Source: Azolla caroliniana
Taxonomy: Eukaryota; Plantae; Polypodiophyta
Length of the DNA stretch: 64,000 nucleotides
Direction: 5' to 3'
Assembly: GCA_043228905.1 (NCBI GenBank)
Contig: JBHGNT010000011.1
Location: 7,936,001-8,000,000, forward strand
In this document: one piece after another, positions 1 through 64,000 of the stretch
Layout: the number at the start of each line of letters is the position of its first letter
How positions within the stretch are numbered: position 1 is the first letter of the stretch
Position numbers and translations under genes: made by a program
The notes under the pieces: generated by a model
Told to the model about the DNA's origin: nothing
Databases searched by the model: none
What the model saw: only the letters and a program-made list of their open reading frames with translations

Positions 1-365
1 GTCTCATCGTAATCGATGCCATGTTGCTACACATAGCCTTTTGCTACTAACCGGGCCTTGTATGGGTTAACCGAACCATCGGTGTTGTACTTGACCTTGT
101 ACACCCACATGCATCCAATTTCTTTTACACCCTTGGGGGCGTCAACCAGGTCCCAGGTTTCATTCTCCGCAAGTGCGTTCATCTCTTCCTCCATGGCGGT
201 ACGCCAATTCGCGTCCTTTGTCGCTTCTGCGTAGCTCTTCGGTTCATGCACTCCCGCTACGCGTGTCATGTACACATAATGATGCGCCATGTACTCGTTG
301 TATCCGAACCGCACAACAGGGTTCTTCTGGCGGGTAGATCGGCGTAATTGCTCATTAGCCGATGT
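1..365 (-). mobile_element. Ty1/copia INT-RT linker and RT N-terminus fragment (runs off the window start)
   Basis: ORF 27..473 contains EPKSYAEA...[18 protein letters not shown]...[25 protein letters not shown]; closely matches 9150-9500. Homology stops abruptly at ~365. Confidence 0.9.
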
Positions 366-1900
366 TGAGCCTGTTCTGGCTACATGATAAGAGGAAGATG
401 AGATTCTCTTCAGCAACAACACAACCAATGAGGGATGGTGAAAGGAGGACGAGATGCGACTACACACAACCACTTAAAGAAGAAAGCTTGAAGATGGAAG
501 GTTCAACGGTACTCAACATAGAGGCCTTCGTAAAGGAGGCATATGATAGTTTAAAGGTGCAAGTCAAGGCCAAAGAGAAACCTAGAATCAATCCAAAACT
601 GAGACAATTGGTGATCGAGGAAGAGAAGACCTCCTGGCAAATGCAGACTAATGATGCGGCCAATACGAAGGCCCAGGTTCGGTACGACAGTGCCATGACA
701 GAAGGTGTAGAACAAGCCACCTTCTCGACTTATGGAGGAATGACAGTCAAGAGAAAGACCGAAAACTCGAGAGCGGGAAATGTTGCTTTAAGAGTGGACG
801 AGCATTTCGGAACACACGTGTCCGAAATATCGAGTGATGGCGGTGCAAGCATGAGCAAAGCTTGCATGATCAAGGGAGATAAAGAGTGCGATGCTGACGT
901 GATTGAGGCGGTAGCCATGAGGAACGACATCAAGTCGGAGATGGCTATGGACGAGTCTACGACGGATGACCGTGTCGAGACTTTCCCAACACTTGATCTA
1001 GAGACTTGGGCAGTTGCGTCCAAGAGCCAACGTGAGAACCAAGAGACGGAAGGTGTCGGCGAGGAACCGAAGGTCGAAATGAATACATGCGACGAAGAGA
1101 GAAGCATAATCGAAGCTTGCTCGATCAAGAGGGTCAATGGGTAGGAGGCCCATGAGATTGAAGAGATAGCCACGGAAAATGACATCGAGTCAGAACTGGC
1201 TACGGAAGAATTATTGGCAGATGGCCGCGTTGAGGATTCCTTTACACAAGTTTTAGACACGTGGGCAGTTGTAGAGAGTCAACGTGAGACCCAAGAGATG
1301 GAAGATGGTAGTAAGGGGAAGGACCAAGATGGTGTGCATAACATCGAGGTGAAGATAGATATGGACGAGTCGATGGTGAATGATGGTAGTGACAAGACTT
1401 TCCCCACACTGGTTCCAGAGACTTGGGCAATTGCGTCTGAGAACCAACAGAAGACCTAAGAGACAGAAGGTGGCAATAAGGGGAAGTTCCAATCTGATGT
1501 GAAAGATGACATCAAGACAAAGGTGTCGAAGGCAATTGACCAAAGACAAATGGATTCCTTCACACATGTTCTAGAGACTTGGGCAGTTGTGGTTCAAAGC
1601 CAACGTGAGACCCAAGAGACAAAGGATGATGTCGGAGAAGCGAAGGTCCAAGCTGCTGCAAATAATGATGTTGGGGAGCGACCGAAAAATACATATGGAT
1701 CTCTCCACACTCATTTTGGAGACTTGGGCATTAACCGATGTAAGAGCGAAGAGAAGGACAATGACGACGAAGAAGCAAGGGTTGAAGTTGATGTGTGGGA
1801 GGAAGAGGTCAAGCAAAGAATAGAGACAAAAGTTGATGCATACAACAAAGAGTCTGTGCAAAGTATGACAAGAGATGACGATGGACAAGCGAGCCATTAG
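362..1900 (+). pseudogene. Degenerate acidic ORF with repeated LETWA motif in the 3' interior of gypsy element A
   Basis: ORFs 362..1144, 1214..1459 and 1499..1900 share one frame and are separated by single stops; five repeats of D..F..(L/V)LETWA(V/I)..SQRE.QE; lies upstream of PPT and LTR at 2401. Confidence 0.55.
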
Positions 1901-2400
1901 GATACGAAGAATGTGATCAAAACATCTAGCAAAGACGCTAGTGTGAAGCTTTTCAACTCTAACATGAGATTGTATCATGAAACTAGACAAAGTGAGAAAT
2001 ATAGAGCATGGTCGCATAAGGATCTCAAAGTGGGCATGCACTTGAAGATACTACATGGGATAGTCAATGTCATTATTCAGATAAAGGCTTGGGGAGAAAG
2101 ACACAAAACAAAAATGCGCAATAGGTAAAAGTGCATTGAGTAAGGAGATGATCGGGACAAAGGTGGAACATGCATAAAGCCTAAACAGTTATGTTCAGAA
2201 GGAGAACAAGGGGCCATGACAACTAGTCATGGTAAATCAAAGAAAAAGCGAATGATATGGTGGATTGGGTGGCGACAATGATTCGAGTGAAAGAAATGGA
2301 CATGCTCAAAATGGAGGAATCGTACTGATCACCATAGACAAAATCTCACACTCTCTCTTCTTGGCACATACCGGAGGGCGTGCGGTTTGATGGGGGTGGA

Positions 2401-3530
2401 TGTCGTGAACATTTTCGGCAATGGTGTGAAAATTGCGAGGAACATACAAAATCGAGTGTGGTTCTTCACATACCATGTGAAACAATAATAGTAAAGATAC
2501 TATTTTAGATTAGTTTAATATCTTGGTACGAAAAGATGGATGTTTTCAAGAGCTTCCGAATGTACTTTACTACATTTGAAACGGACAACTAAATGTCAAG
2601 TTATGTGAATGTGAAGAAAAGAAAAACAAAACTATGACATATCCCACATAGATAGCACAAATCAAGATTCCACATTATATAAGCATAGCCATAACTTATT
2701 ACTTTCTGTCTATGTGTGCAACATAGAATGTTCTTTGGCTGAATTGTGGCTTAACTGCTCGTAATGGTTTTGGAGGACCGGACATCGATGGAACTGGAAC
2801 AGGGACCGGATGGACAACGATGGAACCAGAACCTAACGGGGACAACGACCGAACTGGGACCGACACAAGAACCGAAACTGAAACCGGACCAAACCGGATA
2901 GACCGGATCGTTGGGTCGGATGCGGACCGGATGGACCGGATAAATGGATCGATCGAATAGGTTGATCGCGAGGATTACGGTGTGAAACGAACAAAATCAT
3001 GTAGACTAAAAAACCTAGTAACCTTGCACCTCCAAGATAAGAGGCAGAAAACTTAAAACTAATCCAAGTCATTTCTCTAGAAATGTTTTTTCTATCATTA
3101 TACCTTCACATGTAAATTGTCATATTAGAGCTTAAATGAGTGAAATGGTTAATCATGCATCACGTGTAATGCATGAGCGCCAAATGGCAAACATGCATCA
3201 CATGCATTGTATGCATGTCTTGTACCCTCATATGTATCATATGCATGGTGGCATCTATAAAAGAGTGGATGAAAAAGATCAAAAGGGGGGCTCAATATGT
3301 GATATCACCATCACCACCATCATCAATATAATACTCTCATTTATCTTTTTCTAATTAAACATCTTCGCTCAAGTGTATCAATTTTCTTAATCTTTTCAAG
3401 TGTGACATTGTCTTCCTCGACTCAAACATCCACATCATTGTCTTTTAAGGTCATCTAAGGATCTCCTCAAGTGTCCGAGACCCCGGTGGCCCTGCTCAAG
3501 TAACACATGCACACGAGCATTTTCGCGACA
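2401..3530 (+). mobile_element. 3' LTR of gypsy element A (tRNA-Trp family)
   Basis: Termini TGTCGTGAA...TTCGCGACA; preceded by PPT-like GATGGGGGTGGA (2389-2400); homologous to LTRs at 3972, 34431 and 40083; TATAAAA at 3256. Confidence 0.88.
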
Positions 3531-3971
3531 ACGTCAGGAGCCATCTTTCTTTTTCACGAACAAAATGGGAGCTCCTGGTGGTGATTTTGAGGGTTGAATA
3601 AAACCCTTTCGAAGGTTCTTGTCGAAATAAGTTCGGAGTGCCTGGAGTTTTGGTTCTGACAACCCATAAATTGGGCCAAAGGGAGGACAAGCACCTTCTT
3701 GCAGATCAATCAGACAGTTGTAGCATTGATGCTCGGGCAAGTGATCAACATTCTTTTTCTCAAACACGTCCATGAAGTCTTCATACTTGGACGGTAGTGA
3801 GTCAATAGTTGTCGTCATTGGATTGCTCGACTCAAAGGCACTATGCACTATTTTCCTTGTTGTGACTGGGATGTGAGCATCTGCCTTGGAGTTAATTCCT
3901 GCTTTAATGGGAAGGTGAGCACTTGCTGCAGCATGAGATATTGCTCGCACCCCATCACTCACAAGGCCAAA
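3531..3971 (-). mobile_element. Chromovirus-type gypsy PR-RT linker and RT start fragment
   Basis: PPFGPIYGLSEPKLQALRTYFDKNLRKGFIQPSKSPPGAPILFVKKKDGS, homologous to element D RT (ORF 30512..31546). Confidence 0.85.
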
Positions 3972-3996
3972 TGCTCGTGAAGATTTTTGGCAATAG

Positions 3997-4230
3997 TGTG
4001 AAAATTGCATGGAATGTACACAATCGAGTGTGGTTCTTCACACACAATATGAAACAATAATAATGAAGATATTATTTTATATCTTGCTACGAAAAGATGG
4101 ATGTCTTCAAGAGTGAAAATTGCATGGAATGTACACAATCGAGTGTGGTTCTTCACACACAATATGAAACAATAATAATGAAGATATTATTTTATATCTT
4201 GCTACGAAAAGATGGATGTCTTCAAGAGCT
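3997..4230 (+). repeat. ~115-bp tandem duplication inside LTR B
   Basis: GTGAAAATTGCATGGAATGTACACAATCG...GGATGTCTTCAAGAG occurs twice in tandem; single copy in LTRs A and E. Confidence 0.85.
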
Positions 4231-5268
4231 TCTGAATGCATTTTATTACATGTGAAATGGACAACTTAGTGTCAAGTTATGTGAGTGTGAAGTTTGAGAA
4301 GAAGAAGAGAAAAACAAAACCGTGAGATATCCCACATAGATAGGACAAATCAGGATCCCACAGTATATAAGCAGAGCCAAAACTTATTACTTTCTATCTA
4401 TGAGTGGAGCACAGAATGTTCTTGGGCTAAACTATGGCTTAATTGCCCGTAATGGTTTTGGGTGACCGAACGACGACAAAACCAGCAACGGAATTGGAGC
4501 CGAAATCGGAACGGCAAACGAAGCCGAACCGGGACTGGCACTAGCACCAAAACTGGACCCCGGATAAATGGATCGATCGGATAGGTTGATCGTGACGATT
4601 TCGGTGTGAAGCGAACAAAATATCTAGACTAAAAAACCTAGTAAAAGTTTGTATACAAAGGGATACAAGCAAGGCTTGAACCTTGCACCTCCAAGATAGG
4701 AGACAATAGACCTACCACTAAGCTAAATCATTTCCTTAGAAATGTTTTTTTCTATCATTATTACTTTTACATGTAAATTCTCATAATAGAGCTTGATTGA
4801 GTGACATGGTTATCATGCATCACATGTAATGCATGGGCGCCAAATTGCAAACATGCATCACATGTAATGCATGGGCGCTAAATTGCAAACATGCATCACA
4901 TGCATTCCATGCATTGTATGCATGCCTTGTACCCTCACATGCGTCATATGCATGGGGGCATCTATAAAAGAGTGGATAAAAAAGATCAAGGGGAGCGATG
5001 TATGAATCAAGATTTTAATAAGAAGAAAATTCATTATCCAATTGATGATATATCTTGTTCTTCAAATCTAATGTCAAGAGTTCAATCTTAATCTCTCTCT
5101 CCATTTTAATCTTTCTCAATCTGTTTCAAAATTGAAATCTTAATCTCAATCTATCTTAAATACTTTCCCACTAAAGCTAGTGCAAACTTCGAATCCTTCT
5201 GGTCCAGGACCCTGGCGGTTTCACCTCACGATCCGCACATAGTGACGGATTTACATGATGTTATTAAG

Positions 5269-5286
5269 TGGTGAACCCGACGTGAA
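5269..5286 (+). promoter_or_regulatory. Primer-binding site complementary to tRNA-Trp 3' end
   Basis: TGGTGAACCCGACGTGAA is the reverse complement of ...TTCACGTCGGGTTCACCA (plant cytosolic tRNA-Trp 3' end, from memory), 8 nt after the LTR. Confidence 0.8.
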
Positions 5287-6961
5287 AGAGGCTGTAGGAA
5301 GGATCAAGTCGACGATCAACCGATACTCGGAGATGGTGTCCTCAAGTAATCAAGCGGGAGAGTTCGAAAGGATGATGCTAATTGTCAAACAAATGATGAG
5401 ATCTTGAGACAACGATTCGAGCGTGGAGAAGGCCGTCGACTGTGTCGTGGAGGGTCAATTTGATGGAAGGAACATTATTAAGTTCCTTGATGCATACAAA
5501 AGGGAGATGAATCAGAGGGACGTGTTTGAAGCACGTCAAATTGAAAGTTTCAAGAAAGTGGTCGCCAACAACGTCCAAAGAGGCGTCGTCGAGCTTCAAG
5601 AAGGGAAGACAACATGGTCCGGGTTCGAGAAAGTGATATTAGCGGAGTTCGCGATGGAAGATTTGTCGAGGATGACTCGACATGCCTTAATGAAGTGGAT
5701 AGAAAAGAAGAATAAGAGGATGAGCGCTTCGAGGGTGTAGGACGAATTTGACTAGATATTTAGTCAAAGAATTGGCGAAGAAGTTTGAGACGATCACACT
5801 AGCGAACATGAATCGTCGGGGCTCGAAAGGAAAAGAACCCTTAAGATGTGTGTGGTGCGATAGCTTGGATCACATGAGAAGGGAGTGCGCGAGCCTTCGA
5901 GAGGCCATCTGACAAAATATCATATAGATGGATGACAACATGATCTGCTCGAGTGAAACTCGAAGACCCCTGCGGGTGAATTTCGGAAGAGGGGGAATGA
6001 AGAAATCTATGGAAGATACTGAGGTGACTCATGTGGATGCGATGCAGTATGCTACATCCACTGGAATTAGAGTTGGAAAAGATAAAAATGAAGTTGCTAG
6101 AACGGGAACAAAGTTTTGGTCTTTTGTTCTCAAGTGTAAGAAGAAGGGCAAAGTTACTTGGGACAATGTAGAGCTTGCGGGCCGAAGTGTACAAAGTATT
6201 ACCGAATGGTCAGATCCGGTAGATGACAACACCATACTCGCGGAAGTGATGTGTGACAACCACGAGGTGTTCGTGGATGAAAAGAGAAAAAGAATGGAAG
6301 GGCAAGATAGCCCATCAAAAAGACATCAAACAAGGAGCACGAAGAAGAAAGAAGATGCAGAAGCAACTCAAGCTTTACGAATGGAGGATGGAGACTCAAG
6401 CCGAAAAGAGGAGTCAAGAAAATGAGTCGAAGAAACGGTACGGCTGTGAAGGTTGGTGTCGAAGACCTCGCTCGGAAGACAAGAAGCCTACCTATAAACT
6501 AAAGTCAGACATAGAACAGACGACAGACTTGACGAAGATTCTCGAGGAACATGTTCTTGATAGCCACGTGACCCTGTCCTTGAAGGAATTGCTCAGCATT
6601 ATGAAGGAGTTCCATGATACTATTGTGGACCTCGTAAAGAGAAAAAGGCAACAGTCGAATGAAGAAGAAGAGAAGCCACTAAAACCAAAACCAAAGGCCA
6701 TAACGATGGCAAGAGACGAAGTCGAGGAAGATATGGTGGACAACCACTATACTCGGCCTCATTGGGCGTAAGCAACGACGGAGATGCCAATAAAGTTGGG
6801 GGAAAGAAAAGAGACAGTTGTAGCATTAATAGACCATGGGTCCGAAATCAACCGTATGTCGACTGAGGTGTACAAGAAGAGAAGATGGCCCATAAATATG
6901 AAACATGGGTGGAAGATCCATCCTGCTATGAAAGCTACCAAAAACTTGTATAGGGCATGTC

Positions 6962-9900
6962 TGTAGAAAGTAGCGTGCGGAAGCAAGTATGAAGACCGAA
7001 CAGAAGGAAGGAAACTCAGGTTCAATGGAGAGCTTAAGCTTACACGGTATACGCAGGAGAGACAGAGAGAGTGAGAGAGAAGACACAAAAAACTATATTC
7101 AACAATAATACTCAATCTTTGTACATAAGACGTGCTCAGTGAGCACTTTTATACAAGTCCTAGAAGGACTGACCGAAGTACTGACAGTACTTCAATGCTC
7201 ATCAAGAGCTCCTACACTAACTCCCAAATATATTCCTCACGGAATATCTTTCCTAACGACCTCCCGGTTTACGCACTCGGCCTAACCGATCGGTCCCAAC
7301 CGATCCGGTCCTCGGCTTCTTCAGCCGATCCGGCCGATGTTGAGCTTGTCTCTCAACACTCCCCCTCAAGCTCAACTCGAGGCTCTTCGAGATCTTCACA
7401 GCGCCGGTTCCTCCTGGCTTCTCGCCTTGCTCGCACTCCTCGACCTGTTCGACTCCGCGCGCTTCGACCCTTCCGGTCGGCTTGTCTGCTCATGCGGCCC
7501 TTATTAGCTCTTCTGTTGTTGCGGTGTTGACGCTTCTCCTGCTGCCTTTTCTTCCGCTTAGGCCTCGGTTGATTCAGCGTATCTGAATCAAACATCTGAA
7601 CCGACTCGGCTACACCCGATCGGTTTTCGCTCTTGTCCCAGTTGGCTATCTCCAACTCGTCTTCGGTCTTCTCGCCCTCGATGGCGTCATCTCCCCTATG
7701 CGTGGTTGGCTTCGGCTCTTTCCTTCGGCTGCTCCCCTTCTGTCCGCTTTCGGACTTTTCCGTGGGTCCGCCCTCAGCTTCTTCAGCCGACTCGGTATCG
7801 CGGCATCCGCTCCTTTCCTGCTGCTTTGCTTGGTCTGTTCTCCCCCTCAAGTTCGGCACGTCAAGGTGAGGCAATCCAAGCGCACCTGAGAATTGCCGCA
7901 ACTTGTCCAGACCAAGAGGCTTTGTGAAGATGTTGGTAGTTTGCCGATCCGTCGGAACATACTGAAGTTCGACTTCACCGGAAAGGACACGCTCACAGAC
8001 GAAATGGTAATGCACCTCAATGTGCTTGGTCCGTGCGTGGAAAACAGGGTTCATCGCGAGCTTGATGCTGCTGAGGTTGTCGCAGTAGATCGTCGTCGGA
8101 TCTGACACCTCCTCTTGCAGGTCCTTAAGTAGCCGCTTCAACCATATGGCTTCGCATGTCGCGACAGCCGCTCCTCGGTACTCAACTTCGGTGCTCGACA
8201 GGGCAACTGTCGGCTGCTTCTTACTGCTCCACGTGATCACGGCACTCCCAAGGGAGAACACATATCCGGACGTGGATCGGCGATCGGCAGCGTTGCCAAC
8301 CCAATCAACATCGGTGTAGCCGACTAACTGCGCGACTGCACCAGTCCGATATAGCAGTCCCCGGTGCTTAGTGCCATTGACATACCGAAGTATGCGTTGC
8401 GCACACTGAAGGTGCTCCTCGGTAGGTCGCGCCATGAACTGACTGATCACTCCGACCGGATAACTAAGGTCGGGTCGGGTGATGGTCAAGTATATGAGGC
8501 TTCCGACAATTAGTCGGAACCTCGTCAGGTCGCATACCTTTCCTGTATCGGGATGAAGCTTGATGGTTCTGTCCAGAGGAGTCGAGACGGACTTACAGTC
8601 AGCCATCCCGAGTTTGAAGAGCATACCCAGCACGTAATGACGTTGGCTGATCAATATGCCTTCGGGGGTACGGATCACTTCGATCCCGAGGAAGTAATGA
8701 AGGTCCCCCAGATCCTTCATGTCGAACGATGCCGCAAGCTGGAGCTTCACGCGGTCGATTTCACCTAGGTCGACGCCAGTGATGACCAAGTCATCAACAT
8801 ATAGTAGAATACTAACCGGTCTGAGTCGACCTTTCCAGATGAACAAGGAAGAGTCCAATTTTGACGTGACGAAGCCCATCCGACGCAGTTGTTGCGTGAT
8901 CTTCGCGTTCCAGGCACGCGGGGCTTGCTTCAGTCCGTAAAGGGACTTCTTCAGTCGGCATATTGCCGAGGAGTTCGTTCCAGAGTGAAATCCGGGGGGT
9001 TGTACCATGTACACCTGTTCCTCAAGGTCACCTTGCAGGAACGCATTCTTTACATCCATTTGATGTAAGTGCCACCCCTTGGCCGCGGCTACTGTGAGCA
9101 AAACACGGACGGTCGTCATTTTCGCGACCGGCGCAAACGTCTCATCGTAGTCGATGCCGTGTTTCTGCGCGTAGCCCTTTGCCACTAGCCGAGCCTTGTA
9201 CCGGTTGACTGAGCCATCGGTGTTGTACTTGACCTTGTACACCCACCTACACCCGATCGGTTTTACCCCTTTTGGTGCATCAACCAGGTCTCAGGTCTCG
9301 TTCTCCGCCAATGCGTGCATCTCTTCCTCCATTGCGGCACGCCAATTCGTGTCTTTAGCCGCTTCTGCATAGCTCTCCGGCTCACGCACTTCCGCTACAC
9401 GGGTCATGTACGCATAATGATGCGCCATGTACTCGTTGTATCCGAACCGCAAAACAGGGTTCTTCTGGCGGGTAGATCGGCGTAATCTCACATTAGCCGA
9501 TGTCGAGGCCTTCTCGGTCGACGCGGTCTTCACCTTTAAAGACCCGTCACCGGTTCCCTCGGAGTCGGACTCGCGTCGGTCTAACTCGTTCCTTTCCGTG
9601 CCGGAATCCGACACCTTTTTCTTCCCTTTCTCTTTGCGCGTAAGCCATCTCCTCGGCTTCCTGCGCGGGGAATGCACGGCGAGTCTCCACTACTCGCCGG
9701 CTCTTCATCAGACCGGTCGTACCGACTCAGTCGTCCAATCAGTCCACTTAACCGGAGTGAAATCGGACTCTCTTCGCGGGTCTCGATTTCGGGCTCATCC
9801 GGAGGCATCTCGGCCTCGCTGACCTCATCGTTAGAGCTCGGATTGGAGTCGAGGTTCGTAGTCGGGGGCAGGTACCAGGACGCGGACTCGTCAAACACAA

Positions 9901-12599
9901 CGTCGCGACTGACACACGCTTGTTTGGTGCGAGGGTTATAGCACTTATAACCCTTCTGCTCGTCCAAGTAACCGACCAAGATGCATTTCTCCGCCTTTGC
10001 ATCCAGCTTCCTCCTTTTCTCCTTCGGTACATGCACATACGCAATGCTACCGAACACCCTCAAGTTCGGCTTCGTTCCGAAATATAGCTCGTGCGCCGAC
10101 ACTTGGTCTCCGATTCGGTTCTGGATGTATACCGCAGTCCTTACTGCCTCGGCCCACTAGAACTTGGGCAAGCTCTTCTCCTCCAGCATTGCCCGTGCCG
10201 CCTCCACAACTGACCGATTCTTTCTCTCGGCCACGCCTTTCTGCTCTGGCGTGTATCTACAACTGAATTCGCGGCGAATTCCCATTTGTTGTAGGTAACC
10301 GTTGAATTGACCGGAAAAGTACTCTTTCCCGCCATCCGACCGCAGGCACTTGATCTTTCGTCCCGTTTCGGTTTCCACGAACCCTTTGAGGTCCCGAAAA
10401 CAGTCGAAGACTTCGCTCTTCCTCTCAATGAGGTAGATCCATGTGTGCCGCGTGTGGTCGTCAATGAAGGAGATGAAATATCGGCTCCCGCCAAGACTAA
10501 CGTTTTGTGTCGGCCCCCACACATCCGAGTGTATAAGGTCGAGCTTGTTCCGGCTCTGGTTTCGCTCGTTGGGGAAAGGAAGTCGGTGTTGCTTCCCGAG
10601 CTGGCAGGCTTCACAAATTTGTGCCTTTCGGCCACTAAATTTGGGCAATCCGAACACTACCCGTTTCGATTGCAGATCTTGAAGCCGCTGGTAGTTGACG
10701 TGGCCTATCCGTTTGTGCCACAAGTCGATGTCCAAATCGGTCTTTTGTCCCTTCGCGAACATTGCGGTGCTGCTGTCAGTGGAGTCGAGGATGAACATCC
10801 TCCCGTCTCTGCGCCCTTGCGCAATCACACAACCTTCTTCCTCAATGAAGCACCCGAGGTCTGTAAACCGAACCTCCATCCCTTGGTCGACGATCTGTCC
10901 GACCGAGACCAAGTTTTTCGTGATTGGTGGAACGTGCAACACGTTCATGAGTTTCCCTTTCTGCCCAACGTGGCTAAGGGGAACTTCTCCGACATTCGCG
11001 ATCGGATGCGGAGTGTCGTCTCCTGTTGCGACTATTCCAGGTTGTATCGGTTTTTCAAGGTACGAGAACCACTCCTTATGGCTCGTCATGTGGTTTGACG
11101 CGCCGGAGTCTACGTACCACACCTCGTCCGATCTCGGGGTGGTCTGCTTCATTGAGTTTGCTTCGTGTCTCGTCACGAAGGCAGTCCCTTCTCCGGCTCT
11201 CCCGGAGTCTTCGGCGTAGTGCGATCGCTGCCGATTTCCCTTGTCGGTATGTCTAGAGCCGTTCCCGAAACCAGTTCTCTCCGAATCGGCGCGCTTCTTC
11301 CAACACTCACTTTCCTTGTGGCCTTTCTTGCCACAGTACCAGCACTCCGCGATGGACTTCCCTTGCTGGTTCTCATCGTTTCAACTCCCCCTGTTTCCGG
11401 AGGGTCCGGAGTTGCTGTCGGCATCACTTCGGTGCCTTCTTTCTTGATCTCGTCGGCCGCCTCCATTGCGTGCCGACTCGCCTCGTCCTCCACGTCCACG
11501 GGGCCTATCTCCCTCCGTGTACAACATTCTGTTGTCGGTGTGCGTGCTTGTAGACGCACCCACGTGGTTCTCCTCTACCAGGAGCATCGACTATAAGTCG
11601 AAAAAGGACGGCGTATTCTCCCGGGTACACACAGCCGTTCGGAATGCTCCGAACTTCGACGCCAAACCTCCGAGACAGATCTGGACCATCTCGCTCTCCT
11701 CGATGTTCACCTCTATGGAGGCGAGGGAGTCGCAAATATCCTTGATCTTCGAGGTATAGTCCGCCACCGACAAGTCGCGTTGTTGTAGGTTGCTCAACTC
11801 CTGTCGGAGCTGAAGCTTCCTGGTTGTGGTGCTCGCGGCGAAAATCTTCTTCAGATTTTCCCACGCACCCTTCGGCGTCTTTGCATCCCGAACATAGCTC
11901 AATAGCTGTTCACCCACACACGACGCGAAGCAGTATAATACCCTGCTCGCCGATAGCTCCCACGACGGGAAGTCTCTGTGTGTCGATTCGGGTGCCGCGT
12001 CATTAGCTCCTTTGACATAACTCCAGTAGCCGTGCCCGAGCAGGTACTGGTGCATCTTGTAGGACCAAGACGCGTAGTTGGTTCTGTCGAGCTTCTCTGT
12101 TGGAAGCGAGCTCGCCATGCCTCTATCCATTGTTCTTCTTGTTCTTCTTCGTCAAGCTATGTCGGCTGCAGAGAGGTTCTCAACCCTCGCGCTCTGATAC
12201 CATGTAGAAAGTAGCGTGCGGAAGCAAGTATGAAGACCGAACAGAAGGAAGGAAACTCAGGTTCAATGGAGAGCTTAAGCTTACACGGTATACGCAGGAG
12301 AGACAGAGAGAGTGAGAGAGAAGACACAAAAAACTATATTCAACAATAATACTCAATCTCTGTACATAAGACGTGCTCAGTGAGCACTTTTATACAAGTC
12401 CTAGAAGGACTGACCGAAGTACTGACAGTACTTCAATGCTCATCAAGAGCTCCTACACTAACTCCCAAATATATTCCTCACGGAATATCTTTCCTAACGA
12501 CCTCCCGGTTTACGCACTCGGCCTAACCGATCGGTCCCAACCGATCCGGTCCTCGGCTTCTTCAGCCGATCCGGCCGATGTTGAGCTTGTCTCTCAACA
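6962..12599 (-). mobile_element. Full-length young Ty1/copia element (397-bp LTRs 6962-7358 and 12203-12599) with disrupted coding region
   Basis: Perfect TSD ATGTC; tRNA-iMet PBS 12191-12202; PPT 7359-7375; gag (12130 onward), CCHC, PR (VDSGAS), integrase (HSDVWG, SDGGKE, ERKN), RT (YVDD), RNase H; one LTR mismatch seen. Confidence 0.97.
7353..9242 (-). CDS. Copia RT-RNase H portion of pol with a ~160-aa C-terminal extension
   Basis: ORF track 629 aa: [43 protein letters not shown], then acidic and Arg-rich tail ending ELEGEC. Confidence 0.85.
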   Translation of the reverse strand: MYKVKYNTDGSVNRYKARLVAKGYAQKHGIDYDETFAPVAKMTTVRVLLTVAAAKGWHLHQMDVKNAFLQGDLEEQVYMVQPPGFHSGTNSSAICRLKKSLYGLKQAPRAWNAKITQQLRRMGFVTSKLDSSLFIWKGRLRPVSILLYVDDLVITGVDLGEIDRVKLQLAASFDMKDLGDLHYFLGIEVIRTPEGILISQRHYVLGMLFKLGMADCKSVSTPLDRTIKLHPDTGKVCDLTRFRLIVGSLIYLTITRPDLSYPVGVISQFMARPTEEHLQCAQRILRYVNGTKHRGLLYRTGAVAQLVGYTDVDWVGNAADRRSTSGYVFSLGSAVITWSSKKQPTVALSSTEVEYRGAAVATCEAIWLKRLLKDLQEEVSDPTTIYCDNLSSIKLAMNPVFHARTKHIEVHYHFVCERVLSGEVELQYVPTDRQTTNIFTKPLGLDKLRQFSGALGLPHLDVPNLRGRTDQAKQQERSGCRDTESAEEAEGGPTEKSESGQKGSSRRKEPKPTTHRGDDAIEGEKTEDELEIANWDKSENRSGVAESVQMFDSDTLNQPRPKRKKRQQEKRQHRNNRRANKGRMSRQADRKGRSARSRTGRGVRARREARRNRRCEDLEEPRVELEGEC

Positions 12600-13807
12600 A
12601 TGTCCTAACATCGCCATCATGATTGGCGATGTCGAGATAGATCAACATTTTTTTGTTCAAGACTCAGTGTCCCATCCCATCATTCCTGGGCAACCATACA
12701 TAACATCATCATGGACGGAAACCAAAGTGTTCGACAATGGTGCAACATTTGCTTGAGTAAGGAGTCTTGATGGGAAGAAGGCCGTACAATTCTTGATTGT
12801 ACGTGCCAACCATGAAAGGAATCAGGATTGACTCGGAGAAGATGCTTCGAATTTTTATAGCAGAATATTGAAGCATGGGGCACAAATAGTCCAAGCAATC
12901 ACAACTCCCCACAAGAAAGTAGAGCGCATGGATTGCAAGGAGAAGCAACATGTGTCACACCTAGTTCCACATATAAACTAGTGCTACCCAACAAAAAGGA
13001 TAAGCATTGGATGCAAGACTTCGAGAAGATGCTGAAAGAAGAAAACATAATAGAAGAAGAAGAATTCATGACTCATATTATGGAAGAAGCCTCATTTAAC
13101 GACACCATTGGTGAAATCGAGGAAGTCGTGGACTTGAGCTATCTTCACGATCAACATGTGATTTCGGTTAACTCCGTCAACATGTACGCTATCATCGATG
13201 AATACCATCGAAGCATCTTGATGGAGGAAGCTAAAGTCAACACAAAATATAAAACGGTGGAAAGAAAGATCAAGCTAGTTGCGGTTTCACTACCAAAAGA
13301 TAGCTGGCAAAAGATGAAGGAAGTCACTAATGATCCAAGCGTAAGGGATGCAAAGGCAATAGGTCATGTCTTCACCGAAGAGACGAAAAGAAAGCTACGA
13401 GTTGGAAAGGAGGATTTCCACCTCCCTGAAGAGGAGCGAATGTTTTGCAACATGCTTGAGAGACATGGGAAGGCTTTCACATTTTTCCCACAAGAAATCG
13501 GATGTGCTGATCCAAGGATGATAGAACCGATGGTGATCTTCACGGTGCCGCATGTGTCTTGGAAATTGAAACCGATACCGGTTCCGAGAGCACACCTACT
13601 GAAGTTGATCGAACTCTTAAAGGAAAGGGTGGATATGGGAATTTTGGAACCGTCGAATCCTCCCTATTCTAATAGGTGGTTCACGGTGCCAAAGAAGAAT
13701 GGATTATTGCGATTTATCCAAGATCTTCAAACCGTCAACAAGGTGACAATTCGGAATGATGGAATTGGTCCGAGTGTGGATGAATTTGCCGAAGCGTTTG
13801 CGGATCA

Positions 13808-14099
13808 CTAGGAGGCTTAAGACTAGTGTTGAACCGATTTGGTTCGAAATAATGCCTTGTGCCTCCATTTATAGTGTTCTCAGGAGTACTCCTGAAGTTT
13901 CTAGAATGTTCTGGATAAATCTGGAATATACATCAATTTTCTATAGTAAAACTTAAATGATAATAATATCCTTTGTATTACAACATAAGGTTATGGGTCA
14001 AGAGCTCTTGACTAATATACATCTGGAATATATTGATTGGTCAAGAGCTCGACCCATGTAACATAAGGTTATGGGTTCGAGTCTTACCATATCATGGCA
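13808..14099 (-). mobile_element. Partial LTR (5' part) of the chromovirus C family
   Basis: Reverse complement matches the LTRs at 27615 and 44706, including the HSE, TATA and AAATCGGTTCAA. Confidence 0.88.
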
Positions 14100-14297
14100 A
14101 TATGTTCATCAGCTTTCCGTTTTGTCCTACATGGCTTAAAGGGACTTGTCCGACATGCATAATCGGGTGAGGGGCGTCGTCTCCTGTTTCGACAATTCCC
14201 GGTTGTTCTGGTTTCTCTAAAAACGAGAACCACTCTTCGTGTCTCATCATGTGATTAGATGCTCCAAAATCAACGTACCACACTTCCTCCGATCCGG

Positions 14298-15905
14298 TGT
14301 CGTGAAAATCCGTCATTATGTGTTGATCGTGAGGCGGAACCGTCGGGGTTATGGATGGGAAGAAAATAGGGCTCACACACACAACACAAGGAAGGCTTAC
14401 ACAAACAAGGCACGAGTATTCGAACGTGTTTGCGAAAAGGAGAGGTGTGCATGGGCAAGCCGGAATCAACGCCTAGTCACAAGGTGAACGAATGCACGTG
14501 AGGAAGGCTTACACACGGACACACAAGGAAAAGGCTTAGACACACGAGAGACAAAGTTTCGAATGCCTTTGTGAAAAGAGATGTGCATGGGCAAGCCCGA
14601 ACGCTCCCTTGTTACAAGACACGCGAACACACAAGGAAAAGCCTTACTTACACACACAAGAGACAGAGTTTTGAATGCCTTTGTGAAAAGAGAGGTGCAT
14701 GGGCAAGCCTGAACGCTCCCTTGTTACAAGACACGCGAACACACAAGCAAGGTTTACACACGGGAGACACAATTTCGAACGCCTTAGTGAAAGCAGAGAT
14801 GCATGGGCAAGCCCAAAATGATCCCTTGCCACAAGTCGCACGAACACACAAGCAAGGTTTACACACGGGAGACACAATTTCGAACGCCTTTATGAAAGGA
14901 GAGGTGCATGGGCAAGCCCAAACACTCCCTTGCCACAAGTCGCACGAACACACAAGTAAGATTTACACTAACACGCAAGACACGTAAGTTTGAATGCCTT
15001 TGTGAAAGGAGAGGTGCATGGGCAAGCCCAAAACGCTCCCTTGTCACAAGACACAAAAACAAATAAGCACAAATGACGATAACATATATAAGACAGGTAG
15101 GTTTGAATGCCTTTGTGAAAGGAGAGGTGCATGGGCAAGCCCAAAACGCTCCCTTGTCACAAGACACACAAACAAATAAGCACAAATGACGATAACAAAC
15201 AAGCACAATCAAGATTTACACATAAGACAAGTAGATAAAAGAAAACATTAGTTTATATCAATAGAATAGAGTCTTTTATAATATAAGAATCATGTTTCAA
15301 TGGGTTGGATGCGAATATGAAGGATTGTTTATAAAGGAATGGGGGAAGAGAGGTGGAGGAAAGAAGAGAGTGGAGTATAGAAGGAGTTTCTTTGTTGATG
15401 ATGCCTCTCAATGTTGTTGATCCTTCTTCTTCCACTTTCCAATTGAGTAGAGCTTCCACGTTCCTTCTCCCTCACCCCCTTCTTCACTAGAATAGGCTCT
15501 TATTTATAGGTTTAGGATTGCTTGCATTTTTCCCCTAAAAAAAAGCTTGTCTATATGAGTCGACTTTTCTTTTCCTCACTATTTCTGTTTTCTAGCCTCA
15601 AATTTCACATGCAAGATATTCTTGGCAAGCTCTTTAGGTTAGCTTTCTTATGCATCTTTTCTTTTCTAATTTGGACATTTGACGAGGAAATTATGAGCTT
15701 TCTACTCGACCTTGCTCCTCATATCCACGGCTAGCTTTTCTTTTCCCATCTTTTTCTCTAATTTTGTCTACTTTCAAAAACCTCTTGTAACTTTTTATCC
15801 TTTCATTTATTACTATAGTTGACTTAAGAAAATTAGTTTATTTGGACCACTATTTTATTCTCTTTTGAGGGTGGTTTCACACTATGTGTCGAAAACATCA
15901 CGACA
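14298..15905 (-). mobile_element. Solo LTR (~1.6 kb) related to the tRNA-Trp gypsy family
   Basis: Minus-strand start TGTCGTGATGTTTTCGACACATAGTGTGAAA and end ...GACGGATTTTCACGACA match the family termini; flanks CCGG / CTGG; copia gag-PR reading is contiguous across the insert. Confidence 0.82.
14400..15200. repeat. Minisatellite, ~7 units of ~104-136 bp, inside the solo LTR
   Basis: Core GAATGCCTTTGTGAAAGGAGAGGTGCATGGGCAAGCCC near 14449, 14585, 14697, 14800, 14905, 15015 and 15129. Confidence 0.9.
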
Positions 15906-16419
15906 CTGGAAGTTGTTTTCTTCATCGAGTTCGCATTGTGCTTCATCACGAAGGTTGGCCCTTTACCGGTCTTCCCGGTTCTGGATCCTTCCGATCCTTC
16001 TACGTAGTGCAAGCTTTGCCGGTTTCCCTATCCGGCCTTGCCAAATCCGGATTTTCTCGAATTGGCGCGCTTCTTCCAACACTCGCTTTCTCTGTGGCCT
16101 TTCTTGCCACAATACCATCAATCTGTATCCGCCTTCCCTTGCGACAATATGAGCATTCCGTGTAGGCCTACCCTAAAGCCTAAACCCTAAACTGGCGCCA
16201 TTTTGACTCCCCCTGCTCGTGGAGGGTCCGGAACTGCTATCGGCACTATCTTGGTGCCTTTGATTCTGCTCTTGTCGGCCACCTCCATTGCGTGTCAACC
16301 CACCTTGTCCTCCACGCCCACAGGGCCGCTCCGCCTCTGTGTACAACATCTGATTGTCCGGTTGAGTGGTCCTCGACCCACTCATGTGGTTTTCTTCGAC
16401 CATCAGCATTGATTCCAGG

Positions 16420-16590
16420 CATAGTTCTAGCCATACGTCCCATTCGTGTCATACTCAAACGCCAATATTCGTATCATACTCATACGTGAAAAGGCTCCAA
16501 GTATGATTGAAATCCATACGCGGTACATAGATATATTATATATACATATGGTGTATATGGTGTACATAGTGTGTGTGTGTGTGAGGGGGG

Positions 16591-16647
<57 letters not shown>

Positions 16648-17030
16648 TGTGTGGTCTAGAGAGAGAAGCCCTGTTTTGCATGTGTGAGGAGACAGTGATT
16701 GAGTGTATATCTAGACTCTAGAGAGAGAGAGAGAGAGGAGCTATGGGTTTTGTCTGTGTGAGGGAGTATGTAATATGTATATTAGATATCTAGATTTTGT
16801 AGAGAGAGAAAATCTGTCAGTTCTCGTGTGAGAGAGAGAGAGTGTGTGTGTGTATGTGTGTCAGATGTCACTTCTATTCACAAAATATTATGAATATCAA
16901 AAAAAAAAAAAACCAAAAATAAGTCAAAAAAAAAAAAAAAGCCAAACGAATATTGCGTATCATACGTGTACGTTTGCAAACGTTCGCGTACGTCCAATAA
17001 ATTGGACGTACGCGAATATTAGGAACTATG
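16420..17030. mobile_element. Non-autonomous hAT element (MITE-like, 611 bp)
   Basis: TIR CATAGTTC.../...GAACTATG; perfect 8-bp TSD ATTCCAGG (16412-16419 and 17031-17038); internal (GT)n/(GA)n tracts; no transposase. Confidence 0.92.
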
Positions 17031-17201
17031 ATTCCAGGTCGAAGAAGGACGGTGGCTTCTCCCAAGTGCTGATCGCCATCTGGATTGGCCTGTACCGTTG
17101 TGCTAGACCACCAAGGAAGATTTGTACCATTTCGTCTTCGTCCACCGTCACATTGATGGACCCGAGCACATCACAAATCTCCTTTATTTTGGTGGTGTAC
17201 T

Positions 17202-17655
17202 TGTTGAGAGACAAGCTCAACATCGGCCGGATCGGCTGAAGAAGCCGAGGACCGGATCGGTTGGGACCGATCGGTTAGGCCGAATGCGTAAACCGGTACG
17301 CAGACCGGTGCGTAGGTAGGGCCGGATCGGTGCGTAAACCGGGAGGCCGTTAGGAAAGATATTCCGTGAGGAATATATTTGGGAGTTAGTGTAGGAGCTC
17401 TTAATGAGCATTGAAGTACTGTCAGTACTTCGGTCAGTCCTTCTAGGACTTGTATAAAAGTGTTCATTGAACACACATATGCATAGAGTGTGGTGAATAG
17501 AGATTGTGTATTTTTTGAATATACCTCTTGTGTTTTCCTCTCTCACTCTCTCTGTCTCTCCCGCGTATACTGTGTGAGTTCAAGCTCTCCATTAAACCTG
17601 AGTTTTCTTCCTTCTGTTCGGTCTTCATACTTGCTTCCGCGTGTTACTTTCTACA
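17202..17655 (+). mobile_element. Solo LTR of the 6962-12599 copia family
   Basis: TGTTGAGAGAC...CTTTCTACA; TSD GTACT/CTACT; no PBS or PPT; carries extra internal repeats. Confidence 0.92.
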
Positions 17656-18566
17656 CTACTCCGTAACCGACATATCTCTCTATTGGATGTTGTTCAGCTC
17701 TTGCCAGGGCTGCAACTTACGGGTTGTGGTGCTTGCGGTGAAAATCTTCCAAAGATTTTCTCAGGCCTCCGTTGGCGTTTTTGCATCCTTGATGTAGTAG
17801 AGCATCTAATCGTGCACACAGGATATGAGGCAATACAACACTCTGCTCACTCCTTGTTCCCATGCCGAGAAGTCCTTGTGTGCCGGCTCCGGCGCTACAC
17901 TGTTCATTCCTTCCACATAGCTCCAGTAACCATGCCCCAGTAGGTACTGGTGCAGTTTATATGACCAGGATGCATAGTTGCTCCAGTCGAGCTTTTCTGT
18001 GGGAAGCGAACTTGTCATACCTCTGTCCATCTTTGTTCTCTTCTGTTCGGCATCGGGTGTTAGGGTTTGTCTTCGAAAGCGTATGTCGGCTGCAGAGGAG
18101 GCTCAACCCTTGCGCTCTAATACCATGTTAAAGTTAATATGCGGAAGCGTATGACAAAACAACTCAACCGGATACCAACAGAACGTAGAGAAGAAGGTTT
18201 AATGGAGACCTTACACAGAGAATACACGGGAGAGACAGAGAGAACACAACATAAACTCAATTCAAAAATAATAATCCTCTATACATAGAATGTGCTCAGA
18301 GAGCACTTTTATACAAGTCCATAAAGGACTTGTAGAAATACTGATAGGTACTTCAATGCTCATACGAGCGATTGACAATGACTCCCAAAAATATGCCTAT
18401 GTACTAGGCTAAATCCATAGGCCTCTAACGGCCTACCGGTTTCAATCCGATCCGGCTCCTGGTTCTGGATATCATCCAGACACCGATCCGGTTCTCCATT
18501 CCAGATTCCGATCCATCTCTTGCTTATTCAACTGATCCAGATCTGGTTGAGCTTGCTCGCTCAACA

Positions 18567-19735
18567 AGGCCGAACTGGCCGAGATTGGGGAAATTAAAGC
18601 CGAACTACGAATTGTCGAAGTCGATTGTTCGAAGTGTCCGACTTAATCAGACCGATTCTTCGTTATGCTCATTTGGTGCCGAAGGGATCAGAATCGATCT
18701 GCCGAAAGACACTTGGTCCTTATCAGCTATAGATATCTTCTCGATGCCGATTTTCCCTAAAATCACATAATCCCGAACAAAGAGATATCGAACGTCGATG
18801 TGCTTCGAGGCGTTGTGATGAACCAGATTTTTCGGCAGAGCGACAACACCTTGATTGTCACTGTAGACAACTAGAGCCGTGTCGGATTCGACTTGTCGAA
18901 ACGTGTAAGGCAACCGACCGAGCCATAAGGCCTTTTTCGCCGCATCGAACGCATCTACGTATTTGACCTCGGTTGTTGATTTGGCAGTGCACTCCTGAAG
19001 TTTCAATTTCCATGAGATTGATACATTGCCGAACTTAAAGCAGTATCCGGTTGTCGATCTTTGACTGTCCACACAATCGGCAAAATCGGAGTCAGTGTAT
19101 CCGATTACGCCTGAAGTGTCGTTTGGGCCGAATAGAATGCCAAGGTCATTTGTGCTCACCAGATATCTGAACACATGCTTTACTGTGTTCCAGTGCGATC
19201 GGATGGGATTGTGCATGAATATGTTGATGACTCCTATAGCATGAGCAATGTCATGTCGTGTCGTGACCATCACATCGCGTACATGAAGGAGCCAATTACC
19301 GGTGCATACGATACCGACTTCATAATGTCCCCCTCTGAACCAAATGTTGGGCAATCTCGTTGAGACAACCGAAGGCTAATGGGGAGCGGGGTCGAAGCAG
19401 GTTTAGCCGATTGCATGTAGAATCAATCAAGGACATGGGCAATATAGTAGGATTGGGACAGAAACAGTTGTCTTCGATTTTGATTCCGACTAATCTTAAT
19501 GCCAAGAATGTGTCTTGCCGGACCAAGGTCCTTCATGGCAAACTTCAACCATAGTTGCCAAACGAGTTCGGCAAGCTCTCCGGCTTGCCGACCGGAGATT
19601 AACATGTCATCCACGTAGATGATAAGGAAGATAGGTGACCCATCTTGAGTTGTTTTCATGAAGAGATAGTGGTCCTCATTGCTCTTCGAGAAACCGACCA
19701 ACTGAATGAAGTCATCAAACTTCTTATACCACTGT
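18567..19735 (-). mobile_element. RT-RNase H remnant of a Tnt1/Tork-like copia (element T)
   Basis: IIYVDDMLISG..MKDLGPARHILG..GYTDSDFA..HNASKHIDVRY; frameshifted. Confidence 0.85.
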
Positions 19736-19739
19736 CATT

Positions 19740-20005
19740 ATGCTCTCTCTATCTCTCCCGCGTACGTTGTGTTGATTAAGCTTTCCACTAAACCTTCTGT
19801 GTCTTTTACCTGTTGTTACCCGATTGTGTTTGTTAAGCTTTCGCACGTATTCTTTTACATGGTATCAGAGCACGAGGGTTGAGATCCTCTGTTGTCGACT
19901 GTAAAAGAATACGTTGTGCGGAAGCGTGTGCGTAAAACACAGAGTACACAGTTCGGAGGAATAAAACAATTCTGTAAAACACAAAAACGTACAGATGGAG
20001 ATGGA

Positions 20006-20052
<47 letters not shown>

Positions 20053-23000
20053 CAACAAAAAACTCAGATTCAAAATAATGACTCTCTATTCTGTGTACAT
20101 CGTGCTCAGTGAGCACCTTATATACAAGCCCTGACAATCGGGCTAACACAAGTACTGACAGTACTTGACGCTCATAAATGAGCCACAACACTCACTCCCA
20201 AAAATATTCCTTATGAGGAATAACGCTCTAACGGCCTCTTCGGTTTTCACACAGATGTGGCCCTGTTGTGCGTACTTTTTCACGCACCCAGTCTACGCAC
20301 TGGGTTACGCTGCGTACTTCGCACTGAATGTTGAGCTTGTCTCTCAACACTCCCCCTCAAGCTCAACTTGAGGTTCCACTTGCTCCGCCGGATCTACGCT
20401 CCGGTTCCTTCTTGCTTCACGCCTCGCTCGCGCTCCTCGACCTCTTCGATTCCACGCACTTCGACCCTTTCGGTCGGCTTGTCTGCCCATTCGGCCCTTC
20501 TCAGCTCCCTTGCTATCGCGGTGTCGGCGTGTCCTTCGCCGCCCTTTTCTCCGCATGGGCTTTAGTTGATTCGGTGTATCCGAATCGAACATTCCGATTG
20601 AATCGAACACTTCCGATTCAATTCCGCTTTCATTTGAATTGGCTATCTCCAATTTGTCTTCAGTCTTTAGGCCTTTGACTACATCAGACCACGTCTTGGT
20701 CTTGGCCTTTACGCCCTTCTTGTCTATATCTCCCCCTAATTTGGCTATCCTCGGCTCTTCCCTACGGTTACGACCCTTGCTCTTTTCTTCGACTTCTTCA
20801 GCCGACCCAAAATCGAATTCTTCATCCGATTCAGCATCACGGTCATTTCCGTCGTGATGAACACCTCCGCTCCTTTCATGCTCTTGTTCCTGCTCTTCCT
20901 TTCTCCCCCTCAAGTTCGGCGTGTCGAGGTAACGCAACCCAAGCTCACCTGAGAAATGTCGTAACTTGTCGAGACCAAGAGGCTTGGTGAAGATGTCGGC
21001 AACCTGCCGATCAGTCGAAACATGCACCAATTCGACTTCACCTGAAAGAACCTGCTCGTGGACAAAATGGTAATGCACCTCAATATGCTTGGTCTGGGCG
21101 TGAAAAATGGGGTTCTTTGCAAGGTGGATACTGCTGAGGTTGTCACAAAAGATCATCATCGGATTAGACACCTCTAGTTGTAGATCCCGTAATAGCCGTT
21201 TTAACCAAATGACTTCGCACGTAGCGACTGCCGCCCCTCAATATTCGGCCTCCGTGCTCAATAGTGCCACTATCGGCTGCTTTTTGCTACTCCACACAAT
21301 CGCCACACTTCCTAACGAGAAGGCGTATCCGGATGTGGATCGACAATCGTGGGCGTTTCCAGCCCAATCGGCATCCGTGTAGCCGACTAACTGTTCGGCT
21401 ATGCCTACCCGATAAAACAACGCCATGTCTTTCGTGCCACTGACATAACGCAGTATCCGTTGCGCACACTGAAAATGTTCGGTCATAGGCTGCGACATGA
21501 ATTGACTGATTAAGCTGACCAGGTAGCTAAGATCCGGCCGAGTAATCGTCAAATAGATAAGGCTCCCAACAATCTGTCGGAACCGTGTTGGGTTGTACGC
21601 CTTGACCAAATCTGGGCGAAGCTTCATGTTTCTATCCAGAGGGGTCGAGATGGGCTTACAGTTTGCCATCCCGAACTTCAAGAGCATATTCAGCACGTAA
21701 TGACGTTGGCTGATCAATATGCCTTCGGGGGTACGGATCACTTTGATCCTGAGGAAGTAATGAAGGTCTCCGAGATCCTTCATTTCAAACGATGTCGCAA
21801 GATAAGACTTCACGCGGTGCATTTCGTCAAGGTCGGCACCGGCGATGACTAAATCATCAACGTACAGGAGCAGGCTGACCGGTCCATATTGGCCTTGCCG
21901 AACAAATAGGGAAGAGTCCGATTTCGACGGTGCAAACCCCATCCTACGCAACTGTTGCGTAATCTTTGCGTTCCAAGCTCGCAAGGCTTGCTTCAGTCCG
22001 TATAAGGATTTCTTCAATTGGCAAACTGTCGAGGTGTTTTGTTCGGTTAGAAATCCGAGGGGTTGTACCATGTACACCTGTTCCTCAAGATCACCTTGTA
22101 GGAACGTGTTCTTTACATCCATTTGATGTAAGTGCCACCCCTTTGCCGCTGTTATGGCTAGCAAGACTCACATGGTAGTCATCTTCGCAACAGGCGCGAA
22201 GGTCTCGTCATAGTCCACGCCATGCTTTTGCACGTAGCCTTTCGCTACCAACCTAGCCTTGTATCGGTTGACCGAGCCGTCGGTGTTGTACTTGACCTTG
22301 TACACCCACCTACATCCAATCGGCTTCACACCCTTTGGTGCGTCAACTAGGTCCCAGGTTTCATTCTCCAATAATGCGCGCATCTCTTCCTCCATTGCGG
22401 CACGCCAATTCACATCTTTCGTCGCTTCTGCGTAGCTCTCCTGCTCATGCACTTCCACCACTCACGTCATCTACGCATAATGGTGCGCCATGTACTCATT
22501 ATACTCGTATCTCTTTATAGGGTTCTTCTAGCAGGTAGATCGGCGTAAATCATGATTACCCGATTTCACGACCTTTTTGGCCGAGTTTGACCTCTGCCGC
22601 GGAGGTTTCTTTACGATTGGCTCAATGTCAAATTTGCTTCGAACTGACTCGGCACTACCGAAATCGTACTTCGGCATTTTCTTCTTGCCCTTCTCCGTGC
22701 GCGTAAACTGTCTCCTCGGTTCTTTACGCGGGGAAATCACGGCTGAGTCTCCACTACTTGCCATCTCTTCATCTGGTTGGCCATCTCGACCCAACCCCTC
22801 ATTCGGCCCGCTTAGCTGAAATGAGATCGGACTCTCTCTCAGAGCTCCAACGTCCTCATCATGCGGAGGCATTTCGGCCTCGCTGATTTCTTCTTCAAAA
22901 ATCGGAATGGAGTCATGAGGTTCTGGAGGTGAAGGCAAGTACCACGAAGCGGACTCGTCGAACATGACGTCACGGCTTACACATACTTCCTTTGTTCGAG

Positions 23001-25538
23001 GGTCATAACACTTATACCCTTTTTGCTCATCTTAATAGCCGACCAAGATACATTTCTCGACCTTGGCATCTAGCTTCCTCCTCTTCTCCTTCGACACGTG
23101 CACATACGCGATGCTGCCGAAAATCCTGAAGTGTGCCAAGTTCGGCTTCTTCCCGAAATACAGCTCATGTGGCGACACTCCTCCATTAGCAGAAGTCTGA
23201 TTATGTAGGTAGACAGTCGTCTTCACGGCTTCAGCCCAATAGAATTTCGGCATATGCTTCTCTTCAAGCATTGCCCTAGCCGCTTCTTCGATTGTTCGAT
23301 TCATCCACTCGGCCACGCCGTTCTACTGCGGCATGTATCTACATGAGAATTCACGTCAAATTCCCTCCTTTTGTAGATAACTTGTGAACTGGTCGGAGAA
23401 GTACTCCTTCCCGCCATCGGACCGTAGGCATTTGATCTTACGCCTTGTTTCCCTTTCCGCAAGGCTCTTAACCTTCGGGAAGCATGCGAAGACTTCGCTC
23501 TTCTTCGTGATCGTGCATACCCACGTGCCGAGTGAAGTCGTCGATGAAGGTTACAAAGTAACGGTTTCCACTGAGACTCAAGTTCTATGCTGAACCCCAC
23601 ACATCCGAATGGATCAAATCCAATGGACTTTGACTACGATTACGCTCATTGGGGAATGGAAGTCGGTGTTGTTTTCTCATCTGACAGGCTTCACAGACTT
23701 GGGCATTACGGCCCCGAAATTTCGGCAATCCGAATACGATGCTCTTCGTCTGCATTTCTCGAAGCCGTGGGAAATTTATGTGGCTGAACCGCTTGTGCCA
23801 TAGGTCGGTCGATATCCGATTCGACCTTTTGTCCTTTCGCGTACAACACGGTTCCAGCTTGATTAGTGTCAAGGATGAACATCCTCCCTTCACAACGCCC
23901 TTGCGCGATCACTTTGCCTTCCTCTTCTATGAAGCAGCCGAGGTGTGTGAATTGAACTTGCATACCTTGGTCGACGATTTGACCGACCAACACCAGGTTC
24001 TTGGTCATTGTCGGGACATGCAGCGCATTCATTAGCTTCCCTTTTTGCCCGACGTGGCTGAGGGGAACTTCGCCAACATGTTCGATGGTATGCGGAGTGT
24101 CGTCTCCCGTTTCGACCACTCCTTGTGATTGTGGTTTCTCCAAGTACGAGAACCATTCCTCATGACTCATCATATGATTTGACGCTCCGGAATCAACATA
24201 CCACACCTCGCTTGATTTCAAGGTGTTCACGGCCATAGAATTGGCCTTATGCTTCATTACGAAGGTTGGGCCCAATTTGTTTTTGGCTCGTTCAGAGCCT
24301 TCTACGTAGTGTGATCTCTGACGCCTCTCTGCATCTCTTCGGCTCGATCCAGCTTTGTCTAAATCAGCTCTCTTTTTCCAGCACTCGCTCTCCTTGTGGC
24401 CTTTCTTACCACAGTACCAACATTCCGATGCGGCCTTCTCTTGCCGGCTTCCGGCGCCGCCATGACTCCCCCTGCTTGTGGAGGGTCTGGAATTGCCTCC
24501 GGCATTTCGATTATGCCGTACATTCTGCTCTTTTCGGCCACCTCCATTGTGAGCCGATCCGCCTTGTCCACCACGACCACGAGGGCTATCATCCTCCGTG
24601 TAAAGCATCTTGCCATCAGCGTGCGCACTTGTCGACGCACCTGCGTGGTTTTCTTCTACGAGCAACATTGACTGAAGCTCGAAAAACGAAGGCATAATCT
24701 CCCTCGTGCAGACTACCGTTCGGAAAGGTCCGAACTTTAACGCCAAGCCACCAAGACAAACCTACACCATTTCATCTTCCTTGACGTTCACGTTGACGGA
24801 GGCGAGAGAGTCGCAGATTTCTTTGATCTTGGTGGTGTAATCAGCCACCGACATATCTCTTTGTCACACATTGCTAAGCTCAAATTCAAAATAATGACTC
24901 TCTATTCTGTGTACATACTTCGTGCTCAATGAGCACCTTATATACAAGCCCTGACAATCGGGTTGACACAAGTACTGACAATACTTGACACTCATAAATG
25001 AGCAACGACACACACTCCCAAAAATATTCCTTACGAGGAATAACGCTCTAACGGCCTCTTCGGTTTTCACACCAATGTGGCCCTGTTGTGCGTACTTTTT
25101 CACGCACCCAGTCTACGCACTGGGTTACGCTGCGTACTTCGCACCAAATGTTGAGCTTGTCTCTCAACAACGACAAATAGACAAACCCTAATCATAGTGA
25201 AGAATAGAACAAGGTAAGAATGAACAAAGGAATGGGTAGAGCTTGCTTCTGACGGAGAAGCTCGACAAAAGCAACTACGCATCTTGGTCGTACAAGATGC
25301 ACCAATACTTGCTCGGGCATGGTTGTTGAGTTATGTTGATGGAGCTAATGATACAACACCCGAATCAACACACAATTTTTCGACTTATAGTCAATGCTCC
25401 TAATAGAGGAGAACCACAGGGGTGCGTCAACGACAATGCACGCGGATAGGCCCCGTGGTCGTGATGGACGAGGCGAGTCGGCGCGCAATGGAGGCGGCCG
25501 ATAGGAGTAGGATGGAAGGCATGGTCGTAATGCCAACA
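19740..25538 (+). mobile_element. Heavily deleted plus-strand copia (LTR 3' part ~19740-19859, PBS 19860-19871, gag fragments 25220-25538), split by the 19900-25169 element
   Basis: TTTTACA followed by TGGTATCAGAGC; gag EKLDKSNYASWSYKMHQYLLGHG resumes after 25175. Confidence 0.8.
19900..25169 (-). mobile_element. Copia element (3' LTR 19900-20349; 5' LTR remnant ~24880-25169; gag start and PBS deleted)
   Basis: TSD TCGAC/ACGAC; PPT at 20350; gag CWYCGKKGHKESEC, PR, INT, RT and RNase H ORFs with several stops. Confidence 0.92.
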
Positions 25539-25763
25539 CTAACTCCCAAAATATATTCCTCTGTGGAATATCTATCCAACGGCCTCCCGATTTACGCACC
25601 GTTACGGCCTCTCTTTGCGCATCCTCTTTACGCACCCAATGTTGAGTTTGTATCTCAACACTCCCCCTCAAGCTCAACTTGAGGTTCTACCTGCTCTTCC
25701 GGATGTTCGCTCCAGCTTTTCTTGGCTTCACGCCTCGCTCGCGTTGTTGGCATTACGACCATG

Positions 25764-27274
25764 TCACAGAGAGATTGATGTGGCATGGGGCCACAGACGT
25801 CCGAGTGGACCAAATTGAGTGGACTTGATTGTCTCAGTGCTGATGTCGAGTGTGAGGTTGTGATTTGTTTGCTCACAGAATTGATGATCTGAGAAGGAGA
25901 GTTTAGGGATGTATCCGACTCTAGATAAATGTGTGATGTCGGCCTTGCGGAGGTGTCCGAGTCGTCCATGCCAAAGTGATGACACGGGAATGTCGACCAA
26001 GAACAAGTTGCCCTCTCTAAGTGTGACATATAACGGGTACAACGAGTGTACTTTCGGTCCTTGAACAAGTAGAAGGTTCCCCCTGTGGAGTGTCCACCCT
26101 CTTGACAAGAATCCAGCATAGATGTCGTCTTCGTTCAGTTGTCTGACTGGGGTCAAGGGACTTGAGGTACATGTCGAACATTGTGTAGTACCAATGTAGA
26201 GCCACCCAGAAGGTTGAGCTCTACTATGCCGATTCCAATAATCGCACAGTGTTGCGAATTTCCGACTCCAATTGAGTCGGAGTATCGGGCTGAGTATTGC
26301 CGAAATTGGGATCGATGAGGGGTCACATGAAAGGACACACCCAAATCCAAGAGCCATGTGCTCGATTCCTCAGTCGTAACCAGAATTTCTGATTCAACTA
26401 GGTTTTCAATGGATAGAATGTTCGGGTCATTCGACAATACTTTGGTTGAAGAGCCGACGTAGTTGACCTCATGTCGGTCACTCTTTTGATCCGGGCTTTG
26501 AGCCTTATCGTTTCTGGCCTTGAGTGCACGACAATCGGTTTTGATGTGTTCGGGTTTCTTGCAATAGTTGCAGACACGATTATCCTAGGACTTGCTCCGA
26601 CTTCATTGGTTGTTCGTCCTCCGTGAAGAACCTCTTCTTCGGCTATTCGATCGGTTGGTTGAACCTTGTACTACATATGCGTTACTGGCCGAATTTGCAA
26701 ACAATTTCCTCTGAGCTGCTTCAGTTAGAATTGCACTCGTGATTGAGGAGTATTTAACGGGCATAGTCAATGCGTTGCACACGGTTGTGACGAAAGTTTC
26801 CCACAAAGGGGGGAGACTACTCATGAGCAACATTGCCCTTAGTTCGTCCTCGATAGTCGTCCCCTGAGCCGAAATTTGGGAGCTCAGATTTTTGTACTCG
26901 TTGAGGTGTGCCTGGTCCGAATCGGATTCTTTCATCCGAAGGTTATAGAGGCGTCGTATCAAATATATCTTCATGGCAGCGACCTTCTTTTCGTAAGTGT
27001 CTGAAAGTGTCTTCCATAGCTGGAACACAGTCGGACATGATTGCACCGTAAAGTACACGGACTCCGATAGGTGCATCCGAATAGTGGCTTGGACAATTTT
27101 GTCGAGCTTCTCCCATTCAAGGGTCTTGTATCCTTCTAGAGCATTTTCGTTTTCGATGGGGTCGATTTGCCCTTTGACTATTAAATAGTCTTGCATCTGC
27201 TCCTTCTAGAAGTTGAAGTTCGATCCGTTGAACTTCCTTAGACTCATCTCTTACGAGCCGGATGTTGATGCCAT
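25764..27274 (-). mobile_element. gag-protease-pre-integrase of Tork-like copia T
   Basis: KFNGSNF..MQDYLIVKG..RRLYNLRMKE; CNYCKKPEHIKTDC; WLLDLGVSFHVT; LWHGRLGH; LVHSDVCGPM. Confidence 0.87.
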
Positions 27275-28448
27275 CTGTGTCGAATTTGGGAGGCTTTGTT
27301 CAGGGTTGGCTACGAACAGTGGTTGGGTGCAACAGACTAGTTCACCCGAATTCGTTCTAACTGAGTTTGAACACACGCCGAATCTGATTCGAAATTCGGG
27401 AGACTCGATCCGAACTAATACAGCTGACTAGCCTAGTCGAGTTGGACCCGAGTATGTCGATTCAATTTCGAATGTCGATTTTCGATATTTCCAAACACAG
27501 AGTATGTGCCAATTATCCAGGTTGATCCTGCTTTAGGTGACTACGACAATGAGAAGAACAGGTTCAGCTAATCTTTCCAAATGTTGTCTAGCCGAATGAA
27601 GCATGGGAGGGGGTTGTCATGATATGGCAAGACTCGAAACCATGAACTTATGTTACATGGGTCGAGCTCTTGACCATTAGACTATATGTTGTAATACAAA
27701 AGATATTATTTTCATTTAAGTTTTACTATAGAAAATTGATGTATATTCTAGATTTCTCTGGAACATTCTAGAAACTTCAAGAGTACTCCTCAGAACACTA
27801 TAAAAGGAGGCACAAGGCATTATTTCGAACCAAATCGGTTCAACACCAATCTTAAGCCTCCTAACTACTATTGTATATTCTCTTAACATAATATATATCT
27901 TTTGTTATCATCATTATCTCTCTCTCACTCACTCATTCTTTCCTTCTCTCAAGAGTTCTACACCTCCCTTAGTACTAATCCTCATCTTTTAGTACTAATT
28001 CCTTCTCTGTCTTAGTATTGTTCCTAATAGTACTTCTCTGTCTTAGTACTGTTCCTAACAATACTTGTCAGAACCAAGGATAAAAGATAGAGTGATGGAA
28101 GAAGGATAGAGAAGAATGGATGTATAAGATAGAGAAAGAAAGAGAATGGATACAAGATATGTAATGAGAGCTAAAGACTAGTGTTGATTCGAATTGATTT
28201 GAGAATACATGTATGCGCTTATTTATAGGTTCCTATAGAATAGCTTAGAGATTTCTAGAATGTTCTAGACCTAGAATGCTCTAGGACATTCTAGAACATT
28301 CTAGAATAATCTAGAGTTTTTACAATAATCAATGTAATACAAGAAGTAGCTTTTATTGTTTCATATAACAATAAGCTATCTTAATGGTTGAGGTTTTCAA
28401 GTATGAATTACAAGGTTCGAGGTTCAAGTCCGGGTGACGCCATAATGG

Positions 28449-31400
28449 TCATGTGTTCATGACACTATCCCTCCTTCGAGAACGCCGAGTGGAAGTCGGC
28501 GTTAACATTGTTGGGCCGGGCTTGTTTGGATAGTGACGATGGAAGTCGTTGACCAGAGCTTCAGCATTACAAACGTTATCGATGGGTTCCCAAGTGCAAT
28601 CACTCGGAGGATAACCAAGCCAATCAACTAGATAATAAAGCTTATTGCGCACAATCTTAGAATCGAGAATAGCAGCTACCTCGTATTCGGGGCCGTCCAC
28701 AAGTTGTACAGAAGGCGGTGGTGGCACGACACGATCAGGAATTAAAGAGGTGTGGCAAGGTTCCAAAAGAGAGCTATGAAAGACAGGGTGAAGCCGCATA
28801 TGTGCAGGAAGGTTAAGACGAAATGTTGCATCATTAATCTGCGCCGTGATGACAAAAGGACCTAAGCGTTGATAGTCAAGCTTAGCACACGGTCGGGTAG
28901 TCTTGATGTGACGACGAAGCAACCATACACGGTCACCAACCTTAAACGGAGACTTAAGACGATGTCGATCGGCATTGGTCTTATGGTGTGCTTGTGCTTT
29001 CTGAAGATGTGACGATAACTCGAACTGGATTTGTTGTAGTCGGTGGAGGTGATGCGCCGCACTAGGGTTTCGTGACACCTCGGGAAGATCCAGTATACAC
29101 CATCGAGGGTGGTTGCCGGTGTAGGCAAAGAAAGGTGTAACTTTGGTAGAAGAGTGGACCGTGTTGTTGTATGCAAACTCAGCAAGATGTAAAATTTTAC
29201 TCCAATCATCTTGTTGATAACTAATGAAACATCGAAGATATTGCTCGAGCGTTTGATTTGTGCGCTCTGTTTGTCCGTCAGTTTGTGGATGATAAGCCGA
29301 AGAGAGTTTGCAAGAGATTTTGAGGCCTGCCCATAGGTGCTTCCAAAAGTGTGAGATAAATTGAGGACCTCGATCACTAATAATATCATTCGGGAGACCA
29401 TGATGGTGAAACACTTCACGCATAATGAGATCTGCAGTTTCTTCACTATTGATGGTCTTTACACATGGTACAAAATGTGCCATCTTGGTGAACCGATCCA
29501 CTACTGTTAAAATAGTATCAAAGCCTTTGGAAGGTGGCAGATCCGTAATGAAATCCATAGAAATAGACTGCCATGGCTTGTTGGGAGGGGGTAATGGTTG
29601 TAGTAAGCCATAAGGGTGATGCCGGGGTATTTTGGCGCGACAGCAGGTGTCACAAGTGCGAACATAATCTTCGACAAATTTTTGCAAGTGAGGCCACCAA
29701 AATGAACGTTTCACCAGCTCAATGGTCTTGGAAATACCAAAATGTCCAGCCATGGGGGCATCATGACAATGTTCCAACACTTGAAATCGGGGTGATCCGT
29801 CGGGGAAGTAAAGGAGATTCTTGTAGAAGAGTAAACCATCTTGCCACTTGAAGTCCTTATAATGTTGAGATGACCCTGGCAATGTGGAGCAAGATGGACG
29901 ACTTGAACCACAGTGGGCTAAGACATCCTTAGCAAAATCATCCGAATGAAGTTGTTGCCGAATAGTGTCAAGAAGGGTAGAATCAAGTGGTGTGGCATAA
30001 ATTGTTATTACCTGTAGCTTTGATGGCCCGAGGAGAGTTTGCTTTTGATTGTCAAAGGTCGGATCTCCAGGTCGAAGTGCTAGATACAAACGCCGAGACA
30101 GAGCATCTGCTTTCCCTTGTTGTTTTCCGGGGCGAAAAATGATCTTGAAATCGAAACGCGTTAGAAATTGGGCCCACCGAGCTTGTCGTCTATTTAATAC
30201 TCGAGCTGTTTGAAAATATGTGAGATTTTTGTGATCACTATAAATGATAATCTGATGAGGTGAGCCTTCTAGAAAATGACGCCATTGCTCGAATGAGTCG
30301 ACCACAGCTAGTAACTCCTTGTCATGCACCTCATAGTTTATCTCCAAAACAGTAAACTTTCTCGAGTGAAACGCGACTGGATGTATCTGCCCGTCCTCAC
30401 CTGGTTGCGATAGGATACTCCCCAATGCAAAGTCTGATGCATCCGCCTCAATAGTAAATGGCTTTTCAGGATCAATATGTGCTAGGATGGGTGCTGATGT
30501 GAATGCCTCTTTTAGCTGCGTAAAAGCCTTGTCTGCTTCGATACTCCAAAAAAATGCTTGATTTTTCTTTGTGAGTTGAGTAAGGGGCAACACAATGCTT
30601 GAATAATTATGTATGAATTTGCATAGAAGTTCGCAAATCCGAGGAAACACTGGACATCCCGAACTGAGCATGGGGGTTTCCATTCCAATATTGTTTGGAC
30701 TTTTGCCGGGTCCATGAAAACACCCCGGGATGAAATAGTGTATCCCAAAAATTCGACTTGTTTGCAATCAAAACTGCATTTCTCAAGTTTGGCGTAAAGA
30801 CCATACTTCCTTAGGCGTTCAAGTACTTGCCGCACATGTATATCATGCTCCCCCTGTGTTTTAGAGTAAATCAATAGATCATCTAGGTAGATGATTAGAA
30901 AAATATCCAAGAAATCCCGGAAGATGTCATTTGCCATATGTTGGAATACGGCAGGTGCATTTGTGAGCCCGAAAGGCATGACTGTATACTCGAAATGACC
31001 ATACCGAGTACGAAATGCTGTTTTCCACTCATCTCCTGGCCGAATTCGAACAAGATTATATGCACCCCTTAGATCAATTTTGGTAAAATGCTTTGCCCCA
31101 CCAATGCGTTCTAAGAGATTGGAGATTAAAGGTAAAGCATACCTATTCCTTATGGTGACTTTATTTAAGCCTTGATAGTCCACGACCAAACGAAGGGAGC
31201 CATCCTTTTTCTTCACAAAAAAGATAGGAGCACCAGCTGGAGACTTTGAATGTCGAATAAACCCATGTGCAAGATTTTCCTCGATGTATTCTCGAAGAAC
31301 CTCAAGCTCAGTGGGTGATAAATTGTAAATCGGACCCCACGGAGGCTCTTTTCCTGGTTGGAGATCAATAGGACAGTCGTACGGCCGATGCTTTGGAAGA

Positions 31401-32110
31401 ACACTAGCTTTGACTTTGTCGAAAACATCAGCATAGTCTTGATATTTTTTGGGAATTTGGATGTCTGAATTCCCTTGAGTGACACTAGAAGGTGTCACTG
31501 ATACTGCAAATAAGAAAAGGTCCTCCTTGCCTCCCACTTGGTGCAATTATTGCAATGTGATGGCTGAAATTTGATGAGAAGGATATGGTGCATCGGTAGA
31601 ACTATATACTTTGGGAGGATAATCCCGAGTTCGATCCTTGACAATGATATTTTCTGCTAAAGGGCACCTAATTTCTCGCTTCCTCCAATCGATTCTAGGG
31701 TTATGTAGCTCGAACCATGGCAAACCGAGGACAATTGGATGCTCAGGACTACGGATTATGTTAAAGGAAACTACACATCCTAAATCACCCAAGAGTATGT
31801 GTATTGGCTCAGACTCTTCAAATATCTTCCCGGAAGCTATGGGGCGTCCATCAATCACTACTACGGAAACTGGACAAGGAAGTGTATGCAAGGATATTTG
31901 GTGTTTTTGGGCAAAATCTCTATCCATGAAACAAGAATTGGCTCCAGTATCTAAGAGGGCTTGGACTTGAAGTTGACAACTGGGTTTCCTACCTTGTACT
32001 AGGGCTGAGAAGACTCTACTAACATGCTTGGAAGAAATGGAACCCACACCAGGTTGTACATATCTAGGGTTGTCCAACCAAATGGCTCCTATTTTGGCCA
32101 GACTTATTCG
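28449..32110 (-). pseudogene. Pol of element D (PR-RT-RH-INT-chromodomain) with one premature stop (31547) and one frameshift (~30620)
   Basis: ORFs 31547..32077, 30512..31546 and 28449..30767. Confidence 0.9.
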
Positions 32111-33272
32111 TTTGACTCCTCTTCTAATTGGCTTAGGACTTCAAATTTATTGGACAAGGGTGGATTATTCATAATATTAGATTCACTAACTACTTCTAAA
32201 ATATTGGACTCATTTTTATTGTCATAGTGAATTTGATTTACCTGACGTCTCGGCCTACGGGAGCAATGAATGGCTATATGTCCTGGACCTCCACAATATA
32301 AGCACAAATGGTTTGCTCGACGACGTTGCTTCTCTTCGTCTGACAACGGTCCTCGTCGTTGAGTCATATCGATCTCCATGGGTGTAGGACTATCCATTGG
32401 GACTGGACTACGTGTTTGCCTTGGAGTTGGAGCAGGGCTATACATTTGCCTTGGGGATGATTGCGCCGTTACTGATGCATAAGTTGGTGTGAATCTAGAT
32501 CTTGTTATTTGTTGTTGTCGCTCACATCGACGCTCAAAAAGGCGATTATCACACCGTATTGCTCGACTAATAGCTTCTGTAAGTGACCTTGGATCCTCGG
32601 GGAAGGTAAGAAGTAAGTCTTTGACATCACTACGAAGGCCTGAACGGAATTGCTCCATTAGGGCTTGTTCATCCCAAGGAATATCGCTTGCGATGAGACG
32701 GAAATTGGCGGCATATGTTGAAGCTGGTTGATCACCTTGACGAAGTGTACGAATCTTGTTGATAGCTGTTCTCACCCCATCAGTATCTCCGAAACAAGCC
32801 TTAAATTCCTTGATAAATTCCTCGAAATTATTTAGTAGAGGAGAATTGGTCTCTAGCAATGGAGAAAACCACGACAACGCTATGCCAGTCAATAAAGTGC
32901 CCACTAGCCCGACTCGTGATGCATCTGTTGGATAACGTGCGGGATGCATTTGAATCACCAACCGTACTTGATTCAAAAAACCTCGGAAATGCGCCCTCGA
33001 CCCATCAAATTTAGCTGGGAAGCTAATTTTGGGCTCCTTGATAAGTCCATGACCTTCAACCCTTTGTTGTTGTAACATGACGATTGTCGACTCTAACTGT
33101 TCCACTCGTCGCGTGAACTCCTCTTGTTGTTGTTGCTTCTCTATAGTAACCTTTTGTAGATCCCCAAGTAGACGTTGATTCTCTACTTCAAGAGATGCGA
33201 ACTTGGATTTAAGGTTCTCCATTTCTGCAACAAGGGTGAGATATTCTTCTGAGTTAATGGCAGCCATGGTTT
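32104..33272 (-). CDS. Gag of element D (coiled coil, retrotransposon gag core, CCHC)
   Basis: MAAINSEEY...EPKISFPAKFDG...PMEID...CLYCGGPGHIAIHC; open frame; start coordinate approximate. Confidence 0.88.
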
Positions 33273-33292
33273 CAGGATGGTTATAAAGGAGG

Positions 33293-33335
<43 letters not shown>

Positions 33336-34430
33336 AATCAAACTGTCAGAACCAAGGATAAAAGATAGAGTGATGGAAGAAGGATAGAGAAGAATGGATG
33401 TATAAGATAGAGAAAGAAAGAGAATGGATACAAGATATGTAATGAGAGCTAAAGACTGGTGTTGATTCGAATTGATTTGAGAATACATGTATGCGCTTAT
33501 TTATAGGTTCCTATAGAATAGCTTAGAGATTTCTAGAATGTTCTAGACCTAGAATGCTCTAGGACATTCTAGAACATTCTAGAATAATCTAGAGTTTTTA
33601 CGATAATCAATGTAATACAAGAAGTAGCTTTTATTGTTTCATATAATAATAAGCTATCTTAATGGTTGAGGTTTTCAAGTATGAATTACAAGGTTCGAGG
33701 TTCAAGTCCGGGTGACGCCATAATGGTCATGTGTTCATGACAATACTTCTCTGTCATAGTACTGTTCCTAACAGTTTGAACCGATTTTCTCCTTCCTTCT
33801 CTTCCTTTATCTTCTTAATTCCCACTCCCTTCATACTAATATCTTATTCCTCTTTTCTCTCATATTATGGCCATTGTTAGCGCTCAAGAATATCAATATG
33901 TTTTTTCGGAGTTGCAATGCTTGAAAGAGAAGCTTCTCGCATTGGAACAAGAAAATCAATGACTGTTGGGGGAGCTTCAACAAATATCCTTAGAGAAGCA
34001 GCAAACGCAACAACATGGGGAACTAGCGTTACACGTGCAACAACACGAAGGAACCATACTCGTGATGCAACAACAAGGACCTAGTATGCAAGGGGTTCAT
34101 AAAGAACCCAAGATTGGCCTTCCCATGAAATTCGATGCAACACAATCACAGTTTAGAGGATTTCTTAATCAAGTACGATTAGTCATTCAAATGCATACTT
34201 CCCGATATCCCACCGATGCATCATGAGTGGGTTTAGTAGGCACGTTGTTAAGTGGCTCAACTTTGGCATGGTTCGCTCTCGTTGTTAGAAAAGGAATCTA
34301 CTTTACTAAACAATTTTGAAGAGTTTTTAAGTGAGTTTAAAGCCTGTTTTAGAGATACTGATAGCATAAGGACAACAATCAACAAAATCCGACGATTACA
34401 TCAAGGTAATCGTCCAGCCTCCGCATACGC

Positions 34431-37400
34431 TGTCGTGAAGATTTTCGGCGATAGTGTGTAAATTGTGAGGAACATACAAAATCGAGTGTGGTTCTTCTCA
34501 CAAGATATGAAACAATAATAGTGAAGATACTATTCTAAATAAGTTTAATATCTTGGTACTAAAAGATGGAGGTTTTCAAGAGCTTTCTAATGCACTTTAC
34601 TACATAAGAAACGGACAAATAAGTGTCAAGTTATGTGGGTATAAACATTGCAAAGAAGAAGAGAAAAACAAAATTGTGAGATATCCCACATAGACAAGAC
34701 AAATAAGGATCCCAGAGTATATAAGAAGACCAAAATCTCATATTATATCTATGTGTTTGGAGCATAGAAAGATTGAGTTGTATGACTTGATGAGTGGATG
34801 CAGCCAGCCAAGTTCATTGGTTTTGGACAAATCCGAACGGATCCAGACCAGCAGACAGAAGGCGACGGAACCAGAACCGGATCAGGCTACAGACTAGACG
34901 GATGCGGATCGGATGGACCGGACGGGTAGATTTAGTGTAATATGCACTTAAACATTTGTAAAAACAAGACTAAAAATATTTGGAGGTCAACTGAATTTCG
35001 GGAGAGGGGGAATGAAAAAACCCATGGAAGATGTTAAGGCGACTGATGTGGATGCGATGCACTATGCTGCATTAGCCAAAATAAGAGTCAGGAAAGACAA
35101 AATTGAAGTTGCTAGACCATGAGCAAAGTTGTGGTCTACCGTTCTCGAGTATGAGAACAAGGGAAAGGTCACTTCGAACAAGGTCAAGCTTGCAGACCAA
35201 AGTGTGTAAAGCATAACTGGATGGTCGGATCCTGTGGATGACAACACCATACTCGTGGAAGTGATGTGTGACAACCACAAGGTGTTCGTGGATGAAAAGA
35301 GAAAAAGAATGGAAGGGTAAGGCAACCCATCAAAAAGACATGAAGGAAGGAGCACGAAAAAGAAAGAAGATGCAGAAACGAGTCGAGCTTTACAAACGGA
35401 GGGAGACTCAAGTCGAAAAGGGGAGTCGAGCAAACGAGTCGAGGAAACAGTTCGGCCCGTGAAGGTTGGTGTCAAAGACCCCACTTGGAAGACAAGAATT
35501 ATGCCTACCTATAAGCTAAGATCGAACATAGAGCAAATGACAGATCTGAAGAAGATTCTCGAGGAACGTGTTCTCGATAGCCACGTGACCTTGTCCTTGA
35601 GGGAATTGCTCGGCATTACGAAGGAGTTCCATGATACGATCGTGGACCTTGCGAAGAGAAAAAGGCAATAGTCGGACGAGGAAGAAGAAAAGCCGTTAAA
35701 AGCAAAAACAAATGTCATAACGATGGCAAGGGACGAAGTCGATGAAGATTTGGTGGACAGCCACTATACTCGACCTCATTGGGCACGAGTGACAATGGAG
35801 ACGCCGGTGAAGATCGGGGAGAAGAAAGAGACCATGGTAGCCTTAATCGACCATCGCTCGGAGATCAACCTCATGTTGACTGAGTTCTACAAAAAAGGAA
35901 GATGGCCAATTAACACAAACCACGGATGGAAGATTCGAGCGGCAACAAAAACCACAGAGGACTTGTACGGAGCTTGTCCAAATGTTAAAGTCACGATTCG
36001 GGATGTGAAGATGGATCAACACTTCTTCGTGCAAGAATTGGCTTCGCATCCTGTCATCCTAGGACAACCGTATATCACATCATCTTGGATGGAGACCAAG
36101 GTGTTCGATAATGGAGCAGCCTTCGCACGGATCAAGAGTCTTGACAACCAAAGATCTGTTCAATTCCTAACGGTGTGGGCTAATCATGAAAGAAATCGAG
36201 ATACCCTTCGAGGCGACTCCTCAGATTTTTAGAGTGGACTATTGAAGCTTGGGGCACAAATAGTCCTAGCAATCACAAGTCCCCACAAGAAATTGAAGCG
36301 CGTGGATTGCAAGGAGAAGCAACATGTGTCACACCTAGTGGCGCATGTAAACTAGTACTACCCAACAAGGACAAGCATTGGATACAAGACTTCGAGAAGA
36401 TGCTGAAAGAAGAAAACATAATCAAAGAAGAAGAATTCGTGACTTGTATTATGGAACAGGCCTCATTTAACGACACCATTGGCGAAATCGAGGAAGTCGT
36501 GGACTTAAGCTATCTTCACGATCAACACATGATTTCGATTTACTTCGTCAACATGTACGCTATAATTGATGAATATCATCGAGGCATCTTGATGGAGGAA
36601 GTTGGAGTCAACACAAAATATAAAACGGTGGATAGAAAGATGAAGCCAGTTGCAATTCCGCTACCAAAAGATAGTTGGCAAAAAATGAAGGAAGTCGCTA
36701 ATGATCCAAGCCTAAGGGATCCAAAGACAATAGGTCATGTCTTCACCAAAGAGACGAAAAGAAAGCTAGGAGTTGGGAAGGAGGATTTCCTCCTCCCTAA
36801 AGAGGAGCGAATGTTCCGTGGAATGCTTGAAAGACATGGGAAGGCTTTTGCATTTTTCCCACAAGAAATCGGATGTGCTGATCCAAGGATGATAGAACCA
36901 ATGGTGATCTTCACGGTGCCGCACCTACCTTGGAATTTGAAACCGAAACCGGTTCCGAGAGCACACCTACCGAAGTTGATCGAGCTCTTAAAGGAGAAGG
37001 TGGATCTGGGAATTTTGGAACCATCGAATGCTCCCTATTCTAATAGGTGGTTCACGGTGTCGAAGAAGAATGATCATTGCGATTCATCCAAGATCTTCAA
37101 CCCGTCAACAAGGTGACAATTTGGAATGTTGGAATCGGTCCAAGTGTGGATGAATTTGCCGAAGCGTTTGTGGGCTAGTCTATCTACTCCATTGGCGATC
37201 TCTACTCTGGATACAATCAATTCCAGTTGGTGGTCGACAATCGTCACATTACAACTATGAGGACTCCGATCGGGCTTGTGCGGATGTGTACCTTACCTCA
37301 AGGTGCAACGAACTCGTTGGCTCATATGGTGAATGCCATGAACAAGGTCTTGAAGGATTGCATCCCGGGCATCACGATGCCATTCTTGGATGATATTCCA

Positions 37401-40400
37401 ATAAAAGGATGTTCGGATGAGGACAAGGATGAATCGAAAGATAAGGAAGGGTGTAGAAAGTTCGTCGTGGATCATAGGAAAGATTGCGAGAAGGTGCTCC
37501 AAAGACTCGAAGATGCAAATTTGACATTTTCAGGAGAAAATTCTGCATTTGGGCAACCAGAGATCTTGGTGGTAGGCCACTTGTGTGGAGCATACGGCCA
37601 GAAGCCTTCGCCATCCAAGGTGAACGTGATCCAGGACATGAAAGAAGAATGCCTAACCCAAATGGAGGTTTGAAGGTTCCTTCGAGCATGCGCGTTTTAT
37701 CATATCTAGATTCTGCACTACGCTCATGTCGCCGGGCCATTATATGGATTGCTAAAGAAAAGAATGAAGTTCGAATGGTGAGACGAGCATACAAACGCGA
37801 CGCGAAGATTAAAGAAACTACTTCTTGAAGCCCCAACACTAAGGAAGGCTGACTATACCGAAGGGAAGCCGATTTATGTGACTCTAGATACGAGCCCAAC
37901 TGGAATTGGGTGGGTCATTAACCAAGAAGGAGAAGATAATGTGTGGTATGCCATCTGGTTAGAAGCAAAGGTTCTCAGGGAGCGACAACAAAGATACGCC
38001 CAAGTCAAGCGGGAACTTTGGGGTATTGTGTCTGCAATGAAGATGGACAAAGACTACCTGATCGGGTCGGAAGTGATAATTGAAACAGATTGTCTCCCAA
38101 TCCTCGGGATGATCTCAGGATGTGCGACACCAGATCTAGCTATGCTAAGGTGGATCGCCTATATCAAGTCTTTAAACCCAGAGATCCGCCATATTGCAGG
38201 AAAGAAGAACGTCATGGTTGACGCGTTGTCGAGGGCAAGATTTGAGAATGAAAGTGACATGTTTTCGGAAGATGAAGACGTCACCCTCGACTTCTTCAAG
38301 ATGGCTCGACTATTGGCGGAAGACAAGGACACGCTAACCCTCTACGCCTTCAACGAGGACGAGGACGAAGGAGAGTGGTTAGTGATCGGCAGATTCTTAA
38401 GAACAATGACGGTGGATGTTTCGTTGACGAAAGAGGAGGCTCTACGAATATGGAAGAAAGCTTACCAATACTTCCTCAAGGGAGGATCCCTCTGGTGACA
38501 CCCAAAAAGAAGGACAAGAATGCCACGTTGAGTGGTGGTGAAGAAAGAAGAGCAAGTGACGCTGATGACCGAATTCCACGAGAGTCCTTGGGCGGGTTAT
38601 AGAGGATCATGGGCGACGTTCGAAAAGTTGAAGGAAAAGTACTGGTGGCCAAGCATGTACAAAGATGTACTCCATTTCGTGTCCACATGCGAAACTTGCC
38701 AAGTACATTCGAACATACGTCATCGTGATGAGTTACGGTCAACATACCCGCTCACCATACACTTCAAATGGATGGTGGATCTGGTCTCGACAATGGTAGT
38801 GGGATAAATGAAGTATTTAGTACTAGCAAGAGAAGACCTGACAAATCAAGTGGAAGGACGAGCCTTGGCAAATAAGACGACGTCAGCTGTTTGGAAATTT
38901 CTACTCGAAGAGGTTGTCTACCGATACGGATGTGTCGGAAAGATAGTGATTGATCGAGGGGAGTTGGATGCACGCGAAGCAATAGAGCTCTTCGATCAAC
39001 TAGGCGTGAAGCTCTCCCTCACAACTACCTACAATCCAGAAACGAATGGGAAGATCAAGTGAGGGCATGGACCAATCGTCAAAGCAATTGTACGACCATG
39101 CAACGGTCGAGTCGGGAACTAGCCACGACTATTGCCCTATCCCTTGTGGGCCGATAGAACTACACACAGTTCAATGACAGGGTATATGCCAACAGAGCTT
39201 ATGTATGGACAGAAGCCGGTAATGCCCATCGAAAGGACGATCGCCTCATGGGTAGCGATACCATGGGAGAACGAGATGAGTCGAGAAGAATTATTAGCGC
39301 CACGGATAAGGCAAGTTGAAAGGAGACCTGAAGATCTAGAAAAAGCATGAAAGATGATGGAGGTAGCTTGAGTGAAGAACAAAATTTGGTTCGACAAGAT
39401 GCATCGACTGTGTCCCAAGAAGATTGAAGAAGGAGATTGGGTATTGGACTACGATAGCAGCCTTGACAATCAACACATGACAACAAGGAAGTTCGCAAGA
39501 AGATGGTTCGGACCGTATGTGGTGACAAGTGCCAACGACAATGCCACATACCACCTTGCGGAGCTAGACGGATCAAGGTTGGCCGTGCCCATTGCAGGCA
39601 AAAGAGCTACATTCGGGACTCGAAGACGCCGAAGGATGCTTGGGGAAATTTGAAAAACATTTTCGTCGCAAGCACCACAGCCAGAAAGCTCCAACCCATG
39701 CAAGAGTTGAGCAATGTTCGACAACGAGATATGTATATGGCTGATTACACCTCCAAGCTCAAGGACATTTGCGACTCTCTCACCTCCGTCGATGTAAACC
39801 TCGAGGAGGACGAAATGGTGTAGGTCTGCCTTGGAGGCTTATCGTCGAAATTTGGAGCTTTCCGAACTACTGTCTATACAAGGGAGAATAAAGATTTTCA
39901 AGAAAAGACGAGACGAGGATCCTGACCTCGACCACCTCGACGATGAAGATAGTAGGACTGAGCCTACAGACTTGAGTTATGTGAACAAGGACATGGAGGA
40001 ATTTGATTGATCATCATAGCCGAAATCTCACACTCTCTCCTCTTGGCACATGCCGAAGGACATGCGGTTTGGTGGGGGTGGATGTCGTGAATATTTTCGG
40101 CGATAGTGTGTAAATTGGTTTTGGACTAATCTGGACGGAACCGGTGACCAGATGGCAACGAAACCGGATGGCGACCGGACAGCTACGGAACCGGATCGGG
40201 AAGCAGACTGGACGGAACCGGCTTGGGTTGCGGACCGGAACTGGAATGACTTGACAAATGGATGTAGCCAAGTTCATTGGTTTTGGACAAATATGGACGG
40301 AACCGGACTGACGGACCGACGGAAGGCGACGGTACCAGATTGGGATGCAGACCAGACGAAACCAACTCGGGTTGTGGACCGAAACCGGGTCGGAATGAGG

Positions 40401-41119
40401 GCCAGAAGGAACCAGATGACATGTGGACCCGGGCCGGATCGAACGGATTGGACAGGATGGGACGGATGTGGATCGGATGGACCGGACGAATAGATTTATC
40501 GCAATGCACGATGTCTTGAAGTTTTCCAGTGTGAAACGAACAAAATCATCTAGTTCTTTGGAGGTCAAGTGAAGGTGTAATCTGCACTTAAACATTTGTA
40601 AAAACAAGACTAAAAAGCCTAGTAAAAAGAAAATTTGTATACAAAGGGGTGCAAGTAAGAATTTGAACCTTGCACCTCCAAGTTGAAAGTCAATAGGCTT
40701 ATCACTAAGCCAAGTCATATCTGCAAAAGTTTTACTTTGATCATTTTACATGAAAATTCTCATACATGAGAGCTTAGATGATGACATGGCAAACATGCAT
40801 TTTGTGCATTACGTACATGTCTTGCACCCTCACATGCACCATATGCATGGGGGCATCTATAAAACAGTGGAGGAATAAAGCAGGAGAAACTAATGAAAAA
40901 TTTGGGAAAAATAAGAAACTTGTTATGCTATTGTTGATGTATCTTGTCTCTCAAATCTAAAGTTAAGCATTTAATCTCTTTCTCCATATCAATCTCTCTC
41001 TATTTCAATCTATCTTAAATACTTTCTTGGTAAAGCTAGTGCAAACTTTGAATCCTTCCGGTCCAAAACCCCGGTGATTCCGCCTCACGATCCGCACGTA
41101 GTGACGGATCTTCACGACA
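34431..41119 (+). mobile_element. Gypsy element E (tRNA-Trp family): truncated 5' LTR 34431-~34990, gag C-term, PR, RT (FLDD), RH, INT, 3' LTR 40083-41119
   Basis: TGTCGTGAA...TTCACGACA; TSD ACGC/ATGC restores host gag PASAYAANF; LPQGATNS..PFLDD; IVIDRGEL; WFGPY; no chromodomain. Confidence 0.93.
39607..39889 (+). other. Captured copia gag fragment inside the integrase tail of E
   Basis: YIRDSKTPKDAWGNLKNIFVAST..KLKDICDSL..CLGGLSSKFGAFRT; no LTR or TSD. Confidence 0.85.
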
Positions 41120-44100
41120 ATGCTGCAAATTTTCGCCTACTCGCCTCCAAAATCCCCTGGGATGACCAAGCACTTATGGAGCAATTTCGTTATGGTCTAC
41201 ATAACAATGTTAAGGATTTACTCTTGACCTTCCCCGAAGAACCAAAGTCATTGACAGAAGCAATTCGTTGCGCGGTGAGATGCGAAAACCGTCTTTTCGA
41301 ATGACATTCGGAACATCAGTTCCAGATGCCAGGGCAAGATCAGAGCCCACCTACACCTCAGTGGTAGCAAAAACTTTTCCAAGGGTGTCATATAATGCAA
41401 AAACTTTAGTGAATACTCCAACTCCGATGGAAATTGACACTACACATCGTCGCGGTCCATTATCGGAAGAAGAAAAGCAGCGACACCGAGCAAATTGACT
41501 ATGTCTTTATTGAGGTGGACCAGGGCATATTGCAGTGAATTGTCTCCATAGGCCAAGAAGACAGGTGAACCAAATAGTTGCTAGTTCTAATTGTACTAAA
41601 CCTAAGTCTATTTCAGTAGGAATATCCGATAGTCCTAATAGTACTAATAGCCCAAATCTCTCGAACAAATTTGATGTCCTTAGTTAGTTAGAAGAAGAGT
41701 TAATCGCCTAAGTCCAACCAAAATAGGAGTCATTTGGTTGGACAGCCCTAGATCTGTGCAACCCATTAGTGGTTTCATTCTCTCCAAGCAAGTTAGCAAT
41801 GTGTTCTTAGCCCACGTAACAGTTAGTACTAAAAGTACCTCTCTAGTACATGTCTCAACACTCCTAGATTCTAGAGCTAATTCTTGCTTCATGGATAGGA
41901 ATTTTGCCAAAGTTCATTAGATATCCCTAAGAAAATTCCCATGTCCAGCCTCTGTAGTAGTCATTGATGGTCGTCCCATTGCTTTCAGAAATATCATAGA
42001 AGAGTCGGAGCCCGTTAATATTTTCCTAGATAATTTTTTGTGTGTAGTATCCTTTAATATAATTAGTATCCTAGAACATCCCATTGTTTTGGGATTACCA
42101 TGGTTCGAATTACATAACCCAGTTATAGATTAGAGAACAAGGGAAATCCGGCATCGACAAACCCGAGGATCTACTCATAAGATTGCAACCATTTCGCTAC
42201 ATCAGTTGCGTGAGGAAGGACACAAGGAAGAAATGTTTCTCTTCGCAGTATCAGTAAAACCCTCCAACACCACTAAAGAGGAGTCCATCGTTCAACTTCC
42301 AGAGAAGTATCGTCATTATGCCAATGTGTTCGATAAAGAAAAAGCCAATACGCTTCCTCACCATCGCCCGTATGATTGCCCCATCGATTTACAACCGAGA
42401 AAAGAGCCACCATGGGGATCGACTAGGAGACACCATTCGCACCAGATATGGGCACTTCAAGTATACGGTCATGTCATTCGGCCTCACTAATGCACTAACA
42501 GTCTTCCAGCACATGGCAAATGATATATTCCGAGATCTCTTGGATGTTTGTTTGATAATCTATTTGGATGATCTACCAGTTTATTCGAAGACCCAAGAAG
42601 AGCATGATTCTCATGTACTGTTAGTACTAAAACGACTTCGAGAACATGGTCTTTATGCAAAGCTGGAATAATGTAGTTTCGGGTGCAACCAGGTAGAATT
42701 TATGCACTATATCATTTCCTCGGAAGGCATCTCCATGGATCCAGCTAAGGTCAAAACAGGGGTAGAGTGGCAGACCCTGCGTTCGTTGCGAGATGTGCAA
42801 TGCTTTTTAGGCTTGCCAATTGCTACCACAAGTTTATATAGTATTACTCAAAGCTTGTTCTGCCTCTCACACAACTCACCAGGAAGGCACAATCGTTCGT
42901 TTGGTCTAAATAAGTAGACATGGCTTTTGAGAATCTTAAGAAGGCATTTACATCAGCTCCTATTCTTGCTCATGTTGATCCGGAAAAACCATTCATCATC
43001 GAAGCAGACACGTCGGATTTCGCGTTGGGTAGCATTCTGTCACAACAAGGCGATGATGAAAAGCTTCATCCTGTGGCTTTCCACTCACACAAGTTTGACG
43101 TCGCCGAAATCAACTATGAAATTCATGGTAAGGAGCTATTCGCAATAGTGGGCTCTTTTACACAATGGATGCATTTTCTAGAGGGGTCTTCTCATCAAGT
43201 CACCGTATTCAGTGATCACAAAAACCTTGCCTACTTTCAAAATGCTCATGTGTTAAATCGATGTCAAGCTTGGTGGGCCCAATTCCTCACTCGTTTCGAC
43301 TTCAAAATTACATATTGTCCGGGGAAGCAACAAGGGAAGGTAGATGCATTATCACGATGCTCGTATCTAGCACCGCGTCTTGGCGAGCCAGCTTTCGATA
43401 ACCAAAAGTAAGTAATCCTGGGACCAGCATGACTGCAAGCAACACAGGTCTTCGGTATGCCCTTGGATTCCCACGTTATCGATACCATACGTGAGGACTT
43501 GAAGATAGATGCTTTCGCCCAAGCCATTCTAGCACAAATTGATCCCTCTCAAGCATCTTGTTCACAGTCGCAACAACCAAGTACGGACTATCGACAATTT
43601 GAATGTCATGATGGATTACTATTCTTTAAGAAACTCTTGTATGTTCCTAATGGTTCTTGTCATCTTCGAGTAGTCCAAAACTGTCATCACACATATACAG
43701 CTAGGCATTTTGGTAGTACTAAAACATTAGATTTAGTACAACGATCATTCTGGTGGCCCCATATGCGACAATTTGTCGAAGGTTTTGTTCGGACTTGAAA
43801 TTCATCTCGAAATTCTAGAAGCACCTCTTTAAAATGCTCAAGGTCACTTGTAACCTCTCCTCCCGCCACCACCCGCTACCACCCGCAAACAGACGGCCAA
43901 GCAGAACGAACAAATCAAACGTTGGAGCAGTATCTTCAGTGCTTTCTAAGCTATCATCAAGATAACTAGGCGGATATTCTCCACTTTGCTAAATTTGTGT
44001 ATAATAACTCTGTCCACTCATCGACAAAGGTTACACCATTTTATGCTTATACGGGTTGTCACCCACGGTGGTGTGTATTTGAAACCCTTGAGTTACCCAC

Positions 44101-45001
44101 AAATCCTTGCACAGAGGATCGTTTGGAGCGGTTACGCAAGATACAAGCAGATTTATTTACTGATCTACAGCAAGCTCAACAAATACACAACGTTTACGCG
44201 GATCGTCATCGGCTTCCATCTAGTTTTAACATTGGAGATCAGGTATGGCTACTACGACGACACATCAAGACTACTCGCCCATGTAAGAAGTTGGATTATC
44301 GGCGATTAGGTCCGTTCCGTATTATCGGAAAAATTAATGATGTCACTTTTCATCTCGATCTACCTCCACAACTTCAAATACATCCGGTGTTTCATAGTTC
44401 TCTCCTCAAACACTATCAAGATAGCACCATCCCAAGTCGTATTAAACAACCTCCACCCCCGATCGAACTTGAAGATGGACCTGAGTACGAGGTTGCCGCC
44501 ATCCTCGATTCCAAGATTGTTCGCAAGAATCTCTACTATTTAGTCGATTGGCTAGGATATAGTCCCAACGAGCGTACTTGGGAACCAATAGAGAATGTGA
44601 CCAATGCTCGTGCTCTTCTTGAAGACTTCCATCGTCAATATCCAAACAAACCGGGTCCTCAATCCAAAACGACTCGTGACACTCGTCGTTTTAAAGGGGG
44701 GATAGTGTCATGATATGGCAAAACTCGAACCCATGACCTTATGTTACATGGGTCAAGCTCTTGACCATTAGAATATATGTTACAATACAAAGGATATTAT
44801 TTTCATTTAAATTTTACTATAGAAAATTGATGTATATTCCAGATTTCTCTAGAACATTCTAGAAACTTCAGGAACTCTCCTGAGAACACTATAAAAGGAG
44901 GCACAAGGCATTATTTCGAACCAAATCGGTTCAACGCCGGTCTTAAGCCTCCTAGCTACTATTGTATATTCTCTTAACATAATATATATCTTTTGTTATC
45001 A

Positions 45002-45061
<60 letters not shown>

Positions 45062-45517
45062 ACTCACTCACTCTTTCCTTTTCTCGAGAGTTCTACACCT
45101 CCCTTAGTACTAATCCTCATCTTTTACTACTAATTCCTTCTCTGTCTTAGTATTGTTCCTGATAGGGATTGTTCATGGAGCCTAGACTACTACGAGTGAT
45201 TACGACGAGTGATTGACTAGCGTCAGGTGACCTACTCGATTGTTGTCTAATCCAATGTAGTACGGCTAAGGCAGAGCTTGTGAAGCGAAATCTCACTCCG
45301 AGTGGCTACAATCACAGGAGTGAAGTGCAGCTGATTGGCTCACTTCAATGGTGATTTAGAACATGGAGTGCAGATTTTGCTTGTGTTTCTCTTCGCGAAA
45401 AACGATCTTGTAGAAGGTTGCCAACCGAGATCTTCATGGTGTACAAAAGAAGAGTTGTTGATGGAGGTAAAGTAGACAACGACAGCAGAATCGAGAGAAC
45501 CAAGCTTTGATACCAGA

Positions 45518-47293
45518 TATTGGGAATGCATCCGTATAAGTGCGGAACAAACTCAACACTCTTCCTTAAGGAGATCATTAGCAAATGCAATGAAGAAGAT
45601 TGATGGCAACTAGAGATATAATCAAGCACTAAGATCAATCAATAGCGCAAGAGAGAGAGATGATTGGGCACAAGGTAAATTATATTTCAACCACTTTCAA
45701 CCCCCAATCTCTGAAACTAGGTTACAAGGTCAATTTATATACTGCCCTTCTCACTATTTACATAAATATCCTAAACCTAGTGTGTACAAAGGGAGACAGT
45801 GTGAATACGTCCATTAGAGACCCGCATTCAACAGGCCTGGCGAAACAAGCCAAAAAAGCATAGTCCAAGGAGCTGGAAAGCCGAGAGGCTAAAGATGCAA
45901 CAGAGTACCAAGAAGCCGTTTGGAAAGGAGATGATCAAGGGGCAAGCAGAGCTGAAGACCGATCGAGGATCCAACGAGGAGCATAAGAGCGAGCACGAGC
46001 GAGAAGCCAAAGGATGACTAGAGGCCGAAAGGCAGAATCGAACACGATCTGATCCGATGTCGCGAAAATACGACGAAGATACGTGAACTCGAGGCAGGAC
46101 CCTGGGGCCTCCAACCAGAGGATATTAGATTTGTGTGTTTATACTTTAAGAATTATCGGAAATGAGAAAATTTTAATAAATTTCATTAGCAAAGAAAAAG
46201 AAATTACAATATGTCCCAAGATTGGGATTCAGAAGTTTTAGGTTTACCGAGATTAATAGAAAAGAAAAATTAGGGGTTTTGAGAGATATGGCTTCCGTAG
46301 GGAAAATTAGGGTTTTTAAGTGTTATGGCTTCCATAGGGAAAATTAGAATTAGGTTATACGAGAGATATCGCTTCCGTAGGGAAAATTAGGGTTTTTGAG
46401 TGTTATGGCTCTATAGATAAGGAAGCCGAGAAGGAAAAGAAAAATAATTGAGAGCAGCCCCTCAAGTGGAGAAAAAAAATGGAATATATATGGAGTTCTC
46501 CGTTGATCATAGCCTCCCATGATCCTTTGCATGCGTCCCCTTTTAGTTCCATGGCCTCCATTTTTAGTTGTTTGGCCTTTATTTTTAGTTGCATGGCCTC
46601 CTTTTTTTAGTTGCTTCGCCTTTACTTTTACTTTACTTTAATTTACCGCATGATCCTATCATCCGTCCATCTCGATCATCGCCCGTCCGATCCGTCCGAT
46701 CTGTGTCCGGTTTCCGTTCCATCGCCATCTTATTGCCAATTCTGTCTGGTTTCTTTTCGGTTGCCGGTTGTCAGCTCTATCACCGGCCAGCTCCTGTTCC
46801 TTCATCAGCCGGTTCAGGCAACTTAGCCACATCTGTCCAACTAGACAAAGTGACCCAAGTCCAACCATTCCTTTTGTGCTCTTAACATATAAATGAAAAC
46901 TAATGGTTCTCAATCTGCTTATATAGCTGGATCCTAAAGTTTCCTATCTATGTGGGATATTTCACAATTCTATTTTCCCTATTTTCTCAAACTTCATATT
47001 CACATAACTTTATATGTAGTTGTTCATTTTATATGTAGTAAAATGCGTTTTGAAGCTCTTGAAGATGTCTATATTTTTATACCAAGCCACTAATCTAATC
47101 TAAAATAATTATTTCATTATTTTTTTACATAGTGTGTGAAGAATCACACGACACCAGACAAACGTGTCGTTCCACACTAGCTGAATTAGGATAGATTTAG
47201 ACTTAACCTTTGCTGATTCGGCCATAAGCCGATCCACTTGTAACTATACAACAATAATGTTAGATTCAAATTGTAATCTAGATGACCCCAACA
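45518..47293 (-). mobile_element. ~1.78-kb 5' LTR of Tork-like copia T with PBS 45504-45515
   Basis: Minus strand TGTTGGGGTC...CCCAATA, then TGGTATCAAAGC (tRNA-iMet type); internal ~37-bp tandem repeats near 46270-46410. Confidence 0.75.
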
Positions 47294-47296
47294 AAT

Positions 47297-47350
47297 TGTC
47301 GATGGTGATTCTTGTGCAGCGGAATAGATATGTGTGGTGTGTGTGTGTGA

Positions 47351-47388
<38 letters not shown>

Positions 47389-50300
47389 GAGGAGAGAAGA
47401 GAACACAAAATAGATAAGCAATAGAAATAAAATACTCAAGAAGAAGAAGGTGTATATTTCACAAGTAAAATAGAGATACAAAAATGTAGCATTACAAGGA
47501 GTCACAACCGACTTGATATGAAGTAGGAGGAGGGTGCTTTATATAGCGTCACCCTCTCTCTTCATTTACTCACTACAACGTCCACTCTCTCACTAGAGCC
47601 TTGAGGAATGTGAAGTCTTATGGTCATGGGGAATGTGGAACCCATTAGTTATGTGTCATAGAATATGGTTCTATGACATATAGTTTAATCATAATGTGTA
47701 GAGAGTGGTATGATTCTTGACCTTTGAGTGCTCATGGATGCTCAAAGGGTGGTTCACACGTTACACTATGTTGAGCTTGATTCTCAACACGCCCCCTCAA
47801 GCTCAACTCGGGTCAGTTCCTTTTGGTTGGTGTCCGCTTCGGCTCGTACCCGGTTCGAACGGTATCCGGTTCTCGCTTGTACTCCCCCTCAAGCTTGGCA
47901 AGTTAGGGATCGTCAATCCGAGGTTTGACATGAATTGTCGAAGCTTGTCGGCTCCTAGGGCCTTGCTGAAGATGTCTGATGTCTAAAGATTCGTGTTGAT
48001 GTGTAGAAGATCGATATCTCCGGCCTGAACACACTCTCAAATGAAGTGATAGTGCACTTCGATATGCTTTGTGCGTGCATGGAACACCGGGTTCCGAGCC
48101 AGATATATACTGCTCCTATTGTCCCAGTAAATGGGAGTCGGATCCTTGATGGGAATGCCCAGATCCTTCAAAATCCTCTTGAGCCATACGACTTCACATG
48201 CAGCTACGGTTGCGCCCCTGTATTCGGCCTCCGTACTCGAAAGTGCGACAGTAGGCTGCTTCTTCCTACTCCACGATATTGCTCTGCTACCAAGCGAGAA
48301 GTCAAATCTGGAGATTGATCGTCGATTAGCTTTGTAGCCTGCCCAGTCCGCGTGTGTGTACCCTTCGAGTCGTATTGGTGTGGCCGATGCGTAGAGAACG
48401 TCGTAATCCATTGTGCCGCTCACATATCGTAATACTCGCTTAGCGCAGTCAAAATGGATATCTCGCGGAGTTTTCATGAATTGTCTAAGGAGTCTGACTG
48501 GATAGCTAAGGTTGGGTCGAGTGATCGTGAGATAGATGAGGCTCCCGATCAGTTGACGATATTCGGTCGGCTCGCACTCGTCTGTGCCGGAGTCAGCATC
48601 TAGTTTGAGGTTTCGATCAAGAGGCGTAGCGACTGATTTGCACTCAATCATCCCGAACTTGTATAACAATTTGAGGATGTAGTGTCGTTGAGAGATCATA
48701 ATGCTGGTCAGAATTCGAATTACTTCAATGCCAAGGAAGTAATGGAGCTCCTTCATGTCCGTTATCTCGAATTTTCCGGAGAGGAGGGACTTGACCTTGT
48801 TGATGTCGACTAGACTCTCACCTCCAATGATCAGATCATCCACGTATAGGATGACGCCAATTAGGCTTCTAGCGTCATGTCGTACGTAGAGGGAGTTGTT
48901 GGATTTTGACATTCGAAAGACGATTTGATGAAGGAAGATATTGTGTAATCTTCGAATGCCAAGCACACGGTGCTTGCTTGAGGCCGTAGAGTGGTGCAGA
49001 AAGTAGCGTGCGGAAGCAAGCAAATATGAAGACCGAACAGGAGGGAAACTCAGGTTTAATGGAGAGCTTGAGCTTACACGGTATACGCGGGAGAGACAGA
49101 GAGTGAGAGCGAGATAAAACACAAAAAAACTATATTCACTACTCTGTATACATATGTGTGTTCAATGAACACTTTTATACAAGCCCTAGAAGGATTGACC
49201 GAAATACTGACAATACTTCAATGCTCATTAAGAGCTCCTACACTAACTCCCAAATATATTCCTCACGGAATATCTTTCCTAATGGCCTCCTTGTTTACGC
49301 ACTCGGCCTAACCGATCGGTCCCAACCGATCCGGCCGATGTTGAGCTTGTCTCTCAACAAGTGGCTTCTTGAGTCGGCACACGGCTTTTGGATGAGTACG
49401 CGATTCGAAGTCGGGTGGTTGTACCATGTACACCTCCTCCTCTTCTAAATCACCTTGAAGAAAGGCGTTCTTGACGTCCATTTGATGGAGGTGCCACCCT
49501 TTTGCCACTGCAAGTGCGATCACGGTCCACACCATCGTCATCTTTGCCACCGGGGCAAAGGTCTCTTCATAGTCGACTCCATGTGTTTGTGCATATCCTT
49601 TCGCTACGAGTCGAGCTTTGTAGCGGTTGATGGAGTTGTTGGCATTATACTTCACCTTGTAGATCCATCTGCAGCCAATTGCCTTCTTATGAGGTGAGTG
49701 GGGAACGAGATCCCATGTCTCGTTCTTGCGTAGTGCACGCATCTCCTCATTCATTGCTTCGATCCATCGCGGGTCCTTCATGGCTTCGAAAAACATTTTC
49801 GGCTCTCTTACTATTGCCACCTTCATCATAAATGCGTAATGGTACGCCATGTACTCATCGTAGCCAAATCGGCTTACGGGTTTCTTTTCATGGGTGGATC
49901 GGCGGAGCTTCTCATTTGCGGATTCTAAGGCTTTCTTCACTCCATTTGTCCCAATGACAAGGCCTTCGAACTCACTATCGAGGGAGTGAGTCGATTCAAT
50001 GCCATCAAAATGATCGTCTTCATACTCCGGCATTTTCGCCTTCCCTTTGTCTAGCTTCGGACTCAGCCGAGATGTGCTTTGATCGCTTGGAGGCTCTTGT
50101 CGTCCACTAAGCGTTGTTGTAATCGGGCTTTCTTCGAACATGCGTGTGAGTCAATCTTCGGCTTCTATCTCTATTTCGGCGGAATCCGGGTCGAGCGGAA
50201 TTGAAGTCCAAGTTGTCTTTGGTGTGTACCAAGATGCGAACTCATCGAAAATGACATCTTGACTTACTCGAGATTTACGAGTTGAGGGGTTATAGCACTT

Positions 50301-51475
50301 GTACCCCTTTTGCTCCAGTGAGTATCCTACGAGGATACATTTCTCTGACTTCATTTCGAGTTTTTTGCGCTTCTCGTTGGGGATGTGCATATACGCAATG
50401 GAGCCGAATATCTGAACATGTGATAGGTCCGGCTTCTTTCCGAAAAATTTCTCATGCGGAGTAAGTTCGTGCACACCCAATGTCGTACACCGATTCATGA
50501 GGTATACGGCCGTGTTAGCTACTTCCGCCCAATACGATTTCGGCATGTGCTTTTCGTTAAGCATAGCCGATTCTTGTGTTCGGCTACTCTGTTTTGTTGT
50601 GGCGTATGTCGACACGAAAACTCTCGTCGTATTCCTTCTTTCCGTAGAAACGCCGAAAACTTGTCGGAGAAGTACTCCTTGCCTCCATCCAACCGAAGAC
50701 ATCGTACATGTTGGCCCACGGCTTTCTCGACTTCATTCTTAAATTTTTGGAAGTGTCTGAACACTTCGCTCTTTTGCCGCATGGGGTAGATCCAGGTGTG
50801 CCTGGAGAAGTCGTCGATGAAGGCCATGTAGTATCGGCATCCGCCGAATGTAGCCATCTGAGCCGGACCCCATACATCGGAATGAATTACGTCAAGTATG
50901 CCTTTGCTCACGTTCCGCTCCTTCGGAAATGGGTGTTGATGTTGCTTGCCGAATTGGCAAGCCGCACATACACCTCCAATTCTCTCTCTCTTTGAAGGTC
51001 GAGAGTCCAATGACGACTCCTTTCGATTGCATCGCCTTGAGCTTTTGAAGGTTGATATGGCCAATCCGCTTGTGCCATAACTCTATGTCGGACTCGGCTT
51101 TCGTGCCTTTTGCGAACATGGCCGATTTCATCTTGTGCAAGTTGAGAATGAACATTCGGCCCTCTCTTTGTCCGGGCACGATGACTCGGCCCTCTTTTTC
51201 GACGAAGAAACCACCTTGATTAAATCGAACTTGCATTCCTTGCTCTACAATTTGGCTGACGAAGACCAAATTCTTTGTGATAGTTGGTACATGCAAGACA
51301 TTTTTAATGTAAGTTTGCTTACCTTCTTCTCCGAACAGAACATTGTCGATGTGCCGAATCAGATGCGTAGTGTCATCTCCGGTTTTGACATAGCATGGTC
51401 GTTCCGGCTCTCGAAGTTCTAGGAACCATTCTTGATGAGACGTCATATAGTTTGAGGCACCAGAGTCGACGAACG
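47297..51475 (-). mobile_element. 5'-truncated copia F (3' LTR ~47297-47789; PR-INT-RT-RH)
   Basis: PPT at 47790; ORFs 48037..49122, 49308..50141 and 50151..51446; left LTR edge uncertain. Confidence 0.88.
48995..49359 (-). mobile_element. Solo LTR of the 6962-12599 copia family inserted in the RT of F
   Basis: Perfect TSD AGTGG; homologous to 6962-7358 but lacks one internal CCGATCCGG-bounded repeat. Confidence 0.94.
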
Positions 51476-51619
51476 ATATAGTCTTCCATTAGAGCTTAAC
51501 AGTGTGCTTTTGGTTTCTTTCGTCTTGCCTACCATGTATAAAATGTTTCTCTAGTTTATCTATGTTGCTTGCTTGACACTAACTACATGTCCTCAACATT
51601 CTTCCGTTGCACAACACAA

Positions 51620-51925
51620 GGATCTGAGACGTCCCAATTCAATAGCCAAATGGCAATATAATCATCTTGCACCATGTCTAGCATGAACCTGAGTTGAAGA
51701 GGAGTTTGGTCTCCATCGGCATGTTAGCCGAAGCCAGGTATAGGACAACACTTAGCAAGTTGTCATGGTTGATCACTAAAGCAAATCTCCGAATCGGCCA
51801 TGGCAACGAGTACAACAACTTGGGCCCACTGAACGTGATCAGTCCGGAGGGCACAATCAATGTAACAGAAGTGTCGGATACTACACTATGGCATGGCCGA
51901 CTCAACCATATGTCTCAAGTTGGAT
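51620..51925 (+). mobile_element. Isolated copia PR/GAG-pre-integrase fragment
   Basis: PELKRSLVSIGML..LWHGRLNHMSQVG. Confidence 0.7.
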
Positions 51926-52000
51926 CGGACCGGCAAGCAAATTTCAAAACAAATGACATAAAAATGATGATATTGTGGAAGATACAAATATAAAGACAAA

Positions 52001-52046
52001 GAAGAAGAAGAAGAAGAAGAAGAAGAAGAAGAAGAAGAAGAAGAAG
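52001..52046. repeat. (GAA)n microsatellite
   Basis: ~15 perfect units. Confidence 0.95.
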
Positions 52047-52919
52047 CAGTCAAGACTAAAGAATATAGCAACATTGAAGATATAGTGCTTGTATCACCGA
52101 TTTGACAGTAAGTGAAGCACTTATTGAGGAAGAGGGTGCTACTATTATTGCTAATGATGACGAAAAGAAAACTTAAGAAGTGCAAATTATACAATGTGTT
52201 GAAGAAAAGTCAATAGAAGAGGTAATTACATAGGATAATATTGATGAAGGTAATAATGGTAGTAATAACGAGAAGAAGTTCGAGAAAGCATCTAATGATG
52301 AGTTGAATCAGAAGTGCATTGATCAATCTCAAAATATCTTGATGCATATTCATGTGAGCACATAACAAGAAGAATTTTAAGCACATATTAACATGACATG
52401 ATTCCAATGTATGATGATGATTTGTAATGTTAATAGGTAGGGAAGTGAAATTAGTTTTCTGATGAGAGGAAATTATAAAACTGTAAATTCTTACCTAAAG
52501 GTGTGCAAGTTGTAGGTGGTGCTCTAAGCTCGATCGAAGGACTCAGGAGGTCCTCATCGTTGTGGCATGTGCACTATGCAGGCTCCCTCTCCCTCTCTCT
52601 CGAGTTTCACTCCCTCTTCCTCTCCCTCTCTCTCGAGTCTCTCTCCTTCTCCCTCCCTCTCTCCCTCCCTCTCTAAACAGTTGACAACTCGACTCTCTAT
52701 CTCTTTCTAAAGTTCTATATTTTTATTTCTCTAACCTAATTATTAAATAACATAACTGGCTTAATCGGTGAGCTTGAGCTGAGCCGCGAAACTGTTAAAC
52801 CCTTGTAAATTGGTTTAGCTAAACGGTTTCAACTTGAGCTGAGCGGTTGCCAATTCCTAGTTTTCATCCAACCCATTTGTAGATGACGATCTATTTTTGG
52901 ACCATTTGTTATCCATAGT

Positions 52920-54452
52920 GGATGCAAGTCATATCTTGTTGCATGCAATGGAGATTTCCAACATTGTTAGCCTATTTATGCAACAATCTTTTATCTCATC
53001 AAGCTTGATAAGATCAACTTCTGTCAATTTGTTTATTTCCATCAACATTTGTTGTTTAAATTTATAAACCAATCCCATTGTAGCACCTTCCCTATTAGTC
53101 GAACAAATAAGCTTTAAAATGGGTTTGCAGACCTTCACAATCATCTTTACATCTACACAAAAGTTAGCACCTAGTACAATTGAAACCATCTCCTCTACTT
53201 TGTGTTTTACCACCAATCCAATTGCACCATTCTTCTTAAACCACCATATACTCTATCATCCAACAAATTTGCTAACACAAGAAATTTGTACGCAAACCTC
53301 TAGTCATAGAAGGTTTAAGTAAGTCTTTCCCACTAAACTTGCGAAACATGGCCAACGCATATTGTTTTGTGGTTATGAAACCACTAATCTTCATAGTTGA
53401 TCGCAAAATGGCATCAATCCAAGCACATTTGGCAAAATCCTCCAACCACAAATCAACACAATGGCAAGTGCATCTAGTGTAAATATTGATGGCCACTCAT
53501 TTTCTATCGTATGTTCTACAACCACACAATTTGCAAAATTATCCATACAAACTTGAAATACATTTGATGGTCCATTTTCAAGAATAACATCTTTCCAAAA
53601 AAAAAAAATGTATTCACTTGACTTGACATGACCACTTGTATCTATTGATGTCAAAAACATTGTGCCATGTAATGAAGAGTTTAAAACATTAATAATTGGT
53701 TGGGATCTAGTGTCTGACCAAACATCAAAATATCTTATGCAATTGATACATAGAAGGTGCTTTAAATGAAGGACCCACTTTTGCAGCAACCATAAACATA
53801 TCATGGAAAAATGAAATTTCCACCTTCCCATGTGGAATATCTTCTGCATAAAAAAAATCTTGCAATAGCCTCTTTTGCATTTTTCCTCAATGCCAATTCA
53901 AAAGACATTTGTAATGAACCGCTTGTCTCTAATTTCTAGTTTTTGGTAGCCATTTTATTCATTGAAATAGAAGTAGAAATAGAGACATCTCGTAGACGCA
54001 TTAGCATTAGCATTATGTAGGGTTTGAGACATTGATGGATGCTCAACAAATTCCTTCTGTTTGTATCGTAGTAGTAAGCCATATTTGTACTTACCTATAT
54101 ATCTTGTGTTTAGGTCCCTCTAACCTTACTAATTTACAAGATGCCATTGTGTAAATGTGCTTGTCCCAATAAGAAGTCTTACATTCCACCTCACGTAAAC
54201 ACTATTGCAACTTGCATTTGTTTGTACATTTGAAATTGAGTGATCATTTGCATGAACTATTGAATTTCTGAATTGACTCTTCACAGTATCACTTACATTT
54301 TTCTACACCTTGTCGTCTTATTCCCAATAAATGGGCCCTAATTCAATGAGGGCCACCAACATAGACATGATTGGATCAAATGAATGAATTCCCCTTGCAT
54401 TCTTGTTTTGAATTAGTACATGTTCCCACTCTAGGTCCTTTTGTCTACCCAT
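52920..54452 (-). pseudogene. hAT transposase relic (BED finger plus DUF659-type core)
   Basis: MGRQKDLEWEH..RIRAHLLGI..C; DVWSDTRSQPIINV..FLTSIDTSGHVKSSEYI..VFQVCMDN..CTCHCVDLWLED; many frameshifts. Confidence 0.85.
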
Positions 54453-54952
54453 AATTTCCTAAATTAATGTAAATATCAAATTATTCTATTTATTGTAATT
54501 TCTGTGCGTATGGTTGATAACTTCATAATTTCTGTACTACATACTATGCCCTAGAGTTTAAACCCTAATTATTATTAACCCTAAACATACTTCTTGCTTG
54601 GATGGGAGAGGAGAGGAGCTTGGCATCACGCTAATGTGCAGAAATTGATGGTGGGAGAAGATGTGCACTGTACAAAACGTTCACTCCCTCTGTGACGCAG
54701 CCGAATCACCCCCTCTATGATATGTATGTGAGCAAACAAAAAAGTAAACAAGTCCAAAAAAAACAAAAAAACATATGTACATACTACATATGTATGTTTG
54801 GATATAATATAGGCAGTAGTAGAGTGAGTGAGTGGCTCCTAAAACTTTCAACCCCCAACCAAAAGCCAAAGCCAAAGCCAAACAAAGAAAGAAAGGCAAA
54901 GGCAGAGGCAGAGAGAGAGAGACTCGAGAGGCAGCAGCAGCAAGCATATATT

Positions 54953-60859
<5,907 letters not shown>

Positions 60860-62210
60860 CCATAATTCAGAGTATGGCAAATAATACAGATTCAATGTTC
60901 TGGAAGTGTTTAATTTCTCGTTCTTTGTACTTACTGTATTCTCAATGCAATTGAGAGAAATGACTAATACATCAAATCTCATTGAACTTCTGATTATTCT
61001 TATATGAAACACTTAAGTTTCAGTAATTAATTTGTAATTCATGTCCCTTGCCGTTCATCCATCATCAGTTCTCCAGGGGTACTATATGGGCACTATATCA
61101 ATTACATAGGAGATTGCCTGAGATTTTTTGAGAATGAGAATGAGATGCATTTTACATGAACATGTAAACAATAGTGTTATCTTTTTGATTTTTGTCATAC
61201 AGATTCCATGCATTAGGATCTTTCTTTTTATTTGCAGGTGGGGGATGATGTTTAAGATGGTGTAAATGTCAGTAACGTAGTTCTCAGAGCATGATAATGC
61301 TGATACTTGGTAAATTCTATATATATGGATTAATGCGTGTTTTTAGGTTTTTTTCGAAACTTTCACATTGACCTTAGGGGCCTGATATTCACATTGAGGT
61401 TCCCATGTCCATGAACCAAACTAAAGTTGCAATATGCCAATACTAAATATATCATCTATCCGAGATGCCTGTGCGGCAGTTTTGCGATGTGGATATTTCC
61501 CCACTCTCTTATTACTAATGGATAGCCCATACAATTTTCACTTGTTTATACCATGATATATCATCATAGCCGCAGATTTGCATATATTTTATTGCTGTAG
61601 TCTTTAAACTAGTAGCTGAGATAGTGTCATTGTTAATGCATATTTCTCTTTCATATATATTGTTATCCCAACCATGCCTTCACGAAATTCATTACTAAAA
61701 CGGGTAAGATACACATGCCACAGATTTGCACTCTTGATATTTCCAGACTTTTTTATTTACTAGTGCATTGCTGCATCATTGTTCGCCTGATCAAATTGTA
61801 TATAGGCTCTCTTGACTTGATTGTCTTTATAAAGATAAACTCTAAACTCAAATTGGACTTGGTCAGGCACCTGTAACAACACATAATGCTGCATCATTGT
61901 TGACTTGATCAGTTGTGTATTGGCTCCAACTCAAATTGGACTCCATGAGTTTTGCTATGGATAATTTCTTGTGAATGCTGGGCACGAGTAACCCATGCAC
62001 AAGATACTTGGTTCCATGTTATGTCAATTTTCAACTCTTATTCATTACTTCACATATAGTTGTTTGAAGACCATGAAAGCAATTCTTTTGGATCACATTA
62101 CTATTAAGTATCTTGTTAGTTGAGCATTGAACCAATAAAGCCAGTAGATCCATAAAATTTTCCTTGTGAATTATATAGGTTATTCTACATTGAAAACCGA
62201 CTTTACATTC

Positions 62211-64000
62211 TGTTAGAAACATGCTTGACTTTTTGAATCATAGAAACAGATTATTTGGATAGTGAGCAACCTGGCTGCTGTGTCAAACGTTGGCAGATGT
62301 ACATTGGGGCAGCTTCTTTGCTGGCTCGTTAAACTTGCTTGCCCGGTGCACATGGCATTGGATATGTGCTCGTGGAATAGAATCAATAGTGCCCATTTCA
62401 ATGACATGGTGTACATGTCATCACAACATGTCCTTGATATGTTAGATTGGGTGATTAATCTATTCAAAAGATTAGATTCACGTAATTAATGTTCACATTT
62501 TGTTGGAGGGTGGCAGCTCCACTCCTTACTCTCTTTCATCTTTATTATCTTTGTATTACATTCTCTCTCTTCCTAGATTCTTCTCTCTCTAGAATTTGCA
62601 ACGCTTTAAATGCCTTTTCTCGCTTCCACTTTTTCCAAGATATTCCCTTTTTTATTCCTAGTTTATTGTACCTGTTTGGTAGTACAAGAGTCTCTTAACT
62701 ACCAAACAACCATTCCCAATTTTGTATAAATAGGCTTATACCAACCTCTTTTGTAATGAGATTATTTTCTGTTGCTACTTAAAAACAAGCTCTATTCTTT
62801 GGCTGTGTCTCTACCCTTTGCAACCATTTTTCTACTGCTGTCTAACAACCTTCTCACAGCTTGGTTGTGTCTAATTTGTTCTAACAATTGCTTCGCTGCG
62901 ACTATTAACAACATTTCTCACATGGTATCAGAGTATCGAGGTCTCCATATCCTCAGCCTGATTTTTTTGCCAAAAAGCACACATACCTCTCTTCCTTTAT
63001 CCCTCTCTCCCAACTTACAGAGGAGGTTATTTTTTTCTTTTCCCCTCATCTGCGCCTCACCTAGCATCTAGGGAGAAGTAGAAAGACCCTGAGCATCTAC
63101 TTACAAGTGCTGTAAATTGTCCAGTTGTAGCTCAAGAGGAGGATATCCATGGCCTCACATGCCACCGTTGTTTCATCAACCATTCCCCAACTCCCCAAAG
63201 AGTCCATCTTGGATGGGAACAATTACTTGGATTGGGAGCTACAAATAAAGACCTTGCTACAATACCATCATTTATGGATTGTAGTCAATGGTAGTGACAA
63301 GAAACCACCAGTAACTTCATCCTCTTCAACCAAATCAGTTGCTGGCTCATCTAACGTTGAGATTGAAGCTTGGCTAGATAAGGATTCTCGTGCTCATGCT
63401 TTCCTCATGTTTAATATTAAATTGAGCATCACTTGTCAATTTCAAGATAGACATGAAGAGACATCTAATGAACTATGGACATCCATCAAAAAGAGGTATC
63501 ATCGAGCTAATCATGCTCAAATGATAGCTATTGAGAACCAGCTAGCAAATCTCAAGATTCATAACACTCCCAACATCATGGATCAAATAACGCAATTTGT
63601 TACTCTCCAAAAGGAACTAGTTTCTTCGGGAAGCAAGTCCACTGAAGTTGAGTTTGTGCATCGTCTAATGAAACCCTTGATACCCCATGTGTTGCTTGTC
63701 TTCATGGCAAGCAACATTGAGAGCCTTTCCCTCATGAAACCACTCATTGTGCAACATCTATCTTGGAGTTAGTGCACATGGATCTTTGTGGTTCCGTGAA
63801 AACCACTACTCTTGGTGGTGCACGCTACTTCATGCTCATCATTGATGATTTCTCCCGCAAGGTTTGGGTTTATTTTCTTGTAGAAAATCCTCAAGCCTTC
63901 ACAAAATTTCAAGAATGGATAGCTCTCGTGGAGAACGAGACATCAAAGAAAGTTCGAAAGATCAGGTTGGACAATGGTGGAGAGTTTATCTCCCAAGATT
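62211..64000 (+). mobile_element. Copia element G: 5' LTR ending 62922 (start uncertain), PBS 62923-62933, gag from 63149, deletion into integrase near 63740; runs off the window
   Basis: TCTCACA followed by TGGTATCAGAG; ILDGNNYLDWELQIKTLL gag; ILELVHMDLCG..GGARYFMLIIDDFSRKVWVYFL..DNGGEF. Confidence 0.85.

What the first reader, a model, noticed from the sequence alone, without database searches (positions are those of the whole stretch)
27799..33787. tRNA-independent self-priming in two plant chromoviruses, with co-variation
Seen: neither C nor D has a TGG-type tRNA PBS. In C, GT+TTGAACCGATTT (33776-33787) after the 5' LTR is the exact 12-nt complement of AAATCGGTTCAA (27832-27843), which starts 33 nt after the TATA start (27799). 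In D (minus strand), GT+TTGATTTGAAT (33341-33331) pairs with ATTCGAATCAA (33472-33462; 10 Watson-Crick pairs plus 1 G-U), also 33 nt after its TATA start (33505). The sequences differ but geometry and complementarity are the same. Known: S. pombe Tf1 primes from the first 11 nt of its own RNA after RNase H cleavage. Inference: these plant Tcn1-like elements do the same.
Basis: partly seen in the sequence, partly recalled or inferred. Interest (0 to 1): 0.85.

Follow-up and report, generated by a model that had tools for sequence, protein, structure and literature searches.

The report
Self-priming Tcn1-type retrotransposons, already predicted
Two nested jumping genes carry, where a tRNA would normally dock, 12 letters that pair with their own end-repeat, and relatives keep this pairing with different letters, so they likely start copying themselves with the front of their own RNA, a trick shown in yeast Tf1 and already predicted in print for this group of elements.

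Summary
C (+, 27615-45164) and D (-, 28066-33742, inserted in C's 5' LTR) are Ty3/gypsy chromoviruses without a TGG primer site. After LTR-CA+GT, each has a 12-nt PBS complementary to its own LTR. One correction: D's duplex is 12 bp (11 Watson-Crick, 1 G-U) and starts 32, not 33, nt after TATA. In 79 related metagenome loci, 40 of the 45 with both sites recognisable keep an unbroken 10-12-bp duplex, in 12 different fully Watson-Crick versions. A Gag tree gives 22 double (compensatory) changes. The duplex begins at C|A in 41 of 43 rows and 32-33 nt after TATA in 36 of 43, as a transcript start would. Tf1-like self-priming is the best reading (0.88). The start site and RNase H cut were not measured, and Tf1's third duplex was not found. 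The idea is not new: Neumann et al. 2019 predicted self-priming for 83% of 1500 plant Tcn1 elements, and this scan noted it before in two other genomes (moss or probably moss). The co-variation and start-site geometry add support. Host plant and Tcn1 membership by phylogeny remain unproven.

The parts
27615..28065 (+). Element C, 5' LTR, left piece (U3-R-U5 up to D's insertion; ends in D's target duplication ATACT, 28061-28065)
   Evidence: Aligns with C's 3' LTR, 20 mismatches in the first 301 nt; flanks GGGGT/GGGAT
27799..27804 (+). C TATA box
   Evidence: Sequence; same spacing in relatives
27832..27843 (+). C predicted self-primer (predicted first 12 nt of the RNA)
   Evidence: Exact complement of the PBS; C|A at its 5' edge, 33 nt after TATA
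28066..33742 (-). Element D, 5677 nt, young chromovirus inserted in C's U5
   Evidence: 5-bp target duplication ATACT; 399-nt LTRs with 3 mismatches; Pfam Gag, PR, RT, RH, INT, SH3, Chromo
28066..28464 (-). D 3' LTR (second copy of the primer sequence at 28195-28184)
28465..28480 (-). D polypurine tract
   Evidence: Purine-rich run abutting the 3' LTR
28449..32140 (-). D pol (PR-RT-RH-INT-chromodomain) in three pieces: a stop between PR and RT at about 31547 and a change of frame between RT and RH
   Evidence: chromodomain Y/W/Y aligned to the aromatic cage of CDY proteins
32104..33267 (-). D gag, open frame, overlapping the protease frame by 37 nt
33330..33341 (-). D PBS, 12 nt, no TGG
   Evidence: Follows LTR-end CA + GT (33343-33342); pairs with 33473-33462
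33342..33347 (-). U5 end and GT spacer of D; predicted short R-U5 helix with 33460-33454
   Evidence: MFE folds; five pairs kept in 37-41 of 41 rows
33344..33742 (-). D 5' LTR
33462..33473 (-). D predicted self-primer, 12 nt
   Evidence: 11 WC + 1 G-U with the PBS; C|A edge; 32 nt after TATA
33500..33505 (-). D TATA box
33743..33773 (+). Element C, 5' LTR, right piece (end of U5, ends in CA)
33776..33787 (+). C PBS, 12 nt, no TGG
33867..44671 (+). C internal region: decayed gag (split by a 6.7-kb insertion at 34431-41119) and pol with chromodomain
   Evidence: tblastn with D proteins, 54-72% identity; Pfam SH3 + Chromo
44706..45164 (+). C 3' LTR (primer copy at 44923-44934), preceded by a polypurine tract

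Best explanation
C and D are Ty3/gypsy chromoviruses whose primer-binding site is complementary to 12 nt of their own LTR, and they likely prime reverse transcription with the first 12 nt of their own RNA, as Tf1 does. Shown: the elements, the absence of TGG, the duplex, its co-variation, and its fixed place behind TATA. Inferred steps: (1) transcription starts at the A of a C|A step 32-33 nt after TATA; (2) the 5' 12 nt fold onto the PBS, followed by an unpaired invariant C and a short interrupted R-U5 helix; (3) the element's RNase H cuts after the primer's 3' CAA; (4) RT extends through the GT spacer into U5; (5) the PBS is probably re-copied from the primer in each cycle, which would explain why the two sites change together.
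For: Window: exact 12-mer, 0.01 expected by chance in 64 kb; cross-element and Copia controls reach only 9 and 7 of 12. Relatives (79 loci): 40 of 45 loci with both sites recognisable keep an unbroken 10-12-bp duplex, in 12 different all-WC versions. On alignment A2, 8 of 12 pairs show changes on both sides; the covariation score is 0.346 against 0.139 in shuffles (0 of 500) and at most 0.144 when slid. Parsimony on a 41-row Gag tree gives 22 WC-to-WC double changes. Pairing falls from 38-46 of 46 rows at positions 1-12 to 4-5 of 46 at positions 13-14. The 5' edge is C|A in 41 of 43 rows, and TATA lies 32 or 33 nt upstream in 36 of 43. Predicted duplex probability is 0.85-0.97 in intact rows. 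Literature: Tf1 mechanism (PMC7175516); plant Tcn1 predicted to self-prime (PMC6317226).
Against: No start site, cleavage or primer was observed; only contigs were available. Five of 45 loci have a broken duplex (L023, L031, L049, L066, L077). Tf1's three-duplex structure is only partly matched: family-specific pairing of the distal R-U5 arm (p=0.16) and a third duplex 3' of the PBS (p=0.13) were not significant over 22 lineages. The short R-U5 helix involves the conserved LTR end, which may be conserved for integrase instead. One contig joins U5-PBS to sequence upstream of the predicted start, which a primer cut from the RNA 5' end would not contain. Most loci come from one series of repeat-collapsing assemblies, so they are not independent samples. 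Novikova 2010 saw no self-priming evidence in SM-Tcn1.
Confidence: 0.88

Rival explanations
1. The same 12 nt prime reverse transcription, but not as the cut 5' end of the same RNA. The primer comes from the second RNA in the particle, from the 3'-LTR copy of R, or from a longer transcript cut on both sides.
For: One 201-nt contig of run X3 reads U5-GT-PBS and then the reverse complement of C's LTR upstream of the primer (tables 7-8), as a U3-extended primer would give. The third duplex of Tf1 was not found.
Against: The duplex stops sharply at a C|A step at a fixed distance from TATA, which an internal primer does not need. In several families U3 folds over the primer and would hide it in any RNA that includes U3. 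The join is a single contig of depth 3.5, absent from the 79 loci and the window (41 queries, 0 hits), and can be a library template switch.
Confidence: 0.07
2. A host tRNA or tRNA fragment primes, and the LTR match is incidental. The primers resemble a tRNA T-loop or B-box (consensus recalled, not from a call).
For: C's 27837-27847 fits the recalled B-box consensus. The host tRNA set could not be searched (no genome; no tRNA in the window).
Against: There is no TGG, so no mature tRNA 3' end can pair. The PBS differs between close families and follows the LTR at 8 of 12 pairs. The B-box-like match is absent at the same site in D, and 3 of its 5 window hits lie elsewhere. Rfam found no tRNA-like RNA in 27500-34000.
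Confidence: 0.02
3. The duplex is real but serves RNA folding (packaging, dimerisation, translation control), and priming uses something else.
For: Co-variation shows pairing, not priming. Other priming modes without LTR complementarity are proposed for Skipper elements (PMC5006619).
Against: The 3' arm begins exactly 2 nt after the LTR's CA in every family, the place where minus-strand synthesis must start. No other primer site is visible.
Confidence: 0.03

Closest known systems
Plant Tcn1-clade chromoviruses (REXdb; Neumann et al. 2019, PMC6317226: passages, Additional file 5 read whole)
   Same: No tRNA PBS, with an LTR segment complementary to 10 or more nt starting 0-5 nt after the 5' LTR (83% of 1500 elements); 5-bp TSD; size within 5466-9444 (D is 5677); gag overlapping pol; chromodomain with aromatic cage.
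   Different: In the passages read, that study only scored complementarity by blastn; I saw no co-variation, start-site geometry or flanking helices there. Its element list (Additional file 1) was too large to read and may hold these families. Placement in the clade by a tree with named references was not tested here.
Tf1/Tf2 of Schizosaccharomyces pombe and the Tf1/sushi group, including Tj1 and Tosmo1-3 (passages: PMC7175516; 10.1101/2022.12.06.519325; PMC4600332)
   Same: Chromovirus; PBS complementary to an LTR segment at the predicted RNA 5' end; a second helix between R just after the primer and the sequence just before the PBS is possible.
   Different: The primer is 12 nt here (10-11 in distant relatives) against 11 in Tf1. 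The third duplex of the 'pretzel' was not detected. Cleavage by RNase H is shown only for Tf1. The primary Levin papers were not held, so they are cited second hand.
TAR-lineage Ty1/copia elements (Houba, Osr-1), PMC6317226
   Same: Plant LTR elements predicted to self-prime (89% of 203).
   Different: Copia domain order, no chromodomain; unrelated lineage.

Membership tests
Tf1-type self-priming elements | No tRNA-type PBS after the 5' LTR | tested here: met
   CA+GT+TTG in C and D, no TGG; six TGG-type sites elsewhere in the window as a control. Host tRNA fragments could not be searched.
Tf1-type self-priming elements | PBS complementary to a segment of the element's own LTR, kept across families | tested here: met
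   12/12 in C, 11 WC + 1 G-U in D; 40 of 45 loci; 22 double changes
Tf1-type self-priming elements | That segment is the 5' end of the RNA | tested here: inconclusive
   C|A edge in 41 of 43 rows and TATA at 32-33 nt in 36 of 43; only contigs were available, no start mapped
Tf1-type self-priming elements | RNase H of the element cuts the primer free | not testable with these tools
   RNase H domain present; cleavage needs an experiment
Tf1-type self-priming elements | Three-duplex 'pretzel' around the PBS | tested here: inconclusive
   Five proximal R-U5 pairs kept in 37-41 of 41 rows, one column pair with a change on both sides; distal arm p=0.16, third duplex p=0.13
Tcn1 clade of chromoviruses | RT-RH-INT phylogeny groups with Tcn1 / Tf1-sushi references | not tested
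   No named Tcn1 reference came back. The nearest named relatives are fungal or algal: Cetraspora Gag 52%, Powellomyces Pol 50%, Closterium 42%
Tcn1 clade of chromoviruses | Group I chromodomain with aromatic cage | tested here: met
   Y, W, Y align with the cage of CDY chromodomains; definition from PMC3350952 passages
Tcn1 clade of chromoviruses | 5-bp TSD, 5.5-9.4 kb, gag overlapping pol in another frame | tested here: met
   D: ATACT/ATACT, 5677 nt, 37-nt overlap; ranges
Tcn1 clade of chromoviruses | Host is a moss or club-moss | tested here: inconclusive
   No genome or host name. Plant-type Copia and DUF659 lie nearby; a nested Gypsy has a 4-bp NCGN-like TSD as listed for moss Phygy. These are hints only.

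The most novel reading that the evidence does not exclude
This lineage runs a stripped-down self-priming switch: a 10-12-nt primer that always ends in CAA, an invariant unpaired C that marks the cut, and only one short flanking helix instead of Tf1's three-duplex pretzel. In some families a U3-R hairpin (up to 11 bp) hides the second primer copy at the RNA's 3' end. The PBS is rewritten from the primer in every cycle, so primer and PBS drift together as a family-specific code.
Probability: 0.25. Interest if true: 0.5.

Novelty: new member of a known kind. Interest (0 to 1): 0.27.

Why it matters
Self-priming is proven only in fission-yeast Tf1. For plant Tcn1 elements it is a prediction from complementarity, and one earlier paper found no evidence for it in a Selaginella member. 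The co-variation, the sharp 5' edge and the fixed TATA distance strengthen the prediction and give exact positions for the start site and the cut, which makes a 5' RACE or in vitro test simple. It also explains why tRNA-based PBS finders miss these elements. It does not open a new kind of mechanism.

Tried and rejected
No host genome is held, so no genome-wide family alignment or host tRNA search was possible. IMG/VR gave no relative (8 pattern hits, 0 confirmed). The run search listed no RNA holder on record, and all 4 runs were contigs; laying them showed no molecule starts. My first fold-back search was wrong: its query was just the antisense LTR, so its 190 hits are void. The corrected search found 0 joins with 41 queries. 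One search did not list the X3 join, but its tables were cut (12 joints and 304 loose ends not shown). An alternative 9-nt register for D's PBS, 10 nt upstream, is weaker (-8.8 against -10.4 kcal/mol) and is not kept in close relatives, so it was rejected. A family-specific distal R-U5 arm and a third duplex were not supported. The B-box resemblance was rejected as chance. Rfam gave only one sub-threshold hit. Host naming through Gag, Pol, cluster members, DUF659 and the Atlas failed. Four primary Tf1 papers were not held. The literature search returned unrelated papers. The careful tree did not finish, so the quick tree was used. MAFFT put four distant rows one column out of register in A2, so miscounts those rows; one search uses registers anchored on the primer's 3' end.
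Full report
Anatomy. The window is a nest of LTR retrotransposons. Element C runs on the plus strand from 27615 to 45164, with flanks GGGGT/GGGAT; its LTRs differ at 20 of the first 301 nt, so it is old. Element D lies on the minus strand at 28066-33742 inside C's U5, with a perfect ATACT duplication and 399-nt LTRs that differ at 3 places. D encodes Gag, protease, RT, RNase H, integrase, SH3 and a chromodomain. Gag is open and overlaps the protease frame by 37 nt; pol is interrupted twice. The chromodomain keeps the three aromatic cage residues. C's proteins are 54-72% identical to D's, and its gag is split by a further insertion.

Observation. After C's LTR end (CA) come GT and 12 nt that are the exact complement of 27832-27843, 33 nt after the TATA start. 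That 12-mer is expected 0.01 times in the shuffled window and is found four times: three LTR copies and the PBS. That pair is Watson-Crick in D's close relatives such as L001. Each PBS finds at most 9 of 12 pairs in the other element's LTR. A Copia neighbour with a TGG-type site finds 7 of 12 in its own LTR.

Relatives. A Gag alignment (39 of the 237 proteins in hand or found) was used to scan metagenome contigs: 328 stretches encode a relative, and the best 80 gave 79 loci. I defined the PBS without using complementarity, as a CA-RY-TTG motif upstream of gag. Twenty of 79 loci lacked it, mostly because the contig ends or the region is replaced, and two hits (L025, L051) were not the PBS; 57 remained. 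In 12 of these the start of R is missing, because the contig ends or joins other DNA, often at a (CT)n tract. Of the other 45, 40 keep an unbroken duplex of 10-12 bp and 5 are broken by one or more mismatches (L023, L031, L049, L066, L077). There are 12 different all-Watson-Crick primer/PBS versions. Most loci come from one series of assemblies that collapse repeats, and their hosts are unnamed, so they count as families, not as independent samples.

Co-variation. On 33 rows (D plus 32 of the 40 loci with a 5' LTR; near-duplicates and L071 left out), 8 of the 12 pairs show changes on both sides. The score for the 18-pair structure is 0.346, against 0.139 for shuffles (0 of 500 as high) and at most 0.144 for slid partners. 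Shuffles ignore kinship, so I also counted events on a Gag tree of 41 rows (quick method; C, L010, L036, L043, L053 left out). Parsimony gave 22 Watson-Crick to Watson-Crick double changes, 4 other double changes, 10 single changes to a pair, 4 to G-U and 6 breaks. The last three primer bases (CAA) never vary. A host tRNA would hold the PBS fixed; a PBS that follows the LTR is what pairing, or copying of the PBS from the primer, predicts (inference).

Is the primer the RNA's 5' end? This was not measured. The run search gave only contigs and no holder on record as RNA. Indirect signs agree. Pairing drops from 38-46 of 46 rows at positions 1-12 to 4-5 of 46 at positions 13-14 (the anchor motif fixes positions 1-3, and three rows later dropped are included). 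The edge is C|A in 41 of 43 rows. TATA lies 32 nt upstream in 24 rows, 33 in 12, 35 in 1, 40 in 2, and was not found in 4. That a pyrimidine|A step about 30 nt after TATA marks a polymerase II start is general knowledge, recalled.

Flanking structure. Tf1 needs three duplexes (10.1101/2022.12.06.519325, passages). Here the folds repeatedly show the primer duplex, one unpaired C, two pairs, a small loop and three more pairs between R and the U5 end. These five pairs are kept in 41, 40, 37, 41 and 41 of 41 rows, with A-U/G-U and C-G/U-A/U-G variation. The U5 side is also the integrase end, so part of this conservation has another possible cause. A family-specific distal arm (p=0.16) and a third duplex 3' of the PBS (p=0.13) were not supported over 22 lineages.

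A contrary or ambiguous record. One contig of run X3 joins C-family U5 and PBS to the reverse complement of the LTR upstream of the primer. It shows that the two sites can meet, but it contains U3, which a primer cut from the RNA 5' end would lack. A template switch during library making, or priming by a U3-containing molecule, would both explain it. No such join exists in the 79 loci or the window, and one search did not list it in its cut tables.

Mechanism. Best reading (0.88): Tf1-like self-priming. Shown are the duplex, its position and its co-variation. Inferred are the start at the C|A step, the RNase H cut after nt 12, extension through GT into U5, and re-copying of the PBS from the primer. 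In Tf1 the first 11 bases pair with the PBS and RNase H cuts between bases 11 and 12 (PMC7175516, passages). Rivals: the same sequence priming from another RNA copy (0.07), a structural role only (0.03), tRNA priming (0.02).

Comparison with what is known. Neumann et al. 2019 (PMC6317226; passages, Additional file 5) predicted self-priming for 83% of 1500 Tcn1 elements from mosses and club-mosses, by the same criterion. Their Additional files 1 and 3 were too large to read and may list these families. Novikova et al. 2010 (PMC2864245; abstract and passages) found neither tRNA nor self-priming evidence in SM-Tcn1. Searches returned no experimental test and no co-variation study for plant Tcn1 in the listings I saw; most subscription journals are not covered. 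This scan reported the same layout in two other genomes, moss or probably moss (unchecked AI notes, not counted as evidence). C and D work like Tf1 by inference, and they fit Tcn1 in structure, but clade membership by phylogeny and the host were not established.

Verdict. New member of a known kind; interest 0.27. The added value is the co-variation and the exact positions for a test.

Noticed in passing
run X3 record 19 laid on window 33748-33787: A 201-nt contig reads C-family U5 + GT + PBS and continues with the reverse complement of window 27831-27802 (30 of 71 loose letters shown). It is a fold-back exactly through the primer/PBS duplex; 12 nt is too short for an assembly join. Single contig, depth 3.5, run type only guessed as RNA.
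   Followed up: partly
window 27820-27847; L011, L017, L028 and others: U3 just upstream of the primer is an inverted repeat of the primer in several families (5 bp in C, 9 in L011, 11 in L017; none in D, L001, L076). It would hide the primer in RNAs that include U3, such as the 3' LTR copy.
   Followed up: partly
window 28005-28065 and 33743-33773 versus 45135-45164: C's 5' LTR has three copies of a roughly 31-nt U5 end unit, the 3' LTR only one. D inserted between copies two and three.
   Followed up: no
window 34431-41119: A 6.7-kb Gypsy element distant from C and D (22-25% identity to D's Pol) splits C's gag. Its flanks ACGC/ATGC look like the 4-bp NCGN duplication listed for moss Phygy elements. 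Related pieces lie near 2311-6917 and 12617-13803.
   Followed up: partly
window 13809-14103 (-): Truncated third C-family LTR with an intact primer copy (13840-13829), broken shortly after it.
   Followed up: no
window 6962-12599 (-) and sites at 18125, 19860, 45515, 48292, 62923: Several Copia elements or remnants with TGG-type primer sites; the one at 6962-12599 has LTRs 99.7% alike.
   Followed up: partly
L019, L023, L066: The primer of L023 is the exact complement of the PBS of L019 and L066, while L023 and L066 are mismatched within themselves; these may be mosaic contigs or decayed copies of a further primer type.
   Followed up: no
L068, L075, L079: In this distant clade the predicted R-U5 helix is 7-9 bp long and its distal letters differ between loci while still pairing, the clearest hint of a second Tf1-like duplex.
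   Followed up: partly
window 53391-53897 (-): DUF659 fragment; its one longer homolog also carries a hAT dimerisation domain, so it is probably a DNA transposon remnant.
   Followed up: partly

What the first reader, a model, noticed from the sequence alone, without database searches (positions are those of the whole stretch)
34427..41123. tRNA-Trp gypsy family makes 4-bp TSDs centred on CpG
Seen: E is flanked by ACGC/ATGC, and the host reading frame is restored with a 4-bp duplication. Solo LTR 14298-15905 is flanked by CCGG/CTGG, and LTR A is followed by ACGT. All fit NCGN, and the mismatches are C>T at the CpG. The other LTR elements here with both ends show 5-bp TSDs, the usual plant length. 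Inference: an integrase with a 4-bp stagger and CpG preference, possibly a chromodomain-free route into methylated TE DNA. Only two complete cases and one half case.
Basis: partly seen in the sequence, partly recalled or inferred. Interest (0 to 1): 0.72.

Follow-up and report, generated by a model that had tools for sequence, protein, structure and literature searches.

The report
Fern Phygy retrotransposon inserting at CpG
This family of fern jumping genes lands on a CG pair of letters almost without exception and duplicates four bases there, the habit already published for the moss 'Phygy' group to which it likely belongs; its copies sit in repeat DNA no more often than two other families do.

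Summary
E (34431-41119) has ACGC/ATGC flanks; uninterrupted relatives of its host carry one 4-mer there, mostly ACGC. All 66 of 66 elements with both ends have a central CG on at least one side, and all 170 of 170 sampled junctions read CG or its decay products TG/CA (background CG 5.4%; copia 0/31, chromovirus 3/32). Neumann 2019 reports this for Phygy (4 bp, NCGN, tRNA-Trp, no chromodomain), and a 2026 paper lists Phygy in ferns; the host here is a fern. The family meets every structural Phygy feature tested; monophyly with the reference set could not be tested. The proposed 'route into methylated TE DNA' gets no support: flank CpG density and nesting in repeats (81% vs 79%) equal the controls. 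Small additions: the rule is near-obligate and reads VCGB; mismatches also arise at the CAG/CTG contexts made by the LTR ends; the primer site lies 8 nt (sister families 3-5 nt) from the LTR, so a long tail is likely trimmed; the integrase has an acidic residue at a target-contact position. My look-ups found no earlier scan note of this.

The parts
34431..41119 (+). Element E: decayed Phygy-type non-chromovirus Ty3/gypsy retrotransposon nested in a chromovirus pol
   Evidence: termini and flanks; 87% DNA identity to full-length family member L098 over 4.6 kb; RT and RNase H Pfam hits
34427..34430 (+). left TSD copy ACGC (original target)
   Evidence: ACGC in 9 of 19 uninterrupted host relatives
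41120..41123 (+). right TSD copy ATGC (C>T at the CpG)
   Evidence: ATGC in 0 of 19 host relatives
34431..34990 (+). 5' part of the 5' LTR; its 3' half, the PBS and about 1 kb of gag are deleted
   Evidence: 89-91% identity to family LTRs; internal match resumes at position 2052 of L098's element
34992..39606 (+). gag remnant and pol (RT-RNase H-integrase), broken by a frameshift near 37071 and 12 stops in 37074-39665
39607..39884 (.). about 280-bp copia-derived insertion in the integrase tail
   Evidence: gap in the match to L098; reverse match to 11614-11900 and 24695-24881
40066..40082 (+). polypurine tract abutting the 3' LTR
   Evidence: the same tract is the commonest sequence before the 3' LTR among 32 full elements
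40083..41119 (+). 3' LTR (1037 bp) with a deletion near its 5' end
14298..15905 (-). solo LTR of a sister family (same PPT, same tRNA-Trp PBS 8 nt from the LTR); TSD CCGG/CTGG; sits in a copia gag
2401..3530 (+). LTR A: 3' LTR of a related family, preceded by the PPT and followed by ACGT (3531-3534)
3975..13803 (+). Element B: truncated member of the lineage, interrupted by copia 6962-12599
5261..5286 (+). 8-nt spacer (5261-5268) and 18-nt tRNA-Trp primer-binding site (5269-5286) of element B
   Evidence: complement of the 3' end plus CCA of the genome's own tRNA-Trp genes

Best explanation
E is a broken copy of a fern Ty3/gypsy retrotransposon family without chromodomain, likely of the Phygy lineage, that inserts at a CpG and duplicates the four bases centred on it. 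Shown: 4-bp duplication, CG at the centre, T avoided at position 1 and A at position 4 (VCGB), no preference outside the four bases, a tRNA-Trp primer site 8 nt from the LTR, a PPT next to the 3' LTR. Inferred mechanism: tRNA-Trp primes reverse transcription, the cDNA carries the 8-nt spacer beyond the terminal CA, and integrase likely trims it; a foamy-virus-like intasome with a 4-bp stagger likely kinks the target at the central pyrimidine-purine step and reads the C and G bases directly, since TA, TG and CA steps are not used. The choice acts on the dinucleotide, not on the region. After insertion the two TSD copies decay by deamination of methylated C at the CpG and at the CAG and CTG contexts created by the LTR ends (inferred from the direction of the changes).
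For: Genome-wide: LTR right end 1436 matches, 425 followed by the PBS, 765 by NCG, 925 by NYR, only 34 by NCGA. Sample chosen without regard to TSD: 150 of 170 junctions CG, 12 CA, 8 TG, background CG 5.4%. 66 of 66 two-ended elements have CG on at least one side and none has the same non-CG pair on both; 43 of 45 mismatches are C/T or G/A transitions, and all 9 at position 1 are left G, right A. Controls 0 of 31 and 3 of 32. PBS; spacer 8 nt in 97 of 100 listed. No Chromo, RNase_H or RVT_3 hit in three stop-free pol frames, while the window's chromovirus scores Chromo at 1e-14. Median length 7,863 bp of 32. Phygy: 4 bp 100% NCGN, tRNA-Trp 81%, 7,656-9,968 bp, no extra domain (PMC6317226). Central YR and avoidance of T/A at the TSD edges are general for 4-bp intasomes (PMC4422553).
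Against: No REXdb Phygy sequence was available, so monophyly is untested; the tree is FastTree only and has no Athila/Tat/Selgy rows. TatI also has 4 bp and tRNA-Trp. Five of 66 pairs do not fit simple decay (3 with more than 2 mismatches, 2 G/T changes). Only surviving insertions are seen. End trimming by integrase and base readout are not shown. TSD CpGs are discordant in 8 of 29 pairs vs 14.6% of LTR CpGs (p=0.06), a weak hint that targets were methylated.
Confidence: 0.85

Rival explanations
1. The integrase prefers methylated CpG and so steers the element into silenced TE DNA without a chromodomain.
For: CpG is near-obligate; 81% of flanks are repeats; TSD CpG decay is about twice the LTR rate, p=0.06; a gene region in the window has 1.0% CpG vs 4.7% in the TE nest, so a CpG rule alone lowers the chance of hitting such introns.
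Against: Control families nest in repeats equally (50 of 63 vs 129 of 159), flank CpG density is the same (p=0.62), and 28 of 159 targets lie in flanks under 2% CpG vs 14 of 63 for controls. The controls are young copies, the repeat library was only the 1.6 Mb fetched here, and selection may level real differences.
Confidence: 0.12
2. The family is a separate fern lineage, or TatI-like, that shares the 4-bp/tRNA-Trp traits with Phygy by convergence.
For: Phygy was defined from Physcomitrella alone; no named Physcomitrium protein appears among the 120 best hits of either search; TatI has 4 bp and tRNA-Trp.
Against: No archaeal-type RNase H, which TatI has in 100%; NCGN is stated to be unique to Phygy among plant lineages; close relatives occur in the liverwort Riccia (about 50-68%) and the fern Ceratopteris (58%); Phygy is reported from a liverwort and from ferns.
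Confidence: 0.1
3. The pattern is an artefact: 5-bp TSDs with misplaced LTR ends, or CG-rich surroundings.
For: In the window alone both complete cases carry a mismatch.
Against: Empty-site relatives fix a 4-bp duplication; 0 of 51 family-1 pairs match at 5 bp with 2 or fewer mismatches; background CG is 5.4%.
Confidence: 0.01

Closest known systems
Phygy (non-chromovirus Ty3/gypsy; Neumann et al. 2019, PMC6317226: passages, section 9 and supplementary table MOESM5 read)
   Same: 4-bp TSD with NCGN, tRNA-Trp PBS, about 7.9 kb, no chromodomain, no aRH, coding region filling the interior
   Different: Host is a fern, not Physcomitrium (Phygy in ferns is already mentioned in PMC13477047, one passage read, without TSD data in that passage). 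Here the rule is measured as near-obligate VCGB and two overlapping frames are seen (the paper gives 'ND'). LTR-PBS spacer length is not given in what I read.
TatI (same paper, table)
   Same: 4-bp TSD, tRNA-Trp
   Different: TatI has aRH in 100% and no NCGN rule is stated; this family has no aRH
Selgy (same paper, table)
   Same: non-chromovirus, 4-bp TSD, overlapping frames
   Different: tRNA-Ala, about 5 kb, no motif stated
Fungal Ylt1-like Ty3/gypsy (Novikova 2010, PMC2864245, passages)
   Same: nearest named non-plant relatives are fungal (Phenoliferia, Smittium; 38-41% in RT-RH) and share DUF4100
   Different: the Ylt1 label is my inference, as no Ylt1 sequence was in the tree; their TSDs were not examined
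Drosophila errantiviruses with a CGCG target (ZAM subgroup; PMC5408687, passages)
   Same: Ty3/gypsy integrases with a palindromic, GC-rich target preference
   Different: another clade; the CGCG 4-mer has GC at its centre, while here CG is central and the outer bases vary
Prototype foamy virus intasome (PMC4422553, abstract and sections 6 and 14)
   Same: 4-bp stagger, central YR step, T and A disfavoured at the TSD edges; best PDB hit of the integrase (E 6e-22)
   Different: the retroviral YR bias is modest (63% over random), here CG is near-absolute; an acidic residue aligns near Ala188, where retroviruses have small neutral residues

Membership tests
Phygy | 4-bp TSD | tested here: met
   17 exact and 8 one-mismatch of 29 full elements; none fits 5 bp; empty site
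Phygy | NCGN target motif | tested here: met
   66 of 66 pairs, 170 of 170 junctions CG/CA/TG, 765 NCG genome-wide
Phygy | tRNA-Trp PBS | tested here: met
   18-nt complement of the genome's tRNA-Trp; 425 LTR ends followed by it; deleted in E itself
Phygy | no chromodomain, no aRH, no extra ORF | tested here: met
   Pfam on three stop-free pol frames; in 32 elements the long frames listed fall in the gag and pol span (sense strand only)
Phygy | length 7.7-10 kb | tested here: met
   median 7,863 bp, range 4,587-8,964, n=32; fetches were capped at 10 kb, so longer copies were missed
Phygy | monophyly with REXdb Phygy in RT-RH-INT trees (the primary criterion) | not testable with these tools
   no reference sequence held; the tree shows a 100-support clade with Riccia elements, far from the window's chromovirus
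TatI | archaeal-type RNase H | tested here: not met
   no RNase_H or RVT_3 hit at E 0.01
Selgy | tRNA-Ala PBS, about 5 kb | tested here: not met
   tRNA-Trp, 7.9 kb
Chromovirus (Tcn1) | chromodomain, 5-bp TSD | tested here: not met

The most novel reading that the evidence does not exclude
The integrase of this lineage is a chromodomain-free reader of methylated CpG that also trims an unusually long, variable (3-8 nt) tail from its cDNA end; it would be a natural plant integrase that targets a DNA methylation mark directly.
Probability: 0.12. Interest if true: 0.72.

Novelty: new member of a known kind. Interest (0 to 1): 0.27.

Why it matters
The 4-bp NCGN habit is already in the reference classification, so the finding mainly extends it to a fern, some 400 million years from mosses (divergence time recalled), and shows it is near-absolute rather than a bias. 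That makes this integrase a good subject for asking how a retroviral-type integrase gains strict base readout, and each TSD pair a small record of cytosine decay in CG and CHG contexts. It would matter much more if methylated CpG were preferred, for which I found no support.

Tried and rejected
5-bp or 6-bp TSD: rejected. CG-rich surroundings as the cause: rejected by background and two control families. Regional steering into TE DNA: not seen. Moss host: my first guess, rejected by the phytochrome (best hit Pilularia 89%, other ferns 85-86%, mosses 78% or less). Horizontal transfer from liverworts: considered for 65-68% RT-RH identity to Riccia, dropped because Ceratopteris also has a relative and sampling is thin. 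Unprocessed cDNA ends preserved in the genome: 14 ends with the spacer but no exact PBS were fetched; most read as altered or truncated PBS regions and one as a head-to-head junction, none a clear unprocessed insertion. First tRNA pattern found nothing; the corrected one found 63. The maximum-likelihood tree did not finish; FastTree was used. The structure prediction of the integrase never returned, so there is no model and no fold search. Sequencing runs: no RNA holder listed. The ESM Atlas gave only generic RT/RNase H clusters. Cluster look-ups named only two fungal and six arthropod proteins. Paper searches gave nothing on TSDs in ferns or on LTR-PBS spacer length; PMC5014426 and PMC6786969 (passages) gave nothing on the TSD. 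Five look-ups of earlier scan notes showed none on this family.

Full report
Observation. Element E runs from 34431 to 41119 between inverted ends TGTCGTGAA and TTCACGACA, with ACGC before and ATGC after. It lies in the pol of a chromovirus. Each flank aligns to the intact paralog with a shared 4 bp at 32711-32714. That distant paralog itself reads ATGC at the site, so I fetched the 19 closest uninterrupted relatives of the host (19 of the 20 loci; the other is the window). They hold ACGC 9, ACGT 6, ACAC 3 and ACGA 1 times, never ATGC. The target was ACGC and the right copy changed C>T. The solo LTR 14298-15905 has CCGG/CTGG and LTR A is followed by ACGT; four copia or chromovirus elements in the window have 5-bp TSDs. 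E is decayed: half of the 5' LTR, the PBS and about 1 kb of gag are gone, pol has a frameshift and 12 stops, and a 280-bp copia piece sits in the integrase tail.

Genome-wide test. The 19-nt right end of the family LTR occurs 1436 times. At least 425 are 5' LTRs followed by the PBS, which leaves at most 1011 host junctions. Of all ends, 765 are followed by NCG (76% of 1011), 925 by NYR (91%) and only 34 by NCGA. The denominator is too high, since 14 of 14 further ends checked kept the internal spacer. For a sample chosen without regard to the TSD I used loci L001-L060, L091-L110 and L141-L220. I left out L061-L090 (selected for NCG), ends with more than one mismatch to the terminus, PBS-side and PPT-side ends, and near-duplicate flanks. 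Of 170 junctions 150 read CG, 12 CA and 8 TG at positions 2-3; background CG is 5.4%. Of 90 stretches fetched around 5' LTRs, 32 held a full element; one recombinant and two duplicates were dropped. Of the 29 left, 17 match exactly at 4 bp and 8 with one mismatch, against 11% exact for cross-paired flanks; none matches at 5 bp with two or fewer mismatches. Adding 22 solo LTRs and 15 solo LTRs of the sister family, 66 of 66 pairs have CG on at least one side and none has the same non-CG pair on both. Copia flanks have CG at positions 2-3 in 0 of 31, chromovirus flanks in 3 of 32.

Refinements. T at position 1 and A at position 4 are rare (2% and 5% in the copies where the LTR end does not alter their context; NCGA 4.4% against 29-38% expected), so the motif is VCGB; no preference shows outside the four bases. 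Of 45 mismatches in pairs with at most two, 21 are at the CpG, 9 are left G to right A at position 1 (the CAG made by the LTR's CA), and 5 are left T, right C at position 4 (the CTG made by the LTR's TG). Reading these as decay of methylated CHG is inference. Three pairs with more than two mismatches and two G/T changes do not fit and may be recombinants.

What it is. The family has about 1-kb LTRs (median pair identity 98%), a median length of 7,863 bp, a PPT touching the 3' LTR and two overlapping frames. Pol holds RT, RNase H and integrase, with no chromodomain or archaeal RNase H. The PBS is the 18-nt complement of the genome's own tRNA-Trp (6 of 6 fetched loci called Trp by ARAGORN). The host is a fern, nearest Salviniales by one phytochrome. 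Nearest named relatives are in Riccia and Ceratopteris, then fungi; a FastTree of 84 RT-RH rows puts E with the Riccia elements at support 100, far from the window's chromovirus. Neumann et al. 2019 (PMC6317226; passages, section 9, supplementary table) state that Phygy alone among plant lineages prefers NCGN and list 186 elements, 4 bp 100%, tRNA-Trp 81%, 7,656-9,968 bp, no extra domain. Jedlicka 2019 (PMC6911290, passages) finds 4 bp commonest for Phygy and Phygy nested in Tcn1, as E is nested in a chromovirus. Phygy is reported from a liverwort (PMC12885004, passages) and from ferns (PMC13477047, one passage). A search for NCGN with retrotransposon gave three papers, of which by title only Neumann bears on it. 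Monophyly with the reference set could not be tested.

How it likely works. tRNA-Trp primes the first strand. The PBS is 8 nt from the LTR in 97 of 100 listed copies; across sister families the spacer is 8 nt in 49, 4 in 28, 5 in 18, 3 in 3, 7 in 1 and 10 in 1 of the first 100 of 809 matches (counted by hand). By the standard scheme the cDNA carries this tail, yet it is absent from host junctions, so it is likely trimmed at the CA; retroviruses remove two or three bases (PMC5329712, search listing). One search found no paper on such spacers, which is weak evidence of novelty. Retroviral integrases with a 4-bp stagger favour a flexible central YR step and avoid T and A at the TSD edges (PMC4422553, abstract and sections 6 and 14). 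That accounts for V and B and for a YR centre but not for the exclusion of TA, TG and CA, so direct base readout is inferred. The integrase's best solved relative is foamy virus integrase. Behind the second catalytic Asp, 183 of 207 close hits (a redundant set) read DRGE or DRGD and the D-to-E spacing is 34 in all 192 scored, where retroviruses have a small neutral residue that sets the flank preference. A one-residue gap at this spot makes the register unsure, and the short spacing also occurs in distant relatives; this is a lead only. The structure job did not return.

Route into methylated TE DNA. Host flanks of 159 family junctions have the same CpG density as 63 control flanks (p=0.62) and are repeats as often (129 of 159 vs 50 of 63, p=0.85). 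The test is rough: surviving insertions only, young control copies, a 1.6-Mb repeat library, and both flanks of full elements counted. TSD CpGs decay somewhat faster than LTR CpGs (8 of 29 vs 198 of 1352, p=0.06). A preference for methylated CpG is neither shown nor excluded.

Verdict. Observation confirmed; mechanism half supported; a fern member of a known kind with a published trait. Interest 0.27.

Noticed in passing
G000:C4:8.68-9.87 Mb (L202, L204, L207, L211; L208, L212; L209, L213): The same insertions with the same flanks recur every 40-100 kb, pointing to a large tandem or segmental array.
   Followed up: partly
L095:1591-1610: The 5' LTR is followed by the first 8 bases of the 3' LTR's host flank and then the PBS, like a conversion tract that ran past the LTR end (or an assembly artefact).
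   Followed up: no
L194 / L318 (G000:C3:16.77 Mb): An LTR end with its 8-nt spacer is joined head-to-head to the PBS side of a sister-family LTR.
   Followed up: partly
L102 / L147 (G000:C1:14.96 Mb): One LTR has a PPT before it and a PBS after it: two elements in tandem sharing an LTR.
   Followed up: no
G000:C8:17.80-17.82 Mb, C16:4.99-5.11 Mb, C5:10.10-10.11 Mb: Matches to the tRNA-Trp 3' end lie in tandem clusters (63 matches in all); only 6 loci were confirmed as tRNA genes.
   Followed up: partly
window 54955-60860 (+): Likely HINT/HIT-family host gene (last exon HIT E 0.0013, under the cut-off) with long CpG-poor introns, 1.0% CpG vs 4.7% in the TE nest.
   Followed up: partly
window 53391-53897 (-): DUF659 frame (E 8e-19), likely a DNA-transposon remnant.
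   Followed up: no
window 28066-33742 (-): Young chromovirus with a chromodomain, 99% identical LTRs and a perfect ATACT TSD.
   Followed up: partly
window 14370-15200: Tandem repeats inside the sister-family LTR; this LTR varies from 1.4 to 2.1 kb between copies.
   Followed up: no

What the first reader, a model, noticed from the sequence alone, without database searches (positions are those of the whole stretch)
44852..44896. Perfect heat-shock element arrays next to the TATA box in both chromovirus LTR families
Seen: C 3' LTR has GAAcaTTCtaGAAacTTCagGAA (five alternating nGAAn units, 44852-44874) about 15 nt before TATAAAA; four units at 27761-27778; also present in the 13808-14099 copy. 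D LTRs have TTCtaGAAtgTTC (33531-33543) and TTCtaGAAcaTTCtaGAA (33567-33584) upstream of their TATA. Known: three or more such units bind HSF trimers, and the heat-activated plant model ONSEN is a copia. Inference: a heat-inducible gypsy lineage, with D young and nearly intact.
Basis: partly seen in the sequence, partly recalled or inferred. Interest (0 to 1): 0.75.

Follow-up and report, generated by a model that had tools for sequence, protein, structure and literature searches.

The report
Heat-shock promoters in fern chromoviruses
Several abundant, recently spreading jumping-gene families in this fern genome carry conserved heat-shock-factor binding motifs just in front of their promoter, so they are likely switched on by heat, as the Arabidopsis element ONSEN is, though no expression data were available to show it.

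Summary
The arrays are real and at the stated coordinates. All 7 arrays of three or more nGAAn units in the window lie in C or D LTRs. The fifth unit at 44872-44874 is nearly private to this copy; the C family norm is four. The elements are Tcn1-like, self-priming chromoviruses in a fern (likely Azolla). The self-primer places the inferred start 32-33 nt after TATA. The array is family-wide and is the most conserved U3 block across diverged C copies (2 of 156 core letters differ, against 221 of 1886 elsewhere). It also occurs in two more families (F, G) with otherwise different LTRs and matches the host's small-HSP promoter motif. Sister families with the same LTR layout lack it (0 of 30). One four-unit pattern occurs 5,372 times genome-wide. 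HSF-driven heat induction is likely (0.68) but untested. The window's D copy is young, but its pol is broken. The mechanism is known (ONSEN; flatworm Ty3). The plant chromovirus host, the multi-family depth and the copy number were not found in my searches. The scan had not noted this on other DNA.

The parts
44852..44874 (+). HSE array in the C 3' LTR: four family-wide perfect nGAAn units (44852-44869) plus a nearly copy-private fifth; part of an in-phase 8-step block from 44837 that includes near-match units
44890..44896 (+). TATA box of the C 3' LTR
   Evidence: fixed distance to the self-primer across families
44923..44934 (+). Self-primer (12 nt, complement of the PBS); its first base is the inferred transcription start, 33 nt after TATA
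   Evidence: start site inferred
44706..45164 (+). C 3' LTR (TG start; last bases altered), preceded by a polypurine tract at 44693-44705; 5-bp TSD with one mismatch at 27610-27614 / 45165-45169
27615..28065 (+). C 5' LTR, first part (HSE 27761-27778, TATA 27799, self-primer 27832-27843); split in U5 by the insertion of D
33748..33787 (+). End of the C 5' LTR (to 33773) and its non-tRNA PBS (33776-33787)
33774..44705 (+). C internal region (gag-pol with chromodomain), decayed: several frameshifts, and an unrelated gypsy element inserted at about 34431-41119. LTR K2P distance 0.070
33344..33742 (-). D 5' LTR with HSE arrays at 33567-33584 (4 units) and 33531-33543 (3 units), TATA at 33505, self-primer 33473-33462; PBS at 33341-33330; TSD 28061-28065 / 33743-33747
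28066..28464 (-). D 3' LTR with the same arrays (28289-28306, 28253-28265); K2P distance to the 5' LTR 0.0076
28449..33345 (-). D gag and pol (PR-RT-RH-IN-chromodomain); pol broken by a stop near 31547 and a frameshift within 30548-30725
13808..14099 (-). Truncated C-type LTR with a four-unit HSE (13894-13911), inserted in other repeats

Best explanation
The LTRs of four Tcn1-like chromovirus families (C, D, F, G) in this fern carry conserved heat-shock element arrays just upstream of TATA, which host HSF trimers likely bind on heat stress to switch on transcription of the elements. SHOWN: the arrays, their place before TATA, their conservation within and between families, their absence from sister families, the same motif in host sHSP promoters, host HSF genes with the usual recognition helix, and very recent insertions (identical LTR pairs). 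INFERRED: (1) transcription starts at the self-primer, 32-33 nt after TATA, putting the C core at about -71 to -54; (2) one or two HSF trimers bind each 3-5 unit array; (3) heat gives a burst of full-length RNA from copies not fully silenced; (4) the RNA self-primes reverse transcription, Tf1-style, and the chromodomain integrase inserts mostly into repeat-rich chromatin (D sits inside C's LTR); (5) selection on the transposing lineages keeps the arrays, which in D and G grow and shrink by 10-bp steps that keep the register. The finding's own array is in the 3' LTR of a dead copy and could at most drive read-out transcription into neighbouring repeats.
For: Non-random. Family-wide: at least 3 units in 29 of 30 C and 30 of 30 D best LTR matches (chosen by LTR similarity, so biased). 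Chosen instead by integrase: 29 of 30 close and 18 of 20 diverged D copies, 30 of 30 C copies. In a 600-kb evenly spaced sample, 8 of 8 C/F/G LTRs keep at least 3 units. Constraint: in 13 C-lineage LTRs (pairwise 73-96%), 2 of 156 core letters differ, against 7 of 78 spacer letters and 221 of 1886 other U3 letters; variable columns 2 of 12 against 77 of 146, Fisher p=0.03. Depth: C and D integrases are about 71% alike and their LTRs do not align, yet both have the array, as do F, G and D relatives at 84% from other assemblies (L101, L102: 6+3 units). Specificity: 0 of 30 copies of sister families E/E2/E3/H, and no array of 3 units in 10 other LTR stretches of the window. In the 130 nt before TATA, all 10 C/D/F/G-type copies have 4-11 near-perfect three-unit sites against at most 0.09 in shuffles; 9 of 10 others have none. 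Host control: 52 such sites upstream of 29 sHSP loci, against 8.8 shuffled and 3 downstream, with the same preferred spacers; 10 HSF DNA-binding matches. Promoter geometry: 11-12 nt primer/PBS complements covary between families at 31-33 nt from TATA. Precedent: 4P HREs go with up to 1000-fold heat induction in Brassicaceae copia (PMC5059998, passages).
Against: No expression, binding or methylation data for this genome. An HSE is not sufficient: two HSE-bearing copia families in Macrostomum did not respond (PMC12801592, passages). The chromodomain gypsy RLG1 of Physcomitrium is repressed by heat (PMC7466625, passages; its LTR was not available to check). Other U3 stretches are about as conserved as the perfect core (18-nt windows at -60 to -57 from TATA score 6-9 against 9), though they fall in or next to the same in-phase block. 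The aligned copies are related, so cell counts overstate significance. Units made by tandem duplication are alike without selection. Family F has only 3 perfect units among many imperfect ones. [quoted passage not shown]
Confidence: 0.68

Rival explanations
1. The arrays are HSF sites, but their output is not heat induction: they serve a developmentally or otherwise stress-activated HSF (meristem, spore formation, oxidative stress, desiccation), or class B HSFs repress through them.
For: All plant HSFs read the same motif (recalled). The genome has 10 HSF matches and only 1 showed an activator-type motif in a narrow scan. Sister families carry other tandem enhancer-like motifs (CATGCA-rich repeats), so U3 swaps may tune tissue rather than temperature.
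Against: Perfect 4-5 unit arrays close to TATA are the type tied to strong heat induction in ONSEN, TERESTRA and the flatworm families (PMC5059998, PMC12801592; passages), and they match the host sHSP promoters.
Confidence: 0.15
2. The conserved block is functional but not as an HSE: a 10-bp-periodic TCTAGA palindrome that positions a nucleosome or binds another factor, with the nGAAn match as a by-product.
For: The central TA spacer is nearly fixed (19 of 22 tail-to-tail sites). F has a long 10-bp-periodic CTAG array with few perfect units.
Against: TA is also the commonest spacer in host sHSP promoters (14 of 28). The head-to-head spacer varies (six kinds) while TTC and GAA are held. C keeps four perfect units with a single TCTAGA.
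Confidence: 0.1
3. The arrays are neutral: a slippage-built minisatellite in an A+T-rich U3, carried to high copy number by elements that amplified for other reasons.
For: The unit number varies by 10-bp steps among D copies, and one close D copy (L211) lacks the whole array. Any LTR 18-mer would reach thousands of copies, so the counts show copy number, not function.
Against: The core is conserved against about 12% divergence elsewhere in U3. The array persists in four families at 64-71% integrase identity whose LTRs otherwise differ, always just before TATA.
Confidence: 0.07

Closest known systems
ONSEN/COPIA78 and other heat-responsive Brassicaceae copia (COPIA37, TERESTRA, ROMANIAT5); PMC3907296 and PMC5059998, passages read
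   Same: 3P/4P nGAAn arrays in the LTR; long retention of the array; growth by duplication of a unit; in D, F and G few CG/CHG sites around the array (0-1 CG, 0-2 CHG in 130 nt).
   Different: Ty3/gypsy chromovirus, self-primed, in a fern; thousands of LTRs against 8 ONSEN copies in Col-0; four families rather than one; whole LTRs do contain CG and CHG; HSF binding and induction are shown for ONSEN and only inferred here.
HSE-bearing Ty3/Mdg4 families of the flatworm Macrostomum lignano (Mag, CsRN1, Gmr1/Osvaldo); PMC12801592, passages read
   Same: Ty3-type elements with canonical HSEs upstream of the start site; a reporter test there showed the HSE is needed.
   Different: Animal, low-copy (4-20 copies), independent gains in separate clades; here a plant chromovirus clade with high copy number and possibly one ancestral gain.
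Tcn1-clade chromoviruses of mosses and clubmosses (PpatensLTR, SM-Tcn1; RLG1); PMC2864245, PMC6317226, PMC7466625, passages read
   Same: Chromodomain integrase, about 5.3-5.8 kb, no tRNA PBS, predicted self-priming, 5-bp TSD, nesting in repeat-rich DNA.
   Different: Fern host (the passages read list mosses and clubmosses only); HSE arrays not mentioned in those passages; RLG1 is heat-repressed; RLG1 and RLG2 primers do not match the window.
Cryptococcus TCN3 and TCN12; PMC12810828 and PMC9942834, passages read
   Same: Fungal LTR elements mobilised at 37 C with putative HSEs in the LTR.
   Different: The TCN12 site is a single imperfect step-type HSE and Hsf1 binding is untested; relation to the fern clade was not tested.
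Helitron-borne HSEs of Caenorhabditis; PMC6927752, abstract and outline read
   Same: A transposon supplies a large share of the genome's HSEs.
   Different: DNA transposon; HSF occupancy and effects on nearby genes shown there, untested here.

Membership tests
Heat-activated HSE-bearing LTR retrotransposon (ONSEN-like) | At least 3 adjacent alternating nGAAn units in U3 upstream of TATA | tested here: met
Heat-activated HSE-bearing LTR retrotransposon (ONSEN-like) | Array conserved across copies and lineages | tested here: met
   (2 of 156 against 221 of 1886)
Heat-activated HSE-bearing LTR retrotransposon (ONSEN-like) | HSF binds the array | not testable with these tools
   Host HSFs with the conserved recognition helix exist; binding needs EMSA, DAP-seq or ChIP
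Heat-activated HSE-bearing LTR retrotransposon (ONSEN-like) | Transcription and extrachromosomal DNA rise on heat | not testable with these tools
   No heat-stress data could be examined
ONSEN/COPIA78 itself | Ty1/copia domain order | tested here: not met
   PR-RT-RH-IN-chromodomain order, RVT_1
ONSEN/COPIA78 itself | [quoted passage not shown] | tested here: not met
   4-13 CG outside the array region in every HSE family; C has 4-9 CHG next to the array; only the D, F, G array regions are nearly free
Chromovirus (Ty3/gypsy) | Chromodomain at the integrase C-terminus, gypsy domain order | tested here: met
   PF00385 in both C and D (E about 1e-14)
Tcn1 clade / Tf1-sushi group | No tRNA PBS; at least 10-nt complement of the PBS inside the 5' LTR (self-priming) | tested here: met
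   11-12 nt perfect complements in 9 of 13 copies examined, covarying between families; 8-9 nt in 3 (among them the window's D, whose PBS differs at one place); none in L309
Tcn1 clade / Tf1-sushi group | Phylogenetic placement with named Tcn1 references | not tested
   No named reference sequence was available; trees hold unnamed relatives only. A named hit at 50% is from a chytrid fungus

The most novel reading that the evidence does not exclude
An HSE array gained once near the base of the fern Tcn1 chromovirus clade was the innovation behind its recent takeover. Heat-triggered families (C, D, F, G) are still inserting, while sister families with other enhancers have decayed, and their LTRs now supply most of the strong HSEs in the genome (thousands), enough to compete for HSF or to bring new genes into the heat response of a heat-exposed floating fern.
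Probability: 0.2. Interest if true: 0.78.

Novelty: new variant of a known kind. Interest (0 to 1): 0.52.

Why it matters
The validated cases in the papers I read are low-copy: ONSEN-type copia in crucifers and Ty3 families in one flatworm. Here the same cis-element sits in high-copy, very recently amplified plant chromoviruses, across several families, with natural HSE-less sisters in the same genome as built-in controls. That makes testable whether heat coupling drives large-scale genome expansion and whether thousands of transposon HSEs affect the host heat response. It also records Tcn1-like self-priming elements in a fern. Until induction is shown, it remains a motif-based prediction of a known mechanism.

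Tried and rejected
Physcomitrium patens as host: rejected. RLG1/RLG2 primers show no match with fewer than 6 mismatches, and a host sHSP is closest to named fern proteins. Expression: no RNA holder listed; laying 4 contig-only runs showed only that related copies exist, some with an extra 10-bp unit; neither is evidence on expression. HSE as a trait of all chromoviruses: not supported. Only 2 of 79 metagenome loci have arrays in the LTR, and 2 of 11 viral loci have a single three-unit site about 365 nt downstream of the integrase; many contigs end before the LTR. Single origin of the array: unresolved. The quick trees need 2 changes, and the AU test does not reject one clade (p=0.153); the careful tree did not finish. 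ONSEN-like CG/CHG-free LTR: not met. Genome-wide pattern counts were not used as evidence of function. Absolute ages were not computed, as I have no fern substitution rate. Earlier findings of the scan held nothing on these HSEs. Rice Go-on was checked as a gypsy precedent: the preprint calls it Copia. Bamboo PHRE1/2 are gypsy, and the text has no 'heat shock element'.

Full report
OBSERVATION. A scan for maximal runs of alternating GAA/TTC at 5-nt steps finds 7 arrays of at least 3 units in the window: 13894-13911 (4), 27761-27778 (4), 28253-28265 (3), 28289-28306 (4), 33531-33543 (3), 33567-33584 (4) and 44852-44874 (5). All lie in C or D LTRs. 100 dinucleotide shuffles give 1.22, 0.02 and 0 arrays of at least 3, 4 and 5 units. 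Ten other LTR stretches of the window have none.

ANATOMY. C runs 27615-45164 (+) with a 5-bp TSD (one mismatch). Its 5' LTR is split by D, and its internal region by another gypsy element (about 34431-41119) and by frameshifts; K2P between its LTRs is 0.070 over the first 301 nt. D runs 33742-28066 (-), with a perfect TSD and LTR K2P 0.0076, about nine times younger; its pol has a stop near 31547 and a frameshift within 30548-30725. Both have gypsy domain order with a chromodomain. Neither has a tRNA PBS. Instead the bases after the 5' LTR are complementary to 11-12 nt inside the LTR, and this pair differs but covaries between families (perfect 11-12 nt in 9 of 13 copies). This is the self-priming predicted for the Tcn1 clade (PMC6317226, passages). 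In Tf1-type priming the primer is the 5' end of the RNA (recalled), so it marks the start site: 31-33 nt after TATA in those 9 copies, a usual plant distance (recalled). This supports the TATA independently and puts the C core at about -71 to -54.

HOST. The genome has 523 Mb in 1,503 contigs, at least 22 of them of 12-37 Mb. A host small HSP is closest to named proteins of Adiantum and Ceratopteris. It is a fern; Azolla is likely from size and n=22 (recalled), not shown. It has 10 HSF DNA-binding matches with the conserved recognition helix and 33 HSP20 matches. 10 of 30 sHSP loci have a perfect array of at least 3 units in the 1.5 kb upstream of the domain. Near-perfect three-unit sites number 52 in 600-nt upstream windows of 29 loci (L094 dropped as an apparent duplicate of L093), against 8.8 shuffled and 3 downstream; the preferred spacers are those of the LTRs.

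FAMILY-WIDE AND CONSERVED. At least 3 units occur in 29 of 30 C and 30 of 30 D best LTR matches; 19 of those D copies have a five-unit array, one 10-bp step more than the window's D. Only the window's own C copy has five units, and its fifth unit is seen in 2 of 26 copies printed. Selecting by integrase instead: 29 of 30 close and 18 of 20 diverged D copies, 30 of 30 C copies (28 with at least four units, read by eye). In 60 evenly spaced 10-kb stretches, 8 of 8 C/F/G LTRs keep at least 3 units, 2 E/H LTRs have none, and 5 of 6 arrays of at least 4 units lie in these LTRs. Across 13 C-lineage LTRs (mean identity 84%), 2 of 156 core letters, 7 of 78 spacer letters and 221 of 1886 other U3 letters differ (columns 2 of 12 against 77 of 146, p=0.03; copies are related). 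The most conserved windows cover an in-phase block of eight steps just before TATA and its upstream edge.

WIDER CLADE. Searching with a sister integrase revealed more families. Of 20 whole elements fetched (17 chosen for long pol frames, 3 as E-type), all 17 carry arrays: F (6 copies, 3 perfect plus many imperfect units), G (3 copies, 4+4 to 6), C (5), D (3). Six of the 17 have identical LTR pairs (one over a 321-nt alignment); the 3 E-type have no array and no frame over 689 aa. E/E2/E3/H share the TATA, self-primer and spacing but carry other tandem motifs in U3: 0 of 30 have an array, and their open frames at the match are at most 548 aa. This is a lead, not a census. D relatives at 84% integrase identity in other assemblies have 6+3 units; other relatives do not have them. 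Quick trees group C with D (SH-aLRT 94-96) and F with G (98). The E group falls among them with weak support, giving one gain and one loss or two gains; a single HSE clade is not rejected (p-AU 0.153). Genome-wide, GAAnnTTCTAGAAnnTTC occurs 5,372 times (reversed control 3) and TTCTAGAAnnTTCTAGAA 1,802 times (control 0); the sets overlap, and the counts reflect copy number.

MECHANISM. The best reading is HSF-driven heat induction (0.68). Arrays, position, conservation and host match are shown; binding, induction and transposition after heat are inferred. Against: an HSE was not sufficient in two flatworm families, RLG1 of moss is heat-repressed, the LTRs keep CG and CHG sites, and no expression data could be examined. 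Rivals: HSF-dependent but not heat-induced (0.15), another function of the 10-bp palindrome (0.10), neutral minisatellite (0.07). The finding's own array is in the 3' LTR of a dead copy.

COMPARISON AND NOVELTY. It works like ONSEN (HSFA2 binding, CG/CHG-free LTR; PMC3907296, passages) and the 3P/4P families of PMC5059998 (passages) but is not a member. Ty3-type precedent exists in Macrostomum (PMC12801592, passages) and, as putative sites, in Cryptococcus (PMC12810828, PMC9942834, passages). RLG2 of Physcomitrium is a heat-induced gypsy (PMC7466625, passages, outline and two supplements). PMC2864245, PMC8656106 and 10.1101/317479 were read as passages, and PMC6927752 as abstract and outline. 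Searches listed no paper on HSE arrays in fern or plant chromovirus LTRs; only the top 5-30 hits of each were seen, the library is open-access only, and supplements were mostly not seen. Verdict: a real, conserved cis-element; a new variant of a known kind; interest 0.52.

Noticed in passing
window 27832-27843 with 33776-33787; 33473-33462 with 33341-33330; loci L102, L104, L105, L110, L301-L320: Self-primer and PBS covary across families at a fixed distance from TATA: good comparative support for Tf1-type self-priming in fern Tcn1-like elements, a group the passages read place in mosses and clubmosses only.
   Followed up: yes
L103, L104, L251-L280, L318-L320: Sister families keep the LTR frame but have other tandem U3 motifs (CATGCA-rich, resembling RY elements from recall; a different repeat in L275), which suggests modular enhancer swapping. 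The copies seen are decayed.
   Followed up: partly
window 28061-33747 and 27610-27614 / 45165-45169: Nesting: D is inserted in the U5 of C's 5' LTR; C is inserted right after a purine-rich tract and before a TG-starting sequence, apparently the PPT-LTR junction of an older element.
   Followed up: partly
L211: A close D copy (98% integrase identity) lacks the whole HSE block in its 3' LTR but keeps TATA and the self-primer: a natural control.
   Followed up: no
window 6962-12599 (-): A copia element with 99.7% identical LTRs and no HSE units in them: an equally young element without the array.
   Followed up: partly
window 34431-41119: A gypsy element with TG...CA ends inserted in C's gag; not classified. 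Other notes of this scan describe PPT-less gypsy families in this genome; I did not check whether this is one.
   Followed up: no
L072-L091 (G000:C9, about 17.9-18.3 Mb): A tandem cluster of at least 15 sHSP genes, apparently with an intron, several with perfect HSEs upstream.
   Followed up: partly
L329:5008-5031: A five-unit array in the random sample outside the known LTR families; not identified.
   Followed up: no
L315: A D copy with one 1,674-aa frame, probably gag and pol in one frame, whereas two other copies have a separate 1,230-aa pol.
   Followed up: no
window 53391-53897 (-): DUF659 match, likely a hAT transposase fragment (assignment recalled).
   Followed up: no
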